Source: Nitrospirota bacterium (GTDB taxonomy: Bacteria > Nitrospirota > UBA9217). From it: 64,000 nucleotides of DNA. Both the position numbers and the translations under genes were made by a program. The notes under the pieces are model-generated. The model did not search any database, was not told the DNA's origin, and saw only the letters and a program-made list of their open reading frames with translations. Location: positions 273,327-337,326 of the forward strand of contig CAVWHO010000010.1 in assembly GCA_963754875.1 (NCBI GenBank), read 5' to 3'. Each line of letters begins with the position of its first letter. Positions within the stretch are counted from its first letter, which is position 1. This document shows, in pieces, positions 1 through 64,000 of this stretch.

Positions 1-1419
1 CTTCGCCTGCTGGTACTGGCCGTCTACGACAAGGACCTGAACATAGTTAGCCGTGCCGGCCTGGTAATTCGCTTGAATCATTCGCAGCGCTTCCTCCGCC
101 GCACTCTGCGCACGTGACTGGGCATACACTAATTCTGCGTCATGTTCCAGCGCTCGCAGGGTATCTGCAACCTGGGCAAAGGCGCTGAGAACGGTCTGCC
201 GGTAATTTGCCGCAGAGAGCTGATAGGCATCGAGTGCGGACTGTCGTCCGAACCACAACGTTCCGCCGCGGAACAGAGGGGCGCTGACGTTTGCACCGAG
301 GTCCCAGAAACTGCTGTTCCCCTTAAAGAGGTTGCTCGGAGTATTGCTTCCGACGCCGTAGGAGCCGTTCAACGTAAAGCTGGGGAATAATGCCGCAGTG
401 GCAACTCCGATTTCAGCGCTGGCACTGTGGAGCTGTGCCTCAGCCGCAAGAATATCGGGACGCTGGCGAACGAACTTCGAGGGAAGGGATATCGGCAGCT
501 CCGCAGGCAGCGTCAGGTCCGCCAATGCGATCTGCTGAGGAGTCCACTCCGCCGGCATGCGGCCTACCAGGGTTGCAAGCAAGTGCTCGGTCTGGCTTAT
601 TTTCTGCCGGAGCGGGGGAAGCGTTGCTTCAAGAGAAGCAAGCTGGCTCTGGAGACTAAGTACGTTCACGTACGGGACCGTACCCGCCCGGGCCTGCGCC
701 TCGGTAAGTTTTACCTGCTCCCGTTGCAGATCTAGCAGGTGCTCCGTGGCATTGATCTGTTCCTGGTAGCCCGCCTCCGCTATCATCGCGTTCACCACGT
801 TGCCGGACAGGGTTATATAGGTGGCCGAAATCACTGCTTGCTGAAAATCCACCTGGGCGCCGAGACTTTCTACGGCGCGGCGTTCTCCCCCGAAAATGTC
901 GAGAGCATAGCTGACCGTAGCCGAAAGGGTGAACAGGTTAAAGATGGAGCTGGGACTCGCTCCTCCCGTGAGGGCCGGAGAGGTTTTTTGGCGAGAAGCT
1001 TCCAAGCCGGCATTCAATTGGGGATAAAACACACCATAGCCTGCGCGGAGGATGTCCTGGCTTTGGCGCAGACTGGCCTGCGCAGCCTGCAGGTTCTGGT
1101 TATTCGCGATGGCTTCTTTTACCATTGCGTCGAGCTTGGGAGAATTAAACAGCCGCCACCAGTCCGCAGCTATCTCGGCACCCTGTGTAAAGCGCTGCGC
1201 CTTGCCATCCACAGGTATCGTTGCGGTCGGCGTTGCCCCCGTGGTGTAGCCCTCAATCGACGGCGGTTTGGGACGCTCGAAATTCGGCCCCACAGCGCAG
1301 CCGAGCATGAAGCACAGCGATACGGCGCAGATCCACTTGCGTGCCGGCATTACTGCTGTCATGCTGTTGATCTTTGCTGTTTTCGAGCTGCCTGTCGGCT
1401 TTTGTTGATATAATGGCAT
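1..1419 (-). CDS. Efflux outer-membrane lipoprotein (NodT/TolC family), 3' end outside window
   Basis: Reverse-strand reading from ATG 1419 (alternatives 1362/1350) gives ...CFMLGCAVGPNFERP, a typical NodT lipobox; lies directly downstream of the HlyD adaptor. Absent from the ORF track because it runs off the window. Confidence 0.85.
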   Translation of the reverse strand, partial: MPLYQQKPTGSSKTAKINSMTAVMPARKWICAVSLCFMLGCAVGPNFERPKPPSIEGYTTGATPTATIPVDGKAQRFTQGAEIAADWWRLFNSPKLDAMVKEAIANNQNLQAAQASLRQSQDILRAGYGVFYPQLNAGLEASRQKTSPALTGGASPSSIFNLFTLSATVSYALDIFGGERRAVESLGAQVDFQQAVISATYITLSGNVVNAMIAEAGYQEQINATEHLLDLQREQVKLTEAQARAGTVPYVNVLSLQSQLASLEATLPPLRQKISQTEHLLATLVGRMPAEWTPQQIALADLTLPAELPISLPSKFVRQRPDILAAEAQLHSASAEIGVATAALFPSFTLNGSYGVGSNTPSNLFKGNSSFWDLGANVSAPLFRGGTLWFGRQSALDAYQLSAANYRQTVLSAFAQVADTLRALEHDAELVYAQSRAQSAAEEALRMIQANYQAGTANYVQVLVVDGQYQQAK

Positions 1420-1447
1420 TGACTTATCTCTGAAAATGTTTTCGCGG

Positions 1448-2410
1448 TCACTGCTGAGTGCCGGTACTTCTTGTTTTCTGGCCCGTTTCTCCGATGTAAA
1501 CATCTACCAGTTGACCGGGATAGATATCAATATTTTTCGGCCTCTCAAACCTGAATATGACCGGCAATACTCGCACGTCGACCCTTTCAGCCCTTTGGTT
1601 CGATAACTCAATTTTGGGCGACACGTAGGGCTGTAGCCGGACATATTCCAGAGGAATGCTGATATCGGTGCCTCTGATGTGCATCGTTGCATTCATGTGC
1701 GACGTTTCGGGCAATCTATGTATAAGGATTTCGTCGATGTAACATCTGACCCCGACATATGCTTGCGATCCACCCATGACCAGAACAGGGCAGAATCCCT
1801 GCGTATAGGTGTCATAAGTGCCTTGCGCCGATATGTAGCTGCCGACTGCAGTATTGATCGACAGGATGGTGCCGTCCGCCGGCGCCCTGATGGTATACTT
1901 GGACAGCAATGTTTGCGCGAGTTCATGCTGCTTCCGCATTACTTCCACGTTTGCCCTTGCCACGTTCACGGCGTTTTGCGCGTTGTCCAGGTCGTTCTTG
2001 CTCACGGACCTCGAATCGATGTCGTATGATTGTCTTTGTTTGTCCAATTGATCCTGAGCGCTCTTGAGGCTTGCGCTCGCGAGCTCCACCTGGGCCATCT
2101 GCTGCTCGCACGTCGCCCTCTGAACCGAATCATCGATCAGGATCAGCGTGGCCCCCTTTTTGACGGCTTTCCCCTCGCTCACGAGGATGTGCGCGATCGT
2201 GCCTGGGACCTCAGGATAAATATTGATGTTCGCGCCGCTTGTTTGAAAGCTTTCAACGATCCCTTCGGCATAGATGCCGTTTGCATAGGGATTGGAAGCC
2301 GGCTTAAACGCAGGGGGCTGGGGCTTTTTCTCAATGCCGAATATATATGCGCTCACCAGGCCGATTACCAGCCCGACAAATGCGAGAATGAATATAATCT
2401 TATTCCTCAC
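1448..2410 (-). CDS. HlyD-family periplasmic adaptor subunit
   Basis: N-terminal TM, lipoyl-like halves (VPGTIAHILVSEG / IRAPADGTIL), coiled coil, C-terminal PGQLVDVYI. Confidence 0.9.
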   Translation of the reverse strand: MRNKIIFILAFVGLVIGLVSAYIFGIEKKPQPPAFKPASNPYANGIYAEGIVESFQTSGANINIYPEVPGTIAHILVSEGKAVKKGATLILIDDSVQRATCEQQMAQVELASASLKSAQDQLDKQRQSYDIDSRSVSKNDLDNAQNAVNVARANVEVMRKQHELAQTLLSKYTIRAPADGTILSINTAVGSYISAQGTYDTYTQGFCPVLVMGGSQAYVGVRCYIDEILIHRLPETSHMNATMHIRGTDISIPLEYVRLQPYVSPKIELSNQRAERVDVRVLPVIFRFERPKNIDIYPGQLVDVYIGETGQKTRSTGTQQ

Positions 2411-3104
2411 GTGCTTCTCCTTTTTCGATGCCGATGACCTTCCCGTCCTCCATTTTCATTATCCTGTCCGCGTATTCGAATATCCTGCTGTCGTGAGTAA
2501 CGATGATGATGCATCGCTTCTCGTTCAGGATGTTTCTCCTGATGAAATCCACAATCTTTCTCCCGGTGTCCCCGTCCAGAGAAGCGGTCGGCTCGTCGAA
2601 TATCATGATATCGGGACTGCTGGCGATGGCCCTTGCAATAGCCACCCGTTGCTGCTCCCCGCCGGAGAGTTTGACCGGCGGGAGAGGCGCGCGACTCTTT
2701 ATCCCCACGATGTCAAGACACTCCATGGCCTCATCCAAGGCTTTATTCCAGTCATGCCTTTTCAGAATAAGAGGGATGGCGACGTTTTCAACTGTTGTCA
2801 GCCTGGGGAAAAGGTGGTAATCCTGAAACACGAATCCAACCGTGTTTAATCTGAAATCAGCGAGCTCGTTGCTTGTCATGTTCCAGATATCCTTGTCCTC
2901 GACCTGCACCGAGCCCGAATTCGGCCTGAGAATTCCCGAGATAAGGCTTAACAAGGTTGTTTTACCGCTCCCAGAGGGGCCCTCAATATAAAACATTTCC
3001 CCAAGGTTAGCCTCGAAACTGATGTTGTTGACGGCAACTGTTTTTGTTTCTCCTTCTCCGAACCATTTGACCAGTTCGTAGGCCTTTACCGCAACTGTAG
3101 CCAT
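2400..3104 (-). CDS. ABC transporter ATP-binding protein (LolD/MacB-like)
   Basis: Walker A GPSGSGKT, signature LSGGEQQRVAIARA, DEPT, VTHD. Confidence 0.95.
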   Translation of the reverse strand: MATVAVKAYELVKWFGEGETKTVAVNNISFEANLGEMFYIEGPSGSGKTTLLSLISGILRPNSGSVQVEDKDIWNMTSNELADFRLNTVGFVFQDYHLFPRLTTVENVAIPLILKRHDWNKALDEAMECLDIVGIKSRAPLPPVKLSGGEQQRVAIARAIASSPDIMIFDEPTASLDGDTGRKIVDFIRRNILNEKRCIIIVTHDSRIFEYADRIMKMEDGKVIGIEKGEAREE

Positions 3105-3105
3105 A

Positions 3106-4242
3106 TTATCCTCTGAAAATGTCGAACGGCTCTATTTTGAGCACTTTTCTGACGCCGATATAACTTGAAATGCCGGCAATGATCAAAACCATGCCAAAGG
3201 CGAAGCCGAGATTCCAGTAGGTTATTCTGGCTGCGTAAGTGGCCAGTCTGAGTCTTGCGGACAGGATCATGAGGGCGGCGAGACCGACACCCAGGCCATA
3301 GCCTGTAAGCGCCGCAAATGTCGCCTGGAACAGGATCATATAGACCAGTTCCTTCCCTTTTATACCGATCGCTTTTAATGCGCCGAATTTTTCCAGGTTC
3401 TCCAGGATGAAGGTGTAAAACGTCTGGCCTGAAATAGAGAGGCCGACAATAAAACTTACCACCGTCATGATGAGCACATTCATGCCCATGCCCGTCTGGT
3501 ATTTGTAAAAATTGGAAGTTTTCTGGATAAATTCCTCTTTCGTCAGCGCCACATATCCGAGCTTCCCTACCTGCTGCTTGATATACGGCACCGCGCCGCT
3601 GTTCTTGGGATCGATGAGAATATATGCTGCGGTGAATCTCATGGAAGGTATATAGGTGGTGGCTCTCCGATATGTGGTGTAGAGGGTCGGCACTCCAAAC
3701 AAACCGCTGGACACGACTTTTGCAATACCGACGATGACTCCCCGGTGATCGTTTATTTCAAATTCGGTTCCGACCTTTGGATTTTCGAGTTTGTAAAATT
3801 CCGCATCCTTAACTACGATAAAAGCATTTTCTGCATAGATATCATCAATCTCCCCCTCGATGAGCTCGGGCCTGCCGTACAGGCTGGAATCATCCAAGCC
3901 GAGGACCGTCACCGCCTGATACGCTCCGCTGCGTAGCTTCACGAGCGCCATGCCGTAATAGAGGGGTACTGCGTATTTGACACCATTAATGCTCCGTACC
4001 GCAGACAATACATAATCCGGCATGGGGATGCTGTTCGCCGGGGTATTGACCGCTGGGTCCATCACCCAGAGCTGGGCACCTACATTGAGGACAGTGGCGG
4101 ATGACCGGTGCAGCATACCGGCGAACATCGAGGTCATCTGGATCATCAAAAAGACCGCGAAGGTAATGCCGACGAGCAAGGCGGCGAATTTACCTTTGTC
4201 ATTCACCAGCAGCTTATAAGCGATTTTGAGGATCCCTTTCAC
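3106..4242 (-). CDS. ABC transporter permease (MacB/FtsX, DevC-like)
   Basis: One N-terminal TM, periplasmic domain, three C-terminal TMs, FGALKAIG motif; start trimmed to GTG 4242 behind GGAG. Confidence 0.9.
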   Translation of the reverse strand: MKGILKIAYKLLVNDKGKFAALLVGITFAVFLMIQMTSMFAGMLHRSSATVLNVGAQLWVMDPAVNTPANSIPMPDYVLSAVRSINGVKYAVPLYYGMALVKLRSGAYQAVTVLGLDDSSLYGRPELIEGEIDDIYAENAFIVVKDAEFYKLENPKVGTEFEINDHRGVIVGIAKVVSSGLFGVPTLYTTYRRATTYIPSMRFTAAYILIDPKNSGAVPYIKQQVGKLGYVALTKEEFIQKTSNFYKYQTGMGMNVLIMTVVSFIVGLSISGQTFYTFILENLEKFGALKAIGIKGKELVYMILFQATFAALTGYGLGVGLAALMILSARLRLATYAARITYWNLGFAFGMVLIIAGISSYIGVRKVLKIEPFDIFRG

Positions 4243-4626
4243 AGCTGTTCTCCATTTACTGCAGCGCAGCGACGTGAGCGGAGGCGATGGTCTGTTATGA
4301 GAAGACTCTCTAACAAATCTTAGCACACCATTCGTTTTTTTGTTTGAACTTGATGCGTAACTCGTCTTTTGCATTCTTTTCCGGTCGCAAAGTCGGTATA
4401 GTTGCATAAAAAAACGACATCAATTTGATATTCTTAGGCGACATTATCGATTTGTTGTTCATCGTAGATCAACCTGAGAAAAGTTGTCTCTAACTGCGAC
4501 TTAATGTAGGGTAACAATTAAACCTTTAGTGAAATCCAGTGTCACAATTGCATCGGACGATCGAAAAACAGACAGCAGTTTCGCGCCGCAGTAATAATCG
4601 TTACCTACGGGAAAGGAGAAGTAAAA

Positions 4627-5184
4627 ATGAAGAATTTGAGCAAATCGCAAAAGTACGGTCTTTCTATTATTGTTGTCCTGGTGAGCTTGACGTTGTTGGC
4701 TTCAATACAGGCTTTCGCATTCGAGGCACAGAAGCCTGGTGATGGTGGCAGGGACGCAGACCATCCCCGCTGTTGTGATCGGGCCATGTCATGCCATGGG
4801 GCCGGAAAATGGCAAGCGGGAATGCACCATCATAAGCAGCATCGCATATGGTCTGCTCTTAAGAAACTCGATCTCACAGATGGCCAAAAATCTGCGTTTC
4901 AGGAGATCAGGATGTCAATGAAGAAGGACATGATTAGAAAACGCGCAGATCTCAAAATCGCACAAATGGAACTTCACGAACAGCTCCACAAGGACACCGT
5001 GGACATGAATGTTGTCGAATCGCAGGTTAAAAAAATCGAGGGTTTAAAAGCCGCGATGATACTTAATGCAATAAAGTCACGGGAAGAAATTAAATCTAAG
5101 TTGACGCCTGACCAGCGGAAACATTTAGTTGATCTCATACAAGATTCACACCAATCTCCTGATCGCCTTCACCAGGAAGGGTAG
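4627..5184 (+). CDS. Spy/CpxP-family periplasmic chaperone with His/Met/Cys-rich linker
   Basis: Signal peptide; two LTxxQ motifs (LDLTDGQK, LTPDQRK); GGAG RBS. Confidence 0.85.
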   Translation: MKNLSKSQKYGLSIIVVLVSLTLLASIQAFAFEAQKPGDGGRDADHPRCCDRAMSCHGAGKWQAGMHHHKQHRIWSALKKLDLTDGQKSAFQEIRMSMKKDMIRKRADLKIAQMELHEQLHKDTVDMNVVESQVKKIEGLKAAMILNAIKSREEIKSKLTPDQRKHLVDLIQDSHQSPDRLHQEG

Positions 5185-5218
5185 ACCGGAATTTATCAAG
5201 CTGAGAAGCAGGCATCTA

Positions 5219-5267
5219 TTGGGCACGAGTCTCTGCTCTTGCATGAGAATCGTGCCCAACTTTTTTT
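5219..5267 (+). terminator. Rho-independent terminator
   Basis: TTGGGCACGA...TCGTGCCCAA stem followed by T7, just after the Spy/CpxP gene. Confidence 0.7.
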
Positions 5268-5784
5268 AAGTCCTTTCGCTGCATCCCTGTCAGGTTATTT
5301 TGCTACAATTACAGTACTATCGCTAAATCGTTCCTGTTGAACAGCATCATCATCGCGCTCCCGCGTCAATTCAGCCCCAAAATCCAACTCTCTATTGATA
5401 CAGTAATCAGCTGCAGGTCAATTTTCAAGCAGATAGAATCAACTCTTGCCGCATCATTCTTCTAAAGAGAATCATTCCAGTGCGTTGTAGTCAATTCTCG
5501 GATGACAGTATGTCGAATCACTGATTGTCGGACGTTGACGCTAATAGCAAAATGGGTTAAGATGAAACGTTGCAGAAGCCCAAAGGAGAACAATGCAAAA
5601 TTGAAGCCCTCATTAAATAATTCATCCAGAAACGGTAATTGCAGTGCAGCAAACTAACGCAAGGCAGAGAGATTTCTATACGGTGGTTAGTATCGGACTG
5701 TCGAGCGCCATTTGAGTAGAATTATTGCAATGCAGAACGTCTCTTATATGTGATTTACGTTGACAGAGGAAAGAAAGGCATGAC

Positions 5785-6186
5785 ATGAATTGGAAAAACA
5801 CAAAGCTTCAGAGATACTTATACTTCACCAGTGCAGTCATTCTGCTTGCCGGTTTGGGCAGTGCCATCATGATTTATCGGGCAGCTGTGAATGACCCGGA
5901 CGGCAAATCGGGTTATGAAATCGTCGGTGGATTTGTATATTCGTCTACGGGTGAAAATACCAAGAAGTACGTACATGATTTGCAAGTCTATGGCGGAAAT
6001 GCAGCTGTGCTTTTAGACGAGTTCACGCGCTGGTTTGATGGATTATGGCGAGGTGAATCACTCGCGTTCACCGTTGCCTGGATGACAATTATTCTCTCTC
6101 TCGGGATTTTTTTGATTGCTAAGAAATTGCCAATCCTCTGGCATTCCAGCGCCCACAGTGAAAACACGGAGGATGGGACCAAGTGA
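5785..6186 (+). CDS. Hypothetical membrane protein (2 TM)
   Basis: 133 aa with two hydrophobic segments and a purine-rich upstream region. Confidence 0.7.
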   Translation: MNWKNTKLQRYLYFTSAVILLAGLGSAIMIYRAAVNDPDGKSGYEIVGGFVYSSTGENTKKYVHDLQVYGGNAAVLLDEFTRWFDGLWRGESLAFTVAWMTIILSLGIFLIAKKLPILWHSSAHSENTEDGTK

Positions 6187-6211
6187 AGTAGACAGACCGG
6201 GCCGCAACCGG

Positions 6212-6700
6212 CTAAAACTTGTCCGCTTCAGCCTCCAGCACGGCAACAGGGATCAAGTATTTTCCGTTCTCCATCCTGCCTTCTATCTTTATGGGAAAAC
6301 AACTTCCCAGACCCTTTTTGAGATTATACACGGAAAACTTCATATCGCAGTGCCGGCACACGATGGAGCCATCGTCACAGCGATACCCCTGCTTGTGCGA
6401 ATAGCAGCTTGCGCAGGCGTCGAGGAACGAGTTGACTCTGCCCTGGATATTGAGCACAAAGTAATTGATGTTTTTACCCTGGAAGTGATAGGTGTAGAAT
6501 GTAGGGACTCCGGGCTCAAGATTCGTTGTATCGATGATGATGTTCTGACCCTTTTGTGCGGCGGGGGGATAAGATGGGGAGCGCGTGCAGGAAACGGCAA
6601 CCAGAATGATACCTGCAATCGTCAGCAGGGTCGAGAACGACATCACACGCAACAAAACGCCTGCGGTTCTGTACCTGAGTGGTAAGTCACAAGTTGTCAT
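6212..6700 (-). CDS. DUF2318-type membrane-anchored Fe-S/metal-binding protein
   Basis: DACASC...GY...IVCRHC...GSCFP Cys pattern. Confidence 0.8.
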   Translation of the reverse strand: MTTCDLPLRYRTAGVLLRVMSFSTLLTIAGIILVAVSCTRSPSYPPAAQKGQNIIIDTTNLEPGVPTFYTYHFQGKNINYFVLNIQGRVNSFLDACASCYSHKQGYRCDDGSIVCRHCDMKFSVYNLKKGLGSCFPIKIEGRMENGKYLIPVAVLEAEADKF

Positions 6701-6706
6701 ATGTTT

Positions 6707-6736
6707 ATGATAAATTCTTTAATATATCTCTGTCAA
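6707..6736 (-). promoter_or_regulatory. sigma70-type promoter, probably giving a leaderless transcript
   Basis: TTGACA-18-TATCAT, then 6 nt, then ATG 6700. Confidence 0.55.
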
Positions 6737-6865
6737 GATCATTTGACGGAAGGCTGCAACCAATCCGGTCTGGAGGGAATAATTCCGTCCGACCGGCATG
6801 TACGCCCCGTTGGCGCTTCACGAAAGAATGACGGAAACAGTTTGAGAGCTTATATCTTCACGGTC

Positions 6866-7876
6866 TTAATAGTATCCTTTCAGCGTAAAACTCAAGAACA
6901 GGATAGGCCAGGTAACAATAAGTGTAAACAGAATGATCAGCACGATTGACAGAACTGCCCATTTTTTCTGGGCCGTTAGAATGATGTCATGCAGTGATGG
7001 TATGTTTTTAAACGGCTCAACCAGGCCGGTACTGATTCCGAAGAATACGCCTCCGAAGAGCGTGATGTATAACGGATAACCAATAAAGTGATATCCTGAC
7101 TGCAGAATGTCAAAAGGGCAATGGTGGGTCGGTATCTCATAAAAATAGAGAGAAATAAATGAAATAATTGCTGTAATAGATACGATGAAAAGCGAGAACG
7201 ACACTACCGGAAAGACATACCGCAATATCCTGTTGTGATACCGTAATGTCAATGCGGCATTTACCAAGAAAAGAATAATTGTGCTGTAAAACAGAGCCAT
7301 AACCGGTTTGATGGGGAGGGAGGAAAGACCGCCTGCTACGCCGCTCCCGTTCTCGCTGAACAGAGCCCCACAGCAGGATGTTATGATATCAGGCTGCAGC
7401 CCCCTGAAATATTTCAGCTGAAAATACGCGTCGAGGAGGACGATGGGTGCTATAGGCAAAACCATCGCGTACTTGATTTTGACGAGCGGGTAGTCATCGG
7501 CTTTCTGATCGATGTAATTAATCGCAATCCAGATCGCTGAGGAAAATAAGATGATGATTTTTGTAAAGAGCACGTACCAACCGACAGGGTTAGCATTGAG
7601 AGAACCCGTCGCGCACATCGCGCCGATGAATAGACGGTGAATGTCGTCAACGGTATAGACGAAGAGGAGAGAAGAGAAAATTTCGAAGCCGAAGACATAA
7701 TTCATAATGGTTGAAATCAGGTATGTTTTCCTTTCAAGGGCGAGCTGTGCAGAGGAACTGCTGCTGATGTTCCACTTTGTTATGATCAATACCCCGAGAA
7801 AGGAAGCATAGATCATCATCGATGCGACAATAAACGAGCCCGCAATTAGGGAAAGGATTCCTGGGTGAAGTATCAC
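6866..7876 (-). CDS. Polytopic membrane protein with Cys/His motifs
   Basis: About 8 TM segments; GAMCATG, TSCCG and THHCPF motifs; overlaps the ABC ATPase stop. Confidence 0.8.
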   Translation of the reverse strand: MILHPGILSLIAGSFIVASMMIYASFLGVLIITKWNISSSSSAQLALERKTYLISTIMNYVFGFEIFSSLLFVYTVDDIHRLFIGAMCATGSLNANPVGWYVLFTKIIILFSSAIWIAINYIDQKADDYPLVKIKYAMVLPIAPIVLLDAYFQLKYFRGLQPDIITSCCGALFSENGSGVAGGLSSLPIKPVMALFYSTIILFLVNAALTLRYHNRILRYVFPVVSFSLFIVSITAIISFISLYFYEIPTHHCPFDILQSGYHFIGYPLYITLFGGVFFGISTGLVEPFKNIPSLHDIILTAQKKWAVLSIVLIILFTLIVTWPILFLSFTLKGYY

Positions 7877-8559
7877 TGCACAACCACCTCTTTTACGATG
7901 CCGTCCCTCATCTCCACAATCTTATTGATAAACGTCTTTTCATAGACGATAGGATCATGAGAAGCAATAATGATCGTTTTGCCCTCCCGGTTTAATTGCA
8001 GCATGATATGGATAAGGGTTTCAGAAAGCTTCGTGTCAAGATGCGCTGTCGGTTCATCGGCAAGGATGGCTTCCGGGTCGTTAATTAAAGCTCTGGCGAT
8101 CGCGACGCGCTGCTGTTCTCCGCCGGAAAGCCGCTGAATTTTGAAGTCTTTTTTATGAAGGATATTCAACTTGTCGAGAAGGCCTTCCGCACGTTTACTT
8201 ATATCGGAGATCGACCTCTCTGTTGGATAGAGCGGTAGCATTACATTTTCAAGGACGGTTACGCCCTTGATAAGGTTGAATTGCTGAAATATAAAACCGA
8301 ACTCTTTGCGGCGTATCTTTGTAAGAAATCGTTCGGGAAGTTTTGCAACATCCCTGCCATTGATAATAATCCCACCCTCTGTGGGGCGTGACATGCACCC
8401 CAGAAGGCTTAAGAGGGATGTCTTGCCAGATCCACTCGGCCCCTTTAGCACAACGATTTCGCCTTTATTGATTTCTATTGAAATATCCGATATCGCCTTT
8501 ATCTCGTCCGGCATCCCCGGATTGTACACTTTCATGACGTGCTCGGTCTTAATCAGCAT
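7873..8559 (-). CDS. ABC transporter ATP-binding protein (LolD-like)
   Basis: GPSGSGKT, LSGGEQQRVAIARAL, DEPT. Confidence 0.95.
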   Translation of the reverse strand: MLIKTEHVMKVYNPGMPDEIKAISDISIEINKGEIVVLKGPSGSGKTSLLSLLGCMSRPTEGGIIINGRDVAKLPERFLTKIRRKEFGFIFQQFNLIKGVTVLENVMLPLYPTERSISDISKRAEGLLDKLNILHKKDFKIQRLSGGEQQRVAIARALINDPEAILADEPTAHLDTKLSETLIHIMLQLNREGKTIIIASHDPIVYEKTFINKIVEMRDGIVKEVVVQ

Positions 8560-8660
8560 AGCAACGAGACCTCTTTTGTGATATGGCTATGGTTCCTCGA
8601 TCTCTTATTCATCTATACTATACCTTCGTTGATACAGGCCTTCAGGGTCCTCGCAGCGTT

Positions 8661-9818
8661 TCAACCCCTCATGACAACGTCCGGATCGGTGATGGCTGAT
8701 TTCCAGGAGGGAATAATCGTACTCGCAACATAGGGGACGACGGTCAGAAAAAACAGTGTGAACACCTGATACATGTCGAGGTACGGGATCAACCTGAACG
8801 AGGGGAATAGTACCGACCAGCCTTTCAACGCAGGCGCCAGAAGAAATGCACCAAGATAGAAAACGTGAACATACGCTACGAGCAAACCCGTCAAAAATGA
8901 TGCCAGCGAGAGGATGATGCCTTCCCAGAATTTTAATTCGAGAATATCCGATGTTTCCCATCCGAGGGCCTTCAGAATTCCTATCTCCTGTTTTTCTTCT
9001 GCGCTGAGCCCCGTTGCTTTATCCCACGCGAGAATGCAGAAGGCTATGATCGACCCAAAGAACATCGTAAGAACCATTCCGCTCCTCCAATTGAATACAG
9101 TGTCATATGTCCTGATAATTTCACTTTTCATGATAGGGCGTGTGTCGGGCAGCATTTGCTTGATTTTGCGGGAGATGGTAGCCGTTTCCGATGTATTATT
9201 AATCTGCACCACGATATCTGTTGCTGCGTTCGATGGCATTCCAAAGAGGCGCACGATATCCTCTTTTCTGATAAGAATAAGGTCATTGGTGAGCATATTC
9301 GACTCGGACGTGAATACACCGACTATCTGGAAGATTCTCCACGTGCCGTCGTTATTGGTGAGAACGATATCTCCCCCTATATCCGACAACTTCATATCGG
9401 CAACGCCTCTTCCTACGGTGCATTCCCCGTTGTGCAAAGGCATTCGCCCGTTCAGTAAGGTGAGTCCGTCAATATGGTTGTCAATGCCGATTATCGTATA
9501 ATTTCCCCGCGTGATAGTGTCATAATAATAGCCCCAATATCTCGGGACAATCCCGCGGATACCCGGAATATCTTTGATCCGGCGTATATACTCGGTCGGG
9601 ATGAGGTCGTGCCTTCCCCCTGATACTTTTTGAATGATTAACTCCGGCGTCCCGTCGAGAACATGGAAAGCCTCTGTTTTGAAGGCTTGTGTAAGGAAAA
9701 GGATGGAAGCAATAACCGAAACAACGAGGCTGAAGATTACCACCAGCGAGAGGTTTTTGTATCTTCTCCTGAGGAGAGAGGACAGGGTGTATTCGAGTAT
9801 TTTGCTATGCCGTCCCAT
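8661..9818 (-). CDS. ABC transporter permease (FtsX/LolE-like)
   Basis: MacB-type topology; EIGILKALGW motif. Confidence 0.9.
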   Translation of the reverse strand: MGRHSKILEYTLSSLLRRRYKNLSLVVIFSLVVSVIASILFLTQAFKTEAFHVLDGTPELIIQKVSGGRHDLIPTEYIRRIKDIPGIRGIVPRYWGYYYDTITRGNYTIIGIDNHIDGLTLLNGRMPLHNGECTVGRGVADMKLSDIGGDIVLTNNDGTWRIFQIVGVFTSESNMLTNDLILIRKEDIVRLFGMPSNAATDIVVQINNTSETATISRKIKQMLPDTRPIMKSEIIRTYDTVFNWRSGMVLTMFFGSIIAFCILAWDKATGLSAEEKQEIGILKALGWETSDILELKFWEGIILSLASFLTGLLVAYVHVFYLGAFLLAPALKGWSVLFPSFRLIPYLDMYQVFTLFFLTVVPYVASTIIPSWKSAITDPDVVMRG

Positions 9819-9909
9819 GATTTTATTCTTTCTCTATGGATCAATTTACGTCCAGGGCCGAAAGATTGATATTGTCAAACCATCCCGGACTGAAACGTCG
9901 CCTTTGCCG

Positions 9910-10230
9910 TCATCGATGGACTTTATTGCCTGCGCGGATCTCCGTCCGTTCATTCAGGTTTCCCGGAGCAATAATAGAGCCAGCTGGAAAGTGGTCAATC
10001 GAGGAAGGGAAGTCTTGAAACGGTGAAAACAAGTCAGCCTGTGAAGGGTTCCTCGTATAGCGAGCTTCGGTCCAGACGGAAAAGTCCGTCAGCATGAGCT
10101 TCTTTACGATATCCTGCTTTGCCCGCACTTCCTCCTGTCTCGATCTTATGGTTGCCCGGCCCGAAACATACAAAAGCAAAAGTACAGCGATTTCCGCAAT
10201 AATAAAGCTTATGAATACTTTGTGTTTCAT
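9910..10230 (-). CDS. Hypothetical membrane-anchored protein
   Basis: N-terminal TM; TEARYTRNPS...DHFPAGS; GAGG RBS; co-oriented in the cluster. Confidence 0.75.
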   Translation of the reverse strand: MKHKVFISFIIAEIAVLLLLYVSGRATIRSRQEEVRAKQDIVKKLMLTDFSVWTEARYTRNPSQADLFSPFQDFPSSIDHFPAGSIIAPGNLNERTEIRAGNKVHR

Positions 10231-10282
10231 AACCTCAAACGTCCTGCATGATCCCGGCCCAGCGACCGTTTGCTGAAGAGCA

Positions 10283-10756
10283 TTAGGGGATGTCCAGAGC
10301 GGTGATTTCGTTAAATTGAAGCATTTTCTTTCCTCCGTGATCGCGCATGAAGGTCAGCGCCTCGCGTTTGCCTTTTACAGGGACGAGTTCTTTTCCCATC
10401 GGCCCCATCACATCGCTGCCCCGTATGAAGTAAACATCCTTTGCATCCATCATGTTCGTCGTATAATACTCGGTAATGTATGTCCCCGATATGTCTTTGA
10501 CAGTTTTAGTATTGTTGTATCGAGATATATTGAAATAGTATTTGAGCAGATCCTTCGGACCGTCAAACACTGCATAGGTCCCGTCCTGAAACACAATTTC
10601 CGCGGTCCATGACGGATACAGTGAAACGAACATCCCGCATACAGGGCACTTGTCTCCGGGTTTCGGCTTTATAGGCTCTCCTGCATACGATAAACCGGAA
10701 ATCAGAACCGGACTCATAAGGACGAAAAACCATAACAAAAAGTTCCTCTGGGCCAA
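10283..10756 (-). CDS. NosL-family copper chaperone-like protein
   Basis: Signal peptide; CPVCGM, FDGPKDL, GSDVMGPMG, F..DHGG. Confidence 0.88.
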   Translation of the reverse strand: MAQRNFLLWFFVLMSPVLISGLSYAGEPIKPKPGDKCPVCGMFVSLYPSWTAEIVFQDGTYAVFDGPKDLLKYYFNISRYNNTKTVKDISGTYITEYYTTNMMDAKDVYFIRGSDVMGPMGKELVPVKGKREALTFMRDHGGKKMLQFNEITALDIP

Positions 10757-10768
10757 TGGAGTGCTCCT

Positions 10769-10910
10769 TCATTCCTCTATCTGATGTAGTAACGCCTCAG
10801 TGAACGACAGTATTCTTCCGCCATGCTTTTTTTGAAATGTCACTGCGTCGATCTTGCGACGGAAGGCGATTCTGCTCGTATAGCTCATGACCCCGGGGAT
10901 ATCGCTTCCC
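10769..10910 (-). pseudogene. C-terminal remnant of a NosL-family gene
   Basis: GSDIPGVMS...AF...AVTFQKKHGGRILSF matches a NosL C-terminus; no CxxCGM N-terminus or signal peptide upstream. Confidence 0.65.
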
Positions 10911-11041
10911 TTGTGGGGCACACTCGACCGACCCAGACGCGCTATCTGCAAAGTTCACTCAAGAAATATTCGGCATGTCCCTTACCAGATCGATGCGGAT
11001 GGACCACACAAACCCAATTACCTATGACAAACGGTTGACGG

Positions 11042-11512
11042 CTAATGAAGTTCGCCGGACGCATCGTCCCGCGCGGCAGCGAGACACTCTTTCCAGGACG
11101 CGATCGTCCCGCCGTATTCCCCGATGAATGCGTCTGCAGCGGCCTTTGTCTGGAAGGCCCACTTGGGCCGTTGTGTCATCACGCCGCGTTTTCCGCCTCC
11201 CATGACCCAGACTGCTTGTTCCGCGTCGATGAGCATTCTGGTGTCGCGGTCCGCTACGAAGATTGACTTCACCGCTCGCCCCCGGTTCACATTCAATTCC
11301 AAGACCGCGCAGTGCAGGCTGCAGACGCCTACGACGGTCCCGTCTGCGTATTGGAGCAGCATCCGGCTGTACCCGTAGGCTTTTCTGTCCATACCGCAGT
11401 AGGCGCAGTCACGGTGCTCGTCGATATCGGCTTGGGCCATGGCGGACACCGCGGCAATGCAGAACGTAAGCACGACGAACATCGCCGTAGCAGCTGATCG
11501 TTTCTTTATCAC
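11042..11512 (-). CDS. NosL-family protein
   Basis: Signal peptide; CAYCGM, CSLHC, GVMT...AF...A..F...YGG; start set to the GTG spaced from GAGGAG (ORF track 11521). Confidence 0.85.
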   Translation of the reverse strand: MIKKRSAATAMFVVLTFCIAAVSAMAQADIDEHRDCAYCGMDRKAYGYSRMLLQYADGTVVGVCSLHCAVLELNVNRGRAVKSIFVADRDTRMLIDAEQAVWVMGGGKRGVMTQRPKWAFQTKAAADAFIGEYGGTIASWKECLAAARDDASGELH

Positions 11513-11546
11513 AGAAGTCACTCCTCGTGGTGAATGGCTGTTGCCG

Positions 11547-12107
11547 TTACGGCAATCCGGCGAGAACGGATTGCAGCCGGACGCCGTCTTTATAATCCTC
11601 GTTCATCTGGACAACACCGTTGCTGTCTATGACTATCGTGCTGCCCATCGTGGCATGGTACAGGTTCAGCACGGTCTGCTGCGTATCAGCCAGTACCGTA
11701 AATCCCGAGCCGGCAAAGCCGTTCGAGATTTCCGCATTCCCTGCTTCGGCAGCGCTGGCCGAAACATAATCGATTGCGAAAAACCGAACGGCCGGGAAAC
11801 GGGGGATCACGACGTCCCGCATATTGCTCATATGGGTGTCGCAGGTAGGACACCACATCGTGAAATACAGGACCGTCCCTTGCACCCCGGCGGTCGCGAC
11901 AACGGAAGAGAGTGTGACGTTGTTTCCCAGGGTGTCGGACAGCGTGAAGTCCGGGGCGAATTGGCAAACATCGGGTCCCGGGATGCCGCACTGGACAAGA
12001 GGACGCTTGTCAGCGCCCGACGGGTAGAGATCATCCAGCATATTGCCGCATCCGGCAAGAAAGGCCGGCACGAGCAGCAGTGACACAAGCATTCTAGCGG
12101 AAACCAT
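11547..12107 (-). CDS. Redoxin/TlpA-like lipoprotein
   Basis: Lipobox LAGC; APDFTL; WCPTC. Confidence 0.85.
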   Translation of the reverse strand: MVSARMLVSLLLVPAFLAGCGNMLDDLYPSGADKRPLVQCGIPGPDVCQFAPDFTLSDTLGNNVTLSSVVATAGVQGTVLYFTMWCPTCDTHMSNMRDVVIPRFPAVRFFAIDYVSASAAEAGNAEISNGFAGSGFTVLADTQQTVLNLYHATMGSTIVIDSNGVVQMNEDYKDGVRLQSVLAGLP

Positions 12108-13080
12108 AGCTGACTCCTACGGTATAGATATCGGTCGTTGGAAAGTTTTCTCCCCACCCGTTTTGACGAATTGCGTGGCTCCACGAACCACGCACGATCC
12201 AGTCACTATCCGTGCTTGAATAGGCAATGCCCCCTCCGACGGCGTTTTTTTGAAAACCGCTGTTTGGCTCCCGCTGGCCGGCAATGGTAGCATCCTCTTC
12301 CTGCAGAGAAGAAAACGATGCGGTTCCGGTCAGGGTGTCTCCGGCCGTCCCGATATAATAAATATAACTCAGGGACACCGATGCGGACGTGCGATTCCCC
12401 AGTTTTTTCCGGTAGGGTTCCACGTAATTGCCGTATTCCCTGTTTACCAACCGATCGATGTACGTGCCATAGCTAAGAGCGAGAGAAGCGCTCCAGGGAT
12501 GGAGTGTTTTCGAAATGAGAACATTCCCGTCCAGGCGGTAGAATCCTCTGCCTGTCACATCAAAACTGCTGCCGACGTCGTCGTAGGGGGAGATGCCCGT
12601 CGGCACGAGCAAAGAAGGTCCGATCGTGACAGAAGGGACCAGGTCTTTCGGCTCGCGAATTTTCCATGCAGAGTTGTCGTCGAGGGCTTCGTACCAGAGA
12701 TTCAACGACGTGTCGCCCAAACCTTTTGTACGGGAGGAAAGACCCGAGTAAGTATTGTCGTTCCAAACATAGGGGACGACGACGCTAGCCTGCCAGCGCG
12801 GGGCCAGACGCCGCGCATACCCGAAGTTCAGCCGCTCCTGGCGCAAATCAGATCCTTCGGGATCATGGGTGTACGTTCCATGCTCGTTCCAAAAACCGTC
12901 ATATTTTTCAAAATCAAAAGACATATCAACCATGGATTGATAGAACTTCGGCAGCACCAGTGTCGTTCCTCCTCCGCCGCCGCAGCACGAGCCGGCAAAG
13001 GCCGGCGGAGAAAAGAGGCAAGCGGCCCCCGCAAAGAGGGCCGCTATGATGACTGCACGTGATTGCCGTATGATGTTCAC
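12094..13080 (-). CDS. Putative outer-membrane beta-barrel/transporter with N-terminal CC motif
   Basis: Signal peptide followed by GSCCGGGGG; alternating aromatic beta strands; terminal VGVSYGF(R). Confidence 0.7.
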   Translation of the reverse strand: MNIIRQSRAVIIAALFAGAACLFSPPAFAGSCCGGGGGTTLVLPKFYQSMVDMSFDFEKYDGFWNEHGTYTHDPEGSDLRQERLNFGYARRLAPRWQASVVVPYVWNDNTYSGLSSRTKGLGDTSLNLWYEALDDNSAWKIREPKDLVPSVTIGPSLLVPTGISPYDDVGSSFDVTGRGFYRLDGNVLISKTLHPWSASLALSYGTYIDRLVNREYGNYVEPYRKKLGNRTSASVSLSYIYYIGTAGDTLTGTASFSSLQEEDATIAGQREPNSGFQKNAVGGGIAYSSTDSDWIVRGSWSHAIRQNGWGENFPTTDIYTVGVSYGFR

Positions 13081-13092
13081 TCGTTCACCGCG

Positions 13093-13977
13093 TCAATGGG
13101 AAGTCACGACGAATGTCTGATACGCGTTCGTGCCGGATGCGGCAGCGCCGTTCGTGGTCTTGTCCTGGCCGTTGACCTGGAGTTTCACGTAAATGGTGTG
13201 CGTTCCAGCCGTCGCAAGGTCTGTTATCCCGGCGAGGGACCAGTGGCCGTTGCCGTTGTCGGTGCCAGAAACGACATTCGATGCGAAGGTATTGTCTGCC
13301 GATGCCTGGACAGATATCGAAGTTACTGAAACCGTCCCCGTGGCATCACTCAACAGGGCGCCGGAAGATACCGGTACGAAGTTCATGCTCATGTCTTCGC
13401 CGTGCGAGATGTAAAGCATGAATGTCGGAGAAACAGCGCTGACCGGTCCGTCGCAGAACAGATAATATTTATTGTACTGAGTGCCCGACATACTGCTGAC
13501 GATATCGTCGGGGCCGTACAACAACGCGCGGACTGTGTCGTTGCCCATTGCCATGTTTACGTCGGGCGTGAATGTCGTCGTTTCTCCGTTCACCGTTACC
13601 GCCATGTCCCACGTTCCCATGGTCGGGCCGGAAGCCATGAGATAATAGACGGTGCAATCGTACCTCCCGGGAGTACCGGACTCCGCAACGCTGCCGATGG
13701 GCGTCGAGTGCATATCGCCATTCGTCATATGCATCGTGAGCGCAAGGGCAGGGGACAGACCGGTCGCGGGGCTGCCGTCGCTCTGTTTCGTGATATTGAG
13801 CTGAAATACGGTCTTTCCCTGGACAGGGGCATTCATGCCCGTGCCGGGGAGATATTGGACTTTATACGCGTTCACGGTGTTGTTGTCAGATGATGATGAC
13901 GACGTGCCGCAACCGGCGGCGGAAAAAACCGCAAGGCCGGCAATCACAAACACCAGCATTTTTTGTATCACTTGCAT
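13093..13977 (-). CDS. Met/His-rich lipoprotein (YtkA/FixH-like fold suspected)
   Basis: Lipobox AAGC, Ser-rich linker, MHMTNGDMH and YYLMASG motifs; ATG behind GGAGG. Confidence 0.75.
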   Translation of the reverse strand: MQVIQKMLVFVIAGLAVFSAAGCGTSSSSSDNNTVNAYKVQYLPGTGMNAPVQGKTVFQLNITKQSDGSPATGLSPALALTMHMTNGDMHSTPIGSVAESGTPGRYDCTVYYLMASGPTMGTWDMAVTVNGETTTFTPDVNMAMGNDTVRALLYGPDDIVSSMSGTQYNKYYLFCDGPVSAVSPTFMLYISHGEDMSMNFVPVSSGALLSDATGTVSVTSISVQASADNTFASNVVSGTDNGNGHWSLAGITDLATAGTHTIYVKLQVNGQDKTTNGAAASGTNAYQTFVVTSH

Positions 13978-14013
13978 GGAGACTCCTCCTTGAATATTCA
14001 ATATCGGTTATGG

Positions 14014-14505
14014 CTATGGTCGCTTCAGCAGCTCTTTTATTTCTTTTTCGTATATTGGGACGAATTCTTTGCCGAATCCCCGGTGAACGTATTGGATGAT
14101 CCCGTCTCGTCCCACGATGACGCCCGTTGGCAGACCGGTCACGCGATAGGCTTCATTCACATCGCCTTTGTCGAGGAGGATCGGAAAGCTTACCGGGACT
14201 TTGTGCAGGAAGGCTTCAACGTCCTTTTGGGAATCGTCTACGCTGATGCCGATGACCTGAAAGCCGTCCTTGACGAATTTTTTGTGCAACCCCTCAAGCG
14301 CGGGCAGTTCATCCCTGCAGGGAATGCACCAGGGCGCCCAGAAGTCCAGGAACACGACTGTTCCCTTGAACTGGTCGAGCGTCACAGTGTTGCCGTTCAC
14401 GTTTGGAAGACGGAATGCCGGCGCTGCTGATCCTATCTGTCCCGGATAAGAAACAACCGGGAACAGGATTAACAGGCTGAATATGACAATAGTAGTTTTT
14501 ATCAT
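14014..14505 (-). CDS. TlpA-family thiol-disulfide oxidoreductase
   Basis: LDFWAPWCIPC; APAFRL; YRVTGLP. Confidence 0.92.
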   Translation of the reverse strand: MIKTTIVIFSLLILFPVVSYPGQIGSAAPAFRLPNVNGNTVTLDQFKGTVVFLDFWAPWCIPCRDELPALEGLHKKFVKDGFQVIGISVDDSQKDVEAFLHKVPVSFPILLDKGDVNEAYRVTGLPTGVIVGRDGIIQYVHRGFGKEFVPIYEKEIKELLKRP

Positions 14506-14769
14506 CCTTCTATTTCCACAAGGGTATTTCAGGCCAGCGGCAACCACCCTCGCCCGTCTGCCTTCAAAATAACGTTATTTTTTGCAGATGGCGGCTATCA
14601 ATCGGTCTGGTCGATGGATAGGGTGGCTATTTCCGAAGTGGAGCCAAGCTTAAAAGAGGAGGTCGGCTATGACTGCCCGGCCTCGGAGATGCCGTGTACA
14701 GGCGTACACAAGTATGTGTGCGTACCTGTTGCGGAGCACAAGCTGACAGACTTCGGTTAGGAATGCAGA

Positions 14770-15054
14770 TCAGACTTTCGGAGGACGTTCGTCTTGAAAG
14801 GCAATGAAGAAAGGTTTGAAACGAGGATTTACCAGTTCAGCAAAAGCGTTCTGGGGCAATGGGAGAGGCCGGCACGGGCATTCGCTCATGCAGGGCATGT
14901 CACCGCTCGTCGAAAGGGCCGGCGTTGATGAGTGGCAGACGTCAAGAATTCCAATCGCACTGTGGCCATCGTGCAAAAACGTCATCGGCAACGAAGGAGG
15001 ACCGACAATGCTGAGCGCGATTGCCAGGAGAACGATGACTGCTTGCCATCTCAT
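14770..15054 (-). CDS. Small exported Cys-rich protein ending in RPP (DUF2946/CruR-like leader)
   Basis: Hydrophobic N-terminus, DVCH and CMSECPC, C-terminal ERPPKV; first gene of the metal cluster. Confidence 0.7.
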   Translation of the reverse strand: MRWQAVIVLLAIALSIVGPPSLPMTFLHDGHSAIGILDVCHSSTPALSTSGDMPCMSECPCRPLPLPQNAFAELVNPRFKPFFIAFQDERPPKV

Positions 15055-15060
15055 AGAGAC

Positions 15061-15089
15061 ACTATAATAATATTAAACAGGGCTGTCAA
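15061..15089 (-). promoter_or_regulatory. Near-consensus sigma70 promoter giving a leaderless mRNA
   Basis: TTGACA-17-TATAGT, then 6 nt, then ATG 15054; no SD sequence. Confidence 0.7.
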
Positions 15090-15289
15090 TATAAAATTAA
15101 CATTGTGGCCTTTGTTTTCGTTAAAGCATTGATTTTCCATTCGCCGAATGTGTAAAACAGTAGCTCCCCGGAAGGCCGGTGAGGTATTTCCTCCGAAAGG
15201 TGGGGACTACGGACAAGACAGCCCCTCCGTAATTTGCGCAACTGCCGACGGATCATGAGTACGGAGCCAGCCCGGATCGGTGCCGCCCC

Positions 15290-16222
15290 TCAAGGAAAAA
15301 TCGGCTTCCCGATGCTCTTCGGGAAAAGATCATCGATGAAGAGGTGAAATAATGCGAACAACCCTGTGCCCGCTCCTGACCGCGAGTTCATGGGAATCTC
15401 GGCGGCGAGGCCCAGTTCTGTATATTTGCCGATCCAGGCGATCCCCGGGTTGACCGTTGAGGTCGTCTGGTTTTTACAGTCTGTGTTCAGGCAGGTCTCA
15501 TTGGGAAATTCTACGACCGCGACCATCCTGTTGAGCGGCGTGCCTAGCCCTACGTCTTTCACTGCCGACTGGAGATACATCAGACTGTATTGGACTGTGA
15601 ATGACCAGGTGAGTGAAGTCGGATTGTCGATATTGTCGGTTGTCTTTTCCGTGGGGAAGTTTTCGCCAACGACCCCGGTGATCGCGAAAGGCCTCAGATA
15701 GCCGACCGATGCCGGCAGATCACCGAATCCTTTTCCAAAATAGAGCGCAGGGGATATGGTCGAAAACGTGTCGGCACCGATCTTGCGGGAACCAGTGTGG
15801 CCGATCTCATCGGACACACCCACGGAAAGAATGGTCTCGTGTTCCGCGTTTGTGTAGAATTGATATTTCAGATTTACTCCGAGATTTCCGAAACCGCTCT
15901 CCGTGCCATCCCCATCCGTGTGCAGGCTCTGGTAGGATTCATCTATTTCGATCCCGAAGGAGGGTGTGATGCGTTTGGAATATCCTAAATCCAGCGACGA
16001 AGTCTGTATCTGCGGACCGCCCCCATCATCATTTATCTTTATGGTGTTATAGAGCGCAGAAAATTCGTCAGAAATGAACGGATCATCGACGGCAAAGGTT
16101 GTGGGGAAAAACCGCTGACCGGCTACTCCATGGGCGAACGAGGTTGCCGGTAGTGCAATGAGGAACATAATTATTGTTGTGCAGACTAAGTAAGGCAGCA
16201 AATCCCTTGTAATCGTTTTCAC
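15290..16222 (-). CDS. Exported hypothetical protein, probable outer-membrane barrel with mature N-terminal His
   Basis: Signal peptide ...SFA|HGVAGQRFFPTTFAVDDP; beta-strand pattern; GTG start behind GGGGG (ORF track 16252). Confidence 0.75.
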   Translation of the reverse strand: MKTITRDLLPYLVCTTIIMFLIALPATSFAHGVAGQRFFPTTFAVDDPFISDEFSALYNTIKINDDGGGPQIQTSSLDLGYSKRITPSFGIEIDESYQSLHTDGDGTESGFGNLGVNLKYQFYTNAEHETILSVGVSDEIGHTGSRKIGADTFSTISPALYFGKGFGDLPASVGYLRPFAITGVVGENFPTEKTTDNIDNPTSLTWSFTVQYSLMYLQSAVKDVGLGTPLNRMVAVVEFPNETCLNTDCKNQTTSTVNPGIAWIGKYTELGLAAEIPMNSRSGAGTGLFALFHLFIDDLFPKSIGKPIFP

Positions 16223-16583
16223 GGCATCCCCCTTCATAAAAGAGCATAACATAAAACCAACGTATTACAAGCAGGCGACGAGATAAATGTTATCACCGTT
16301 TTTGCCAGATTAACAAACACGACCCGACGTAATGCTATAAACTTTTGCTCACTCTATGGTGAGTTGAAGCCAGAAAATTGGAGTGGATAAAAAACCGAAC
16401 AATCAACTGCTTAATCTATTTGTTCTATGGAGCGACAATTTTTCTACGTACCCTTAAAATACCCTTATCGGGCGATTGCCACTGACCTGAAAATTAATTA
16501 GTATCTCTCCACAATGGATATTGGGATCTATGCCGGCTCAACCGTAAAAGTTTAATCCCACCAGCAGCAATAGAGGTGCAGCT

Positions 16584-17078
16584 ATGAACAGGGAACATAT
16601 CCCGATTAGAATGATACCGTTTCCAAGCTTCAATGCCAGCGGCATGCCCCTAGCGTCAGATTCAGGATCCTATGACGCCTATCTGACTGTTGCCGATGTT
16701 GAACAGGTTACCGGATTGACAGGGGTAAAGCAAGTTCAATTTAATCCCCTCCAGTTCCTCGGGAGCGACTTGAATTTCGTCGCCAACGATGGAAGCAAGA
16801 TCCTCAGTGTCGAGTTTTCGAACGTCCGTCATTACAACACGTACAAGGTGTTCGTGCCGAAAAACATTAAGATACTTCTTCACGAAATCGGAGACGAAGC
16901 ATTTGTCGGTCCTGACATCGAGAACCGGATGCCCTATCTGCTTGTGTTTCGTCAAGGGAACTACGCCATTTCACTGACTGCAGCCACTACCTGCGATGCT
17001 AAAAAAAATATGCTGACCCTCGAGCAGCTCATCAGTATTGGAAAGATCATTGCAACAAGGCTTGCAAACGCGGCATAG
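16584..17078 (+). CDS. Hypothetical protein
   Basis: 164 aa; GAGGT RBS; upstream TTGCCA-17-TAGTAT at 16476-16504. Confidence 0.7.
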   Translation: MNREHIPIRMIPFPSFNASGMPLASDSGSYDAYLTVADVEQVTGLTGVKQVQFNPLQFLGSDLNFVANDGSKILSVEFSNVRHYNTYKVFVPKNIKILLHEIGDEAFVGPDIENRMPYLLVFRQGNYAISLTAATTCDAKKNMLTLEQLISIGKIIATRLANAA

Positions 17079-17169
17079 TCTCCTTCTCAAACAAGAAGAC
17101 CCATTCATGAACCAGGGAACAGTCTGCCGCCCATTTCCCCCTCCGAGTTGCCCCGGGAAGTCGTTCCTC

Positions 17170-17841
17170 TCATCGTTTTCTCTTGTCGATCGCCTTTTTT
17201 GCGTAGGGGTAAACTGTTTCTGTGACTATTCGGTATCCCTGTGCCGTCGGGTGAATCCCGTCGGCCTGGTTGAGGGACGGGTCACCTGCGAGGCCTGCAA
17301 GAAAAAAGGGGACCAGAAGCAGATTATATTTCTTTGCCACTGCGGGATAGTTGGCGTAGAATGCATCGGTATACCTGTGCCCCAAATTTGTGACCATGCG
17401 CATGCCTGCAAGTATCACGACAACATTGTTCTCTTTCAGAATGCGAACAATTTCGTCGATATTCTTTCTGGTAATGCGCGGGTCGATGCCCCGAAGACCG
17501 TCATTGGCGCCGGTTTCAAGAATGACGATATCGGGTTTGAGTTTCAGCACCCAGCGGACACGCGAGAGGGCGCCGCTGCTCGTTTCCCCGCTGATGCCCG
17601 CGTTGATGACCCGCCAGTTATATCCCGTGGACCTGAGCTTCTTCTCAAGCCGGGCGGGATAAGCGTTATCTTCATCGACGCCCAAACCCGCAGTAAGACT
17701 ATCGCCTACGGCGACAATCGTGCCTTCAAAAGCAGGCTGTGGAGGGTGTACCGCGGGAGTTGGTTCGTTGTGCCGTTCACATCCGATAAGAAAGAGCAAA
17801 AGAAGAATCAATGCCGTTAACCGCAGTATCAAACCATTCAT
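17170..17841 (-). CDS. tesA: Arylesterase/acyl-CoA thioesterase I (GDSL/SGNH) lipoprotein
   Basis: GDSLTAG, NAGISGETS, GANDGLRG, DGIHP. Confidence 0.9.
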   Translation of the reverse strand: MNGLILRLTALILLLLFLIGCERHNEPTPAVHPPQPAFEGTIVAVGDSLTAGLGVDEDNAYPARLEKKLRSTGYNWRVINAGISGETSSGALSRVRWVLKLKPDIVILETGANDGLRGIDPRITRKNIDEIVRILKENNVVVILAGMRMVTNLGHRYTDAFYANYPAVAKKYNLLLVPFFLAGLAGDPSLNQADGIHPTAQGYRIVTETVYPYAKKAIDKRKR

Positions 17842-17929
17842 AATTTACCCCATTTCAACATGCAACTACTAACTGATGTCTACAGCCCTACTGTGTATAA
17901 CCGTGTTCATGTAGGGTCGTCCTGGCGTA

Positions 17930-20549
17930 TCACTCCTCAGTCTGTTCCCGAAGGAACGCTGCCGGCCTTTGCCGTATGATTGAGAGGGAGGCCGCGAGAC
18001 CGACAACAATTACGAGACCGGTCGTTGCGAGGACCATCACGGTACTTATGCCAGCCAAGACATTGTAGGATACGTCGAGAGCGTGCCTACAGACAAGCCA
18101 ACTTACCGCCTGGGAGAGAACGAGCGCGATGAGGCCGCTTGCGAGCCCGATAAGCAGGCTTTCCACGGCAAAGACGGACAGGACGAATCGGCCCCGGGCA
18201 CCCAGGATCGTGAAATAGACAGCTTCCTGGATGCGCGTATAGCGTGTGGCGAACACGGAGCTTATAATGATAAGAATGCCGGCGACGACGCTGAAGAGCG
18301 TGAAGAAGCGGACGATCAGCGTGAGCCGTTCCATGACCCGGGCGAATACTCTCACGGTCTCCGTCACGTCGATGACGCTCACGTTCGGGAAACGGGAAAC
18401 AATACGATTTTGTAGCGGGGCAATCTGTTTTTTACCCACGCGCACGGCGGTGAAGACCGTCTGGGGAGCGTCCTTGAGTACCCGATCGGGGAAAACGAAG
18501 TAAAAGTAGGGCTGGAGTGCAGCGTGTGTCCTGGTCCTTATGCTCGAAATCCTGGCCTCGATCGGGACCCCCTGGATGTTGAACGTGATCCGGTCGCCGA
18601 TTTTCATATCTCGCATGTTCAGCACTGTGTCAAGGACCGACACCTGCGCCTCCGTCCAGTCATTACGAAAAAGCTTTTTTCCTGCGACGATCCGTTCGTC
18701 TTCCAGCAGACCTTCCCGATAGGTCAGATTGAACTCTCGTGCCAGGTTATCACCTCGTTTTTGCCGCTCCGCGTCCCGGTCGATCGGCTCGTTGTTCACT
18801 GCCGTGATGGTCCCCCGGACAACAGGGTAGTATGTGGCCGGGATCGCCAGGAATCGGCTGAATGCGTTCTGCTGGTCCGGCTGGATATCGATGAAGAACA
18901 GGTTGGGGGCATCGGGGGGGTAAGACCGGACGAAAGTCGCGTCGAGGTTCTTCTCCACAAGGGTGATTGAGAAAATGACCGCCAATGAAGCGGTAAGAGT
19001 GACGATGATCGACCTCGTCGCGTTCCCGGGACGGAACAGTCCTTTTAAAGCCTGCCGCAGTATAAGGTCCTTTGTTTGCAGCATTGTCGCCAAACGGAGA
19101 ATTGCCTCGGAGCAGATGACGGAGATGAGTACGAGAAGACCGACTCCGATGACAAAGTACAGTCCTGTTTTTATCTCGCGTATCCGCCAGAGGACCATGG
19201 CAATGAAAAAGATAATGCTTGCGCCGCCGGTGAGCCATGTTGCGCGGCTCTTGGCCTGCCGCTGGTCTTCCTTGCCGAAAATGGACCGTGGTTTGATCTC
19301 TTTGAGACGGTAAAGAGGGAGCAGGGTGAACAGAATCACCACGAGAGAACCGATTATGAGACCTTCCGCCACAGCTCCCCGGGGTATGGTCATTTCCACG
19401 TTGGCGGGAATGAGCCCGCGAAAGATGTACGGGAGAATTTTTTCAAGAAAAAAACTCGCGGCGAGTCCGAGGAGCGTCCCGACGGAGCCGAGGACTGCCA
19501 CGATAATGAAATAATGAGTGATGATAAAACGGCTGCTGGACCCCACTGCTTTCATGATGGCGATGGTCCGCTCCTGTTCCTTCAGAAAAGCGGTAAGAGA
19601 GCTCTGGATGCCTATCCCGGCGAGGAGCAGCGTAAATATCCCTATGAGGTTGAGAAAAAAAAGGAAATTGTCGAAGAAACGTTTCACTCCGGAATCGGCT
19701 GTCCGAAAGGTTTCTACACGTTCACGATCCTTGTTTGATGCGGCCCGGAGTTGATCGGTAATCCGGTCCAGCTCCGTCTCATGCAGGACTTTAATGAGGA
19801 TGGTGTAATTCACCCTGCTTCCCTTTCCCACAAGGTCAAGAGAGGGGATGTCAGCTGTGGAAATGAAGGTCCGCGGGCCAAGGGCAAAGAAATTTACCGG
19901 CCGGTCAGGCTCCTGGAGCACGACGTCACGGATGGTAAGGCGGGCGCTTCCAACCCTGAGACTGTCGCCAAGTTTGAGGTGGAGGCGGTCGAGAAGTGAC
20001 TGTTCAACAACGATGTTGCCCCGGGTCAGCATGTTCCCGAAGGGCGCCCCGGAGGCGAGCTCCAGAGTGCCGTAGAAAGGGTAGCCGGGGTCCACCACCT
20101 TGATCCCGGACAGGAGGGATTCTTGATTTTCATAGGCAGCGGCTGTCTGAGGCGTTCCTGCGCTCCGTCCCTCGGCGGTTTCCTGAAGCGCTTGCCCGTT
20201 TGACCTTGTTGTTTTCCCCTTTTTTCCCCCGGGATACGGCCCTCCTCGCATTCCTGTCAGTCTGCACAACCGAGTAGAATTCGTAGACGCGCGCGCTTTC
20301 TATTGCTTTTCGCTTTTCCAGAGAGTCGAGCTCGTCGAGAAGACCCGATGAGAACGGGGCATGCGAATGGATAATAATATCGGCGGCATGGAGGGCCCGG
20401 GCATCATGGAGAAAAGACGTGTGTACACTCCTGCTGAACCCGCCCAGAGACACCAGCGTTATCATGGACAAGATAACGCAGAGGACCAAGACGGCTGACT
20501 GGTGCATTGATCCGGCGATTTGGCGGCGAATAAAATGAATATTAAGCAT
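17930..20549 (-). CDS. YbbP-like ABC permease, split by one frameshift near 20210-20235
   Basis: ORF 20130-20549 (N-terminus, ARVYEFYSVV) and ORF 17930-20269 (KVVDPGYPFYG, APNLFFIDIQ) are consecutive parts of one permease; the overlap contains G5A6G4A4 runs. Confidence 0.85.
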
Positions 20550-21222
20550 GGGCGACGTCCGTGTTGATTATCCCATCACGGAGGGTGACGACCCGGTCGG
20601 CTTTTGCGGCGATTTCCTGGTTATGCGTGACCAGGACTAGGGTGGTCTTCCGTTCGCGGTGGAGCTCAAGAAGCAAATTCAGGACGGCCCTGCCATTTAC
20701 CGAGTCGAGGTTGCCAGTCGGCTCATCTGCAAAGATGATCCGCGGATCGTTGACCAGGGCGCGGCAGATGGCGCAGCGCTGCTTTTCGCCGCCCGACAGC
20801 TGATGGGGAAAACTGGCTGCACGTTCGATAAGTCCGACACGGGTGAGCAGGGCCTCCGCCTTCTCACGGGCGCGGAGATCTCTCCGCAGTTCAGCGGGGA
20901 ACATGACGTTTTCCAGGGTCGTCAGGGAGGGGACCAGGTGAAACGATTGGAAAACGAAACCAAAGGTGGTATTTCTGAGCGGAGCGAGCTCGTCTTCATG
21001 AAGATTGGTGATGTCCCTTCCTTCGATCAGGACACGGCCCTGGTCGGTCGTGTCAAGCCCCGAGAGAATCGACAGAAGTGTTGATTTCCCACTGCCGCTT
21101 TCACCTTCCACAACAAGAAATTCACCTCGGGCGACTGAAAGCGAAACATCGTCGAGAACCGTGATTCTCCGGTTGCCGATTGTGTAGGTCTTGGAAATAT
21201 TGTTCACTTCGAGGATAGACAT
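20542..21222 (-). CDS. YbbA-like ABC transporter ATP-binding protein
   Basis: GESGSGKST, LSGGEKQR, DEPTGNLD; start MSILEV behind GGAG. Confidence 0.93.
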   Translation of the reverse strand: MSILEVNNISKTYTIGNRRITVLDDVSLSVARGEFLVVEGESGSGKSTLLSILSGLDTTDQGRVLIEGRDITNLHEDELAPLRNTTFGFVFQSFHLVPSLTTLENVMFPAELRRDLRAREKAEALLTRVGLIERAASFPHQLSGGEKQRCAICRALVNDPRIIFADEPTGNLDSVNGRAVLNLLLELHRERKTTLVLVTHNQEIAAKADRVVTLRDGIINTDVAHA

Positions 21223-21470
21223 GAATGCTCCGTGTAGAGAAAAAGTGTCCGCGTTGGAAGGGCTCGGGTGTTCCTGCACCATTCTGGTAAATAGTAACAT
21301 CCCTGAAGAAGGTAGTCAATTCCCGGATATGAGCAGGCAGTACAACTCCACGGCAAATTACCGCTGCAATTGACTTCATAAGGGATTACAGGTAGAATAA
21401 AGACCGTAAAGACCATGAACAAACCATACTGAAATTTACCGGGAAAACCCTCTTCCGAACAGGTCCGCCA

Positions 21471-22160
21471 ATGAAAAAGGTACTGCTGACGAATGATATA
21501 AAAAAACTCTTTACCGACCAAGGCAACTTTCTTGATCGTTCGGACATTAAGGTATTAACTGCGGCCACGAACGCCGAGTTACTGAAGATCCACCGGGAGA
21601 AAAAGGTAGATCTCATTGTTACCCAGTTGGAGGCGCCGGGGATCAAGAGCGAAAAAGTCTTTGACATCATCAGAGAGAACGAGGAACTGCGAAAAGTTTC
21701 CGTCATTATAATCTGCAATGATACTCTCGCGCACCGTGAGCGCTGCAAGCTGTGCCGTCCTAATGCGGTTTTTAGCATACCTGTTGATTTGCCCTTACTT
21801 TTCATAAAAATGCAGCAACTTCTCGATATTGCGCCGAGAAAGCACTATCGGGCCGCTCTCGCAGTCGGTATCCAAGGCAAATTCAAGGACCGGCCGCTTC
21901 CGTTTTGGACAGAAAATATCAGTGCCAGCGGCATGCTGATCAAGGCCGAGGAGCCCCTGTCAAAAGGCGATGGGATTTTTTTCTCATTCTTTCTGCCTGA
22001 CGGGACGCATGTCAGCGGATATGGGGAAATTACCCGCGTCAATCTTCCAGGAACGGAAGAAGGTACTTATCTTGACGGGATCAAGTTTACCACCATAGAC
22101 CCGGGGATTCGGTCAGCTATAGAAGCTGTTGTAAAGAAGAAAATACGGACATTGTCCTGA
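21471..22160 (+). CDS. Receiver-like + PilZ domain protein
   Basis: CheY-like N-terminus; PilZ motifs RKHYR and NISASG. Confidence 0.85.
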   Translation: MKKVLLTNDIKKLFTDQGNFLDRSDIKVLTAATNAELLKIHREKKVDLIVTQLEAPGIKSEKVFDIIRENEELRKVSVIIICNDTLAHRERCKLCRPNAVFSIPVDLPLLFIKMQQLLDIAPRKHYRAALAVGIQGKFKDRPLPFWTENISASGMLIKAEEPLSKGDGIFFSFFLPDGTHVSGYGEITRVNLPGTEEGTYLDGIKFTTIDPGIRSAIEAVVKKKIRTLS

Positions 22161-22559
22161 TCCTGAGAGTGAAATCGGTTTACAAAGTTTGCTATTATCG
22201 GCAGAGAGGAGACTGGTGGGCAACTTTCTGCTGCCGATTGGGACCGAACGGTACGGGAGTTGCCCTCAAGAGATTATTAAGAAGTGCGATAGATTTTCTG
22301 AAATGGTTGATAATGCGTGAACAACAAGAAGTAAACCTGTTTTTGGTGTTGGCTGGAAATAGGGTAATGTGGCTGCCCTGCGGCACCTGATCATAAATAG
22401 GCGCAGGCATAAAAACAAGAGATAAAGCCTTGGGACTAAACTCAGGGCCTTTTTTATGCGCGTAAAATGTAAAAATTAACCAGATACTTAAGTAGGATTG
22501 TGAACACAATATTATGCAGTAGTCTTTGGAGTACCCAGCTTAGAAGCTGAATAAGAAGC

Positions 22560-22588
22560 TTGACAGATGTGACGTAAGAGATTATCCT
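22560..22588 (+). promoter_or_regulatory. Putative sigma70 promoter upstream of the methyltransferase
   Basis: TTGACA-17-TATCCT. Confidence 0.5.
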
Positions 22589-22987
22589 ATCCAAAAAATG
22601 AAACCAATTTTTATTGGATTCTATCTCGAATTTGCACCCTCCTTCCTAAGACAGATTTCATTGAACTGAATTTTATTTTAGCCTCGAAAACAGACGAATC
22701 GACTGACTGCGAGGCTGCTACAAAACAATGAAGTGCTTCGCAGGCATGCTAACCCGCTCCGCTTAGCATCGGGAAGAATATTTTACACGAGCATTTTTAT
22801 TCATGAGCAAATATTTGATCTGATGGCGTACCCGGCATCCGAACAGCTTGACTGCATCCCAGGTTGCCGAACCGAAATTCATCTGTTGACTGATGCAACA
22901 AGTAGCTCACGGCGGGAGGGAGGCACAGCATACTTAAAGCCCAGGGATAGTCGACGCCGGACAGAATAATTCACAAGGAGGATAATC

Positions 22988-24040
22988 ATGGAGAATCTAG
23001 GGACCTATCGAGGGGAAGAGGTTAAACGTGGCATCGGGTTTGTTGAGGAAAGAGCAAACCGGTATACCGCACTTCTTTACGCAAAAACAGAGCAATACCT
23101 CAAAGAGCTGAGAGATTTTGAAGTGAGATGTTCTCAGCCAGGGGCGGACGGGGAGAAACTGCTTGAAGAGATGACAGCCCTGAATGAGTCGATGCTGCAA
23201 GCCTGTGCACAATTTGAACATGACGTGAACGATACATTTATCATTAAATCAGCACAGGTCGATTTCCGGGAAAAAACAAATCCTATCCTGTCCAAAAGCT
23301 ATTGCATCAACCGGGCCAGGGTATGGCCTCAAGGTCATCAGGGAGATTACAATACCTTGGAAATTGCGTACAAGAATTCACCAATGTCCGACGGCATAGG
23401 ATATTACCTGGACAAGTACGCGTTCAAGACGACAATTGCAGTCGCCGTGAGAGAACGGATCGTGACCCTGCGGGAACTTCTGAGAAAAGAGCTTATCAAC
23501 AGGCGCGGGCAGAAAGTCCTCGACGTGGCCTGTGGTTCCTGCCGAGAGGTCTTCGAATTGGCACCCGAGATCAAAGCATCAGGTGCCAAGTTCACTTGTG
23601 TTGATTTGGACGCCGATGCCCTGGATTTCGCCCTTGATCGTTTCGCGCTTGCAGGCCTTTCGGAAGATTACGTGGAATTGCGCAAATACAACGCTCTCAG
23701 GATATTCGACTACGAGACAGCGGTCACGGAATTCGGAATGCAGGACATTATCTACAGCGTCGGCTATTTTGATTATCTCCCCGACGATTTCCTCGTGAGA
23801 TTGTTGAGTTCACTGTATAAGATGCTCACGCCTGGTGGAAAACTCATTGCAGCCTTCAAAGACGTCAATCGTTACCGTCCGCAATTTTACCACTGGATCG
23901 TCAATTGGGACGGGTTCCTGCAGCGCGCCGAGGCCGATTTCGAAAGATTGCTTCAAATCGCCAAAATCCCCGGCAGTGCTATATCGATGTCCCGCGTCGA
24001 TTCGGGGGCAGTTATCTTCTACTCTATCACGAAAGAGTGA
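22988..24040 (+). CDS. Class I SAM-dependent methyltransferase, PhcB-like
   Basis: VLDVACGS motif I, CVDLD, DIIYSVGYFDYL, LTPGG; N-terminal RARVWPQGHQGDY resembles the KPxGYAGDY motif I recall for PhcB-type proteins; AGGAGG RBS. Confidence 0.85.
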   Translation: MENLGTYRGEEVKRGIGFVEERANRYTALLYAKTEQYLKELRDFEVRCSQPGADGEKLLEEMTALNESMLQACAQFEHDVNDTFIIKSAQVDFREKTNPILSKSYCINRARVWPQGHQGDYNTLEIAYKNSPMSDGIGYYLDKYAFKTTIAVAVRERIVTLRELLRKELINRRGQKVLDVACGSCREVFELAPEIKASGAKFTCVDLDADALDFALDRFALAGLSEDYVELRKYNALRIFDYETAVTEFGMQDIIYSVGYFDYLPDDFLVRLLSSLYKMLTPGGKLIAAFKDVNRYRPQFYHWIVNWDGFLQRAEADFERLLQIAKIPGSAISMSRVDSGAVIFYSITKE

Positions 24041-24122
24041 TTTGCTGTGTGGTGGAAATACCTGATGGCACGATGAACGCAGGGAAGGGCATGCTCCCTT
24101 GAGCAAGCAGCAAGGTTTTGCC

Positions 24123-24151
24123 TTGTAAAGGCTGGGGAACCGTGTTATAAA
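24123..24151 (+). promoter_or_regulatory. sigma70 promoter with extended -10 for the fab/PKS operon
   Basis: TTGTAA-17-TATAAA with TGn directly before the -10. Confidence 0.55.
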
Positions 24152-24189
24152 TGTCACGTTAGACCATCCACTCATTTCGGGAGCAGGGC

Positions 24190-24942
24190 CTGAGACAGAA
24201 TTCGCTCTTTAATAGGGTCGCGCTCGTCACGGGCGGGACGAGGGGTATCGGCCGGGCCATAGTCCTTGCTGTCTGTGGCGAGGGTGCTGATTGCGCATTT
24301 ACGTTTACCAAAGACCATGCGGCAGCAGACTCCCTCGTTGAAGAAATCATTCGAATGGGCAGAAAGGCACTGCCCTTTCAACTTGATGCGCGGGATTTTG
24401 ACGGCGCTAAAACGCTCGTTGACGAGGTGAAGAAACAGTTCGGAAGGCTCGATATCCTCGTCAACAACGCGGGAATAACAAAGGACAAGTCCCTCATGAT
24501 GATGAACAAGGAGGACTGGTCCGAAGTAATAGACATTAATCTTACCGGCGTTTTTAACACTGCACGAGCCTGTATCATCACCTTTCTCAAACAAAAAAGC
24601 GGGAACATCGTGAACATGTCATCAGTCAGCGGCATACACCCGCTCCCCGGCCAGGTCAACTACGCGGCGGCAAAGGCAGGCGTGATCGGCTTTACCAAAT
24701 CGCTGGCCAAGGAAGTGGCTCCCTATAACATCAGGGTCAATGCCGTTGCTCCCGGCTTTATCAACACGGAGATGACGGCAACGCTCAGCGAAAAAAACAG
24801 GGAAAGATTTTTGAACATGATACCGCTCCACAGATTCGGGTCCTCCGATGAAGTGGCGAAGGCAGTACTTTTTTTGCTCAGTGACGAATCCCGGTACATA
24901 ACCGGGCAGGTACTGCAGCTCGATGGGGGGTTGGGGATTTAA
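24190..24942 (+). CDS. fabG: 3-oxoacyl-ACP reductase
   Basis: In-frame upstream extension supplies VALVTGGTRGIG; NNAGI, YAAAK, VNAVAPG; likely CTG start at 24190 behind GGGAG. Confidence 0.9.
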   Translation: MRQNSLFNRVALVTGGTRGIGRAIVLAVCGEGADCAFTFTKDHAAADSLVEEIIRMGRKALPFQLDARDFDGAKTLVDEVKKQFGRLDILVNNAGITKDKSLMMMNKEDWSEVIDINLTGVFNTARACIITFLKQKSGNIVNMSSVSGIHPLPGQVNYAAAKAGVIGFTKSLAKEVAPYNIRVNAVAPGFINTEMTATLSEKNRERFLNMIPLHRFGSSDEVAKAVLFLLSDESRYITGQVLQLDGGLGI

Positions 24943-24949
24943 TCCAGTA

Positions 24950-26182
24950 ATGAGCCGAAGAATAGTAATTACCGGCATCGGAGTTCTCTCGCCTATTGCG
25001 ATCGGCAGAGAAGCATACTGGGAAGGATTGCGCCAGGGCAAAACGGGATTTCGCCCGGTGACTCTCTTTGACACTGCACCTTTTCGTGTCCACCTCGCAG
25101 GAGAGGTCCCTGATTTTGATGCGGTTTCATTCCTCGGCAAGAAAGGCCTGCGGGACCTCGACAGGAGCACAAAATTGGTATGCTCTGCCGCCAAACTCGC
25201 CATAGAGGACAGTAACCTTGAGATAACCGAGGCGAGTACCCACACCACGGGGGTCACCATCGGAACGACGTTTGGGAGTCTCCACAGCATCTCACAGTTC
25301 GACCGCTCGGGCCTCATCGAAGGGCCGCGGTCAGTCAATCCCTCGCATTTCCCGAACACCGTGATTAACTCTCCTGCCAGCCAGGTGTCCATCCGGTTTA
25401 AGATAAAAGGGTTCAACACCACCATTTCAACGGGTTTCTGCGCCAGCCTCGACGCCGTCTCTTATGCCACGGACTTCATACGGCTAAACAGGGCCGACGT
25501 TGTCCTTGCCGGCGGGGTTGAAGAATTGTGCGAGGAAACCTTCATGGGATTTCATAACCTCGGTTATCTGTCGGGTGGAGACGGCTCGGAGCCCCGCTGT
25601 TGTCCCTTCGACGCCCGAAGGAACGGAACCATTTTGTCCGAAGGAGCGGCCATTCTGGTCCTAGAGGATGAGGAACATGCGGTGAAAAGAGGCGCGACAA
25701 TTCTCGCAAGCGTTCTGGGGTACGGCAATGCCTTTGATCCTTCGGCAGACAGCTCCTTCGATCATGCAGGACAAGGGTTAAAAAATGCCAGTACTCAAGC
25801 CTTGAAAGATTCCTCTCTCAATCCGAAAGACATAGACTATATCTGCGGCTGCTCCAATTCAACGAAGGGGCTGGACAGAATGGAGACAAGGACCATAAAG
25901 GAACTTTTCGGCGAACATGCCTTCAAAATACCTGTCAGTTCAATAAAGTCCATGGTTGGAGAATGCTATTCGGCTTCCGGCGCGCTATCGCTCGCTGCAG
26001 CAGTAGGCGCGCTCCGTAACGCATTCATCCCACCCACAGTAAATTATCATGAACGGGATCCTGAGTGCGATCTCGATTATGTCCCCGGCAAGGCACGGCA
26101 AAAGCAGATAGAGAATGTACTTGTAATTGCAGCAGACCCATACGGCCAGAATACCGCCATCGTACTAGGTCGACACGCCTAG
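24950..26182 (+). CDS. Ketosynthase-like protein lacking the catalytic triad (chain-length-factor-like)
   Basis: FabF fold (IVITGIG, PFDARRNG, SEGA) but STGFCAS / ICGCSNST / KSMVGEC in place of STAC / HGTGT / KSMLGH. Confidence 0.85.
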   Translation: MSRRIVITGIGVLSPIAIGREAYWEGLRQGKTGFRPVTLFDTAPFRVHLAGEVPDFDAVSFLGKKGLRDLDRSTKLVCSAAKLAIEDSNLEITEASTHTTGVTIGTTFGSLHSISQFDRSGLIEGPRSVNPSHFPNTVINSPASQVSIRFKIKGFNTTISTGFCASLDAVSYATDFIRLNRADVVLAGGVEELCEETFMGFHNLGYLSGGDGSEPRCCPFDARRNGTILSEGAAILVLEDEEHAVKRGATILASVLGYGNAFDPSADSSFDHAGQGLKNASTQALKDSSLNPKDIDYICGCSNSTKGLDRMETRTIKELFGEHAFKIPVSSIKSMVGECYSASGALSLAAAVGALRNAFIPPTVNYHERDPECDLDYVPGKARQKQIENVLVIAADPYGQNTAIVLGRHA

Positions 26183-26249
26183 CACGCAGTGCATGCAGCA
26201 AGAAGTCTGACTTTTTTTGCACTCTGCACATGCCGAGATCAGGTGAACG

Positions 26250-26690
26250 ATGCAGCTTGACTTTGAAGAGATACAGAAACTCATACCTCAGCGATTTCCC
26301 TTCATCATGGTCGACAGGGTCCTTGAGGTCGAACCGGGGAAACACGCAATTGCCGTGAAGAATATTTCAGGCAATGATATGGTTTTTCTCGGCCATTTTC
26401 CGGAAAAGGCCATCATGCCCGGCGCACTCATCCTCGAGGCAATGGCGCAGACCGCCATCATTCTATTTGCGACAGACAGAAAAAACGAGAACGCTGACAA
26501 AAAACCGCTGTATTACTTCGGGTCGGTCAAGGCGCGATTTCTCCACCCTGCGGTACCCGGTGACCAGTTAAAGATTAAGGTCGTAAATGTTAAATTCCTG
26601 CCGAATGGTGCCTATGTGTCGGGCGAGGCATTTGTCGACGATAAAAAAATAGCCGAGGCGGAATTGGTATTCAGCATAAAGAATGAATAA
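26250..26690 (+). CDS. fabZ: 3-hydroxyacyl-ACP dehydratase
   Basis: PQRFPFIMVDRV, FLGHFPEKAIMPGALILEAMAQ. Confidence 0.92.
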   Translation: MQLDFEEIQKLIPQRFPFIMVDRVLEVEPGKHAIAVKNISGNDMVFLGHFPEKAIMPGALILEAMAQTAIILFATDRKNENADKKPLYYFGSVKARFLHPAVPGDQLKIKVVNVKFLPNGAYVSGEAFVDDKKIAEAELVFSIKNE

Positions 26691-27900
26691 GAGAGTCGTC
26701 ATAACAGGCTTGGGAGTCATATCTTCCATTGGTATCGGCAAAGACGCATTCTGGGACAGTCTGCTTCAGGGAAAGTCCGGCATAAGCCCTGTTACTGCCT
26801 TTGATACGACAAGCCATTTTACCCATAATGGAGGTGAGATAAAAAATTTTCATCCTGAAGAGTTCATCCTGAAGAAGCGGTTAAAGTTTATGAACCGTGC
26901 TACGCAAATGGTATTGGCTTCAACAAAACTTGCTTTGGAAGATGCAACATTAACTCGTGAACAACTAGTGGGCTATCGGGTTGGAGTTTCTCAAGGAACA
27001 ACAATGGGTGCAATCCATGCGATAGAAGAAATTGATCAAAGGCTTGTTAAGTCTGAGACGGTAGATAGGGAATTATTATGTCAGTTGCCTACGCATACGG
27101 TACCCTCAGCAATTGCTCGTGAACTGTCATTGTATGGTCCTAATGTTATGTTTTCCACAGCGTGTGCTGCTGGCAATTATTCTATCGCTTACGCCTATGA
27201 TCTAATCAGACTGAATAGAGCAGATATGGCGATTGCTGGAGCGTCGGATCCGTTTTCCCGAATCGAATTTACGGGTTTCAACCAGTTTTCGGCGGTCGCT
27301 CCTGAGAAATGTCAGCCTTTTGATAAAAACAGGAAGGGTATGATCTTGGCTGAAGGGGCTGGCACGCTTATACTAGAATCTCTAGAAAACGCCTTAAATA
27401 GAAAAGCCAACATTTATGCTGAAATTGGAGGCTATGGCCTTAGTTGCGATGCTCATCATATGACAAATGCTTCTATCGAAGGAATTGCGGAGTGTATGCG
27501 AAAGGCATTACGGGAGGCAAAGATTTCCGTGGATCAAGTGGACTATATCAGCGCCCACGGTACGGGAACACGAGCAAATGATCGCGCAGAATGTGCGGCC
27601 ATTAAAGAGGTCTTTGGGACACGGTATAGAGGAATTCCTATTAGTTCCATCAAGTCTATGCTCGGCCATACCATGGGTGCAGCTTCTGCTTTAGAGGCAA
27701 TTGCTTGTGCCCTTGCCGTAACCAATAATGTAATACCTCCGACGATAAATTTTGAGACGATAGACCCTGAATGCGACATTGATTGTGTGCCGAATCAAGC
27801 AAGAAAACACACTGTTAATATAGCCTTAAATAATTCATATGCTTTTGGTGGCAATAATGCTTGCCTGGTCTTAAAAAAAATAGCGGCTAAGGAGGATTAA
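26683..27900 (+). CDS. Beta-ketoacyl-ACP synthase (FabF-like, catalytically intact)
   Basis: STACAAG, SAHGTGT, KSMLGHTMGA, NSYAFGG. Confidence 0.93.
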   Translation: MNKRVVITGLGVISSIGIGKDAFWDSLLQGKSGISPVTAFDTTSHFTHNGGEIKNFHPEEFILKKRLKFMNRATQMVLASTKLALEDATLTREQLVGYRVGVSQGTTMGAIHAIEEIDQRLVKSETVDRELLCQLPTHTVPSAIARELSLYGPNVMFSTACAAGNYSIAYAYDLIRLNRADMAIAGASDPFSRIEFTGFNQFSAVAPEKCQPFDKNRKGMILAEGAGTLILESLENALNRKANIYAEIGGYGLSCDAHHMTNASIEGIAECMRKALREAKISVDQVDYISAHGTGTRANDRAECAAIKEVFGTRYRGIPISSIKSMLGHTMGAASALEAIACALAVTNNVIPPTINFETIDPECDIDCVPNQARKHTVNIALNNSYAFGGNNACLVLKKIAAKED

Positions 27901-27908
27901 TTATAACA

Positions 27909-28148
27909 ATGCCAGAAAATGTGGAAAAAGAAATAGCTTCGATAATCTCAGAGGTATCAGGACTTGATCCAGAAGAGATCACACCTGAAAAAAATTTTTT
28001 TAAAGATCTTGAAATCGACTCTATAAAAGCTATCGAGATTACCGTGGCAATTGAGAAAAAATTTAAAATATCAGTAAGAGATGAAGACGTCCCTAAAATA
28101 ACAACCGTTAAAGAGGCCGTAGAACTCGTAAATAAATTAGTAAACTAG
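27909..28148 (+). CDS. Acyl carrier protein
   Basis: 79 aa, acidic; DLEIDSIKAIE with phosphopantetheine Ser; AGGAGG RBS. Confidence 0.93.
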   Translation: MPENVEKEIASIISEVSGLDPEEITPEKNFFKDLEIDSIKAIEITVAIEKKFKISVRDEDVPKITTVKEAVELVNKLVN

Positions 28149-28161
28149 GGAAGTATCTCGC

Positions 28162-29599
28162 ATGCTAAAGACTAATAAAGATGCTTATGATGCGGTGATC
28201 ATCGGGGCTGGAATCAGCGGCCTAGTATGTGCCTGCTACCTTGCAAAGGGTGGCATGAAAATTCTTCTCGTAGAACAACATCATAAAACGGGAGGGTACT
28301 GTACTTCCTTTAAAAGAAAAAATTATAATTTCGATGCCGCGGCCCATTCTTTTGGCAGCTACCGTGAGGGCGGCATAATGAGAAAGATTTTGAGAGACTT
28401 GGAGGTGGACAAGAAACTCGGCATCCGGCGATATGATCCTTCAGATATTATTCTTGCGCCTGGTTATAAAATCAGTTTCTGGGCTGACAATCGCAAAACA
28501 ATAAGTGAATTACAGGTGGCATTTCCTCATGAGGCTGCTGGAATAAGCAGTTTTTTTCATTTTTTACAGAGGTTCAGGTCCTTTTCAAATGGCGACCTTG
28601 CGAAACAAAACTTTCAAAGATCTTTTAGATCAGTATATTACAGACGACCGGTTAAAAGCGATTCTTTCGTTTCCCATATTAGGAAATGGTGGCTTGCCAT
28701 CGTCACTGATTTCAGCCTTTACGGCTACAATATTGTACACCGAGTTTTATCTTGATGGTGGATATTATCCTGAGGGTGGTATGCAAGCGTTACCGGATGC
28801 TCTTGCAACCAGGTTTAAGGAACTTGGTGGCGAGTTAAGGCTCTCATGCCCTGCAAAAAAAATTAAAGTTGAGTACAATAAAACTGTTAGTGTGGTTGTT
28901 GGCGATGGTGAAGTCGTATCTACCAGATACGTAATATCTTGTTGCGACGCACGACAAACGTTTTTGAAGCTTGTGTCTTCTACAGCCTTGAATAATGATT
29001 TTTCGCGTACCATTCGAAAATTGCAGCCTTCTCCATCGTTTTTTATTGCCTATCTCGGCACCGATGGCTCCCCCCTGCCTTCATTGGAGCCTGGAGCCAG
29101 TGTATGGGTCATGCCAGATTATAAGATTGAAGCATTGTATGGTTCGTATATTAAGAAGAACGCTGTTGATAGTGCATCGGCCTTTATGCTTCGCGTCCCT
29201 CCTGATAATAGAAGTCTGCAGGCGTTTATCATTGCGCCCTATAAGAGCAAGCAATATTGGCGCAATAATAAACGTGAAGTCCTGGAGAACTTTGTTGCGA
29301 GAATCGACAGAATTTTCCCGGGTTTGTCCCCTCATATTCAGTACCGGGAAGCGGCTACGCCTTACACACTATACCGATACACCTTAAACTATGAGGGTGC
29401 AGCGTATGGGTGGGCAAGTATGCCTTCGCAGTTGTTCAGTCGAGGTTTAATGCAGACGACGCCCATTGAAAATTTATACTTAGCTGGCCACTGGACTACG
29501 CAGACGCAGGGGATTTCCGGTGCAGCTTATATAGGGAATGAAACAGCAAAGTTGGTTCTTAAAAAAGCGAAATCCCAGAGGGTTGTCGTACCTGTTTAA
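28162..29599 (+). CDS. Phytoene desaturase (CrtI)-family FAD oxidoreductase, one frameshift near 28550-28590
   Basis: GAGISG dinucleotide motif and GGYCTSF in ORF 28162-28755; YPEGGMQ, ATPYT..RYT, NLYLAGHW in ORF 28589-29599; T7/T6 runs at the junction. Confidence 0.85.
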
Positions 29600-29611
29600 T
29601 ATAAGAACTTT

Positions 29612-31765
29612 ATGGATAAAAAAAAGCTTTACATAGAAGAGAAGTTCAGCGAACTGTCAAAATTCTGGCTTGGCACGGTCCTTCTAATCGGCTCTGGACT
29701 TTTTTTGTTGCTAGGTGTTATGGATTATATAAGTACGCCAGAAAATTTTAGCAAGTTTATCATGTACAGACTTTTCGTCTCCATCTCCCTTGTCATATTG
29801 CATTTCTTCTCCAAAAAAATTTCCAATAGAAGACATTTCCTCATCATTTTTTCATTGGCAGTCATAATCTCTGCATTCAGTATCGAACTCATGATACTCG
29901 ACTTCGGCGGTCATCAATCTCCTTATTATGTGGGGCTGATTATTTTAGTTGTTTGCGTTTTTCTGATCCCGATTGATCTTGCTTTCTCATTATGGGGAAT
30001 CAGCCTGATATATTTTATATATTTAGTACCTACTGTACTTTTCGACCATATAATCCATTATCGCGTTTTTTTTACTTCCAATGCCTTCATGCTCTCATTC
30101 TTTGTCATAGCCGCCATTTGGCGCTATTGGAATCAGAGAAGTATTATCAACGAATTGTCGCTTCAGTACGATCTTGAGCAGCAGAATAAAAAACTCGAAA
30201 GCTACTCCGTCCAGCTCAAAGCCATGGTCGAAGACAGGACAAAAGAACTGGTCAAGTCTGAACAGTGGCACCGGTCTCTTGTTGACAATGCAACTGACGG
30301 GATCGTCGTCCTCGACAGAAACGGCATGATCATCAATGTAAATGATAAGGCCTGTGAAATGCACGGATTTACCCATGAAGCGCTGGTTGGCACCCACGTC
30401 AAGCTTCTTGAATCAGACAGCAAGAAAGAAGAGATGGCCGAAAGAATGAACCGCATCCTGAATGGCGAGAGCCAGGTCTTCGAATCCGTGCACAACAAAA
30501 AAGATGGAACGCCTTTGTATCTTGAGATCAGTTCTACGGCGATCACCATCGGCGATGAGCTGTTCATTCAGTCCTTTTACCGTGATATTACTGAAAAGAA
30601 AAAACTCCAAGAATATCTTTTCCAATCCCAAAAAATGGATTCGATCGGCGTTCTCGCCGGCGGCATTGCCCACGACTTCAACAATATCCTGACGGCAATT
30701 CTCGGTCATGCGTCAATCATGCGCCGCAGTGTCTTGGAGGACAAGGCCATGCACAGCCTGAACGTGATCGAAGATGCCTCGCGTAGGGCGGGGAGGATGA
30801 TCTCAAAGCTTCTCGGCTTCGCGCGCAAGAGCAACTATGAATTCGTGCCGCTCGATCTGAACGATATCGTCTACGAGACGGTGAAGCTTCTCGAAAAGGT
30901 CATTGACGCGAAGATCAGCATCAGTGTTGACCTCGACAACCGCCTTCCGTCCATCCAGGGAGATATGAACCATATCGAACAGGTCGTTATGAACCTCATT
31001 GTCAACGCCCGCGACGCCATGCCGAACGGCGGCCGCATCGTCATCAAGACGACAGCGGTAGAAATCGTCAAGGGCATGCCTGACGTGCCGCCTTACGTCC
31101 TGCCCGGAACGTATGTTCTGCTGAGCCTGACAGATACGGGTACGGGCATGTCCAAAGACGTCTTGGGCAAGATCTTCGAGCCGTTTTATACGACGAAGGA
31201 ACGCGGAAAAGGCACAGGCCTCGGCCTGTCTATGGTCTATGGGACCATTAAGGAACACAAGGGATACATTACGGTACAGAGTGAACTGGGCATGGGAACC
31301 GTCTTTACCATCTATCTTCCCGCCTCAATAGCCGCCGTTCGAACGGAAGTGAAGAGACCGGAAACTTCTGTCAGCGGGCATGAAACAGTACTGATCGTCG
31401 ACGATGAGCATGATATCTTGGGAGCGATGCAGGAGACCCTCTCGAGCCGTGGTTACAGAGTGTTTGCGGTCAACGATCCAAGTTCGGCTATCGACCTAGT
31501 AAAAAAGATGCCGCACGAAATAGACCTGGTGATAACGGACATCGTCATGCCCCGGTTAAACGGCAAAGAGCTTATCAGCCAGATAAAAACGATCAACGCC
31601 GACGTCAAGGTCCTTGCCATCTCCGGGTATACAAAATATGTCTCGCAGACAGATGAGATCGGGGAGATCAACGGATTTCTGCAGAAGCCCTTCGAGTCAT
31701 ACTACCTGCTGTCCGTGGTACGACGCATTCTCGATGCTCGACCCAATGATTTGGTCAAGACGTGA
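29612..31765 (+). CDS. Hybrid sensor histidine kinase (multi-TM sensor, PAS, HisKA, HATPase, REC)
   Basis: AGGIAHDFNNIL, NLIVNARDAM, GTGLGL, C-terminal IVDDE...TDIVMP...KPF. Confidence 0.95.
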   Translation: MDKKKLYIEEKFSELSKFWLGTVLLIGSGLFLLLGVMDYISTPENFSKFIMYRLFVSISLVILHFFSKKISNRRHFLIIFSLAVIISAFSIELMILDFGGHQSPYYVGLIILVVCVFLIPIDLAFSLWGISLIYFIYLVPTVLFDHIIHYRVFFTSNAFMLSFFVIAAIWRYWNQRSIINELSLQYDLEQQNKKLESYSVQLKAMVEDRTKELVKSEQWHRSLVDNATDGIVVLDRNGMIINVNDKACEMHGFTHEALVGTHVKLLESDSKKEEMAERMNRILNGESQVFESVHNKKDGTPLYLEISSTAITIGDELFIQSFYRDITEKKKLQEYLFQSQKMDSIGVLAGGIAHDFNNILTAILGHASIMRRSVLEDKAMHSLNVIEDASRRAGRMISKLLGFARKSNYEFVPLDLNDIVYETVKLLEKVIDAKISISVDLDNRLPSIQGDMNHIEQVVMNLIVNARDAMPNGGRIVIKTTAVEIVKGMPDVPPYVLPGTYVLLSLTDTGTGMSKDVLGKIFEPFYTTKERGKGTGLGLSMVYGTIKEHKGYITVQSELGMGTVFTIYLPASIAAVRTEVKRPETSVSGHETVLIVDDEHDILGAMQETLSSRGYRVFAVNDPSSAIDLVKKMPHEIDLVITDIVMPRLNGKELISQIKTINADVKVLAISGYTKYVSQTDEIGEINGFLQKPFESYYLLSVVRRILDARPNDLVKT

Positions 31766-32007
31766 CAGCCGTGTTTCCCGAAAAGTGTGTGTTTTATAGG
31801 TGCAGATTTGCGGTGTGTGGATTGGATGAATTGGGGTCATCGTCGGCCGAGATCGCACTCATGTGCGCGTGAGTACGGCCGTCATTGCTCGTGCGTGCGG
31901 TCAAGTGAGAGGGACAGGAATTAATGAAAAGTCCATTTCAGACACAATGTACCGCCTGTTTCTTTCTATTTGGAGAATTCGGTCAGAAACCCGTAAATTA
32001 TGAAAAG

Positions 32008-32027
32008 TAGTGCCGCTGACCGGAATC
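32008..32027 (-). repeat. Short duplicate of the tRNA-Leu 3' end (att-like)
   Basis: TAGTGCCGCTGACCGGAATC matches 18/20 of 34786-34805. Confidence 0.7.
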
Positions 32028-32156
32028 TCACTCGATTTGCTTCCCGATGAGGCCTGCCCCCTAAGGTGCTCCCCCGAAGCATGGGGTATCTTTCACCCTA
32101 TTCTCCCCGTTGTTCAACCCCGCTCAGCAGAGAACAAGTAGGCAAGGAGGAATTAA

Positions 32157-32199
32157 TAGTGCCGCTGACCGGGATCGAACCGGCAGGACAGTTGCCGGT
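32157..32199 (-). repeat. Duplicate of the tRNA-Leu 3' half (att-like)
   Basis: 39/43 match to 34786-34828, including 25 bp exact. Confidence 0.9.
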
Positions 32200-32324
32200 G
32201 ATGAAATAGATGAAAACGGTGCACTCGCCCTGCATAACCCTGTGCAGATGGATATCGGATAAAAAGTTTTTGCGATAGCGGTGTCCGCTCTTCGGCGTAT
32301 TCCGAAGGGACAAGGAGGTAAGTC

Positions 32325-34700
32325 GTGACAAAAGAACAGTATGTCGATGAGCGTTACACTGCCCAACTCCACTACTGGGCAACGCTCGGCCTCGGGGTGG
32401 GCTCTCTCATCGTCCTCATGCTTGTTCCTCTCGACTATGCGACCGTTCCGGCTCAATTCCGCTCATTTTTGGTATACCGTCTCGTCGCCGCAAGCATCCT
32501 TTTTTTGCTGTATCTGGTCAACAGAAAAAGAGTAAATAGTGGTCTGCAGAACAGCTCCATAGTCACAGCAGGCGCAGTGGTCGCCGCCATGGTGGCCGCT
32601 ATGGTCCACGACTTCCACGGTCATGAGTCGCCCTATTACGCTGGGTTCATCCTCGATGCCATATACGTCGCCGCTATCGTCCCGACATCATTCGGAGTAA
32701 ACGTGCTCGCCGCGCTGCTCGTCTACTTCATTTACCTAGCGCCCATCCTTGCATACGACACGATCACGAACAAGCCATACTTCATGTCGGCGAATATCCT
32801 GATGCTTGCCTCATTTGCATCGCTGCTCCTGCTCCAGTATCTTAGGGGCAAGCAGACCCTGAAACAGTTCGATCTCGAATATGAGCTGCGCGCGAGCGAA
32901 GAGGAACTGCTTTATTTCCAAATGGCTGTGGCCAGCGCCACAGATGCAATAGGTATATCTACGCCTGATGGAAGGCATTATTATCAAAATGAGGCTTTTA
33001 CTAATTTGTTCGGGTCATCGGTTAGTAAAGTAGCCGGTGCTTCAGAGCCACCGGCAACCATATACGCCGATGAAAAAGTGGGAAGGAAGATTTATGACAT
33101 AATTATGAAAGGTGGTTCGTTCGCCGGCGAAGTGCAAATGTTCGATAAGAATAATGACCTAAAGGATATTTATGTTCGGGCATATTCTATTAAAAATAAA
33201 GAAGATAAAGTTGTCGGCCTAGTCGATATGCACACCGACATCACCGAGCAACGGCAGGCTGAGAAAAGACTCAGAAAGAGCGAAAGTCAATTACGCGAGT
33301 CCCAGAAGGTCGCCAAGCTGGGGAATTGGGATCTCGATCTTGTTTTGCAGAAACTTGAATGGTCGGATCAGACGTTCAGACTGTTCGATAAAAACCAAAA
33401 GGAGTTTGTGCCGTCCTTTAATGAGTTTACCCGGTTAGTGCATCCAAACGATCTTGATACGATGATGACCAATTTTGATAATGTGCTGAACAGCGACTCT
33501 CCTCACTACCATACGGTTGTCCGGATCATCAACGACTCTGGTCGCGAGTGGGTAATGGAAGCCCTTGGCGTTGTCAGGCGAGATACTTCCGGTAAGGCCC
33601 TCAGTATCTTTGGTACCGCTCAGGACATCACCGAACGTAAGCATGCCGAGAAGAAAATTCGACAGAGCGAGCAGTTCATCCGCAACATCCTCGACACAGT
33701 GGACGAAGGATTCATTGTCATTGACACTAATTATCGCATCCTGATAGCCAACAAGGCATACTGCAGCCAGGTGGGCGGTTGCGTTGAGAATATTATCGGA
33801 CATCACTGCTATGAGATATCGCACAAAAAATGCCGGCCCTGTTATGAAGAGGGCGAGAACTGCGCGACACACCAGGCAATTGAAACGGGCAAGCCTCATT
33901 CCGCATTTCACTATTACAAAGACGCCAATGGAAATATTCTTTATGTAGAGACCAAGGCCTTCCCTATCAAAGATGCATCCGGAACCGTAACCTCTGTCAT
34001 TGAGACGATCAACAATATCACCGAAAAGCACCTTCTGGAAGAGGAAAAGAGACACCAGCAGGAGAAAGAGAAGATCCTCATGGACATTCATGACGGGATC
34101 GGCGGCATAACGACCAATATCAGCCTGCTGTCCGAGGTGGCCCGGAAGGCGCAGTCCCCGGAAGACGTCAACAGGGCGCTCGCCACCATCGCGAACCTGT
34201 CGCGGGAGGGTTTGGGTGAGATAAGAAGCCTCATGCACAGCCTTGACAGTAAGGACCTGAGCTGGCATGCTTGCGTCGCGGAATTGAGAAACCAGGGCAT
34301 GTCGATCGTCAAGGCCCACAAGATATCCTTTGACATGACTTCACAAATTGATGACGTCAGCGGCGAGCCCGGAAGCATTTTATATTTGAACCTATTCAGG
34401 ATTTACCGTGAAGCCCTCACCAATATCGTAAAGCATTCTCAGGCAACCAAAGTCGTCGTCAGTTTCCGGGTCTGCATGGAGGACCTGACTTTGACCGTGC
34501 AGGACAACGGCCGGGGACGGGATCGTTCTGCCACCCTGAACCGAGGCAGGGGGTTGACCAATATGAAAAACCGGGCAAATGAGATCGGGGGGGCAGTCAC
34601 TGTCTCGACGGATGAGGGGACGTGCGTCTGTGTCACGGTTCCACTCCTCATGAAATCCCCAACCAGCCCGATTGAATTTTCGAAAAAGGTTCTCGAATAA
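32325..34700 (+). CDS. Sensor histidine kinase (multi-TM sensor, three PAS, HisKA_3/NarX-type kinase)
   Basis: MDIHDGIGG, REALTNIVKHS, QDNGRG, GLTNMKNRA; N-terminal domain homologous to 29612-31765; AGGAGG RBS. Confidence 0.93.
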   Translation: MTKEQYVDERYTAQLHYWATLGLGVGSLIVLMLVPLDYATVPAQFRSFLVYRLVAASILFLLYLVNRKRVNSGLQNSSIVTAGAVVAAMVAAMVHDFHGHESPYYAGFILDAIYVAAIVPTSFGVNVLAALLVYFIYLAPILAYDTITNKPYFMSANILMLASFASLLLLQYLRGKQTLKQFDLEYELRASEEELLYFQMAVASATDAIGISTPDGRHYYQNEAFTNLFGSSVSKVAGASEPPATIYADEKVGRKIYDIIMKGGSFAGEVQMFDKNNDLKDIYVRAYSIKNKEDKVVGLVDMHTDITEQRQAEKRLRKSESQLRESQKVAKLGNWDLDLVLQKLEWSDQTFRLFDKNQKEFVPSFNEFTRLVHPNDLDTMMTNFDNVLNSDSPHYHTVVRIINDSGREWVMEALGVVRRDTSGKALSIFGTAQDITERKHAEKKIRQSEQFIRNILDTVDEGFIVIDTNYRILIANKAYCSQVGGCVENIIGHHCYEISHKKCRPCYEEGENCATHQAIETGKPHSAFHYYKDANGNILYVETKAFPIKDASGTVTSVIETINNITEKHLLEEEKRHQQEKEKILMDIHDGIGGITTNISLLSEVARKAQSPEDVNRALATIANLSREGLGEIRSLMHSLDSKDLSWHACVAELRNQGMSIVKAHKISFDMTSQIDDVSGEPGSILYLNLFRIYREALTNIVKHSQATKVVVSFRVCMEDLTLTVQDNGRGRDRSATLNRGRGLTNMKNRANEIGGAVTVSTDEGTCVCVTVPLLMKSPTSPIEFSKKVLE

Positions 34701-34785
34701 GGATCAAGTCCTTACTTTTTTACTACGTTTTGAAAATAGAATTGATTTTTACTGATGAGAAAAATGCGGTAAATTACTGATTTTG

Positions 34786-34874
34786 TGGTGCCGCTGACCG
34801 GGATCGAACCGGTACGACAGTTGCCCGTCGAGAGATTTTAAGTCTCTTGCGTCTGCCAATTCCGCCACAGCGGC
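34786..34874 (-). tRNA. tRNA-Leu(TAA)
   Basis: GCCGCTG...CAGCGGC-ACCA acceptor stem, anticodon arm AGAGA-CTTAAAA-TCTCT, long variable arm, GGTTCGATCC T-loop. Confidence 0.97.
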
Positions 34875-35009
34875 ATGGGTGAAGGAAATTTCGTTGTCTT
34901 GAATATTATAGAATCACCCCGATTTGTCAAGAAAAATATGGGAAACTCAAATGAGATGAGGCGGGTTGGTTGGCAAGGTTTGGTGTATCGATATGGTCAA
35001 TCAGGGAGG

Positions 35010-35039
35010 AGCGAAGGGGCGGTTTCCCGCCCCCTGCTC
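35010..35039 (-). terminator. GC-rich hairpin downstream of ferredoxin
   Basis: GGGGCGG-TTTC-CCGCCCC stem extended by GAGC/GCTC; weak U-tract. Confidence 0.45.
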
Positions 35040-35056
35040 GTGTATCACCGTTGAAG

Positions 35057-35239
35057 CTATTCCAGGGATATTGCCGTCACCGGGCAGCTGTCCACTGACT
35101 GCTGGCAATCGCATGTATCACAGGCATTCGGGTTTGTGACCCATGCCTTGTCATCCCTGAGCTCGAACACTTTGGGGCAGAGTTCAGAACAGAGCCCGCA
35201 ACCGATGCAGAGATCCATATCAACTTTTGGGGTGGCCAT
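35057..35239 (-). CDS. Ferredoxin
   Basis: CIGCGLCSELCP ... SCPVTAI; AAGGAG RBS. Confidence 0.93.
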   Translation of the reverse strand: MATPKVDMDLCIGCGLCSELCPKVFELRDDKAWVTNPNACDTCDCQQSVDSCPVTAISLE

Positions 35240-35345
35240 GATTACTCCTTTCTCATAACATAGATGATTTCTTGAAAATTGGAAACCTTTCTACTTTCTT
35301 TACTGACACTCTATCATAAGTCGGATGGTGCCTCCATGATTTATG

Positions 35346-36371
35346 TCATACCTTCCCGTCATGAACGTCCCCCAGCATATCCAGTACCGCGTCCGTGACC
35401 TCTTTCACCGATATGCTGTTCATACAGTCAAGATGGACAGCATTCGAGCACGTATTGCTTCTACAGGGAACACAAGGGATGTTTTTGGCTTGAATGACCC
35501 GATGGCCGATTCCCACCGGCCCCGTACGGTCCGGGTCGACGGAGCCGAACAGGCCCAGAACGCGGGTACCGACAGCGGTGGCGAGGTGCAGCGGCCCCGT
35601 ATCTCCACTGACCAAGAGATCGCACTTCCTCAAAACAGCGCCAAGCTCGAGCAATGTCGTCTTTCCCGCAAGCACCAGCGGCTTTGCCTTTCTGGCGGCA
35701 TTGGCGATTGATTCTGCGAGGGCTGCATCCTCCTTTCCCCCGATGATTACGATCTTTGCTGAGATCTTTTCCGCCAGGGTATCAGCGAGCGCAGAGAATT
35801 GATGAGCGCTCCATTGCTTCACGGGATTGCTCGCGCCGGGGTTAAGGGCAATAACGATGCCTGTCGTATGTCCTTCGCGCAAAAAAAGGTCATCGGCAAA
35901 TTTATCGTCGTCCTTGCCCGTATAGAGTTCCAAGGTGCGATTTTGTTCATGAATCCCAAGAGGCGCGATGGTCTCCAGGTAATTGTCGAGGACGTGGACG
36001 CCCTGCTTCCGCGACTTGTGATACACCAATACGCGGCAGGGGAGGGCGGCCGACGCGAGAACCCATGTTTTCAGGTTGCTTCGCTGAAAATGGATTACAA
36101 GATCGATTTTTTTGCTGTGCAGGGTCTTCCAAAGTTTCAGGAGCGAGGCGAGGGACCGGTGCTCTTCCCGCTTATCAAACACAATGACTTCGTTCACATG
36201 GGGATTATGCTGAAACAGCGTTGCGGTGGCGTATGTGCCTACCAGGAGGGCAATACGGACACCGGGATATTTGGTTGAAAGCGCCCGGATAACCGGAGTG
36301 AGTTCGAGCAGATCACCGATGGCGCCGGGTTTAATGATGAGGATGTTCGATATCGCATGCTCTTTATTCAT
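35346..36371 (-). CDS. Glycosyltransferase family 9 (LPS heptosyltransferase)
   Basis: ILIIKPGAIGD, NPGAS..KQW, GDTGPLHLA; start uncertain (36371 or 36410). Confidence 0.92.
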   Translation of the reverse strand: MNKEHAISNILIIKPGAIGDLLELTPVIRALSTKYPGVRIALLVGTYATATLFQHNPHVNEVIVFDKREEHRSLASLLKLWKTLHSKKIDLVIHFQRSNLKTWVLASAALPCRVLVYHKSRKQGVHVLDNYLETIAPLGIHEQNRTLELYTGKDDDKFADDLFLREGHTTGIVIALNPGASNPVKQWSAHQFSALADTLAEKISAKIVIIGGKEDAALAESIANAARKAKPLVLAGKTTLLELGAVLRKCDLLVSGDTGPLHLATAVGTRVLGLFGSVDPDRTGPVGIGHRVIQAKNIPCVPCRSNTCSNAVHLDCMNSISVKEVTDAVLDMLGDVHDGKV

Positions 36372-36572
36372 ACGCAATTGGGCCGCTTTGATAAAACAAG
36401 CAGGTGGCATAATAATATAATTCCCGGACCTCTGCAAGGCAAAATGTATTGCCGCAATCTGAGCGCGGAATGATGCTTTACAATAAAAGTCTTTACAAAT
36501 GAACGGGTTTCAAATATTATATCCCCGTCCGTGGGGAGATATTTAGTGCTTCATGGACATGAACGGAGCACT

Positions 36573-37367
36573 ATGAAGCGAGTCTCGTTGATTTTCTGTG
36601 CATTGCTGGTTGTGGCGCAAACGTCAGGGGCCGAGCCTACCCGCCCGGTGCTGCACGATAATGTAAAGACCGTAAACCATGCTTTCTCTGCGGGAGAAAA
36701 GCTGACTTACAGCGTCAGCTGGTCCACTGTCATAGAAGCCGGCATCGCCGTCCTGGAGGTGAAGGAGGGAAACGAGGTCGAAGGCAAACCGACATACGAT
36801 CTCCTTTCGAATACGAGGTCTGTCGGCGTCCTCGATCTGGTCTATCCTGTGCGGGATACGGTTGAGAGTGTTATCGATGCGCATGAACTGTACAGCCTGT
36901 CGTTTCGCCTTCAGGAAAGTCACGGGAAAAAGACGCGGCAGCGGACCATGGACTATGATCGCGCCAAAGGCACGGTCCGCGTTTCCGTAAATAACGGCAC
37001 ACCGGCAATATACGCCGTGCCGGACCGTATTCAGGATGCGCTTTCTTCGCTCTACTACGTCCGCACGCGGGATGATTTTGTCATCGGGAAGGCGATCGTT
37101 GTGGACGTTCACGACGGCGACAAAACCTATGCCGTCGAAGTGCACGTGATGGGCAGGGAACATATCAAGACGCCCGCAGGAGAGTTCGATACCATCAAAG
37201 TCAAGACCTATCCGAAATACGAAGGCGTATTCATGCACAAGGGCGAGATCTACATGTGGCTTACCGATGATGCGCGAAAAATACCCGTGCTTATGAAGAG
37301 CGAGATAGCCATAGGCTCCATCGTGGCCACGCTCGTTGATATACAAGAAAGAAAGGACCAGCCATGA
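36573..37367 (+). CDS. DUF3108 domain-containing exported protein
   Basis: GEKLTYSVSW, QDALSSLYYVR, TPAGEFDTIK, WLTDDARKIPV. Confidence 0.85.
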   Translation: MKRVSLIFCALLVVAQTSGAEPTRPVLHDNVKTVNHAFSAGEKLTYSVSWSTVIEAGIAVLEVKEGNEVEGKPTYDLLSNTRSVGVLDLVYPVRDTVESVIDAHELYSLSFRLQESHGKKTRQRTMDYDRAKGTVRVSVNNGTPAIYAVPDRIQDALSSLYYVRTRDDFVIGKAIVVDVHDGDKTYAVEVHVMGREHIKTPAGEFDTIKVKTYPKYEGVFMHKGEIYMWLTDDARKIPVLMKSEIAIGSIVATLVDIQERKDQP

Positions 37368-38358
37368 TTTCAAAAACGGAAAACAAACGGTTTAACAGCG
37401 TCATCGACCGTTTTCCGTCCACCCGCATTCTCGTCGTCGGTGACATCGTGCTCGACCATTATATCTGGGGAAAAGTCTCCCGCATATCGCCCGAAGCGCC
37501 GGTCCCCGTCGTGAACGTGACCAAGGAAAGCCTGCTTCTGGGCGGTGCAACGAACGTTGTGCAGAACATCCATGCGCTCGGCGGTTCGGTAAGCGTGTGC
37601 GGCGTGATCGGCACGGATGATGCGGGGAGGCAACTCCAGCGCCTGCTCCGTTCCCAAAAAATTACCACCGACGGCCTCATTATGGAACCAACCAGGCCGA
37701 CGACAATCAAGACCCGCATCATCGCGCATAGTCAGCAAGTCGTACGCTTCGACCGCGAGACAAAAGACCGCATCGGAAAAGACACACACCGGAATGTATT
37801 CGAGTTTGTCAAACGCCGGATAGCGGAGGGTCTCGACGCAATCGTACTGTCCGATTATTGCAAGGGCGTCGTCACCAGGGAACTCGTGAAGGACATCGTC
37901 CGGCTGGCAAAGAAAAACCGGGTGATCGTGTCCGTGGACCCGAAAGTGAGCCACTTCGGCATGTACAGCGGCGCCACGATCCTGACGCCGAATGCCAACG
38001 AAGCCGCGATCGGCTCCAAGATCGAGATCCAGGATGACCAATCTCTCCTTAGGGCGGGAACCCTCCTGCTTAAAAACCTCAGATGCGCCGCCGTATTGAT
38101 CACCCGCGGTGAGCAGGGGATGAGCCTTTTTGAACAGGGGGAAAGGTCACCCACATTCCGACCGTCGCCCGTGAAGTATTTGATGTGACCGGTGCAGGCG
38201 ATACGGTCATCAGCGCCCTTACGCTTGCAATGGCGGCCGGCGCCAGCATGCTGGATGCGGCCAGGATTTCGAATTATGCGGCCGGCATCGTTGTCGGGAT
38301 CGTCGGCACAGCAACGGTAACACCTGAAGAATTGAAAGAAAGAATAACTCATAGCTGA
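37364..38358 (+). CDS. rfaE1: D-glycero-beta-D-manno-heptose-7-phosphate kinase, frameshift near 38140
   Basis: [23 protein letters not shown]; another frame continues [21 protein letters not shown] to TGA 38358; G5A3 run at the junction. Confidence 0.9.
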
Positions 38359-38431
38359 TAGTTAGGCCCGCGCATTGGCTTTACTCGTTTTTTTTGTATC
38401 CTGTACTCTCCCTGGTTCCAAGGAGCATTTC

Positions 38432-39314
<883 letters not shown>

Positions 39315-39325
<11 letters not shown>

Positions 39326-39881
39326 GTTTGAAAAAGTCGAAATTCCGGGACCCGTACTCATTCGTCCCCGGATATTCGACGACGGCCGCGGTTTTTTCCT
39401 CGAATTGTACAAACATTCGGACTTCGTAAACGCGGGGATTACGCAGCACCTCGTCCAGGACAATTTATCGAAGTCATCGCAAGGTGTGCTTCGGGGGCTC
39501 CATTATCAGAAGAATCCCAGGGCCCAGGGGAAAATGGTCTTGTGCATCAAAGGCAGGATCTTCGACGTCGCCGTGGACATTCGCAAGGGCTCGCCGCATT
39601 TCGGGAAATGGGTGGGTGCGGAACTTACTGAAGAGAACCGGCACCTGTTCTATGTGCCGCCCGGCTTTGCCCATGGGTTTCAGGTCCTGAGCGACACGGC
39701 AGAAGTGATGTACAAGTGCACGGAAGAGTATTCACCCTCCGATGAACGGGGGATCATCTGGGACGATCCGGACATTGCCATTGCCTGGCCGCTGCCCCAA
39801 CCGGTCCTGTCGGACAAGGACAAGATCAATCCCCGGTTACGCGATGCAGACAACAATTTCGAGTATTCTCCTTCATTATGA
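39315..39881 (+). CDS. rfbC: dTDP-4-dehydrorhamnose 3,5-epimerase
   Basis: [23 protein letters not shown]. Confidence 0.97.
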
Positions 39882-40735
39882 AATATCTCGTTACGGGAAA
39901 AAACGGACAGCTCGCCCGGGAATTTATTCGTACGTTCGAAGAGCAAGCGATCGATTTCATCGCTCCTGATGAAGCCCATCTCGACATCACCGCTTTCGAA
40001 AAGGTAAAAGCCGTAGTGGGCGAGTACCGGCCTGATGTCATCATCAACTGCGCTGCTTATAATCTTGTTGACAAAGCCGAGCAGGAAAAAAGCGCGGCAA
40101 ATGCGGTAAACGCAGCAGGTCCGCATAACCTGGCGCAGGCCGCGAACGCACAAAAGGCCGTGCTCGTGCATTTCGGTTCCGACTACGTTTTCGATGGCGC
40201 GAAAGAGAATGGGTTATATTCCGAGGACGATGCCGTCAACCCGCTGAACGAATACGGGAAGAGCAAGCTTGCCGGCGAACAGCATGTTCTGGAAACGAAC
40301 GACCGGTCTTTGGTCCTGAGACTGAGTTGGGTCTTCGGCCCGGGGAAACAGAATTTTCTCTTCAAGCTCCGCGAGTGGACCAGGAACAGCGAATATCTCA
40401 AGATCGCCTGCGATGAGTTTTCAGTGCCGACCTCGACCGCCACTGTTGTCGACTTGACGATGAAGGCTCTCGCGCAAGGAGTAAACGGACGTTACCACCT
40501 GACGAACAGCGGCTACTGTTCCCGGTACGAGTGGGCCAGGGTGGCGCTCAGCCGCATGGGCATCAGGAAATTCATCAGGCCGGTGTCCATGGATTCGTTC
40601 AACCTTCCCGCGAAAAGACCGAAGTTCTCGGCCATGAGCAACAGCAGGATCGCGAGCACCCTGAACATACCGATTCCCTCATGGGAAGAAGCGGTCGAAT
40701 CATTCCTGGGAAAAGGCGGATTAATTGGTGAGTAA
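39878..40735 (+). CDS. rfbD: dTDP-4-dehydrorhamnose reductase
   Basis: [35 protein letters not shown]. Confidence 0.96.
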
Positions 40736-41867
40736 TGTGAATACGCGGGGAGCAGAAAGTCTCAATCTCCGGTCGGCGAATATCCTGGTGACGGGCGGCG
40801 CGGGGTTTATCGGTTCGAATTTCGTCAGGCATATATTTGAGAAAACCGACTTCAAAGGGACAGTCGTTAATTATGACAAACTGACCTATGCCGGCAACCT
40901 TGCAAACCTGAGGGATATCGAAAGTAAATTCGGCGGCAGGAGCTATTTTTTCGAGCGTGGCGATATTAACGATTTCGAAAATATCGGAAACGTTTTTAAA
41001 AAATACAGCATTAACGTTGTTGTCCACTTTGCAGCTGAGAGCCATGTGGACCGCTCGATTTTCGGGCCAAAGGATTTTATTGAGACGAACGTCAACGGGA
41101 CCTTCAGCATGCTCGAGACGTCACGTCAGGCCTGGTCGAATCGCAAAGACGTGCGGTTTCATCACATCAGCACGGACGAGGTCTACGGATCGCTCGGCGA
41201 CAGGGGCTTTTTTTACGAGACGACCCCTTACGACCCCCGGAGTCCTTATTCGGCGTCAAAGGCCGGATCGGACCATCTGGTAAGGGCATATTTTCATACC
41301 TATGGATTGCCGGTCACCGTCTCGAACTGCTCGAACAATTACGGTCCTTATCATTTTCCCGAAAAGCTGATTCCGCTGATGATATTGAACGCCGTCGAAG
41401 GAAAACCGCTTCCTGTCTATGGAGACGGCAAAAACGTGCGCGACTGGCTTTATGTCGGGGACCACTGCGAGGCGATCTGGCAAATACTGGAAAAAGGCAG
41501 GACAGGGGAGACCTATAATATCGGCGGAGAATGCGAAAAGCAGAACATCGAAGTCGTAAAAACGATCTGCGACCTGTTGGAAAAACTCTATCCCCTGAAG
41601 GACAACAAAGGCATTCAAAATGCAAAGCTCAAAATTCAAGACTATGGCGAACTCATCACATTCGTGGGCGATCGGCCGGGGCATGACCGCCGGTATGCCA
41701 TCAACTGCGACAAGATCAAAAAAGAACTGGGCTGGAAACAGCAGCATAGTTTCGAGGACGGCCTGAAAAGCACGATAGAATGGTACCTGGAAAATACCGC
41801 CTGGATTGACAATATCAGGAGCGGCGGCTATTCGAAATGGATTGATAAGAACTACGGCGGAAGATAG
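40728..41867 (+). CDS. rfbB: dTDP-glucose 4,6-dehydratase
   Basis: [45 protein letters not shown]. Confidence 0.97.
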
Positions 41868-41970
41868 CAAAGCGCAGAGAGCCGAGGACATAGCGCAGAG
41901 AGTAAAAGCTAGACTCCATGCCCTATGCTCTATGCTCTATGCTTCTACGCCATGCCCTATGCGCTCTGCT
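41866..41970. repeat. Inverted arms of degenerate heptamer repeats (rfbB-ugd junction)
   Basis: AGCAAAG/CGCAGAG/...CATAG left arm; CCCTATG/CTCTATG/CTCTATG...CTCTGCT right arm. Confidence 0.8.
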
Positions 41971-41995
41971 TAACTCTTAACATGCGAGGAGGATT

Positions 41996-43330
41996 ATGCG
42001 AATATCAGTAATCGGAACCGGCTATGTCGGACTGGTGACCGGCACCTGTCTTGCCGAAAGCGGCAACGACGTCATCTGCATGGATGTCGATTCGAAAAAG
42101 ATCGGGATGCTCAACTCCGGGAAGGTACCTATTTACGAACCGGGACTCGAGGAACTTATCAAACGCAATGTGGAACATGGGAGATTGACTTTCACCACGG
42201 ATATGGTCAATGCCGTGCGGACCTCTGAATTGATTTTTATCGCCGTAGGCACCCCGCCGGGAGAGGACGGATCAGCAGACCTCAAGTACGTTATCAGCGC
42301 TGCCAGGGAAATCGGCAGGCATATGAACGGTTATAAGATCATCATCAACAAGAGCACGGTACCGGTAGGGACCGGCGACAAGGTCAGGGCGGCGATTGCC
42401 TCTCAAACGAAGCGTAAATTCGATGTGGTCTCCAATCCGGAGTTCCTGAAAGAAGGGGCTGCCGTGGAAGATTTCATGAAACCGGACCGCGTCGTTATCG
42501 GCGCCAACAGCGCCAAAGCAAAGGAAATCATGCTGGACCTTTACGCACCTTTTGTCCGCAAAGGGGACCGGATCCTCATAATGGACATCAAAAGCGCTGA
42601 AATGACCAAGTATGCATCCAATGCGATGCTGGCAACCAAAATATCGTTCATCAACGAAATGGCGAATATTTGCGCCGGCCTCGGCGCCGACATCGACAGC
42701 GTGCGCCGCGGCATGGGATATGACAGGCGCATCGGTTTCGAGTTCCTCTTTCCCGGCGTAGGATACGGGGGCTCTTGCTTTCCGAAAGACGTAAAAGCCC
42801 TTGCCCAGACTGCGCAGGACATCAACGTCGATGCACAGCTGCTCAGATCCGTAGAGGCGGTGAATGAACGTCAAAAAAGCCTTCTCTCCGGCATGATCCT
42901 GCGTCATTTCTCCGGTTCGGCAGGACAAAAGAGCGTGAAGTCCAAAAAACCGCTGACCGGGAAAACAATTGCGGTCTGGGGCCTGTCGTTCAAACCGAAG
43001 ACCGATGACATGCGCGAAGCTCCTTCGGTAGTCATAATCAACAACTTGCTCCGCGCCGGAGCAGCGGTCAACGCTCACGATCCCGTTGCCATGAACGAGG
43101 CGCGCAAGATCTTCAAGAACAGGATCAACTACATGGAACAAGATTATGACGCTCTCCGAGGGGCTGATGCTCTGGCCGTTGTGACCGAGTGGAGCGAATT
43201 TCGGAACCCCGATTTCAAGAAGATAAAAAAACTGATGAAAAAACCGGTCATTTTCGACGGCAGGAATATATACACCAGGGAAGAGCTGCTGAAAGCCGGG
43301 TTTACGTATTACGGTATCGGAAGAAGATAA
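41996..43330 (+). CDS. ugd: UDP-glucose 6-dehydrogenase
   Basis: [33 protein letters not shown]. Confidence 0.96.
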
Positions 43331-43670
43331 GATATGGAGCGAGCCGACCATGTCGGCGTAAAGACGTTAAGGCGTAAAGCTTAAAGAACGGCAACACGGT
43401 TGCCTTGGTCCAAGAGATATGGAGCAAGCCGACCATGTCGGCGTAAAGACGTTAAGACGTAAAGCTTAAAGAACGGCAACGCGGTTGCCTTGGTCCAAGA
43501 GATATGGAGCAAGCCGACCGTGTCGGCGTAAAGACGTTAAGGCGTAAAGCTTAAAGAACGGCAACGCGGTTGCCTTGGTCCAGAAGATATGGAGCAAGCC
43601 GACCGTGTCGGCGTAAAGACGTTAAGACGTAAAGCTTGAAGAACGGCAACGCGGTTGCCTTGGTCCAAAA
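43331..43670. repeat. Four near-identical 85-bp tandem repeats with internal hairpins
   Basis: Units start at 43331, 43416, 43501 and 43586 (GATATGGAGC...CCTTGGTCC). Confidence 0.97.
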
Positions 43671-43716
43671 ACGCCTTGGTCCAAAGTTCCCTTGGTCCGA
43701 AAATTGAGGAGAAAGA

Positions 43717-44649
43717 ATGAGAATACTCGTAACCGGCGGCGCCGGATTTCTGGGATCACACCTCTGCGAGCGGCTGTTGGCAGCAGGAAATGAGGTGCTC
43801 TGTCTCGATAATTTTTTTACCGGCAGAAAAAAGAACGTGCAGCACCTGCTGAACAAGCCTTATTTCGAGCTAATCCGCCACGATGTGACCCTGCCGGTCC
43901 TGCTCGAAGTGGACAGGATCTATCATCTGGCTTGTCCTGCATCCCCTATTCATTATCAGTACAATGCCATTAAGACCATCAAAGCCAATGTGCTGGGGAC
44001 GATCAATATGCTCGGCATGGCAAAACGGGTAAAGGCGAGGATCCTCTTCGCCTCCACCTCGGAGGTGTACGGCGACCCCACGGTGCATCCCCAAAAGGAG
44101 GACTATTGGGGCAACGTGAACACCATCGGGATCAGGAGCTGCTACGACGAGGGCAAGCGCGTGGCAGAGACCCTGATGATGGACTACCACCGACAGAACA
44201 AGGTCGACATCAAGATCGTCCGCATATTCAATACCTACGGTCCACGCATGCTGCCCGATGACGGACGTGTCGTGAGCAACTTCATTATCCAGGCGCTCAA
44301 AGGCGAGGACATCACGGTCTACGGAAAAGGATCCCAGACGCGTTCATTCTGTTTTGTTGACGATCTTGTCGAAGGTATGATCCGCATGATGGACAGCGAG
44401 AACTTTACCGGACCGGTGAACCTCGGGAATCCGGAAGAATACACGATCCTCGAGTTCGCCCAGAAAATTATCTCTATGACGGGATCGAAATCGAAAATAT
44501 CGTATAAGCCCCTTCCGTCCGATGACCCCCAGCAGCGCCAGCCCGATATAACGCTTGCAGGCCAAAAACTGGGATGGAAACCCGTCGTTTCCGTGACGGA
44601 TGGACTGAAGAGAACCATAGACTATTTTGAGAAAGAACTGGCGTCGTAA
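43717..44649 (+). CDS. UDP-glucuronate decarboxylase (UDP-xylose synthase) family SDR
   Basis: [35 protein letters not shown]. Confidence 0.95.
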
Positions 44650-44650
44650 A

Positions 44651-44701
44651 GGCAGGGCGCATGGGGCAGAGGGCATGGTGAAAAACCCCATGCTCCATGC
44701 C
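44651..44701. repeat. Short inverted heptamer arms (uxs-kdsB junction)
   Basis: GGCAGGG/CGCATGG/GGCAGAG/GGCATGG then CCCATGC/TCCATGC. Confidence 0.7.
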
Positions 44702-44716
44702 GCTTTAAACAGGACA

Positions 44717-45490
44717 ATGAAAAATAATCAAAACCGCATCGTTGCCCTTATCCCCGCCCGTTACGGGTCCACCCGTTTTCCCGGCAAATCACTTGTCTCA
44801 ATAAAGGGAAAACCCATGATCCAATGGGTTTACGAGCGCACGCGGCTCTCGCGCCTCATCAATCGCGTTGTCGTTGCCACCGACGATGAGCGGATTATGC
44901 AAGCCGTCACGGCCTTCGGCGGAGAAGTTGTCATGACTTCGTCATCCCACCGGACCGGAACGGACCGTATCGCCGAGGTCGCGCGGAAGCTGGACTGCGA
45001 CATCGTGGTCAATGTGCAGGGAGACGAACCGTTGATCCAGCCTGAGATGATAGATGAGGCGGTCCGACCGCTCGTTGACGATGCTTCCATCCCCATGGGC
45101 ACGCTTTGCAAAAAAATCGAACGCCGTGATGAGGCCTTCGATACGAACGTGGTCAAGGTGGTCTTTGATCAAAACAACTTTGCACTGTATTTTTCCCGCG
45201 CGCCGATCCCCTGGGACCGGGACCACTGGTCAGGCAAAGAACCGCTCACGGAGATGGTTTTGGCAGGCACGATGTACAAGCACATAGGGTTGTATGTCTA
45301 TCGCCGTGAGTTCCTCCTGACTTATGCAGCATTGCCGCAAACCTCGCACGAAACATCGGAAAAGCTTGAGCAGCTCCGCGCGCTCGATCATGGACACAAA
45401 ATAAAAGTTGTGGTTACTCCATACGAGTCCTTTGGTGTTGACATCCCCGATGATTTGGGTAAAATACTGAAACATCTTGAAGAATGTTGA
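44717..45490 (+). CDS. kdsB: 3-deoxy-manno-octulosonate cytidylyltransferase
   Basis: [37 protein letters not shown]. Confidence 0.96.
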
Positions 45491-45498
45491 GGGCGGCC

Positions 45499-47148
45499 AT
45501 GGAAATGAAAAAGAAGGAAACAAAGTACATTTTTGTCACAGGCGGCGTGGTTTCGTCGCTCGGGAAAGGCCTTGCCGCGGCATCTATCGGCGCGCTCCTT
45601 GAATCACGGGGCCTCAAAGTGACGTTTCTGAAGCTCGACCCCTACATCAACGTGGACCCGGGGACCATGAGCCCGTTTCAGCATGGCGAAGTTTACGTGA
45701 CCGACGACGGCGCCGAGACGGACCTGGACCTCGGGCACTACGAGCGTTACACGAACGTTACCACGGCCCAGAAGAACAATTTTACGTCCGGAAGGATCTA
45801 TAACAACGTCATCACGAAAGAACGGCGCGGCGACTACCTCGGCGGCACGGTGCAGGTCGTGCCGCACATCACCGACGAGATCAAGCGCGCAATCACCGAT
45901 CTCGCTGACGACGAAGACGTCGTGATCGTGGAAATCGGCGGCACCATCGGCGACATTGAGAGCTTGCCGTTCCTTGAGGCCATCCGACAGCTTCGGTACA
46001 GCCTTGGCAGGCATAACGTGCTTTATGTTCATCTTACCCTCGTGCCCTTCATCAAAGCGGCCGATGAGCTCAAAACCAAACCCACACAGCACAGCGTCAA
46101 AGAGCTTCTCTCCATCGGAATCCAGCCGGATATCCTCGTGTGCAGAAGCGACCGGAATATTCCGAAAGATATGAAGCGTAAGATCGCGTTGTTCTGCAAC
46201 GTGGACGAGAACGCGGTCATCACGGCTCAGGACGTTGATACTATTTATGAAGTGCCCATTTGTCTGCACGAAGAGGGGATCGATGACCGCATCGCTGAAT
46301 TGCTGGATTTGAAGGTTTCGAAAATCGATCTCAAACCGTGGGAAAAGATCATTGAACGCGTCAAACATCCTTCGAAGAACGTCACCATCGCCCTTGTCGG
46401 TAAATATATCGACCTCAAAGAAGCGTATAAGAGCCTCTGCGAAGCGCTCACGCACGGCGGTATTGCCAATGACACGAGGGTGAACATCTGCTGGGCGGAC
46501 TCTGAAGACATAGAGAGCAGGGGAACCGAGGCCATGCTCAAAGGCATGGACGGTATTCTGGTTCCCGGCGGGTTCGGCATACGTGGGGTAGAAGGGAAAA
46601 TCGCGGCTGTCAAGTATGCCCGGGAAAACAAGATCCCGTACTTCGGCATCTGCCTCGGCATGCAGTGCGCCGTCATCGAGGCCGCGCGCAACCTCGCCCA
46701 TCTCGAGAAAGCGAACAGTTCGGAGTTCGATCTCAAGACGCCGCACCCGGTCATCTACCTGATCGAGCAGTGGTATGATTACCGAAATAAGAAAGTCCAA
46801 AAAAGGGACCTCACGAGCGACAAGGGAGGAAGCATGCGCCTGGGCGCATATCCCTGCAAGCTGGAAAAAGGCACGCTCGCCTATCAGGCATACGGAAAAG
46901 AGGAAATTTCCGAGCGACATCGTCATCGTTACGAATTCAATAATAAATATCTGGAAACGCTCAAGGCTGCCGGTCTCGCCATAAGCGGGGTTTCTCCCGA
47001 CGGAGCATTGGTGGAAATTGTGGAACTCAAAGACCACCCCTGGTTTCTTGGCTGCCAGTTCCATCCCGAGTTCAAATCAACGCCGCGGAAACCGCACCCG
47101 CTCTTCACGGCATTTATCGGAGCGGCCCTTAAAAAGAAAAGTTCTTAG
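45499..47148 (+). CDS. pyrG: CTP synthase
   Basis: [33 protein letters not shown]. Confidence 0.98.
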
Positions 47149-47159
47149 TTCGCCCCGGC

Positions 47160-47272
47160 AGTTCTTAGTTTTGAGTTTTTAGTTCTTAGTTGACTCATAA
47201 CTCACCACTACCATCAAAAGAGAAACAAAGTTGCCTAAAAAACTAAAAACTCAAAACTACAAACTGAGAACT
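47160..47272. repeat. Inverted heptamer arms (pyrG-kdsA junction)
   Basis: GTTCTTA/GTTTTGA/GTTTTTA left; ACTAAAA/ACTCAAA/ACTACAA/ACTGAGA right; 19-bp perfect complement TAGTTTTGAGTTTTTAGTT. Confidence 0.85.
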
Positions 47273-47284
47273 TAAAGGAATGCC

Positions 47285-48112
47285 TTGATTAAAGAAATAA
47301 ACATTCGCGGGGTAAAGATCGGCGGCAACAAACCTTTCGTTCTGATCGCGGGCCCCTGCGTAATCGAATCGGAAGGTGCGACGCTCGATGCTGCCGCGCG
47401 GCTCAAAAAAATCACGGCTGACCTCGGCATCCCGTTCATATTCAAGTCGTCCTATGACAAAGCGAACCGCAGCTCCGGGAAATCCTATCGGGGCCCGGGC
47501 CTGAAACAGGGGCTTCAAATTCTTCAACGAGTGGCAAACGAGCTGGACCTGCCTGTTCTTTCAGACGTGCATCGCTTTGAAGAGATCGCGCCGGCGGCGC
47601 AAGTGCTCGACGTCATCCAGATCCCGGCCTTTCTGTGCAGACAGACGGATTTCGTGATGGAAGTGGCAAAAACCGGGAAAGTGGTCAATATCAAGAAAGG
47701 CCAGTTCCTGGCGCCTTGGGACATGAAAAACGCCGTAGAGAAAGCCGTGGCCGCCGGGAATGATAAAATCGTTATTACCGAACGCGGCGTGTCCTTCGGA
47801 TATAACAACCTTGTTGCCGACATGCGCTCGCTTCCCATCATGCGGGCCCTGGGCTACCCGGTGATGTTCGACGCGACCCATTCCGTACAGCTTCCGGGCG
47901 CAGGTGGGACCGCATCGTCGGGAGACCGGAAGTTCGTGCCCCATCTTACGCGTGCCGCAGTGGCGGCAGGTGTCGACGCTCTTTTTATGGAAGTTCATGC
48001 CTGCCCTGACGAAGCTTTGTGCGACGGACCGAACATGCTGAGTTTGGATGACCTCCCGGGTTTGCTGAAACAGGCCCAGGAGATAGACAGGATTGTGAAA
48101 AGAGGCGCTTAG
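47285..48112 (+). CDS. kdsA: 3-deoxy-8-phosphooctulonate synthase
   Basis: [37 protein letters not shown]. Confidence 0.97.
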
Positions 48113-48166
48113 GGCAGAGTGCAAAAGGTTTCTCACCATGCACTATGCACCATGCGGGAATCAACT

Positions 48167-49138
48167 ATGTCCATAGAACAAGCAAAAAAAGTCCTGAGAA
48201 TAGAGGCAGAAGCCGTTGCCGCCCTCATCGAGCGGATCGACGAAAGCTTTGATAAGGCCGTTAAGATGATCCTGAACTGCGAGGGCCGCGTGGTCGTCAC
48301 CGGCATGGGCAAGTCCGGCTTGATCGGGAAAAAGATCGCCGCTACGCTTGCCTCGACCGGGACCCCGGCGCTCTTCCTGCATCCGGCAGAAGGTATCCAT
48401 GGCGACCTCGGCATGGTGACGAGGGGAGACACGGTCATCGCGCTGTCCAACAGCGGGGAGACCGACGAGCTGTCGCGCATGCTGCCGTCGCTTAAACGGC
48501 TGGGGATCGAGATCATCGCCCTCACCGGCAATGTCGATTCGACGCTGGCGAAAAACAGCGATGTGGTCATCAACGTCGGAGTGAAGGAAGAGGCTTGCCC
48601 CCTCGGTCTGGCGCCGACGGCGAGCACGACGGCCGCACTTGCCATGGGGGATGCTCTGGCAGTGGCCCTATTGGACAAACGGGGGTTCAGGGAGGAAGAC
48701 TTTGCCTGTTTCCATCCCGGCGGAGCGCTCGGCAAAAGGCTCCTCCTCCGCGTTCGCGACCTTATGCACACCGGAGATGACGTTCCCGTGGTTGCCGAAA
48801 CAACGTTAATTAAAGACGCCATCTACGAAATATCGTCGAAGAAGATGGGGGTCACAGCGGTGGTTGATGCCGCGGGAAAACTGATAGGCGTGATCTCCGA
48901 CGGCGACCTGCGCCGATGGATGGAAAAGACCGAAAAGGCCGGTGAAAACCTTCTCGCCAAAAAGGCCGCTGACATCATGACCGCGAATCCAAAAGTCGCG
49001 AACAAGGATTCTTTAGCAGCAGAAGCTGTTTCCATTATGGAAAAATATTCCATTACCTGCCTCATCGTTACCGATCCAGGAAAAAAGCCCGAAGGCGTGA
49101 TCCATCTCCACGATCTGCTGAAGGCGGGAGTGGTGTGA
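48167..49138 (+). CDS. kdsD: Arabinose-5-phosphate isomerase (KpsF/GutQ, SIS+CBS)
   Basis: TGMGKSGLIG, HGDLG, EACPLGLAPTAST, FHPGG. Confidence 0.95.
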   Translation: MSIEQAKKVLRIEAEAVAALIERIDESFDKAVKMILNCEGRVVVTGMGKSGLIGKKIAATLASTGTPALFLHPAEGIHGDLGMVTRGDTVIALSNSGETDELSRMLPSLKRLGIEIIALTGNVDSTLAKNSDVVINVGVKEEACPLGLAPTASTTAALAMGDALAVALLDKRGFREEDFACFHPGGALGKRLLLRVRDLMHTGDDVPVVAETTLIKDAIYEISSKKMGVTAVVDAAGKLIGVISDGDLRRWMEKTEKAGENLLAKKAADIMTANPKVANKDSLAAEAVSIMEKYSITCLIVTDPGKKPEGVIHLHDLLKAGVV

Positions 49139-49156
49139 CTCTGATTCTGCAGGGGG

Positions 49157-49350
49157 GAGTGAGCAGAGAGCATAGAGTTCCAAGTTTTGAGTTTTGAGTT
49201 GTGAGTCATTAACTTTGAGGCGGCTAACGAGTAGGGCTAATTCAAAACTAGCAACATCGGACTGAAAACTGACCATAAGCGCCATGCTCCATGCACTTTG
49301 CGTGATACTGATCAACACGGTTCCCTTGGTCCAAAATTGCCTTGGTCCCA
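49157..49350. repeat. Nested inverted heptamer arms plus CCTTGGTCC motifs (kdsD-kdsC junction)
   Basis: CAGAGAG/CATAGAG outer left, TTTTGAG x2 inner left, CAAAACT/GAAAACT inner right, CGCCATG/CTCCATG outer right, then CCTTGGTCC x2. Confidence 0.75.
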
Positions 49351-49356
49351 AAAATA

Positions 49357-49869
49357 ATGAGAAAATCCAGACAGAGCCTCCAATCAAAAGCGAAAAAAAT
49401 CAAACTTCTCCTGCTTGATGTGGACGGCGTATTGACCGACGGAACAATCATCCTGGACAACCAGGGAAATGAGCTCAAAGCCTTTCACGTCAGAGACGGG
49501 CACGGGATCAAGCTCGCCCAGCGGGCCGGCATTGTCATGGGCATTATCACCGGCAGAAAGTCCGAAGTAGTAAACATCCGCGCCCGGGAGCTCGGCATCG
49601 AGGAAGTGCACCAGGGGGCCCTGAAGAAGATAGAGATCTACGAGTCCATTCTTGCCAAATACGGTGTCCACGATGAAGAAGTGGCATATATGGGAGACGA
49701 CATCGTGGATGTAGACATCTTCAAGCGCGCAGGTGTTGCTGTTACGGTATCGGATGCCGACCCCTCTGTGGGGCCTTACGTCGATATGATCACGAAGAAT
49801 GAAGGGGGCAGGGGAGCAGTGCGTGAATTCATCAACCTGCTCCTGAAAAGCCAGGGAAAGCAGCTCTAG
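49357..49869 (+). CDS. kdsC: KDO 8-phosphate phosphatase (HAD)
   Basis: LLLDVDGVLTDG, FHVRDG, YMGDDIVD, GGRGAVRE. Confidence 0.95.
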   Translation: MRKSRQSLQSKAKKIKLLLLDVDGVLTDGTIILDNQGNELKAFHVRDGHGIKLAQRAGIVMGIITGRKSEVVNIRARELGIEEVHQGALKKIEIYESILAKYGVHDEEVAYMGDDIVDVDIFKRAGVAVTVSDADPSVGPYVDMITKNEGGRGAVREFINLLLKSQGKQL

Positions 49870-49870
49870 C

Positions 49871-50770
49871 ATGAACGAACGGCTGCTTCAGGTAAGAAAG
49901 CGCATTACCCTGGCCGCACTGATTGCGATCACCTGGCTCATCAAACTGTTTTCCCTCATCGTACCCTATAGAATCGGTGTCCGTGCAGGCGGGGTCCTGG
50001 GATACATCACCTATTATCTGCTTCCCAAAGAGCGAAAAAGGGCCATCGCTCATTTGACCCTGGCATATGAAGAACGCGGCCAATCGTGGATCCGCTCCAC
50101 TGCACGGCGTTGCTTTGTCCATTTAGGCAAGTCTATGCTTGAAGTCATGCTCATGAAGCCTGGCAGGCTGGCAGGCGTAGTCGAGATCCGCGGGGAGGAA
50201 TGCCTCCGGGATGCCCTCAGCCGGGGCAAAGGGGTCGTTTGGGTCACCGGCCACATCGGCAACTGGGAGTTGATGGCCCATGCGATTGCGCAAAAATATC
50301 CCGTCAGCGTGATCGCCGCGCCGATCGAGCCGGAACAGGTCAATGACATGATCGTCGGCATGCGTGCGCGTATGGGTGTCAAGACGATCTTGCGCACCAG
50401 ACCGGGGGCATCGAAGGAACTGATCCGCGCGTTCAGGGAAAACCTGGTCCTGGGCATTCTGATCGACCAGGACACCGATGTGGAGAGCGCCTTCGTCGAC
50501 TTCATGGGGAGGCCGGCCTGGACGCCCACTGCTGCGGCATCCATGGCGATCAAATTCGGAGCGCCGGTGATTTTCGGCCATATCAAACGCGGGGCCGGCG
50601 ACCGGCATGCCATCGTGATCGAAGGCCCCCTGGACATTACCATTACGGGCGACCGGGAAAAAGATATCATCGCGAATACGGCCATGCTGACAAAAAAAAT
50701 AGAGGATTGCATACATAAGGACCCCGAACAATGGGTTTGGATGCACCGACGCTGGAGGAGACAGCCGTGA
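49871..50770 (+). CDS. Lipid A biosynthesis acyltransferase (LpxL/HtrB family)
   Basis: GHIGNWE, ILIDQD, PEQWVWMHRRW. Confidence 0.93.
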   Translation: MNERLLQVRKRITLAALIAITWLIKLFSLIVPYRIGVRAGGVLGYITYYLLPKERKRAIAHLTLAYEERGQSWIRSTARRCFVHLGKSMLEVMLMKPGRLAGVVEIRGEECLRDALSRGKGVVWVTGHIGNWELMAHAIAQKYPVSVIAAPIEPEQVNDMIVGMRARMGVKTILRTRPGASKELIRAFRENLVLGILIDQDTDVESAFVDFMGRPAWTPTAAASMAIKFGAPVIFGHIKRGAGDRHAIVIEGPLDITITGDREKDIIANTAMLTKKIEDCIHKDPEQWVWMHRRWRRQP

Positions 50771-51327
50771 AGATCTTCAATGTGCCGAATATGCTCTCAA
50801 TCAGCCGCATTTTGTCGGTGCCGGTATTTATCGTGCTTATGCTCGAACCGAACCCGGTCCGTGCTTTGGCTGCAGGGATCGTGTTTTCCCTCGCCTCAGC
50901 CACTGACTGGCTCGATGGGTACCTGGCGAGAAAGTGGGGACAGGTGACCAAGATGGGCAAGCTGCTGGACCCCATCGCGGACAAAATATTGATCATGTCG
51001 GCGCTGGTTATGCTGGTCGAAATCCGCTCCGACGTCGTACACGCCTGGATTGCAATTGTGATCATCGGAAGGGAATTTGCCGTTACCGGCCTCCGCGCTA
51101 TTGCGTCGAGCGAAGGGATCATCATCCCGGCCGAGACCGTGGGGAAATACAAGGTAGGGGCCCAAATCACGGCTGTGCTTTCGCTGCTTCTCGATTATTA
51201 TTTGCCGAATGAACGGCTCAGGGAACTCGGTGCCGCTGCGCTCTGGGTAGCCATGGTCCTGGCGGTCTACTCGGCTGTGCGTTATTTCATGCGTTATTGG
51301 AGCCAGCTGGACTACGAAAACAGTTAA
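50767..51327 (+). CDS. pgsA: CDP-diacylglycerol--glycerol-3-phosphate 3-phosphatidyltransferase
   Basis: PNMLSISR, TDWLDGYLARKWGQVTKMGKLLDPIADK. Confidence 0.95.
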   Translation: MKIFNVPNMLSISRILSVPVFIVLMLEPNPVRALAAGIVFSLASATDWLDGYLARKWGQVTKMGKLLDPIADKILIMSALVMLVEIRSDVVHAWIAIVIIGREFAVTGLRAIASSEGIIIPAETVGKYKVGAQITAVLSLLLDYYLPNERLRELGAAALWVAMVLAVYSAVRYFMRYWSQLDYENS

Positions 51328-51436
51328 TAGTTTTTAGTTTTAAGTTTTGAGTTAAACTGCTCGTCCTTAAAACTGAGAGACTAAATAGGAAATTAAGAAC
51401 TAAGAACTAAGAATTAAGAACTAAGAACTGAGAACT
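51322..51436. repeat. Inverted heptamer arms (pgsA-plsY junction)
   Basis: AGTTTTT/AGTTTTA/AGTTTTG left; (C/T)TAAGAA x5 plus CTGAGAA right. Confidence 0.88.
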
Positions 51437-51443
51437 ATTTATT

Positions 51444-52046
51444 ATGATGCACATGTTTGAAATAGTTGCCGTCATAGCATCCTATCTGATAGGGGCCATT
51501 CCATTCGGGCTCATCTTTTCCAGAATATTCTTAAACATCGACGTACGGACCATCGGAAGCGGGAACATCGGCGCCACGAATGTGTTGCGCGCTGCCGGGA
51601 AAAAGGCCGCAATCCTGACCCTGTTGGCCGACGCGCTCAAGGGGTTCCTTCCGGTCCTCATTGTTCAGCACTTGTTCAATGCAGAGCTGACGACCGCGCT
51701 TTCAGGCGTTGCTGCGGTCCTGGGGCACAACTTTCCCGCGTACCTCAAATTCAAAGGCGGGAAAGGCGTGGCCACGAGTTTCGGCGTGCTCCTTGCCGTC
51801 TCCCCGTGGATAGGGCTCGTTTCGCTGCTCGCCTGGCTCGCTGCGGCCGTCATCTGGCGCTATTCATCGCTCTCCGCGCTCGTAGCATTCGCGTGTTATC
51901 CTGCCTTGACGTTTACGGTCACAAGAGAGGTTTCTCAACCGTACAAAGCCCTATCGTTGTTTATCTTCGCCATGATCTACTACCGGCACCGGGAGAACAT
52001 AAAACGGCTCATTGCGGGCACGGAGCCGAAGATAGGGAAAAAATGA
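51444..52046 (+). CDS. plsY: Glycerol-3-phosphate acyltransferase
   Basis: [36 protein letters not shown]. Confidence 0.96.
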
Positions 52047-53509
52047 AAATCAATTGCCGACGGATTAGATATGGTAATAATTTTATCGCTGTTGTCGTAA
52101 CCACGTTATTTTTTTTAGTACCTTCTCTTACCGGCATTGCCCATGCAGACTATGCCGAAGACCTGAAAGATAAGACTGCTGATTTTTCCAAAGTTCAAGA
52201 GCCATCTCCCTATGTGATCAAGCCGATCAGCAGGCTTACGATGCAGGATTTTTATTATTCAGATCATGCCGACCGACCTTACTGTTTTGAGAACTCCGAA
52301 GGAAGGTGTCTTGATAAGCAAAATAACTTTTTTACGACTCTTGAAGGAAATGGACAATACAAAAACAGGTTCTATGTTTATTACAAATCAGAGTTAAATG
52401 GGGACGGCCAGTTAAGGCTTAAAAAAGGCTATGGACTGGTCAAAATGGGTATTTGGTCCTTTGAAGCCGGCAAAGACACGATATGGATAGGGCCTGGTTA
52501 CCATAATTCTTTTCTTCTCTCCAACAATGCCGAAGGGATCAATCTCTTCAGGTTAAGGACTGATGAGCCTTTCAGGCTTCCCTGGATATTTTCCAACCTC
52601 GGTGAATTTAAGTATGATATTTTCAGAGGTTTCGCTGACAACTTCAGCATATTAGGACATACTTTGAGTTGGCGGCCAGTACCGTTGCTCGAATTAGGCG
52701 CAAATCAAGTCGTTTATATTCCTCCAGATAAACATTACAGTATTACAGAATATCCACACATATTTTTTTCGAACAGCGAGAATAGTGGCGGAACACAGGC
52801 GACAAACCCCTACAATAATGATCAGAAAGTAAGTCTCGATATCGCTCTTGACATGCCTTTTCTGAACAAAGTATCTCCTTTTGTCAATGGAAGGATATAT
52901 GCTGAGTATGGAGGAAACGATTCTTATGCTATATGGCAGCATGAAGACACGGCAAATATGCGGAAAGAACCGCTGAGAAAAAAATTGATATGGCCATTCC
53001 AATTTGATTTTCTCAACATCGCCTGGCTGTCAGGAGTATTTTTAACTACAGGAGACGTTGATTTCAGGTTTGAATATGCCCAGAATTACACTAGCTACCC
53101 TATTTTTTATGATTTATACAACGAATTGGCTAATTTTAACAGACGGCATGGCTACTGGTATTCGAGTCTCAATACCAACTACGGTATGATCACTGGCGCT
53201 GAAATGGGCAATGATGCAGATGACTATTATTATGAAATTACCATTCGACATAATCCCGGTTCTCTTAAAATCTATTTTGATCAAGAACGCCATGGTTTAT
53301 CGAAAGATATCACCTATCCGCCGGAGAAGAGAGACGAATACGGATTGAGACCGGCTTATCAATTCAAAAATTATACTTTCTTCGCAGATCTCGTATATAA
53401 CCACTATAAAAACGTGAATTTCAGCTCAGATCCCACAGTGATTGATATCCATGCCGGTACGGAACTTGACGAGTTCATAGCCGGACTCGGTGTGGAAGTA
53501 GGTTTTTAA
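52043..53509 (+). CDS. Capsule assembly Wzi-family outer-membrane protein
   Basis: Signal peptide from ATG 52043; GKDTIWIGPGYHNSFLLSNNAE; terminal VGF. Confidence 0.75.
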   Translation: MKINCRRIRYGNNFIAVVVTTLFFLVPSLTGIAHADYAEDLKDKTADFSKVQEPSPYVIKPISRLTMQDFYYSDHADRPYCFENSEGRCLDKQNNFFTTLEGNGQYKNRFYVYYKSELNGDGQLRLKKGYGLVKMGIWSFEAGKDTIWIGPGYHNSFLLSNNAEGINLFRLRTDEPFRLPWIFSNLGEFKYDIFRGFADNFSILGHTLSWRPVPLLELGANQVVYIPPDKHYSITEYPHIFFSNSENSGGTQATNPYNNDQKVSLDIALDMPFLNKVSPFVNGRIYAEYGGNDSYAIWQHEDTANMRKEPLRKKLIWPFQFDFLNIAWLSGVFLTTGDVDFRFEYAQNYTSYPIFYDLYNELANFNRRHGYWYSSLNTNYGMITGAEMGNDADDYYYEITIRHNPGSLKIYFDQERHGLSKDITYPPEKRDEYGLRPAYQFKNYTFFADLVYNHYKNVNFSSDPTVIDIHAGTELDEFIAGLGVEVGF

Positions 53510-53527
53510 ACTCTATCAGTCAATTTC

Positions 53528-54025
53528 GTTTTTCCGGTTTGTGTAGTTTATTTGGTTTGTCTGGTTGTAATAACAGCAAATGGGAGAAAACTACCATGAA
53601 GATAAACCGTTTCGAAGACCTCCAGTGTTGGCAGGAATCACGCAAATTGACGAACATGGTATATAAAGCAATACACAACAGCAAAGCATTCCAATCCGAT
53701 TATCGATTAAAAGACCAAAGCATCGGCGCTGCTGTATCAGTAATGGGTAATATCCCTGAGGGTTTCGTTCGCCGCTCCAATAAAGAGTTCATTCAGTTTT
53801 TATTTATATCGGTAGCGCCGCCGCAGAATTACAATCACACTTCTATGTGGCTCTTGATCAGGGCTATATAAGCCAAGAGGCTTTCGACACTATTTATCAG
53901 CAAACTGAGAAAACAGCCAAGATTATTTCCGGTCTGATAACATATTTACGTAGCAACGTCAAAAAGCCCACACAAGCGAAATAACAAAACAAACCAGACG
54001 AACGACACAAACCAAAAAAACCAAA
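53528..54025. repeat. Inverted nonamer-repeat arms flanking a four-helix-bundle gene
   Basis: GTTTTTCCG/GTTTGTGTA/GTTTATTTG/GTTTGTCTG (53528-53563) and CAAACCAGA/CGAACGACA/CAAACCAAA/AAAACCAAA (53990-54025). Confidence 0.8.
53596..53984 (+). CDS. Four-helix-bundle protein (TIGR02436/23S-IVP/Avd-like), frameshift near 53812
   Basis: MKINRFEDLQCWQ...DQ...AAVSVMGNIPEGF.R.SNKEFIQFL; shifted frame gives SAAELQSHFYVALDQGYI...SGLITYL. Confidence 0.88.
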
Positions 54026-54165
54026 ATCCATCCCCTAAAAATACCCTGCCAAAAGTTATGATTAATCTTTACTTTCCTGGATATTTCTCTTATAATCAAT
54101 AGGTTTGAAATAAAAATATTAATACCTATTCATTGGGACGCTAAACAGTTTATTGCAAATAATTC

Positions 54166-54687
54166 ATGGAACAAGCTTCTTCTAAAGATGCTGCGCACTG
54201 GTATGCAGTGCATGTGAAATCAAGGCATGAATTTCGGGTATACGAGAGATTGACGGGGGCGGGGATCAACACGTTCCTGCCCTCGATGAAACGACTCAGC
54301 AAGTGGAAAGACAGAAACAAGCTCGTCGAATTCCCTCTTTTCCCAGGATATCTCTTCGTTCAAATCGACAAAGGCCACGATTCGCGCATAACCATATTAA
54401 AAACTCAAAGTGTCGTTCGTATTCTTGGCACAGTTACCGGTGAACCGGAACCTGTGCCCGAGGAGCAGATTCAGTCCTTGATGAAGATTATCGATGCCGG
54501 CGTACCTCTTGATCCTTATCCCTATCTTCAGGAAGGTCAAAGAATCAGGATAAAGAGGGGACCCCTTGCAGGCATCGAGGGATTGCTCGTTGAAAAGACC
54601 GGCCAGCAGAAGCTGGTACTATCCATAGACATCCTCAGTCAAAGCACGTCCGTCACCATCCAGGCATCGGAGGTTGAGAGAATATAG
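54166..54687 (+). CDS. UpxY/RfaH-like NusG-paralog transcription antiterminator
   Basis: WYAVHVKSRHE, PLFPGYLFV, KOW motif GQRIRIKRGPLAG. Confidence 0.93.
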   Translation: MEQASSKDAAHWYAVHVKSRHEFRVYERLTGAGINTFLPSMKRLSKWKDRNKLVEFPLFPGYLFVQIDKGHDSRITILKTQSVVRILGTVTGEPEPVPEEQIQSLMKIIDAGVPLDPYPYLQEGQRIRIKRGPLAGIEGLLVEKTGQQKLVLSIDILSQSTSVTIQASEVERI

Positions 54688-54725
54688 ATCAAGTTGCTTT
54701 CGCTTTGTTCTTTTCGAAATACACC

Positions 54726-54782
54726 TTGACACTTGATAATGCTGCATGTACAATGCATTGTTCAAAATTGAACAATGCATTG
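54726..54782 (+). promoter_or_regulatory. sigma70 promoter overlapped by a perfect 15-2-15 palindrome (operator)
   Basis: TTGACA-17-TACAAT (54726-54754); CAATGCATTGTTCAA-AA-TTGAACAATGCATTG (54751-54782). Confidence 0.8.
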
Positions 54783-54831
54783 CTAGGAATCTTTTCCGTA
54801 ACGTTGGAGTTTACACCCAATTCCGAAATTT

Positions 54832-55215
54832 ATGAAGTCCACATTACACAGCACGCAGATATTACGGGATATATCAAAAAACCCAAGCATTTCTCAACGA
54901 GAGCTTGCGTTAAAGAACAATATCAGCCTGGGCAAGGTGAATTATGCGATCAGCGCATTGATCGAAAAAGGGTACATTAAAATACAGAATTTTAAAGGCT
55001 CGAAGAACAAGCGAAACTATATGTACATCCTCACTCCGAAGGGAATGTACGAAAAGACAAAACAGGCGTCTGATTTCTTGAAATGGAAGATGGTAGAGTA
55101 CGAGCGCATCAAGACGGAAATAGCTGAACTGGAAGCGGATATCAATGGACATCAGGAGCATGGCTCGATAGTTCAGCAGCAGGAGACGCAGAACATTTTC
55201 ACAGAAGAGATGTAA
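54832..55215 (+). CDS. MarR-family EPS-associated transcriptional regulator
   Basis: SQRELA...SLGKVNY...L.EKGYIK..NFK.SKNK..Y.YILTPKG. Confidence 0.92.
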   Translation: MKSTLHSTQILRDISKNPSISQRELALKNNISLGKVNYAISALIEKGYIKIQNFKGSKNKRNYMYILTPKGMYEKTKQASDFLKWKMVEYERIKTEIAELEADINGHQEHGSIVQQQETQNIFTEEM

Positions 55216-55491
55216 TGTTAGTGGTTGGAAAGCCCATAGTTCCTTTTGCGTAGCTGCTCGGCTTTTTGTCATGCCGGGATGATAGCCAGATACATTGAGG
55301 ACTCGATAAATTTCGCAAAATTGATAGACCTGTCAGTCAATGTGACTGAGAGGGCGGAGCTGTGTAAACAGGATTTCATACTATTTTTGCTACTCGCAAT
55401 AAGCTTTTAATTGAACCGAGGACCTAACACTCGAAACTACGATCTATCGATAGCGAAAAATTAACTATGACTCATGAACTGCAGTAGTTTT

Positions 55492-56427
55492 ATGGAAAAA
55501 AACTCAAAAATCTACATAGCCGGCATCAATGGCATGGTTGGTTCAGCAATCAAACGGCAGACTGCTATCCGAAGGGTTTACGAACGTCGCGGGACACTCA
55601 TTCAAAAGAGCTGGACCTCACCAATCAGTCCGCGGTAAATGAGTTTTTTCCAAAGAGAAAAACCTGAATACCTGTTCCTGGCTGCCGGCAAAGTAGGCGG
55701 TATATATGCCAATAACACGTATCCCGCGGATTTTATTTACACTAACCTGATTATTGAATGCAATATCATTCACGGCGCATATAAAACAGGCGTGAAAAAA
55801 CTTCTTTTACTGGGGTCATCATGCATCTATCCGAAATATGCGCCACAGCCGATGAAAGAAGAGTATCTTCTCAGCGGTACGCTTGAACCGACCAATGAGC
55901 CCTATGCCGTGGCTAAGATCGCGGGGATCAAAATGTGCGAATCCTACAATCGGCAATATGGGACCGATTTTATTTCCTGCATGCCGACCAACCTTTACGG
56001 GCCGAATGATAACTACGACGCGATGAACTCTCACGTCCTGCCTGCATTGATCCGGAGGTTTCATGAAGCAAAAGTGAATGGAGCACATGAGGTTGTTGTG
56101 TGGGGCACCGGGACAGCGCTGCGTGAGTTTCTTTACGTTGATGATCTGGCCGATGCGTGCTTGTTCCTCATGAACAATTATACGGGGAACGAGACCGTGA
56201 ATGTAGGGTCCGGCATGGAAGTCTCGATTCGTGCATTGGCTGAGACCGTTCAGGAGATCGTGCAGTTCAACGGGAAGCTCGTTTTCGACAACACGAAGCC
56301 CGACGGCACGCCAAGAAAACTGCTGGACACCTCGAAGTTGGCAGGAATGGGGTGGAAGGCGAAGACGCCCCTAAAAGAAGGAATTAAGCTTGCTTACGCG
56401 AATTTCTTAAAAAATGTTGAGTTTTGA
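55492..56427 (+). CDS. fcl: GDP-L-fucose synthase, frameshifts near 55555-55650
   Basis: [20 protein letters not shown] at 55492; ORF 55639 has [31 protein letters not shown]. Confidence 0.92.
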
Positions 56428-56441
56428 GTTTGAAGTTGCGT

Positions 56442-56794
56442 ATGAGGAAATAACCTCGTGAAGATAGATGAGTGGATATTGGATTTAGCGTTACTGATAT
56501 AGAATCATACAGATACTTATGAAAACGGAATCGTTCTCTCGAAACAACTTCTTAGGTCCGGAACATCTATAGGCGCGAATGTTACGAGGCGCAGGCTGCC
56601 AAAGCAAAAAAGATTTTGTCTTCAAGATGGCTATTGCGTCAAAAGAAGCGAGGGAAACCGACTCTGGTTGAGATTACTCGAAGTCGGGTTTTTTAACTGA
56701 TTTCGATAACAAGATAAACGCTTAACATGAAGTAATCGCGATCATAGATATTATAACGAAAATTGTTAAAACATCCCGAAGCAAGTGTCGATAG
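56442..56794 (+). pseudogene. Four-helix-bundle gene with many indels
   Basis: Fragments LSKQLLRSGTSIGANV, SKKDFVFKMAIASKEARET, WLRLL and ITKIVKTS are recognisable but broken by indels. Confidence 0.8.
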
Positions 56795-56857
56795 TGAGTG
56801 TTCGTTCTGATTGAGTCCAAACTGCCAAAAGCCTACTCAAACTCAAAACAGCGTTAT

Positions 56858-57986
56858 ATGGACAAAGGTCATCCAAAACCCAACACCCAACACTCAAAAC
56901 CCAAAACAGCACTTATCACTGGTGTGACCGGCCAGGACGGCGCATATCTTGCCGAGTTCCTGCTCAAAAAAGGCTACGAAGTCCACGGCATCAAGCGCCG
57001 GTCTTCAATGTTTAATACGGACAGGATAGATCATCTGTATCACGATCCGCACGAGAAAAATGTTAAGTTTAAACTGCATTATGGCGATCTGACCGATTCA
57101 ACGAACCTGATACGGATCATTCAGGAAGTGCAGCCTGATGAAATTTACAATTTGGCTGCCCAAAGCCATGTGCACGTGTCCTTTGAAACGCCGGAATATA
57201 CGGCAAACGCCGATGCTATCGGCACGCTCAGGATTCTGGAGGCAATACGGATTCTTGGCCTGACAAAGAAATGCAAGTTCTACCAGGCATCGACTTCAGA
57301 GCTCTACGGTCTGGTACAGGAGACTCCACAGAAAGAAACGACTCCCTTTTATCCGAGGAGCCCCTACGCTTGCGCAAAATTGTACTCCTATTGGATAACG
57401 GTGAATTACCGGGAAGCATACGGAATCTTCGGGTGTAACGGCATTCTTTTCAACCACGAATCTCCTCTTCGCGGTGAAACGTTCGTCACGCAGGAAAATT
57501 ACCAGGGCTGTTGCAAGGATTAAATTGGGATTCCAGGAAAAAATCTATCTCGGCAATATTAACTCGAAAAGAGACTGGGGACATGCAAAGGATTACGTCG
57601 AGGCCCAGTGGATGATCCTGCAGCAAGACAAACCGGAGGACTTTGTAATCGCTACCGGAGAACAACATTCAGTCAAGGAATTTGTGGAAGCTGCTTTCCA
57701 GGAAGTGGGGATGCAGGTGCGGTGGGAAGGGGCGGGCATAGCGGAAAAAGGATACGATAAAATCTCCGGGAAAGTTCTCGTAGAAGTCGATTCTCGTTAT
57801 TTCCGCCCAACGGAAGTTGAGACGCTTCTCGGCGATCCCACCAAGGCCAAAACAAAACTTGGCTGGAAGCCCAAGGTCACGTTCCATGAGTTGGTGTCGG
57901 AAATGGTAAGAGAAGATCTTAAAGAAGCGGAGCGAGATCAATTGTGCAAAAAGGAAGGCTTTCAGGTGATGAATCATCATGAATAG
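56858..57986 (+). CDS. gmd: GDP-mannose 4,6-dehydratase, frameshift near 57490
   Basis: [36 protein letters not shown] | [21 protein letters not shown]. Confidence 0.95.
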
Positions 57987-58072
57987 CTATATGGAAGGCG
58001 AGGAAGAAAAGCTGTAATGCAAAGTAAGAAACACACCTCCAGATACTCAAAGACATCAAGAAGGGAAATCGC

Positions 58073-59712
58073 ATGCAAAAAAAAGTCTCTATGAGCCCCG
58101 ATGGCGTGGAATATCCCTTACCCGGAAAAGAAGAAGAAGCACATGAATTTAAGAGGGTTTCAATGAGCTGCCGCGACGGCGCGAAACAACGGACAAGAGG
58201 TTGTCGTCGTGATGGGAGTCGGTTTTGTCGGTGCAGTGATGGCAGCAATTATTGCCGACTGTGTCGATAAATCGGGTAAGCCGACCAAATTCGTCATAGG
58301 AATGCAGCGTCCTAGTGTGCGCAGCTATTGGAAAATTCCTTTACTAAATCAAGGTGTTTCGCCAGTGAAGGCTGAGGACCCGAACGTCGCTCCCCTGATT
58401 GAACGGTGCGTAAAGGAGAAAAAGACGCTCATGGCGACCTTTACCTACGATGTATTGTCTCTTGCCGACGTCGTCGTCGTCGATGTACAGTGTGACTATA
58501 CAAAAAATGAACTAGGAAATGTCAAGAACGGCCAAGTGGACATGGCCGCCCTCGAAGAGGCCTTTGAAATAATCGCTAACAAAATCAATCCCGACACGCT
58601 TGTGCTGATCGAAACAACAGTCGCACCAGGGACAACGGAACAGGTTGCCTTTCCGATTATGAAAAAAATATTTTCGAAACGAGGTATTCAGTCAGATCCT
58701 CTCTTGCTCATAGTTATGAGCGGGTCATGCCGGGAAAGAATTATGTCTCGTCCATACGTGACTTTTGGCGGGTATGCAGCGGGGTCAATGAACATGGCAA
58801 AAGATAAAGTGGTTAAATTTTTAAAGGAAGTGATCAATACTGACAAATTTCCTTTAACAGTACTTGATCGTCCAATTGAATCTGAGACTGCAAAAATCGT
58901 AGAAAACAGCTATCGCGCAACCATTCTCGCATTCATGGACGAGTGGAGTCTTTTTGCGGAAAGAAACGGTGTCGACATTGTTAAAGTGATCAATGCAGTA
59001 AAAATGAGACCTACGCACAGCAATCTGATGTTCCCTGGACCAGGCATCGGCGGCTATTGTCTTCCTAAAGACGGGGGCTTGGGGGTATGGTCGTATAAAC
59101 ATATTCACGGTTTTGAGGACGATATTTTCCGATATCACTCCGCAAGCAATCGATATTAACGATACCAGGCCACTTCACAGTGCCCAACTTGTACGCGATG
59201 CATTGCGAAATATGAATGTTCCCATTGCTGGAGCTGAAATATTGATTCTCGGCGCATCTTATCGAGAAGATGTTGGTGATACACGTTACAGCGGTTCAGA
59301 AGTTCTCGTCCGGAAGCTTGCGGAAATGGGGGCTGAAATTCGTGTCCATGACCCTTATGTAGATCAATGGTGGGAATTTAAGAATCAAGAAGTATATCCG
59401 AACAGCAGTAAGAGTGTTTTTTTTCGGAATCAGAAAAAACTGAACGACTTACAGGTTCAAAAAGATCTGGGAAAGGCGCTCACCGGCATCGATGCATTAG
59501 TTTTGGCTGTTAGGCACAAAGAGTATCTCAATTTGAAGCCTGATGAAATAGTTCGTTCGGTAGGTAAACCCCTCGCAGTGATTGATTGCTTTGGTATTTT
59601 AGATGATGACAAAATTAAAAGATATCTTGAGTTAGGCTGTGAAGTAAAAGGAATGGGAAGAGGACATATTCGGAGAATAAAGGAATCTATCAAGAAAGAA
59701 AGTGTTGAGTAG
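58073..59712 (+). CDS. Nucleotide-sugar dehydrogenase (UDP-glucose/GDP-mannose dehydrogenase family), several frameshifts
   Basis: ORFs 58073, 58209 and 59113 join: GVGFVG, ETTVAPGTT, PGPGIGGYCLPKD, GASYREDVGD. Confidence 0.85.
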
Positions 59713-59781
59713 ATTCTATGCCAATTACTTGACATCATGCATTCTATGTGCGGAAATCAAATTTTAACAGATGAGGTTGCT

Positions 59782-60819
<1,038 letters not shown>

Positions 60820-60870
60820 CTGTTGCTTATCAATACAAGATTGCAAGTCCAACCCAAAGTAGTCACTCTT

Positions 60871-62664
60871 ATGAAACATAAGACAAGTTCACACCATACC
60901 CGATTGCCAAAATTGCTGGTACGCCTTTTCCAGCACATCAGTCGCCGTCGACGGTACCAGTTCGCAGCGCTACTCGGACTGACGCTGCTTAGCTCCTTGG
61001 CTGAGGTCGTGAGTCTTGGTGCAGTCGTGCCGTTTATCGGCATTCTCACTCAGCCGGAAAAAGTTTTTAACGCACCGCTCATATCAGGCATTGTTCAAAG
61101 ATTGGGTATCTCATCGGCAGCGGATTTGGTGTTGCCCTTGACCGTTGCATTTGCTGTGGCCGCGCTTATTGCCGGCGGATTGCGCATATTGTTACTATGG
61201 ATTAGCATTCGACTTGCAAATGCCACCGGCGCAGATCTCAGTACTGAAGTCTATCGTCGAACTCTCTATCAGCCATATCGCGTACATGTGGCCCGCAGCA
61301 GCAGCGAAATTATCAGTGGAATAACTCAAAAGGTTGCTACTGCCACAAACGTGTTGACTTCTCTAGTCACCGTCATTACATCAGCAGCCCTGTTTATTGC
61401 AATCTTGATAACATTGATCGCTATTGATCCAGTTGTCGCCTCCGTAGCCTTAATCGGTTTTGGAGCCAGTTATGGAATGATTGCCTGGAAAACCCGCCGG
61501 CGACTAGTCCGCAACAGCCAGTCCATTGCGCAACAGCAGACCCAAACTGTTAAAGTGTTGCAGGAAGGTCTAGGGGCTATCCGCGAAGTTCTTTTGGACG
61601 GTACTCAGGCTGTCTACAGTGGCGTTTACCAAAAAAGTATCCAGCTGCTACAACGGGCAACCGGCGAAAACTCATATATTACGCTCGCACCAAGGTATGT
61701 CATGGAGGCGTTGGGTATGGTGTTGATAGGCGTCTTTGCCTACGTTATGAGTCATCAACAGGGCGGGGTAGGCGCGGCACTGCCGGTATTAGGAGCGCTG
61801 GCTTTGGGAGCGGAACGCCTCCTGCCTATTTTGCAACAACTTTACGGCAACTGGACGTTTGTAATCGGGTGCCAAGCTTCATTAGTTGATGTGATTGATT
61901 TGCTTGAGCAACCTCTGCCGGACGATGCCTATCGACCAGCACCTGAACCTCTTTTGTTTCAGGACACAATCACTTTCGACAATTTGAGTTTTCGTTACGG
62001 TGATAACAGCCCTTGGGTCCTTAACGGCATCAATCTCACCATTCCTAAAGGGGCACAGAATCGGTTTCGTGGGCAGCACCGGCAGTGGCAAAAGCACGGC
62101 ACTGGATCTGCTTATGTCTCTACTAGAGCCCACGCAGGGAAGGATTCTTGTGGATGGTCAGCCGATCAGCGGCGAACTTCGAAGGGCATGGCAACGCACC
62201 ATCGCCCATGTGCCGCAAAGCATCTATCTTGGCTGATGCCACCATCGCCGAAAATATCGCCTTTGGCGTGCCGCCAGAGCGAGATCGATCTTGGATCGTG
62301 TCCGACAGGCCGCCTACCAAGCCCAAATTGCCGAATTCATTGAAAGCCGCCCCGAAGGTTATAGCGCCTTTGTAGGCGAACGCGGCATCCGCCTTAGCGG
62401 TGGCCAGCGCCAGCGTATTGGCATTGCCAGAGCGCTTTATAAGCAGGCAACAGTGCTCATTTTCGATGAAGCCACCAGCGCTCTGGACAGCGCCACTGAA
62501 AAAGCGGTAATGAGCGCCATCGAAAATCTCAACCGTGAACTCACCATTCTGATTATTGCGCATCGGCTCACCACACTTCAGCATTGCGACATGATTGTGC
62601 AGCTGGAGCGCGGGCAAATGGTAGCTCAAGGCTCCTTATGATCAATTTAAAAATAGTCCACTAG
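60871..62664 (+). CDS. ABC transporter permease/ATPase (PglK/MsbA-like), frameshifted, 3' end abuts the IS
   Basis: TM domain in ORF 60823; GSTGSGKST in ORF 62000; [16 protein letters not shown] and IAHRL in ORF 62291. Confidence 0.85.
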
Positions 62665-63997
62665 CAGGCCGCTGAAAAAGTGGCCTTTAACATAAAACTT
62701 TCTACTTGGTGATTGATTTTTCTTGGATCGTGATGCCTATGATCGACTTTGTTGCTCATTTAAGATCGCCTTTCGGCCCGTCTATGCGGGATTCCGCTGC
62801 CCGTTTGCTATGTGGCGGCTGCAACTCGTCGTTGGATGTTTGCTATCCGCATCAGGTTATAGGCAGCTCCGACGAACCAGGCTTGAAGATGGGTTCGATC
62901 TCTTCCTTTGTACCGTGTTCTTCTGAAGCCGCCGATGGTCTTGAGCCATCCGAAGATCTCTTCCACTCGTTTTCGGACTCGTTGACTGATTATGTATCCT
63001 TCATGACGGGTGGTGCGACCGTCGATCGCAGAACCGCCTCTTCGCTCGGTGTTGGCCGCTACATGTGGGGTGATCTCTCGGTTCCGCATGGCTTCAATAA
63101 AACCCTGGGTATCGTAGCCCTTGTCAGCTCCAAGGGTGCTGGGCTTCACTCGCTTCCGGGCTTGGCGGGTCAGCATCTCCTTGGCCGCTTCCCGTTCCGC
63201 GTCTCCTGTTGCCGGGGTAACGGTGATGTCGATCAAGAGGCCGTTCCGATTCTCCATCAGGGCATGGGCACCGAAAGAGAGTTTGGCCTCCTTGCCCCTG
63301 CTTTTCTTCATCAAACGGGACTCGGGATCAGTGGTGGAAGCATGAGTCTTGTTCGATCGCTTCTCGCCATGGAAGTTCACCGAGGGGTTTCCCGGATCAT
63401 CGTCAGTCGTCGGCCTGTCAGAAGGGTCTTCGTCCTTGGGACGAAAGCTCTTGAGGCTCGCGCAAGCCTCGATCAGGGTGCCGTCCACGGTAAAGTGATC
63501 ATCCGAGAGCAACCCGTCCTTCCGGGCGATGTTGACCACGCGGTCGAAGAACTTCACCGCAATCCGGTGTTCCAGAAGCCGATCCCTGTTTTTCGTGAAC
63601 GTCGTAGGATCGAACGACGCCTCTTCCAGGTTCATGTCCAAAAACCAGCGAAAGAGGATATTGTAGTCCACCATCTCGCAGAACTGGGTCTCGGAACGAA
63701 CCGAATACAGGGCAATCAGAAGCTGGGACTTGAGGAGCCGCTCCGGTGGAATCGATGGCCGTCCCATCTTGCTGTACATCGAATCAAAGATCGGAGAAAG
63801 CTCGGAAAGAACTGTATCCGCAAGGGCTTTGATCGCTCGCAAGGGATGCTGGATCGGTACCCGCTGTTCAGGAGAAAAGTAACTGAACATCCCGCTCTGA
63901 ATATCGTGTTCACCGCGCATGTGGCCTCCTTGTCAACTGCCGTTGAGCCACTATACGCATTTACATCACATTTGAAAAGGACTTTTTCAGCGTCCTG
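62665..63997 (-). mobile_element. IS5-family insertion sequence (~1.33 kb)
   Basis: 17-bp terminal inverted repeats CAGG(C/A)CGCTGAAAAAGT (16/17); CTAG on the left and CTA at the window edge on the right. Confidence 0.92.
62808..63920 (-). CDS. IS5-family DDE transposase
   Basis: HPLRAI, GRPSIPPERLL, FTVDGTLIEA, GADKGYD, RKRVEEIFGW; GGAGG RBS. Confidence 0.95.
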   Translation of the reverse strand: MRGEHDIQSGMFSYFSPEQRVPIQHPLRAIKALADTVLSELSPIFDSMYSKMGRPSIPPERLLKSQLLIALYSVRSETQFCEMVDYNILFRWFLDMNLEEASFDPTTFTKNRDRLLEHRIAVKFFDRVVNIARKDGLLSDDHFTVDGTLIEACASLKSFRPKDEDPSDRPTTDDDPGNPSVNFHGEKRSNKTHASTTDPESRLMKKSRGKEAKLSFGAHALMENRNGLLIDITVTPATGDAEREAAKEMLTRQARKRVKPSTLGADKGYDTQGFIEAMRNREITPHVAANTERRGGSAIDGRTTRHEGYIISQRVRKRVEEIFGWLKTIGGFRRTRYKGRDRTHLQAWFVGAAYNLMRIANIQRRVAAAT

Positions 63998-64000
63998 CTA

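Follow-up and report, generated by a model that had tools for sequence, protein, structure and literature searches.

Between lineages of Nitrospirota, the gene for a tailoring enzyme has been exchanged together with the sensor portion of a neighbouring kinase. Both belong to an operon in the 64,000-nucleotide stretch of Nitrospirota DNA analysed here (the window), in which a SAM methyltransferase (MT) is followed by a ketosynthase cassette, including a CrtI-like gene, and by a hybrid kinase (HK1). The MT and the sensor domain of HK1 are homologous to proteins of the Phc system, and we consider the operon to be probably a Phc-type quorum-sensing locus, producing a tailored methyl ester of a short acyl chain and sensing it through HK1 as a cell-density signal. 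Literature searches found no description of this system.

Organization of the locus

The first-pass annotation had described a co-oriented run of genes here, and every one of them was recovered, on the forward strand, at the positions given below. The MT (22988..24040) is 350 aa long and matches Pfam Methyltransf_12/25/20. Between it and the cassette, sequence inspection points to a putative internal sigma70-type promoter (TTGTAA-17-TATAAA, 24123..24151, forward strand), whose elements are shared with loci L031-L034 and L036 and occur as variants in L037 and L038. Promoter and terminator scans did no better than chance, and no sigma54 site or shared operator 5' of the MT was found in the twenty-one regions compared.

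The cassette opens with a FabG-like ketoreductase (24190..24942; TIGR01830 above cut-off), the real start of which is a CTG after GGGAG that is kept in several relatives; the ORF finder placed it at 24355. Next come a chain-length-factor-like (CLF-like) inactive ketosynthase (24953..26182), a FabZ dehydratase (26250..26690), an active ketosynthase (KS; 26683..27900) with its TACAA, SAHGT, and LGHTM motifs all intact, a dedicated ACP (27909..28148; PF00550), and the CrtI/phytoene-dehydrogenase-like FAD enzyme (28162..29599), which was identified from domain and homology matches and is frameshifted. HK1 (29612..31765) has six predicted transmembrane (TM) segments followed by PAS, HisKA, HATPase, and REC domains. 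Intergenic spacings from fabG to HK1 are 10, 67, -8, 8, 13, and 12 bp. No FabD, PPTase, thioesterase, or enoyl reductase is among the cluster genes. Upstream TesA/ABC genes and a REC-PilZ gene were ruled out as members, as they are not kept across loci.

An exchanged block joins the CrtI-like gene and the sensor

A block of low GC content starts inside the KS gene (~26.9 kb), spans the CrtI-like gene, and ends in the HK1 sensor near position 30170. At its left edge, DNA identity to L031, a locus of the same genus, falls from ~0.9 to 0.62. The two loci are 85-91% identical in MT, FabG, CLF, FabZ, and the kinase core, versus 49% for CrtI and 38% for the sensor. Compared with L061, from another family, the window's CrtI is 62% and its sensor 61% identical. 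In contigs of close relatives (three runs, two studies) the kinase core matches, and the letters diverge upstream of 30167-30179. The relatives' data also left 27 to 30 kb uncovered, the CrtI frameshift included, a gap that we do not count as evidence by itself.

Across seventeen loci, sensor distance tracks CrtI distance (partial rho 0.53, p 0.001, a value that overstates significance because related loci are not independent), with partial rho of 0.07 against the sensor's own kinase core and -0.04 against the MT. Trees of eighteen loci agree: sensor and CrtI share eight of fifteen splits, as do MT and kinase core, and sensor and kinase core share one of fifteen. Linkage and conserved flanks alone could account for joint exchange, since the CrtI-like gene and the sensor adjoin. 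The swapping of a tailoring enzyme and a sensing half as one block makes it likely that a self-made, strain-specific lipid signal is both produced and sensed.

Exchangeable signal types are known mainly from peptide systems. In agr of Staphylococcus and comQXP of Bacillus, a hypervariable block with conserved flanks holds the gene that determines the signal together with the sensing part of the kinase. The exchanged block described here has this layout, although the agr and comQXP signals are peptides and we claim no sequence homology to them.

Relationship to the Phc system

The MT had been suggested to resemble PhcB, and this kinship held up: it is 27% identical (E 2e-14) to a phcB-like protein of Paraburkholderia, the family profile scores 148 bits, and the homology spans both the SAM motifs and the N-terminal substrate motifs of the MT. 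Among the matches listed, 10 of 120 MT homologs bear the JGI name '3-OH-PAME biosynthesis'. The MT is without the ~120-aa N-terminal extension present in PhcB and many relatives, and in many MT relatives the N-terminal region is fused to PilZ. The idea that the PhcB N-terminal region is itself a degenerate PilZ domain found no support (-0.1 bits, under shuffles).

HK1 likewise proved to be related to PhcS through its membrane domain, a six-TM sensor (aa 1-200) recognized by profile and pairwise homology. It is 29% identical (E 4e-13) to a phcS-like kinase of Paraburkholderia, and its TM profile score is 72 bits versus at most 10.2 across 500 shuffles.

Our Phc comparator is an MT-HK-RR-RR operon of Paraburkholderia graminis, recognized by its architecture, rather than the Ralstonia proteins. 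The homologs of the MT and of the HK1 sensor are adjacent genes in that operon, which encodes a 468-aa methyltransferase with Arg22, a kinase with His233, and two receivers without a DNA-binding domain. PhcB is 464-468 aa long (PMC8578825), R22 is conserved among Paraburkholderia PhcB homologs (PMC6989110), and the histidine to compare in PhcS is H230 (PMC11960443). As the length, Arg22, His233, and receivers fit phcBSRQ, we read the P. graminis operon as one of this type.

In the Phc system of Ralstonia, Cupriavidus, and Paraburkholderia (phcBSRQ with PhcA), the signals are methyl 3-hydroxypalmitate and methyl 3-hydroxymyristate. The Nitrospirota operon shares with it a homologous SAM methyltransferase lying 5' of a kinase with a homologous ~200-aa six-TM sensor, as well as sensor variation that is independent of lineage; in the RSSC, PhcB and PhcS group by signal type, not lineage (PMC8578825). 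The differences are considerable. Identities are just 27-29%, and the MT is without the PhcB N-terminal region. The order phcB, phcS, phcR, phcQ is absent and six cassette genes stand between MT and HK1. Within the Nitrospirota operon there is no PhcR, PhcQ, or PhcA-like partner, and no receiver gene after HK1, the kinase instead being a PAS-containing hybrid. Finally, variation in the Nitrospirota sensor goes with that in the CrtI-like gene and not with that in the MT.

Distribution across Nitrospirota

Of 55 assessable Nitrospirota loci, 50 have a PhcS-like kinase 3' of the MT, thirty-one with a KS/CLF cassette between the two genes and nineteen without, and 53 have a membrane kinase of some kind in that position. 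Among assessable cassette loci, the linkage of MT, cassette, and kinase is conserved in thirty-one of thirty-two. For HK1, neither computational outcome that the first-pass annotation had named as counting against it was observed: the MT does not fall among unrelated families, and the kinase is kept beside the cassette in other genomes. An MT is present in 73 of 301 sampled Nitrospirota genomes; the CLF ortholog occurs in forty-four, of which forty-three also have an MT.

In the MT tree, cassette-linked MTs form one clade (34 rows, SH-aLRT 100) nested among minimal MT-kinase pairs. The cassette-linked MTs share one origin, and judging from this nesting the MT-kinase pair predates the cassette. 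Members of the MT family without a PhcS-like partner are found on Rhizobium plasmids, as an end domain of a trans-AT PKS, and in L085.

Comparison with anammox Cluster I

By sequence matching, the best solved relatives of the cassette are enzymes of the anammox 'ladderane Cluster I' (kuste3603-3608: amxACP, amxFabZ, amxFabF2, amxFabF-mut, a PDH-like protein, and a B12 radical SAM enzyme), which has been proposed for ladderane synthesis. The KS is a FabF2 ortholog (9s5h_B, E 2.5e-144). The CLF-like protein is an ortholog of FabF-mut (9s5h_C, E 2.6e-120, vs 1e-78 for canonical FabF), with Phe, Cys, and Glu replacing the Cys-His-His triad. FabZ is of the anammox type: its top five PDB matches outrank canonical FabZ, and its Ile70, conserved in all 25 Nitrospirota copies that were aligned, corresponds to amxFabZ Ile69, which sits in the tunnel (PMC10139942). 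Identities to Cluster I are 53-56% for KS, 45-49% for CLF, 42-51% for FabZ, 41-47% for ACP, and 32-36% for the PDH-like protein.

Both systems thus have the FabF2/FabF-mut pair with a dead CLF triad, the diagnostic FabZ Ile, and the PDH-like flavoprotein (frameshifted in this assembly). They differ in gene order (ACP-FabZ-KS-CLF-PDH-rSAM in anammox), and the Nitrospirota add FabG, MT, and kinase. The B12 radical SAM gene is absent from the window and present in 3 of 36 Nitrospirota cassette loci; at ~29% identity to the anammox enzyme, and with named close relatives in Fibrobacterota and Spirochaetes, it was ruled out as an ortholog. Thirteen loci with the anammox gene order have neither an MT nor a membrane kinase of these families nearby. 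Searches for the MT family in five anammox genomes, and for the sensor domain in five genomes, found neither, though both were weak, being run without a positive control.

Two papers base their case for Cluster I partly on its exclusivity to anammox bacteria, while noting that direct experimental evidence of the link is lacking. The exclusivity argument is weakened by the Nitrospirota genes, which are close orthologs and come with both a defined end enzyme and a receptor. Outside Nitrospirota, six Omnitrophota loci combine the cassette with a hydrolase and have no kinase, and in Omnitrophota-type loci reductases occupy the MT slot.

A second kinase between tRNA-Leu scars

The first-pass annotation had proposed two sensor kinases with the same membrane domain. 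This stands for HK1, which is PhcS-related and linked to the cassette, and fails for HK2 (32325..34700, forward strand), which is not conserved beside it. HK2 has six predicted TM segments, PAS domains, HisKA_3, and HATPase, and its membrane domain is 29% identical to that of HK1 (E 5e-33). It lies 559 bp 3' of HK1, between a tRNA-Leu(TAA) gene (34786..34874, reverse strand; ARAGORN and Rfam, the sole match of the Rfam scan) and two partial copies of the tRNA 3' end. These att-like scars, found by similarity, cover 20 nt at 90-95% identity (32008..32027) and 50 nt at 86% (32150..32199). HK2 is a mosaic, with a PAS part that resembles other proteins at 58-76% and a kinase core that shares 91% identity with a paralog on contig C20. 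None of fifty kinase-bearing loci (twenty-six of them cassette loci read to ~+15 kb) has a second such kinase, and none of forty relatives has a full-length HK2 ortholog, which rules HK2 out as a second cognate receptor. With HK2 and two more, the genome carries three orphan sensors of the PhcS-like family, and these likely read the signal types of other strains.

Proposed pathway and alternatives

Gene content, homologies, and linkage make a candidate signal and its sensing likely, with the following chemistry deduced from them. The KS/CLF pair would build a chain from malonyl units on the private ACP, drawing on host FabD and PPTase. FabG and FabZ would then reduce and dehydrate it. Given the lack of a clustered enoyl reductase and the analogy with anammox orthologs, which prefer C6-C8 substrates in vitro, the product is likely short and unsaturated or 3-hydroxylated. 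The FAD enzyme would set the signal type, joined in some loci by a B12 radical SAM enzyme or a second methyltransferase. The PhcB-like enzyme would cap the carboxyl group by methyl esterification, which may also be how the chain is off-loaded. The ester would diffuse and bind the six-TM domain of HK1, starting a phosphorelay for which the locus itself encodes no output.

It is unlikely, in our judgement, that the cassette instead makes a cell-bound modified lipid, with HK1 as a feedback sensor of a lipid or membrane property and no signalling between cells. The anammox orthologs were proposed for membrane-lipid synthesis, the cassette of L119 lies near plsX/fabH-like genes without a kinase, and an intramembrane sensor would equally need to match its lipid. 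However, the Nitrospirota loci contain neither acyltransferases nor genes for lipid export, methyl esterification would keep the product out of phospholipids, nineteen loci have the MT-kinase pair without a cassette, and the genome holds the three orphan sensors.

It is more improbable still that the locus does signal but the MT has no terminal methyl-ester role, acting in BioC-like malonyl-ACP priming or other SAM chemistry to give a different head group. The cluster is without a thioesterase, the MT has no relative of solved structure at the sequence level, and the Omnitrophota-type reductases in its slot would yield aldehydes or alcohols. Against this, PhcB homology covers SAM and substrate motifs alike, and the trans-AT PKS has its MT-family domain at the chain-release position (KS-ACP-MT); the mutual exclusion of MT with release enzymes speaks against priming in particular. 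Least credible is a polyene pigment or antimicrobial whose production the kinase regulates upon an unrelated cue: KS/CLF with KR and DH but no ER is polyene type II PKS anatomy, and 6kxd is the second-best PDB match of the KS, but the sensor tracks the tailoring gene and not its own kinase core, the MT-kinase pair appears older than the cassette, and the loci have no conserved transporter or resistance gene. The cassette does resemble highly reducing type II PKSs of the ishigamide Iga11/Iga12 type in its KS/CLF heterodimer, KR, DH, and ACP without ER; it is more distant from them (E 7e-102 vs 2.5e-144), has no adenylation/NRPS partner, and is coupled to a receptor.

Fatty-acid methyl-ester quorum sensing has so far been described for Ralstonia and near relatives. 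If the Nitrospirota operon is indeed a Phc-type locus, such signalling would be old and common in Nitrospirota, with its own biosynthetic line and exchangeable signal types. More tentatively, the KS/CLF-ACP-FabZ-PDH core, which has been described as unique to ladderane producers, could be a cross-phylum synthase of short acyl signals. Nitrospirota would finish the product with the PhcB-like MT and sense it with the PhcS-like sensor; Omnitrophota-type loci would do the finishing with a methyltransferase, an acyl-ACP-reductase-like enzyme, or a thioester-reductase-like enzyme, the three being interchangeable, and the sensing with a 7TM kinase. Signal types would be swapped as pairs of tailoring gene and sensor, orphan sensors would hear other types, PhcB-family proteins would serve to off-load chains from the ACP, and anammox Cluster I would represent a relative that has no receptor and might make something other than a ladderane. 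The Nitrospirota gene set is small and expressible, offering a route to the product of the KS/CLF-FabZ-PDH core.

The CrtI-like gene of the window has a +1 frameshift near 28567-28580, just after T7 and T6 runs, which may be an assembly artefact or a real loss. Split genes occur elsewhere in the assembly (1 of 32 test genes; fabF on contig C20 is split as well, and so is an ABC permease gene of the window). The CrtI-like gene is whole in L031 and L061. Real loss of CrtI does occur, as the gene is missing in L036, L055, and L075 and a stub in L043 and L045. Were the frameshift genuine, the signal of this strain would be an untailored form.

Phc-like proteins at both ends of a synthase cassette

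ORF and domain searches of the window sequence bore out the gene run listed in the first-pass annotation. A SAM methyltransferase (MT, 22988-24040) is followed on the forward strand by FabG, a chain-length-factor-like ketosynthase (CLF), FabZ, a second ketosynthase (KS), ACP and a CrtI-like FAD enzyme, and then by a hybrid kinase (HK1, 29612-31765) with an N-terminal six-helix membrane sensor. FabG starts with CTG at 24190, the CLF has Phe, Cys and Glu in place of the Cys, His and His of the KS, and a +1 frameshift near 28567-28580 splits the CrtI-like reading frame. Relatives named by NCBI are Nitrospirota, as are most members of the ESM Atlas cluster nearest to MT. The gene system itself is real, and we consider it probable that it is a signalling operon of the Phc type whose private synthase would make a short tailored methyl ester, which HK1 would sense. 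It is read as working like Phc, with both key proteins in common, without being a phcBSRQ operon.

An automatic JGI label, 3-OH-PAME biosynthesis protein, is attached to 10 of the 120 homologs listed for MT. Two plasmid searches, one with an MT family member and one with the first 200 residues of HK1 (a single match among 72,556 records), converged on neighbouring genes of the Paraburkholderia graminis plasmid pPHS1_P. The operon there encodes an MT of 468 aa, a kinase of 445 aa and a pair of receiver proteins that lack a DNA-binding domain. It fits phcBSRQ because MT length (464-468 aa for PhcB of the RSSC, where PhcQ has 336-337 aa, as given in PMC8578825), Arg22 (kept across Ralstonia, Cupriavidus and Paraburkholderia according to PMC6989110) and the position of the H-box His (233, against the PhcS phosphorylation site His230 described in PMC11960443) agree, although its first receiver has only 134 aa versus 368-374 aa for PhcR. 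Against this Paraburkholderia, not Ralstonia, reference, the proposed PhcB-like nature of the window MT held as homology (27% identity, E 2e-14), and so did the PhcS relation of the HK1 membrane domain (29%, E 4e-13); the corresponding domain of the second kinase (HK2, 32325-34700) gave 25% and E 1e-10. A Nitrospirota sensor profile scored the P. graminis kinase at 72 bits, with 500 shuffles at or below 10.2. In Pfam the sensor has only a weak match, to MASE8.

The P. graminis operon (L211, 8596-12971) lies on a conjugative plasmid, with genes including one for a PelD-like protein downstream. On Rhizobium plasmids (L212, 3541-6756) an MT-family gene adjoins a membrane GGDEF-EAL protein, and in Pseudanabaena (L213, 5896-8515) one is convergent with a kinase weakly matching the sensor profile. 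In the window, a REC-PilZ protein (21471-22160, forward) is encoded upstream of MT. In many relatives a PilZ domain is instead fused to MT itself, and 45 of the 46 long homologs have RxxxR, a hint that c-di-GMP controls the synthase.

Other reading frames also look disrupted. The ABC permease of a ybbA/ybbP/tesA-type run (17930-20549, reverse) is split into overlapping ORFs (20130-20549 and 17930-20269), probably by another indel; an rfaE-like ORF (37364-38188, forward) has a terminal tail that appears out of frame, possibly through a further one. A fabF-like gene on contig C20 of the same genome (277914-276680) is broken into three frames in the assembly.

Linkage within Nitrospirota

MT was matched in 73 of the 301 phylum genomes (87 rows including its own genome), and we examined 60 loci picked for long contigs and family spread. 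CLF follows MT in 36, and the co-occurrence of MT, KS/CLF and kinase is kept: a PhcS-like kinase closes the run in 31, four reach a contig edge, and one (L065) stops after CLF. In 19 more, a PhcS-like kinase follows MT directly, a minimal pair without the cassette. The other five comprise three with a different 7TM-like kinase, one contig edge and one locus (L085) without a kinase. Overall, 50 of 55 assessable loci have a PhcS-like kinase and 53 have some membrane kinase.

Across the 301 genomes, 44 have a CLF ortholog and 43 of those also have MT; the exception (G299) carries the cassette, and a kinase lies further along. Of 14 genomes picked for the minimal pair, 13 lack a CLF ortholog (best ≤39%), and the remaining one (G091) has it elsewhere. 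In a quick MT tree rooted on a long branch, 34 cassette-linked MTs group as a single clade (SH-aLRT 100) lying among those of minimal pairs, with one change of state. The most parsimonious account has the cassette inserted once into a phcB-phcS-like pair. Content varies: FabG, FabZ or CrtI is absent from several loci, a B12 radical SAM gene is present in L033, L048 and L051, and a second methyltransferase in L037, L055 and L075. Small toxin-antitoxin-like, IVP and nuclease-like genes sit inside the cassette in L051 (5782-10821), L054 and L061.

Full-text searches judged by titles and abstract starts, with most subscription work and supplements outside their range, found no paper on a PhcB-like MT that is combined with a kinase and a KS/CLF cassette; nor, with the primary Phc chemistry papers likewise outside, did they find Phc signalling in Nitrospirota.

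Relation to the anammox cassette and the chain-release slot

The best PDB matches are 9s5h_C for CLF (E 2.6e-120, versus 1e-78 for canonical FabF), 9s5h_B for KS (E 2.5e-144) and 8ayd/7qv0 for FabZ, which from the papers' descriptions we take to be anammox proteins. Direct comparison with named Brocadiales loci gave 53-56% identity for KS, 45-49% for CLF and 42-51% for FabZ. The window operon has the same core as Cluster I, the anammox gene set proposed for ladderanes, yet is not Cluster I. The papers 10.64898/2026.05.19.726425 and PMC10139942 call Cluster I unique to ladderane producers, state that no experiment ties it directly to ladderanes, and give C6-C8 chains as preferred by the anammox enzymes. 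A wider spread of such cassettes is not wholly new, since antiSMASH 'ladderane' clusters of unknown function are reported in non-anammox phyla including Omnitrophota (10.1101/2022.12.20.521206). That the cassette makes a membrane lipid, with the kinase as feedback sensor, is the strongest alternative to methyl-ester signalling, though an improbable one.

Scanning GTDB genomes for a CLF motif gave at least 119 stretches, 80 of them listed. Among the listed matches, Nitrospirota had MT in all ten loci with upstream DNA and a PhcS-like kinase in all seven reaching far enough, and in the 13 anammox-order loci the stretch examined contained neither an MT nor a membrane kinase of these families. Thirteen listed loci were Omnitrophota-type with a HisKA_7TM kinase, 12 of them with exactly one of three enzymes: a PhcB-like MT (two), an acyl-ACP-reductase-like protein matching PigE and AAR (five) or a thioester-reductase-like protein (five). 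Six others had a hydrolase and no kinase, and the rest were short, partial or of other types. The accessory-protein profiles were built from these same loci, most seeds being checked with Pfam. Because the alternatives are mutually exclusive and a family member ends a trans-AT PKS, the comparison suggests that MT occupies the chain-release slot. PhcB reportedly methylated free acids in vitro (work by Ujita in 2019), which would call for a host thioesterase. Some other SAM chemistry by MT is still less probable than the lipid reading.

The PKS just mentioned is on an Enterobacter ludwigii plasmid (L091, 9631-12768); its last module is KS-ACP-MT, with the PhcB-family domain at the usual thioesterase position. 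Larger KS/CLF clusters occur in L116, L124, L168, L102 (Bacillota), L117 and L137; several B12 radical SAM genes are present in most of these, and none contains an MT or kinase of these families.

An exchanged block spanning CrtI and the sensor

DNA identity between the window and a same-genus locus (L031) is about 0.85-0.93 up to 26.9 kb, falls to 0.47-0.82 from 26.9 to 30.1 kb, and returns to about 0.8-0.9 inside HK1. GC3 is 0.57-0.63 before this block, 0.28-0.48 within and 0.58-0.68 after, and both edges are intragenic. Protein identities to L031 are 85% for MT, 91% for FabG, CLF and FabZ, 77% for KS, 84% for ACP, 86% for the kinase core and 87% for REC, versus 49% for CrtI and 38% for the sensor. 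To a locus of another family (L061) they are 46% for MT, 58% for the core, 62% for CrtI and 61% for the sensor. In runs X1, X3 and X4, which come from two studies, contigs agree with the window over the kinase core and carry unlike letters upstream of 30167-30179.

In the 17 loci where all six proteins are nearly complete, kin among them not being independent, sensor distance tracks that of CrtI (partial rho 0.53, p 0.001) and does not track that of KS (0.10), CLF (0.15), MT (-0.04) or the kinase core (0.07). Over 18 loci, the sensor and CrtI trees have 8 of 15 splits in common, four strongly supported in both; sensor and kinase core share 1 of 15, and MT and kinase core 8 of 15. An AU test rejected every foreign topology, that of CrtI too, the sensor alignment losing 62 log units under the CrtI topology versus 348-364 under the others. 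The CrtI-like gene and sensor are neighbours, and linkage with conserved flanks could by itself account for their joint exchange. The least likely reading is that the cassette makes a pigment or antimicrobial and the kinase responds to an unrelated cue.

A second kinase and orphan sensors

The first-pass annotation also placed HK2 in the system. This part did not stand: no second kinase with a PhcS-like sensor was found in any examined locus, nor a full-length HK2 ortholog in 40 relatives. HK2 lies 559 bp behind HK1, with tRNA-Leu(TAA) on one side and two partial copies of the 3' end of that tRNA on the other; the best reading is that this mosaic gene was added recently at a tRNA insertion site. 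It occupies the same place in close relatives sampled in runs X1 and X3. In a quick tree its sensor clusters with the L048 and L039 sensors (SH-aLRT 99), and one on contig C3 with that of L052 (SH-aLRT 99). HK2 may listen to other signal types.

The genome has four clear sensor-family members and one MT. Besides HK1 and HK2, two further kinases carry a PhcS-like sensor and there is one weak stand-alone match, none adjoining MT; these additional matches lie, all on the reverse strand, at C3 5044-6981, C19 78062-81388 and C22 99153-99887.

Follow-up and report, generated by a model that had tools for sequence, protein, structure and literature searches.

Among the closest described counterparts of the elements reported here is the intervening sequence (IVS) in helix 45 of the 23S rRNA of Coxiella burnetii, in which a stem built of heptamers surrounds a gene of the S23p family and is cut by RNase III (Warrier et al. 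2016, PMC4990558). Paired repeat arrays are also known from Geobacter metallireducens, where opposite-strand pairs of three to five tandem 7- or 8-mers with variable spacing lie between genes such as proB and proA and are not conserved in the sister species (Aklujkar et al. 2009, PMC2700814). These 'putative global regulator binding sites' were read as being of IHF/HU type, and the main text of that report links them to no cargo gene and contains neither 'helix bundle' nor 'S23'. Heptamers of Beggiatoaceae, Cyanobacteria and Bacteroidetes occur in sets of two to six upstream of start codons, sometimes reversed after stops or within ORFs, and their horizontal spread has been suspected (MacGregor 2015, PMC4679880); they were regarded as single direct-repeat sets and regulator sites, in a main text that mentions neither 'helix bundle' nor 'intervening'. 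REPIN/RAYT systems consist of short inverted extragenic families, each tied to a small flanked gene, and include nested elements (Bertels and Rainey 2011, PMC3116915). Finally, Avd forms a pentameric barrel that has been likened to S23 proteins, and all five of its protomers contact an RNA stem-loop (10.1101/2023.10.23.563531).

The elements described below resemble each of these systems in part. Separate pieces of the picture, the Coxiella 23S IVS and the Geobacter paired arrays, are already published; in the mainly open-access literature searched, we found no account joining them, no report that treats arm-flanked gene cassettes of mRNA operons as one class, and no mention of TIGR02436.

Paired repeat arrays at gene junctions

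The window, a stretch of 64,000 nt from a Nitrospirota bacterium (genome G000), carries an LPS/EPS gene region in which the first-pass annotation had placed inverted pairs of tandem-repeat arrays at eight gene junctions. All eight have, in position, a left array matched by a reverse-complementary one on the right (Table 1), and arrays of this kind are, across the genome, more frequent than chance. The arms belong to the two heptamer unit families and the nonamer that the annotation had named. Tandem Repeats Finder (TRF) reported arrays of period 7 at 41914-41970, 47160-47191, 47238-47276, 48134-48155, 49183-49206, 51328-51353, 51394-51437, 56417-56431 and 56873-56907, of period 14 at 44651-44678 and of period 9 at 53528-53566 and 54009-54026. 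The arms had been said to run from at or near the upstream stop codon to near the next ribosome-binding site. The right arm at wzi/upxY, however, ends ~140 nt before upxY, away from the ribosome-binding site, and a promoter-like site lies in between. None of the 17 terminator-like matches in 41500-57500 coincided with a heptamer or nonamer arm pair, and Rfam gave zero matches in 40000-60000. The RfbB loop that contains a lone heptamer array is missing in three relatives and made of another heptamer in four others.

Table 1. Repeat arrays, enclosed genes and REPIN-like units in the window.
Feature	Position	Strand	Evidence
Lone right-type heptamer array, ~3 units, in frame in rfbB variable loop	41613..41639	+	TRF period 7
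rfbB/ugd left arm, first unit family (GCAKAGn/CTMTGC), begins at rfbB stop	41866..41904	+	sequence; fold z of the arms -2.8
rfbB/ugd right arm	41911..41970	+	TRF period 7, 8.3 copies
Four tandem 85-bp REPIN-like units at ugd/uxs, not a heptamer arm pair	43330..43703	+	TRF
uxs/kdsB empty hairpin, first family (left 44651-44678, right 44686-44701)	44651..44701	+	fold z -2.4
pyrG/kdsA empty hairpin, second family (TTTTGAG/CTCAAAA; left 47140-47191, overlapping pyrG stop, right 47236-47276)	47140..47276	+	fold z -6.2
kdsA/kdsD small decayed empty hairpin, first family	48112..48156	+	TRF right arm; fold z -2.3
kdsD/kdsC nested hairpins (outer pair, first family, 49151-49177 and 49274-49301; inner pair, second family, 49176-49212 and 49239-49272)	49151..49301	+	sequence; predicted nested fold; fold z -0.6, not significant
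Single end of 85-bp REPIN-like family before kdsC	49313..49352	+	blast match at C10:322639
pgsA/plsY empty hairpin, second family (left 51318-51356, right 51383-51439)	51318..51439	+	fold z -3.8
wzi/upxY cassette, left nonamer arm	53528..53566	+	TRF period 9
Four-helix-bundle gene of TIGR02436/PF05635, frameshifted once near 53815 as assembled	53596..53984	+	HMM
wzi/upxY cassette, right nonamer arm	53985..54027	+	TRF
fcl/gmd cassette, left arm, second family, overlapping fcl stop	56412..56436	+	TRF, fold
Second four-helix-bundle gene, with several frameshifts and stops as assembled, approximate limits	56442..56793	+	TIGR02436
fcl/gmd right arm (56833-56853) and second right-type array (56869-56909)	56833..56909	+	TRF

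The two sites claimed to enclose four-helix-bundle genes, wzi/upxY and fcl/gmd, indeed do so. Both genes belong to TIGR02436/PF05635 and both are frameshifted in this assembly; at each cassette, terminal inverted repeats enclose the S23p-family ORF. The wzi/upxY gene matches the family with E 5e-15 (55.6 bits against a cut-off of 24) and, in a second search, with 61.1 bits against 33.8, and its nonamer arms are predicted to form a stem closing around it (z -4.0). The fcl/gmd gene, with its stops, has a marginal TIGR02436 match (E 9e-5, 24.4 bits), a tblastn identity of 45% to locus L035 and a fold z of -1.8 for its cassette. The second right-type array at this site lies inside the gmd coding start and is translated as the GMD N-terminus; within the ORF from 56858, the match to the gmd model sets in at residue 16.

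As in the Coxiella IVS, inverted repeats at the two ends loop out an S23p (PF05635/TIGR02436) gene and contain tandem heptamers, which in Coxiella lie in the 5' stem and vary in copy number between strains, and the total size is similar (428 nt versus ~490-500 nt here; PMC4990558). The cassettes described here differ in lying between protein-coding genes, flanked by wzi and upxY or fcl and gmd, instead of in 23S rRNA, and in occurring several to a genome with different units, outnumbered by gene-less copies. The cassette gene (PF05635) contains no transposase, nuclease, reverse transcriptase or any other Pfam domain; its match to the Pfam bAvd model is weak (E 3e-4, score 21.6, under the cut-off of 40). 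Unlike Avd retroelements (10.1101/2023.10.23.563531), the window genes have neither a template/variable repeat nor a dedicated reverse transcriptase beside them, and no reverse transcriptase was found in the window at all. A diversity-generating retroelement was rejected also for the cassette at C8:33.7k, the one cassette next to a reverse transcriptase, where the neighbouring enzyme belongs to a group II intron and no TR/VR pair is present.

Genome-wide distribution of the arms

Paired arms are not confined to the LPS/EPS region but occur elsewhere in the genome, including trp, his, rplK-rplA and rplL-rpoB. With a periodic inverted-match score, paired 7-periodic arms were found at 59 of 2,835 junctions versus 2 in shuffles, a lower bound because the score misses decayed sites (rfbB/ugd and kdsD/kdsC score 5 each, and the weak pair at kdsA/kdsD 0). 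Three of the 59, on C12, duplicate sites on C11 and a few are probably noise. Two further detectors bracketed this one: a data-derived k-mer detector was too permissive (130 real co-directional positives versus 36 shuffled), whereas weighting by background made the detector too strict, with 19 pairs; site counts per family are approximate. Self-matching segments across the genome numbered 162 at lag 7, versus 6, 7, 7, 16, 12 and 13 at lags 4, 5, 8, 10, 11 and 13.

Armed junctions comprised 48 of 2,171 co-directional, 10 of 343 convergent and 1 of 321 divergent ones, the last being avoided (p 0.012). At co-directional sites the left arm begins -8 to +17 nt from the stop codon in 39/48 and the right arm ends 4-36 nt ahead of the next start in 30/48; in the strict set, 19 arm pairs point inward and 0 outward. 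The elements are clustered: 55 of 111 lie no more than 5 kb from another, where 25 would be expected.

A code of polysaccharide operons finds no support in this distribution. Of the 81 co-directional junctions in the neighbourhood of other epimerase or glycosyltransferase genes, 1 carried arms, versus 86/2,079 elsewhere. No polysaccharide locus was among 20 regions sampled beyond the window (approximately every third of the 59 sites, one divergent and one window site being replaced by two others; Pfam at 1e-10, 5 of 40 proteins without a match). These counts give no sign of enrichment by operon class.

Copies of the junction elements show no signal of recent copy-and-paste: loops within families are unrelated, with a mean score of 12.0 against 11.1, and no two whole elements are more similar than 0.69. 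Arm-to-arm identity has a median of 73%. Direct repeats of at least 5 nt accompany 11/59 sites versus a background of 9.9%, with uncertain element boundaries.

Association with a four-helix-bundle gene family

The gene-plus-arms layout recurs throughout the genome and across phyla. As judged by eye, arms flank six of the seven TIGR02436 loci of G000, each with a different unit; the commonest empty family has no matching gene among the seven in this 90% complete genome. In relatives, arms were detected at 23/30 gene loci versus 38/240 swapped flank pairs. From GTDB, the best 80 of 601 loci were taken, drawn from many phyla but, having been selected with a narrower family alignment, biased towards one part of the family. 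After exclusion of three with short flanks, 61 of the 77 scored carried arms, versus 0/68 distal controls. The period was 7 in 50 of these 61.

Arm units co-vary with the protein. Among the best 80 of 601 GTDB loci, units were similar in 12/25 pairs at ≥70% protein identity, 35/151 at 60–69%, 28/691 at 50–59% and 36/2,703 below 50%; the gene tree is a quick one, with 7/82 branches well supported. Cassettes on plasmids of Nostoc and Aulosira, whose proteins are 75% and 72% identical, respectively, to that of the G000 gene at C10:200k, carry the same arms as the latter. Since gene and arms are physically linked, co-inheritance alone may account for this co-variation. No match was found in 50,697 phage records.

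Units are diverse, with 53 distinct ones at 66 loci. At gene-bearing loci the inward units contain AG in 51 of 53 cases versus 32.5 expected, a signature not enriched in the G000 junction elements (14/21 units versus 11.8). Consecutive units per arm peak at four to five at gene-bearing loci (left 46/68, right 45/68), which matches the five chains present in each of the solved homologues, 2GSC and 2RLD. Four of the eight other arrays of the fcl/gmd unit lie within 15 kb of the fcl/gmd cassette, a post hoc observation that would fit local seeding; the four other cassettes tested had 1, 0, 0 and 0 arrays within that distance, and one of 50 GTDB flanks of 1.2 kb contained any.

Alleles at orthologous junctions

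A comparison of orthologous junctions among relatives, as the first-pass annotation had proposed, revealed short, filled or differently furnished alleles. The pyrG/kdsA junction is at most 25 nt long in 9/19 relatives and kdsA/kdsD in 12/20, other units being present in others. At locus L033, the flanking genes, 94% and 89% identical, are 2 nt apart in G000, whereas in G006 a cassette lies between them; another junction, 109 nt long and without a gene in G000, is filled in G003 and G015. In contigs that are ~95% identical, other sequence stands in place of uxs/kdsB and kdsA/kdsD. In G019 the nonamer occupies four of these junctions and a nonamer-flanked gene lies downstream; G010 has hairpins, and no gene was found in this 84% complete genome. 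The annotation's suggestion of footprints of a cassette system is supported by arms tied to four-helix-bundle genes, here and across phyla, and by filled, empty and bare alleles. The stop-to-ribosome-binding-site position would follow from insertion into junctions that are ≤25 nt in many relatives.

Alternative explanations

Empty hairpins could be REPIN-like non-autonomous elements, spread in trans by a RAYT, a GxxExxY nuclease or some other enzyme, that now and then carry the four-helix-bundle gene in their loop as a mere passenger. Empty sites outnumber filled ones by about ten to one (59 vs 6), the clustering and the avoidance of divergent junctions fit, the elements are inverted doublets in extragenic space, as REPINs are, and both GxxExxY loci of G000 have inverted 8-10-mer arms of their own. 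A REPIN/RAYT-like family even occurs at the same junctions, but it is a separate one: its 85-bp units (39 blast matches at ~22 places in the genome) have ends that are mostly 92-100% identical and that in G019 also flank a RAYT-like gene (63.7 bits on a partial ORF, cut-off 80). The heptamer elements lack such near-identical copies; their arms are tandem 7-9-mers without the conserved, near-exact palindromic end of REPINs, and the gene that they flank is PF05635, not an HUH tyrosine transposase (PMC3116915). A tight link between unit and four-helix-bundle clade is not expected of a passenger, and we regard this explanation as unlikely.

Selection by the host for RNA signals that tune operon stoichiometry, whether as RNase III sites, stabilisers, or pause or coupling elements, is a quite improbable explanation of the hairpins. 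The position of the arms at stops and before starts, the better-than-shuffled folding of most window junctions, the RNase III gene (present, split in this assembly) and the RNase III cleavage of the Coxiella stem (PMC4990558) would suit such signals, as would the lower sense-strand folding energy in 66/108 of a permissive, noisy set. In the stricter comparison, the sense strand had the lower energy in 24/47, with a median longest perfect helix of 9 bp. G-U pairs do not exceed A-C pairs (68 vs 70 at empty sites, 56 vs 64 at gene-bearing loci), and an arm matches its own partner better in 4 cases, worse in 7 and equally in 6. This strand symmetry, together with the similar frequency of the element at convergent and co-directional junctions, argues against the code for RNA processing or translational coupling that had been proposed, as do the lack of enrichment by operon class and the bare or unrelated alleles in relatives.

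About equally improbable are immobile arrays, either slippage-grown simple repeats or DNA sites of a nucleoid or global regulator as proposed for G. metallireducens (IHF/HU; Aklujkar et al. 2009, PMC2700814), for although strand symmetry, consensus-level matching and the drift of units between families at one orthologous place (the RfbB loop) suit inverted sites in double-stranded DNA, such sites would not be nearly absent from divergent, promoter-bearing junctions or come in dozens of units, and they leave bracketing of one gene family across phyla and the always-inward orientation without an account.

A putative movable cassette

The comparisons above suggest that the paired arrays probably delimit a small cassette, composed of a left arm, a four-helix-bundle gene and an inverted right arm, which likely travels as one unit from one operon junction or species to another, and that the empty hairpins are likely its remains, or a regenerated product, after loss of the gene. 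Movement is inferred, because neither a transposase nor a clear target duplication was found. The annotation had known of no described mechanism; this stands for mobility but not for the heptamer-built stems around this family, which were described for the Coxiella 23S rRNA IVS (PMC4990558).

The cassette may be to mRNA what the ORF-bearing intervening sequence is to 23S rRNA. It would survive only where an insert is tolerated, that is, from a stop codon to the next ribosome-binding site, between convergent genes or, as copies of ~3 units (21 nt) that keep the reading frame, within protein loops; looped out by folding, it would be nearly neutral. More tentatively, each arm could be an array of four to five candidate binding sites for an Avd-like five-chain ring, with about one unit per subunit, a step that would account both for the co-variation of protein and unit and for arms that match at the level of the family consensus, not base for base. 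The cassette does not itself encode the inserting enzyme, and our guess is that an activity of the host is borrowed, either reverse transcriptase or recombination. A bolder proposal, which we hold to be rather doubtful, is that orphan four-helix-bundle proteins are sequence-specific Avd-like rings, each reading its own array of four to five heptamers, one unit per subunit, and that a reverse transcriptase or recombinase borrowed from the host lets them place cassettes and gene-less hairpins in nearby transcribed junctions. If true, this would define a transposase-free class of mobile elements, from which the unexplained bacterial heptamer repeats would mainly derive.

For annotation, the hairpins should not be taken for polysaccharide-operon signals, and in-frame copies give enzymes, RfbB and GMD among them, spurious-looking loops. 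More broadly, the findings link the S23p/four-helix-bundle family, which has had no assigned function, with the excess of intergenic heptamers in bacteria and with the paired 'regulator' arrays of Geobacter.

Paired arrays in the polysaccharide locus

The window has an operon-like gene order, rmlACD-rfbB-ugd-uxs-kdsB-pyrG-kdsA-kdsD-kdsC-lpxL-pgsA-plsY-wzi, followed by upxY, marR, fcl and gmd (the name uxs comes from the first-pass annotation; its model matches are to generic epimerases/dehydratases). The left and reverse-complementary right arms of tandem 7-mers or 9-mers reported there were confirmed at all eight junctions and at the positions assigned to them. Six are empty (rfbB/ugd, uxs/kdsB, pyrG/kdsA, kdsA/kdsD, kdsD/kdsC, pgsA/plsY), and the genes enclosed at the other two, wzi/upxY and fcl/gmd, are indeed of the four-helix-bundle family (both TIGR02436/PF05635). 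Frameshifts affect both four-helix-bundle genes but also fcl, gmd and the next (second) nucleotide-sugar dehydrogenase gene (window 53000-64000), and relatives' contigs do not have the additional bases found at 55558, 55600 and 57492; these frameshifts therefore probably stem from assembly error close to the end of the contig. At kdsD/kdsC one arm pair is nested inside another and followed by the end of a third, REPIN-like family, an arrangement suggesting that the same place was invaded more than once.

Distribution in the genome

Period 7 is prominent in the whole genome (162 lag-7 segments versus 6-16 for lags 4, 5, 8, 10, 11 and 13), and 209 of 250 lag-7 arrays are intergenic by the gene calls made in this analysis. 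Junctions were scanned with a family-agnostic score of periodic inverted matches, shuffled sequences serving as control. Period-7 pairs were found at 48/2,171 co-directional, 10/343 convergent and 1/321 divergent junctions, against 2/2,835 in the shuffles; periods other than 7 gave at most six pairs. In 51 of 59 paired sites the G-richer arm precedes the other; because an inverted pair is identical read from either strand, this order shows that the element is oriented inward and does not reflect a polarity of transcription.

The sites cluster: 55 of 111 have another within 5 kb, where 25 were expected and 1,000 draws gave 47 at most. The window is one hot spot (5/11 junctions). The proposed tie to polysaccharide operons did not hold, with pairs at 1/81 junctions of other polysaccharide regions versus 86/2,079 elsewhere. 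Twenty sampled regions, among them trpE-trpG, trpD-trpC, hisD-hisG, type II secretion E-F, rplK-rplA, rplL-rpoB, rnf, efflux pumps and gapA, contained no polysaccharide genes. The ribosomal-protein/rpoB region occurs twice with identical arms, which is likely an assembly overlap. In-frame arrays inside genes (24 listed) include those in a P-type ATPase, an SRP54-type GTPase and a CobQ-like protein.

Features observed in the source genome (G000; C, its contigs) and in fetched loci (L) of this and related genomes
Location	Context	Observation
Window 41613-41639	RfbB loop	21-nt in-frame heptamer array; relatives lack it or have another unit
Window 43330-43703	ugd/uxs	85-bp imperfect inverted element, four tandem copies
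Window 49313-49352		Single end of the 85-bp family
L015:9961-10620	kdsD/kdsC of relative G019	Ends of the 85-bp family flank a RAYT-like gene with internal stop
L003:1850-2700	kdsA/kdsD insert	Nucleotidyltransferase/HEPN-like genes (by eye)
L010:5100-6160	pyrG/kdsA insert	Nucleotidyltransferase/HEPN-like genes (by eye)
G000:C11:6381-6725	GxxExxY locus	Between own inverted 8-10-mer arms
G000:C13:90892-91216	GxxExxY locus	Between own inverted 8-10-mer arms
L043 (relative G031)	tRNA-like gene	Adjoined by heptamer arms, with four-helix-bundle gene (by eye)
G000:C22:208438-208873	tRNA-like gene	Adjoined by heptamer arms, without four-helix-bundle gene (by eye)
L170 (G000:C8:33170-35870)	Downstream of four-helix-bundle gene	Group II intron (Rfam RF02003 and RT) within long nonamer array
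C11 (end), C12 (start)	Ribosomal-protein/rpoB region	Two copies in opposite orientation

Arms accompany four-helix-bundle genes

The suggested association with four-helix-bundle genes was borne out. Inverted arms were present at six of the seven TIGR02436 loci of the source genome, where the unit differs from locus to locus. They were also found at 23/30 such loci of relatives (swapped-flank control, 38/240) and at 61/77 loci in GTDB, which span many phyla and include an archaeal one (distal control 0/68; loci drawn from the best 80 of 601). Among the GTDB loci, the share of pairs with alike units is 1% where protein identity is below 50% and climbs to 48% where it reaches at least 70%. Cassettes on plasmids of Nostoc punctiforme and Aulosira laxa encode proteins 75% and 72% identical, respectively, to that of the C10:200k gene of the source genome and share its arms; in a Picosynechococcus relative (68%) the arm unit is an 8-mer. 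In G032, which belongs to a different family of the phylum, a gene with nonamer arms, in one clade with the window's 53596 gene, precedes a upxY-like start, as judged by eye. With one query each, the gene was found in 34 of 72,556 plasmid records and in none of 50,697 phage records.

A pairing code acting in the transcript would predict, on the sense strand, more G-U pairs than A-C mismatches, and best fit of each arm to its own partner. Neither was seen. At empty sites G-U and A-C numbered 68 and 70, own-partner fit was better in 4, worse in 7 and tied in 6 cases, and the sense MFE was lower in 24/47; at gene-bearing loci G-U and A-C numbered 56 and 64. Translational coupling, likewise proposed, is unsupported. 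Nor does the placement from stop codon to RBS require a regulatory role, because a tight junction tolerates an insert nowhere else; the in-frame arrays within genes follow the same rule of tolerance.

Arms match at 85% of aligned positions at gene-bearing loci versus 72% at empty sites, which fits decay once the gene is lost, although detection differs between the two sets. At gene-bearing loci variant units are common to the own partner in 17 cases versus 10. Loops are unrelated and no near-identical pair of elements was seen, the constants being the period and the length, which is 4-5 units for roughly two arms in three. AG occurs in 51/53 units at gene-bearing loci (32.5 expected); the signal is absent from the junction set of the source genome (14/21 units, 11.8 expected).

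Turnover at orthologous junctions

Several of the window's junctions are short in relatives: pyrG/kdsA in 9/19, kdsA/kdsD in 12/20, rfbB/ugd in 7/14 and pgsA/plsY in 5/14. Relatives also show hairpins of different units, other palindromes or entire inserted genes at the window's junctions. No four-helix-bundle gene was found at the window's six empty junctions in the 20 fetched regions, so no filled allele was seen at these exact sites, and orthologues of the wzi/upxY and fcl/gmd junctions were absent from 10 downstream regions of relatives. A contrast of filled with gene-less alleles was found at other junctions. Nine cassettes in relatives lie between genes that are direct neighbours in the source genome: one cassette is shared, two correspond there to junctions measuring -4 and 2 nt, and the other six to gene-less spacers of 78-434 nt.

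Palindromic families unrelated to the heptamers occupy the same junctions in relatives (L004, L005, L014, L017, L018). Of the L003 and L010 inserts in relatives, one is a fused 233-aa ORF and the other a 141 + 138 aa pair; in L003 the final kdsA codons occur again past the insert. The array in the variable RfbB loop suggests unit drift in place, as the version in relative G003 appears intermediate.

Two further systems were noted. The 85-bp family, found at about 22 places in the source genome, is a REPIN/RAYT-like system at the junctions used by the heptamer arms. Both GxxExxY loci show a parallel arrangement of gene and arms, in which the gene does not encode a four-helix bundle.

Comparison with known systems and a possible mechanism

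The ORF-bearing 23S rRNA intervening sequence (IVS) described in Coxiella burnetii has a stem with heptamer repeats cut by RNase III (PMC4990558), gene-less paired arrays are described once, as regulator sites, in Geobacter (PMC2700814), single arrays occur in Beggiatoaceae (PMC4679880), and stray genes of the four-helix-bundle family lie inside cas operons (PMC3936711). No published work joining these observations was found in a literature search. The cassette works like the IVS but differs in location and is thus not a member; it resembles REPIN/RAYT in layout but lacks a transposase and conserved ends.

No catalytic domain was found in the cassette gene, nor a clear target duplication at the arm sites. 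Several RT genes (7 matches) are present in the genome, which indicates availability alone. There is a hint of local seeding around the fcl/gmd cassette, with 4 of the 8 other arrays of its unit lying within 15 kb of it (post hoc); neighbouring sites belong to one family in 4/13 pairs versus 155/1,527 (p 0.037, post hoc), and such seeding was not repeated at four other cassettes.

The only matches of the structure profile, 2GSC and 2RLD, have five chains each, and in Avd, a relative, all five protomers touch an RNA stem-loop (10.1101/2023.10.23.563531); on these indirect structural grounds the arms are likely arrays bound by the cassette's own five-chain protein. The empty hairpins would be derivatives of the cassette after gene loss. 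The feature is real, and the reading as a cassette system is supported; a role specific to polysaccharide operons or in translational coupling is not. On balance we favour, with moderate confidence, an IVS-like cassette whose arms are likely arrays of binding sites for the five-chain protein it encodes, and whose gene-less derivatives would be the empty hairpins.

Follow-up and report, generated by a model that had tools for sequence, protein, structure and literature searches.

ORF-bearing intervening sequences of 23S rRNA, described in Coxiella and Leptospira, possess an S23p (PF05635) gene, terminal inverted arms, and tandem heptamers upstream of the ORF, features shared by the cassette family that has two members in the window (the whole stretch of 64,000 nucleotides analyzed here); the available text of that report does not link the protein with the repeat (PMC4990558). 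The window copies differ in lying between protein genes and in having as arms degenerate arrays without locus-specific pairing, and gene-less pairs outnumber gene-bearing ones here by approximately 10:1. Intergenic arrays of 7-8-mers, occurring as opposite-strand pairs close to the upstream gene and species-specific in sequence, are on record for Geobacter metallireducens (PMC2700814), as are heptamers for Xanthomonas and Nostoc (PMC4692102), and one class of these repeats comprises five heptamers. The available portions of these two papers either point to no protein or propose IHF/HU or G-quadruplexes, and the terms "four helix" and "S23" are absent from their main texts. A search that took in few subscription journals found no published link between PF05635/TIGR02436 and tandem-repeat arms.

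The Avd protein of diversity-generating retroelements (DGRs) is likewise a pentameric four-helix-bundle ring; in the available text of the two reports nucleic acid is bound by all five subunits, and the ligand is one stem-loop rather than a periodic array (10.1101/2023.10.23.563531, PMC10053308), with RNA bases gripped by the five protomers in clefts at the subunit interfaces (10.1101/2023.10.23.563531). Unlike Avd, the window genes have no adjacent template repeat, and no reverse transcriptase (RT) is found among the ORFs beside either of them. REPIN-RAYT systems combine one gene and its flanking repeats with many gene-less, inverted intergenic pairs of lineage-specific sequence; the RAYT is an HUH nuclease, and the REPs are palindromes. 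The present genome also carries many gene-less inverted copies between genes (69 pairs listed, of which three are duplicates from overlapping contig ends), but here each arm is a tandem array, and no catalytic site is known for the protein. No HUH (RAYT) transposase lies beside the window cassettes, where the identified neighbors are polysaccharide genes.

The original prediction placed two four-helix-bundle genes in the window, each within its own repeat arms, a layout which is confirmed by the coordinates (Table 1), by profile matches, and by arrays above chance; as gene calls, both are frameshifted, gene 1 once and gene 2 heavily. Gene 1 opens with ATG at 53596 and closes with TAA at 53984. 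Its N-terminal part matches PF05635 (1.3e-16, 61 bits; cut-off 33.8), both halves match TIGR02436 (55.6 and 26.1 bits; cut-off 24), and the frame is broken by a 1-nt deletion at approximately 53814-53818, which may be real or an assembly error; the reads of the one DNA run examined came from relatives only. The arms, of 43 nt each, are 79% complementary with a period of 9, and nonamer arrays lie downstream in 24/24 of the nearest gene 1 relatives. A relative with 87% DNA identity carries no cassette at the wzi-upxY site, a difference in which gain and loss are unpolarised.

Table 1. Features of the two cassettes, their flanking genes, and the gene-less arm pairs of the window
Feature	Position	Strand	Remarks
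Gene-less GCATAGA-type pair	41866..41970		
Gene-less GCATAGA-type pair	44651..44701		Ahead of kdsB
Gene-less inverted pair, gene-2-type heptamers	47160..47276		pyrG-kdsA junction
Gene-less GCATAGA-type pair	48105..48155		kdsA-kdsD
Nested gene-less pairs, GCATAGA type outer, gene-2 type inner	49161..49294		kdsD-kdsC
Gene-less inverted pair, gene-2-type heptamers	51319..51438		pgsA-plsY junction
Capsule assembly Wzi gene (PF14052)	51806..53509	+	Upstream flank of gene 1
Gene 1 left arm	53524..53566	+	About 4-5 degenerate nonamers, RGTYYRTYK type; starts 15 nt past wzi stop
Gene 1, PF05635/TIGR02436 four-helix-bundle gene	53596..53984	+	Nonamer clade; loop position 56 is Asn
Gene 1 right arm	53983..54025	-	Inverted nonamers; begins at stop codon
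UpxY antiterminator gene	54166..54687	+	Downstream flank of gene 1
GDP-L-fucose synthase gene fcl	55490..56427	+	Upstream flank of gene 2
Gene 2 left arm	56415..56435	+	Three AGTTNTN-type heptamers, TGTTGAG/TTTTGAG/TTTGAAG; contains fcl stop
Gene 2, decayed TIGR02436 gene, LLRSGTS subfamily	56442..56794	+	From ortholog comparison
Gene 2 right arm, first array	56835..56849	-	13 nt (56837-56849) 100% complementary
GDP-mannose 4,6-dehydratase gene gmd	56858..57986	+	Downstream flank of gene 2
Gene 2 right arm, second array	56873..56908	-	Five heptamers, in first codons of gmd

Gene 2 (ATG at 56442, TAG at 56794) retains only weak pieces of TIGR02436, at 19-24 bits against a cut-off of 24. An intact ortholog, L188, occupies the same fcl-gmd site (89% identical), and gene 2 is 67% identical to it; because 14 indel events in 348 nt separate the two, with few in the neighboring fcl (3 in 918 nt) and gmd (2 in 700 nt), gene 2 is a decayed copy. 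L188, its nearest relative, has the same heptamer type, and the left arm of gene 2 is 36-38 nt shorter than that of L188. The second right array, read in the gmd frame, lengthens the N terminus of the gmd product. Among 23 other gmd loci no comparable fcl-gmd junction is found, apart from one abutting pair (L312).

The family survey began with 230 loci, of which 203 gave usable genes and 177 of these had detectable arms for the tree test. Inverted flanks scoring at least 30 are present at 172/203 loci, as compared with 3% of shuffles and 8% when another locus's flank is substituted. Arm type tracks protein identity over the 177 loci (Mantel 0.30, with a maximum of 0.03 in 500 permutations and of 0.09 when permuting within GC bins), which upholds the correlation of protein clade with repeat that had been proposed as a check, and mean arm similarity rises from 0.03 below 30% protein identity to 0.37 at 70-80%. 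At four-fold sites, 258 pairs with a common arm type are 29% identical and 795 pairs without one 30%; since synonymous sites are thus saturated, arm type is kept by constraint, not drift. Adenine-type mutagenesis was rejected as a source of unit variation, the unit logos not fitting it. The repeats might instead be mere slippage products, with the gene traveling alongside its flanks and a protein that does not read them. Co-inheritance alone does give some tree signal, but the units are conserved across different phyla and different neighbor genes, fixed positions stand clearly apart from free ones, neighboring units resemble each other at position 7 no more than random ones do, and the number of arms falls sharply above five units, all of which renders this reading very unlikely.

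Five units is the mode in the heptamer arms: 28/49 AGTTNTN arms have five units and three have more, while 49/75 AGTNCAN arms have four to five and 11 have more. Nonamer arms show no sharp five-unit peak (3 units in 21/86, 5 units in 20/86). The heptamer mode matches the solved pentamers, the entries 2GSC and 2RLD having five chains each. A structure model of the relative L013 (pLDDT 97) has the four-helix-bundle fold of 2GSC (TM 0.88; 0.82 to 2RLD), and the Avd structure 4DWL shares it (TMq 0.76); by homology to these three, the family protein is predicted to form a pentamer. Could the genes be Avd cofactors for a DGR elsewhere in the genome, which yields seven RT matches? The shared fold would agree with this, but the family scores with TIGR02436, not with the Avd profile NF033474 (no match for the window pieces; E 0.12 for L013), the single RT inspected proved to be a group II intron maturase, and the two DGR-type Avd-like loci (L069 and L070) have no arrays. 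A role of this kind is therefore extremely unlikely.

Protein and repeat also covary. The residue at loop position 56 corresponds to the base at unit position 4, Asn occurring with T at 30/31 loci and Asp with C at 15/17 (test sample 70/95); the rule was found in the heptamer clades and then held in the nonamer clade, which had not been used (Asn-T 18/18, Asp-C 9/11). It involves nine changes and six supported independent pairs, with 4.4 concordant and none opposite (sign test, median p 0.125), and is not significant because the independent pairs are too few, a result with which a protein indifferent to its flanks would also agree. Within the gene-2 subfamily, a rule for residue 52 mostly follows clade, with 1-3 changes. 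The suggestion that the protein may bind its repeat thus stands as likely, on the five-unit mode, the residue-letter covariation, and the pentameric relatives; we infer that each protein probably binds its own repeat in a sequence-specific manner.

Three of the 203 family cassettes are located within 23S rRNA, a place where the cassette seldom lands; in this respect the proposal that these elements are of the same type as the ORF-bearing 23S intervening sequences is supported. No Rfam match occurs in the window between 40000 and 60000, where the cassettes are flanked by wzi/upxY and fcl/gmd. The original prediction went on to regard the cassettes as resembling intervening sequences of mRNA; on such a model the arms are maintained for a long stem, and excision by RNase III would free a gene-bearing RNA. 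In the Coxiella 23S element, as far as the available text describes it, the stem contains heptamers and RNase III cleaves the element (PMC4990558); in the fold predicted for gene 1, the arms pair into a closed stem. However, this 43-nt, 79% stem does not surpass what its repeat type yields, and the complementarity of partner arms in general does not exceed that between unrelated arms of one type (0.770 vs 0.760 over all 54 pairs, p 0.07; 0.79 vs 0.805 for the AGTTCAG type, n=19), which argues against a long stem kept by locus-specific complementarity. The free position 7 matches less often in partner arms (0.26) than when shuffled (0.36 and 0.35), the transcribed strand shows no preference for G-U pairs (38 vs 30 in 43 pairs), and locus-specific pairing between the spacer halves is absent. 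Among 26 close gene 1 relatives, moreover, the upstream arm is in direct orientation in six and only the downstream arm is present in three. Design for excision from a long mRNA stem is consequently quite improbable.

The two genes might have been thought to have arms peculiar to themselves, but most arm pairs in the genome carry no gene. Inverted pairs of 7-9-mer arrays that lack a gene number approximately 65 and begin at stop codons. The genome contains 184 heptamer and 96 nonamer arrays, as compared with 6 and 15 in a codon-shuffled genome, and 109/356 arrays have an inverted partner at a score of at least 26, against 6/356 random controls. The gene-less pairs have the polarity of the cassettes (32 inward, 0 outward), and 25/38 co-directional pairs lie within 15 nt of a stop codon. 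Array-bearing junctions are situated in cell-envelope operons. Promoter and terminator scans were at chance level only.

This placement close to stops in cell-envelope operons would suit a host regulator whose ring binds arrays on operon transcripts or DNA and tunes processing, stability, or termination, the arrays arising by slippage and being kept by selection without selfish mobility. The paired tandem repeats of Geobacter have been interpreted, in the available text, as sites for a global regulator (PMC2700814), and unit number differs among close relatives, as from slippage. Against this, the genes are patchy and often broken, some arrays fall within coding regions, and repeat types substitute for each other at a single junction: at pyrG-kdsA, genes which abut in 24/29 family genomes, there is a heptamer in G000 (the genome of gene 2), a nonamer in G031, and a third type in G018 and G046, most relatives having none. 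We consider host regulation unlikely. Relatives have acquired gene-less pairs independently at these same junctions; the closest relatives are 81-87% identical, a distance at which no target-site duplication could be read.

The distribution of repeats among 64 family genomes follows in part that of matching genes. The nonamer count is highest in G031 (39), which has an intact matching gene, and the top two AGTTNTN counts are those of G006 (158) and G070 (40), both with intact matching genes; only G070 is an independent case, because G006 supplied the search query. G052 has six nonamer-like matches, and no gene of the gene 1 clade was found in it. For a third type, AGTNCAN, the test was set beforehand and its outcome is mixed. 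The carriers G003 (97), G008 (29), and G047 (29) are all in the top seven of the 64 genomes, but no matching gene was found in the AGTNCAN-rich G068 (283, the highest), G000 (49), G035 (39), G007 (37), and G069 (26), whose assemblies are 68-97% complete; such abundance without a found gene would also be expected were the protein not to read the repeats. With respect to location, 5/15 other strict nonamer loci of G031 are situated upstream of its gene at distances of up to 22 kb, and 3/12 AGTTNTN loci of G000 fall within 10 kb of gene 2 (p ~2e-5). The operon in the window has taken up several repeat types, so that clustering near the gene may in part represent a general hot spot. Comparison with MITEs and insertion sequences found no transposase beside the cassettes, and the viral collection, as a source of a vehicle, contained one relative. 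The chance that the protein has a role in the spread of the gene-less pairs is, in our estimation, even.

Our main reading, to which we assign a probability of roughly 0.55, is that both window loci are broken copies of a gene-plus-repeat element whose pentameric product binds its own units and promotes gene-less pairs. The element would occupy gene junctions and consist of a four-helix-bundle gene between arrays of a lineage-specific, degenerate 7- or 9-base unit. Its product would bind about five of its own units, probably one per subunit, and would help gene-less arm pairs to arise at further stop-to-start junctions. To our knowledge the family protein has no catalytic role, so that a host enzyme acting in trans would have to supply the joining. 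By analogy with Avd, copying through a transcript with a borrowed reverse transcriptase is the route we favor, doubtful as it is; a crude pattern search found a reverse transcriptase motif within 1.5 kb at 0/203 loci. The rRNA intervening sequence would be this cassette after arrival in a 23S helix, from which RNase III would remove it and so make it harmless.

More tentatively, these loci may represent an undescribed, transposase-free class of selfish element. A pentameric ring would recognize five tandem units of 7-9 bases through a simple code linking residue to base, and would plant its own repeat at stop codons, mostly along the operon to which it belongs. Such a class might be the source of the heptamers of Geobacter, Xanthomonas, and cyanobacteria and of the ORF-bearing rRNA intervening sequences, and might be ancestor or sister of DGR Avd. 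The presence of a 9-base and a 7-base lineage side by side in the window allows a clean cross-binding test. If the proposal is true, it would provide a function for the very common PF05635/TIGR02436 family and explain the long-noted excess of intergenic heptamer repeats in many bacterial genomes; ORF-bearing rRNA intervening sequences would become one of the places where a wider element lands, and the family would furnish a small ring protein from nature whose base code can be read.

Both PF05635/TIGR02436 four-helix-bundle genes and their arms, arrays of degenerate 7-mer (gene 2, AGTTNTN type) or 9-mer (gene 1, nonamer) units, were re-found where the original prediction had placed them. Gene 1 carries a single 1-nt deletion, which may be an assembly error because the window lies at the contig's end and the neighbouring genes show approximately 1-3 indels per kb. 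Compared with its intact ortholog L188, gene 2 shows 14 indel events across 348 nt and is a decayed copy; the fcl stop codon sits within its left heptamer array, and the gmd start is read from the last.

Coordinates of the two genes and of further features in the window, elsewhere in this genome (G000; C, contig) and in compared loci (L numbers)
Feature	Position	Location	Description
Gene 1	53596-53984	between wzi and upxY	43-nt nonamer arms, 79% complementary
Gene 2	56442-56794	between fcl and gmd	flanked by heptamer arrays
Gene-less arm pairs	41866-51438		six pairs, three of gene 2's type
Tandem repeat	43330-43703		85-nt unit x4 (96% matches), ends in short GCCTTGGTCC-like repeats
Short motif	49320-49345		recurrence, similar to the GCCTTGGTCC-like repeats of 43330-43703
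Frameshifted polysaccharide genes	55490-62640	near contig end	fcl, gmd, nucleotide-sugar dehydrogenase, ABC transporter
Insertion-sequence transposase	62808-63920	after the frameshifted genes	
In-frame repeat arms	G000:C7:187303-187615, C16:22867-23558, C10:208604-208634	inside protein genes	P-type ATPase, response regulator, histidine kinase
Gene of another protein family	G000:C11:6350-6788	between 10-mer inverted tandem arms	same layout; presumably GxxExxY-like, from its motif
Group II intron maturase	L315:2856-5367 (G000:C8)	~700 nt downstream of another four-helix-bundle cassette	that cassette has palindromic nonamer arms
Two-gene insert	L322:1790-2650 (G005)	kdsA-kdsD	800 nt, between direct duplication of ~36 nt (kdsA 3' end plus first repeat unit)
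Toxin-antitoxin pair	L320:3100-4150 (G013)	pyrG-kdsA	nucleotidyltransferase/HepT-like, directly after first repeat unit
Two cassettes	L215:269-1571	two sites of one 23S rRNA gene	different repeat arms

The association of gene and repeats was examined at 203 family loci from Nitrospirota, other phyla and metagenomes, where inverted flanks scoring at least 30 are present at 172, versus 3% of shuffles. Periodic arms are present at 177 loci, and among these the more alike the proteins, the more alike the arms (Mantel 0.30; permutation maximum 0.03, or 0.09 when permuted within GC bins). Four-fold sites are saturated (29%) between pairs with a common arm type, which shows that the repeat unit is held by constraint. 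The 24 nearest relatives of gene 1 come from Nitrospirota, deltaproteobacterial, planctomycete and Chloroflexota records and stand next to diverse genes. All possess downstream nonamer arrays; 17 have inverted arms, four direct and three downstream only, and two further family orthologs have direct arms.

The protein likely binds the repeats. The structure modelled for L013, a relative, matches 2GSC and 2RLD, each of which has five chains, and more weakly Avd, and the number of units per heptamer arm peaks at five with a sharp fall at six: 28 of 49 arms of one type have five units, while 75 arms of another include 26 with five and 23 with four. The peak is not clear in nonamer arms. Units mix fixed and free positions, and at position 7 neighbouring units are no more alike than random. 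The letter at unit position 4 changes together with loop residue 56 (L013 numbering); stated before testing, this rule gave Asn-T in 18/18 and Asp-C in 9/11 of an unused nonamer clade (gene 1 included in the former), and overall 30/31 and 15/17, with nine changes on the tree and only six supported independent pairs (p 0.125). Contacts between Asp and cytosine are well known. Gene 2 obeys the residue-52 rule of its subfamily, which is clade-bound. The five subunits of Avd grip flipped-out RNA bases in crevices (10.1101/2023.10.23.563531).

The proposal that the arms form a long stem from which an mRNA intervening sequence is excised was not borne out. Complementarity between the two arms of a pair does not exceed that between unrelated arms of one type, G-U pairs lack strand bias, the purine-rich left and pyrimidine-rich right spacers show no locus-specific pairing, and arms in direct orientation are unable to close around the gene. 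Incidental cutting by RNase III is possible. Of the 203 cassettes, only three are situated in 23S rRNA; in these, pairing extends to sequence outside the repeats, a property common to the Coxiella 23S element, whose stem contains heptamers (PMC4990558).

Arms also occur without the gene. The genome contains 184 heptamer arrays versus six when shuffled; of 356 arrays, 109 are matched by an inverted one, which lies within 50 nt in 83. The 69 gene-less pairs listed, three of them duplicates from overlapping contig ends, comprise about eleven unit types, and the unit differs in each of the genome's four intact family genes. Polarity is fixed (inward 32, outward 0), and in 25 of 38 co-directional pairs the left arm begins no more than 15 nt from the stop codon before it.

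Gene junctions differ between genomes. The pyrG and kdsA genes abut in 24 of 29 family genomes; at this junction G000 has gene-2-type heptamers, G031 gene-1-type nonamers, and G018 and G046 a third type, and pgsA-plsY and kdsA-kdsD behave likewise. G003 (87% DNA identity) has no gene-1 cassette between wzi and upxY, and its right flank aligns; this difference may be a gain or a loss. The two-gene insert in G005 resembles site-specific integration at an arm. G014 has another small gene pair at pgsA-plsY.

For Geobacter, paired tandem repeats were interpreted as sites of regulators yet to be identified (PMC2700814), and for Xanthomonas and Nostoc as candidate quadruplexes (PMC4692102); the available portions of neither paper name the PF05635/TIGR02436 family, and our literature search found none linking the two. 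Tried as an rRNA intervening sequence, a DGR or a REPIN-RAYT system, the cassette belonged to none, although REPIN-RAYT is nearest in population structure. A crude pattern scan found no RT motif within 1.5 kb of family genes at the 203 loci. The gene-plus-repeat element is real, and undescribed in the literature searched.

Its distribution was followed through 64 family genomes. The gene-1 clade is found in G000, G031 and G033, and nonamer matches are by far most numerous in G031 (39), where they cluster upstream of the clade's gene, within the operon that in G000 contains gene-2-type pairs. A close, intact gene of the gene-2 type exists in just two genomes, and these have the two highest AGTTNTN counts; one of them (G006) supplied the query. 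A third test, set out in advance and made with the AGTNCAN type, gave a mixed result: three carriers of the matching gene rank in the top 7, but the repeat is also abundant in G068, G000, G035, G007 and G069, in which no matching gene was detected. Only one relative was seen in viral contigs. G068 has 283 AGTNCAN pattern matches in a 2.1-Mb assembly. Spread of the repeats by the element is plausible, and G068 represents a good test case for this model.
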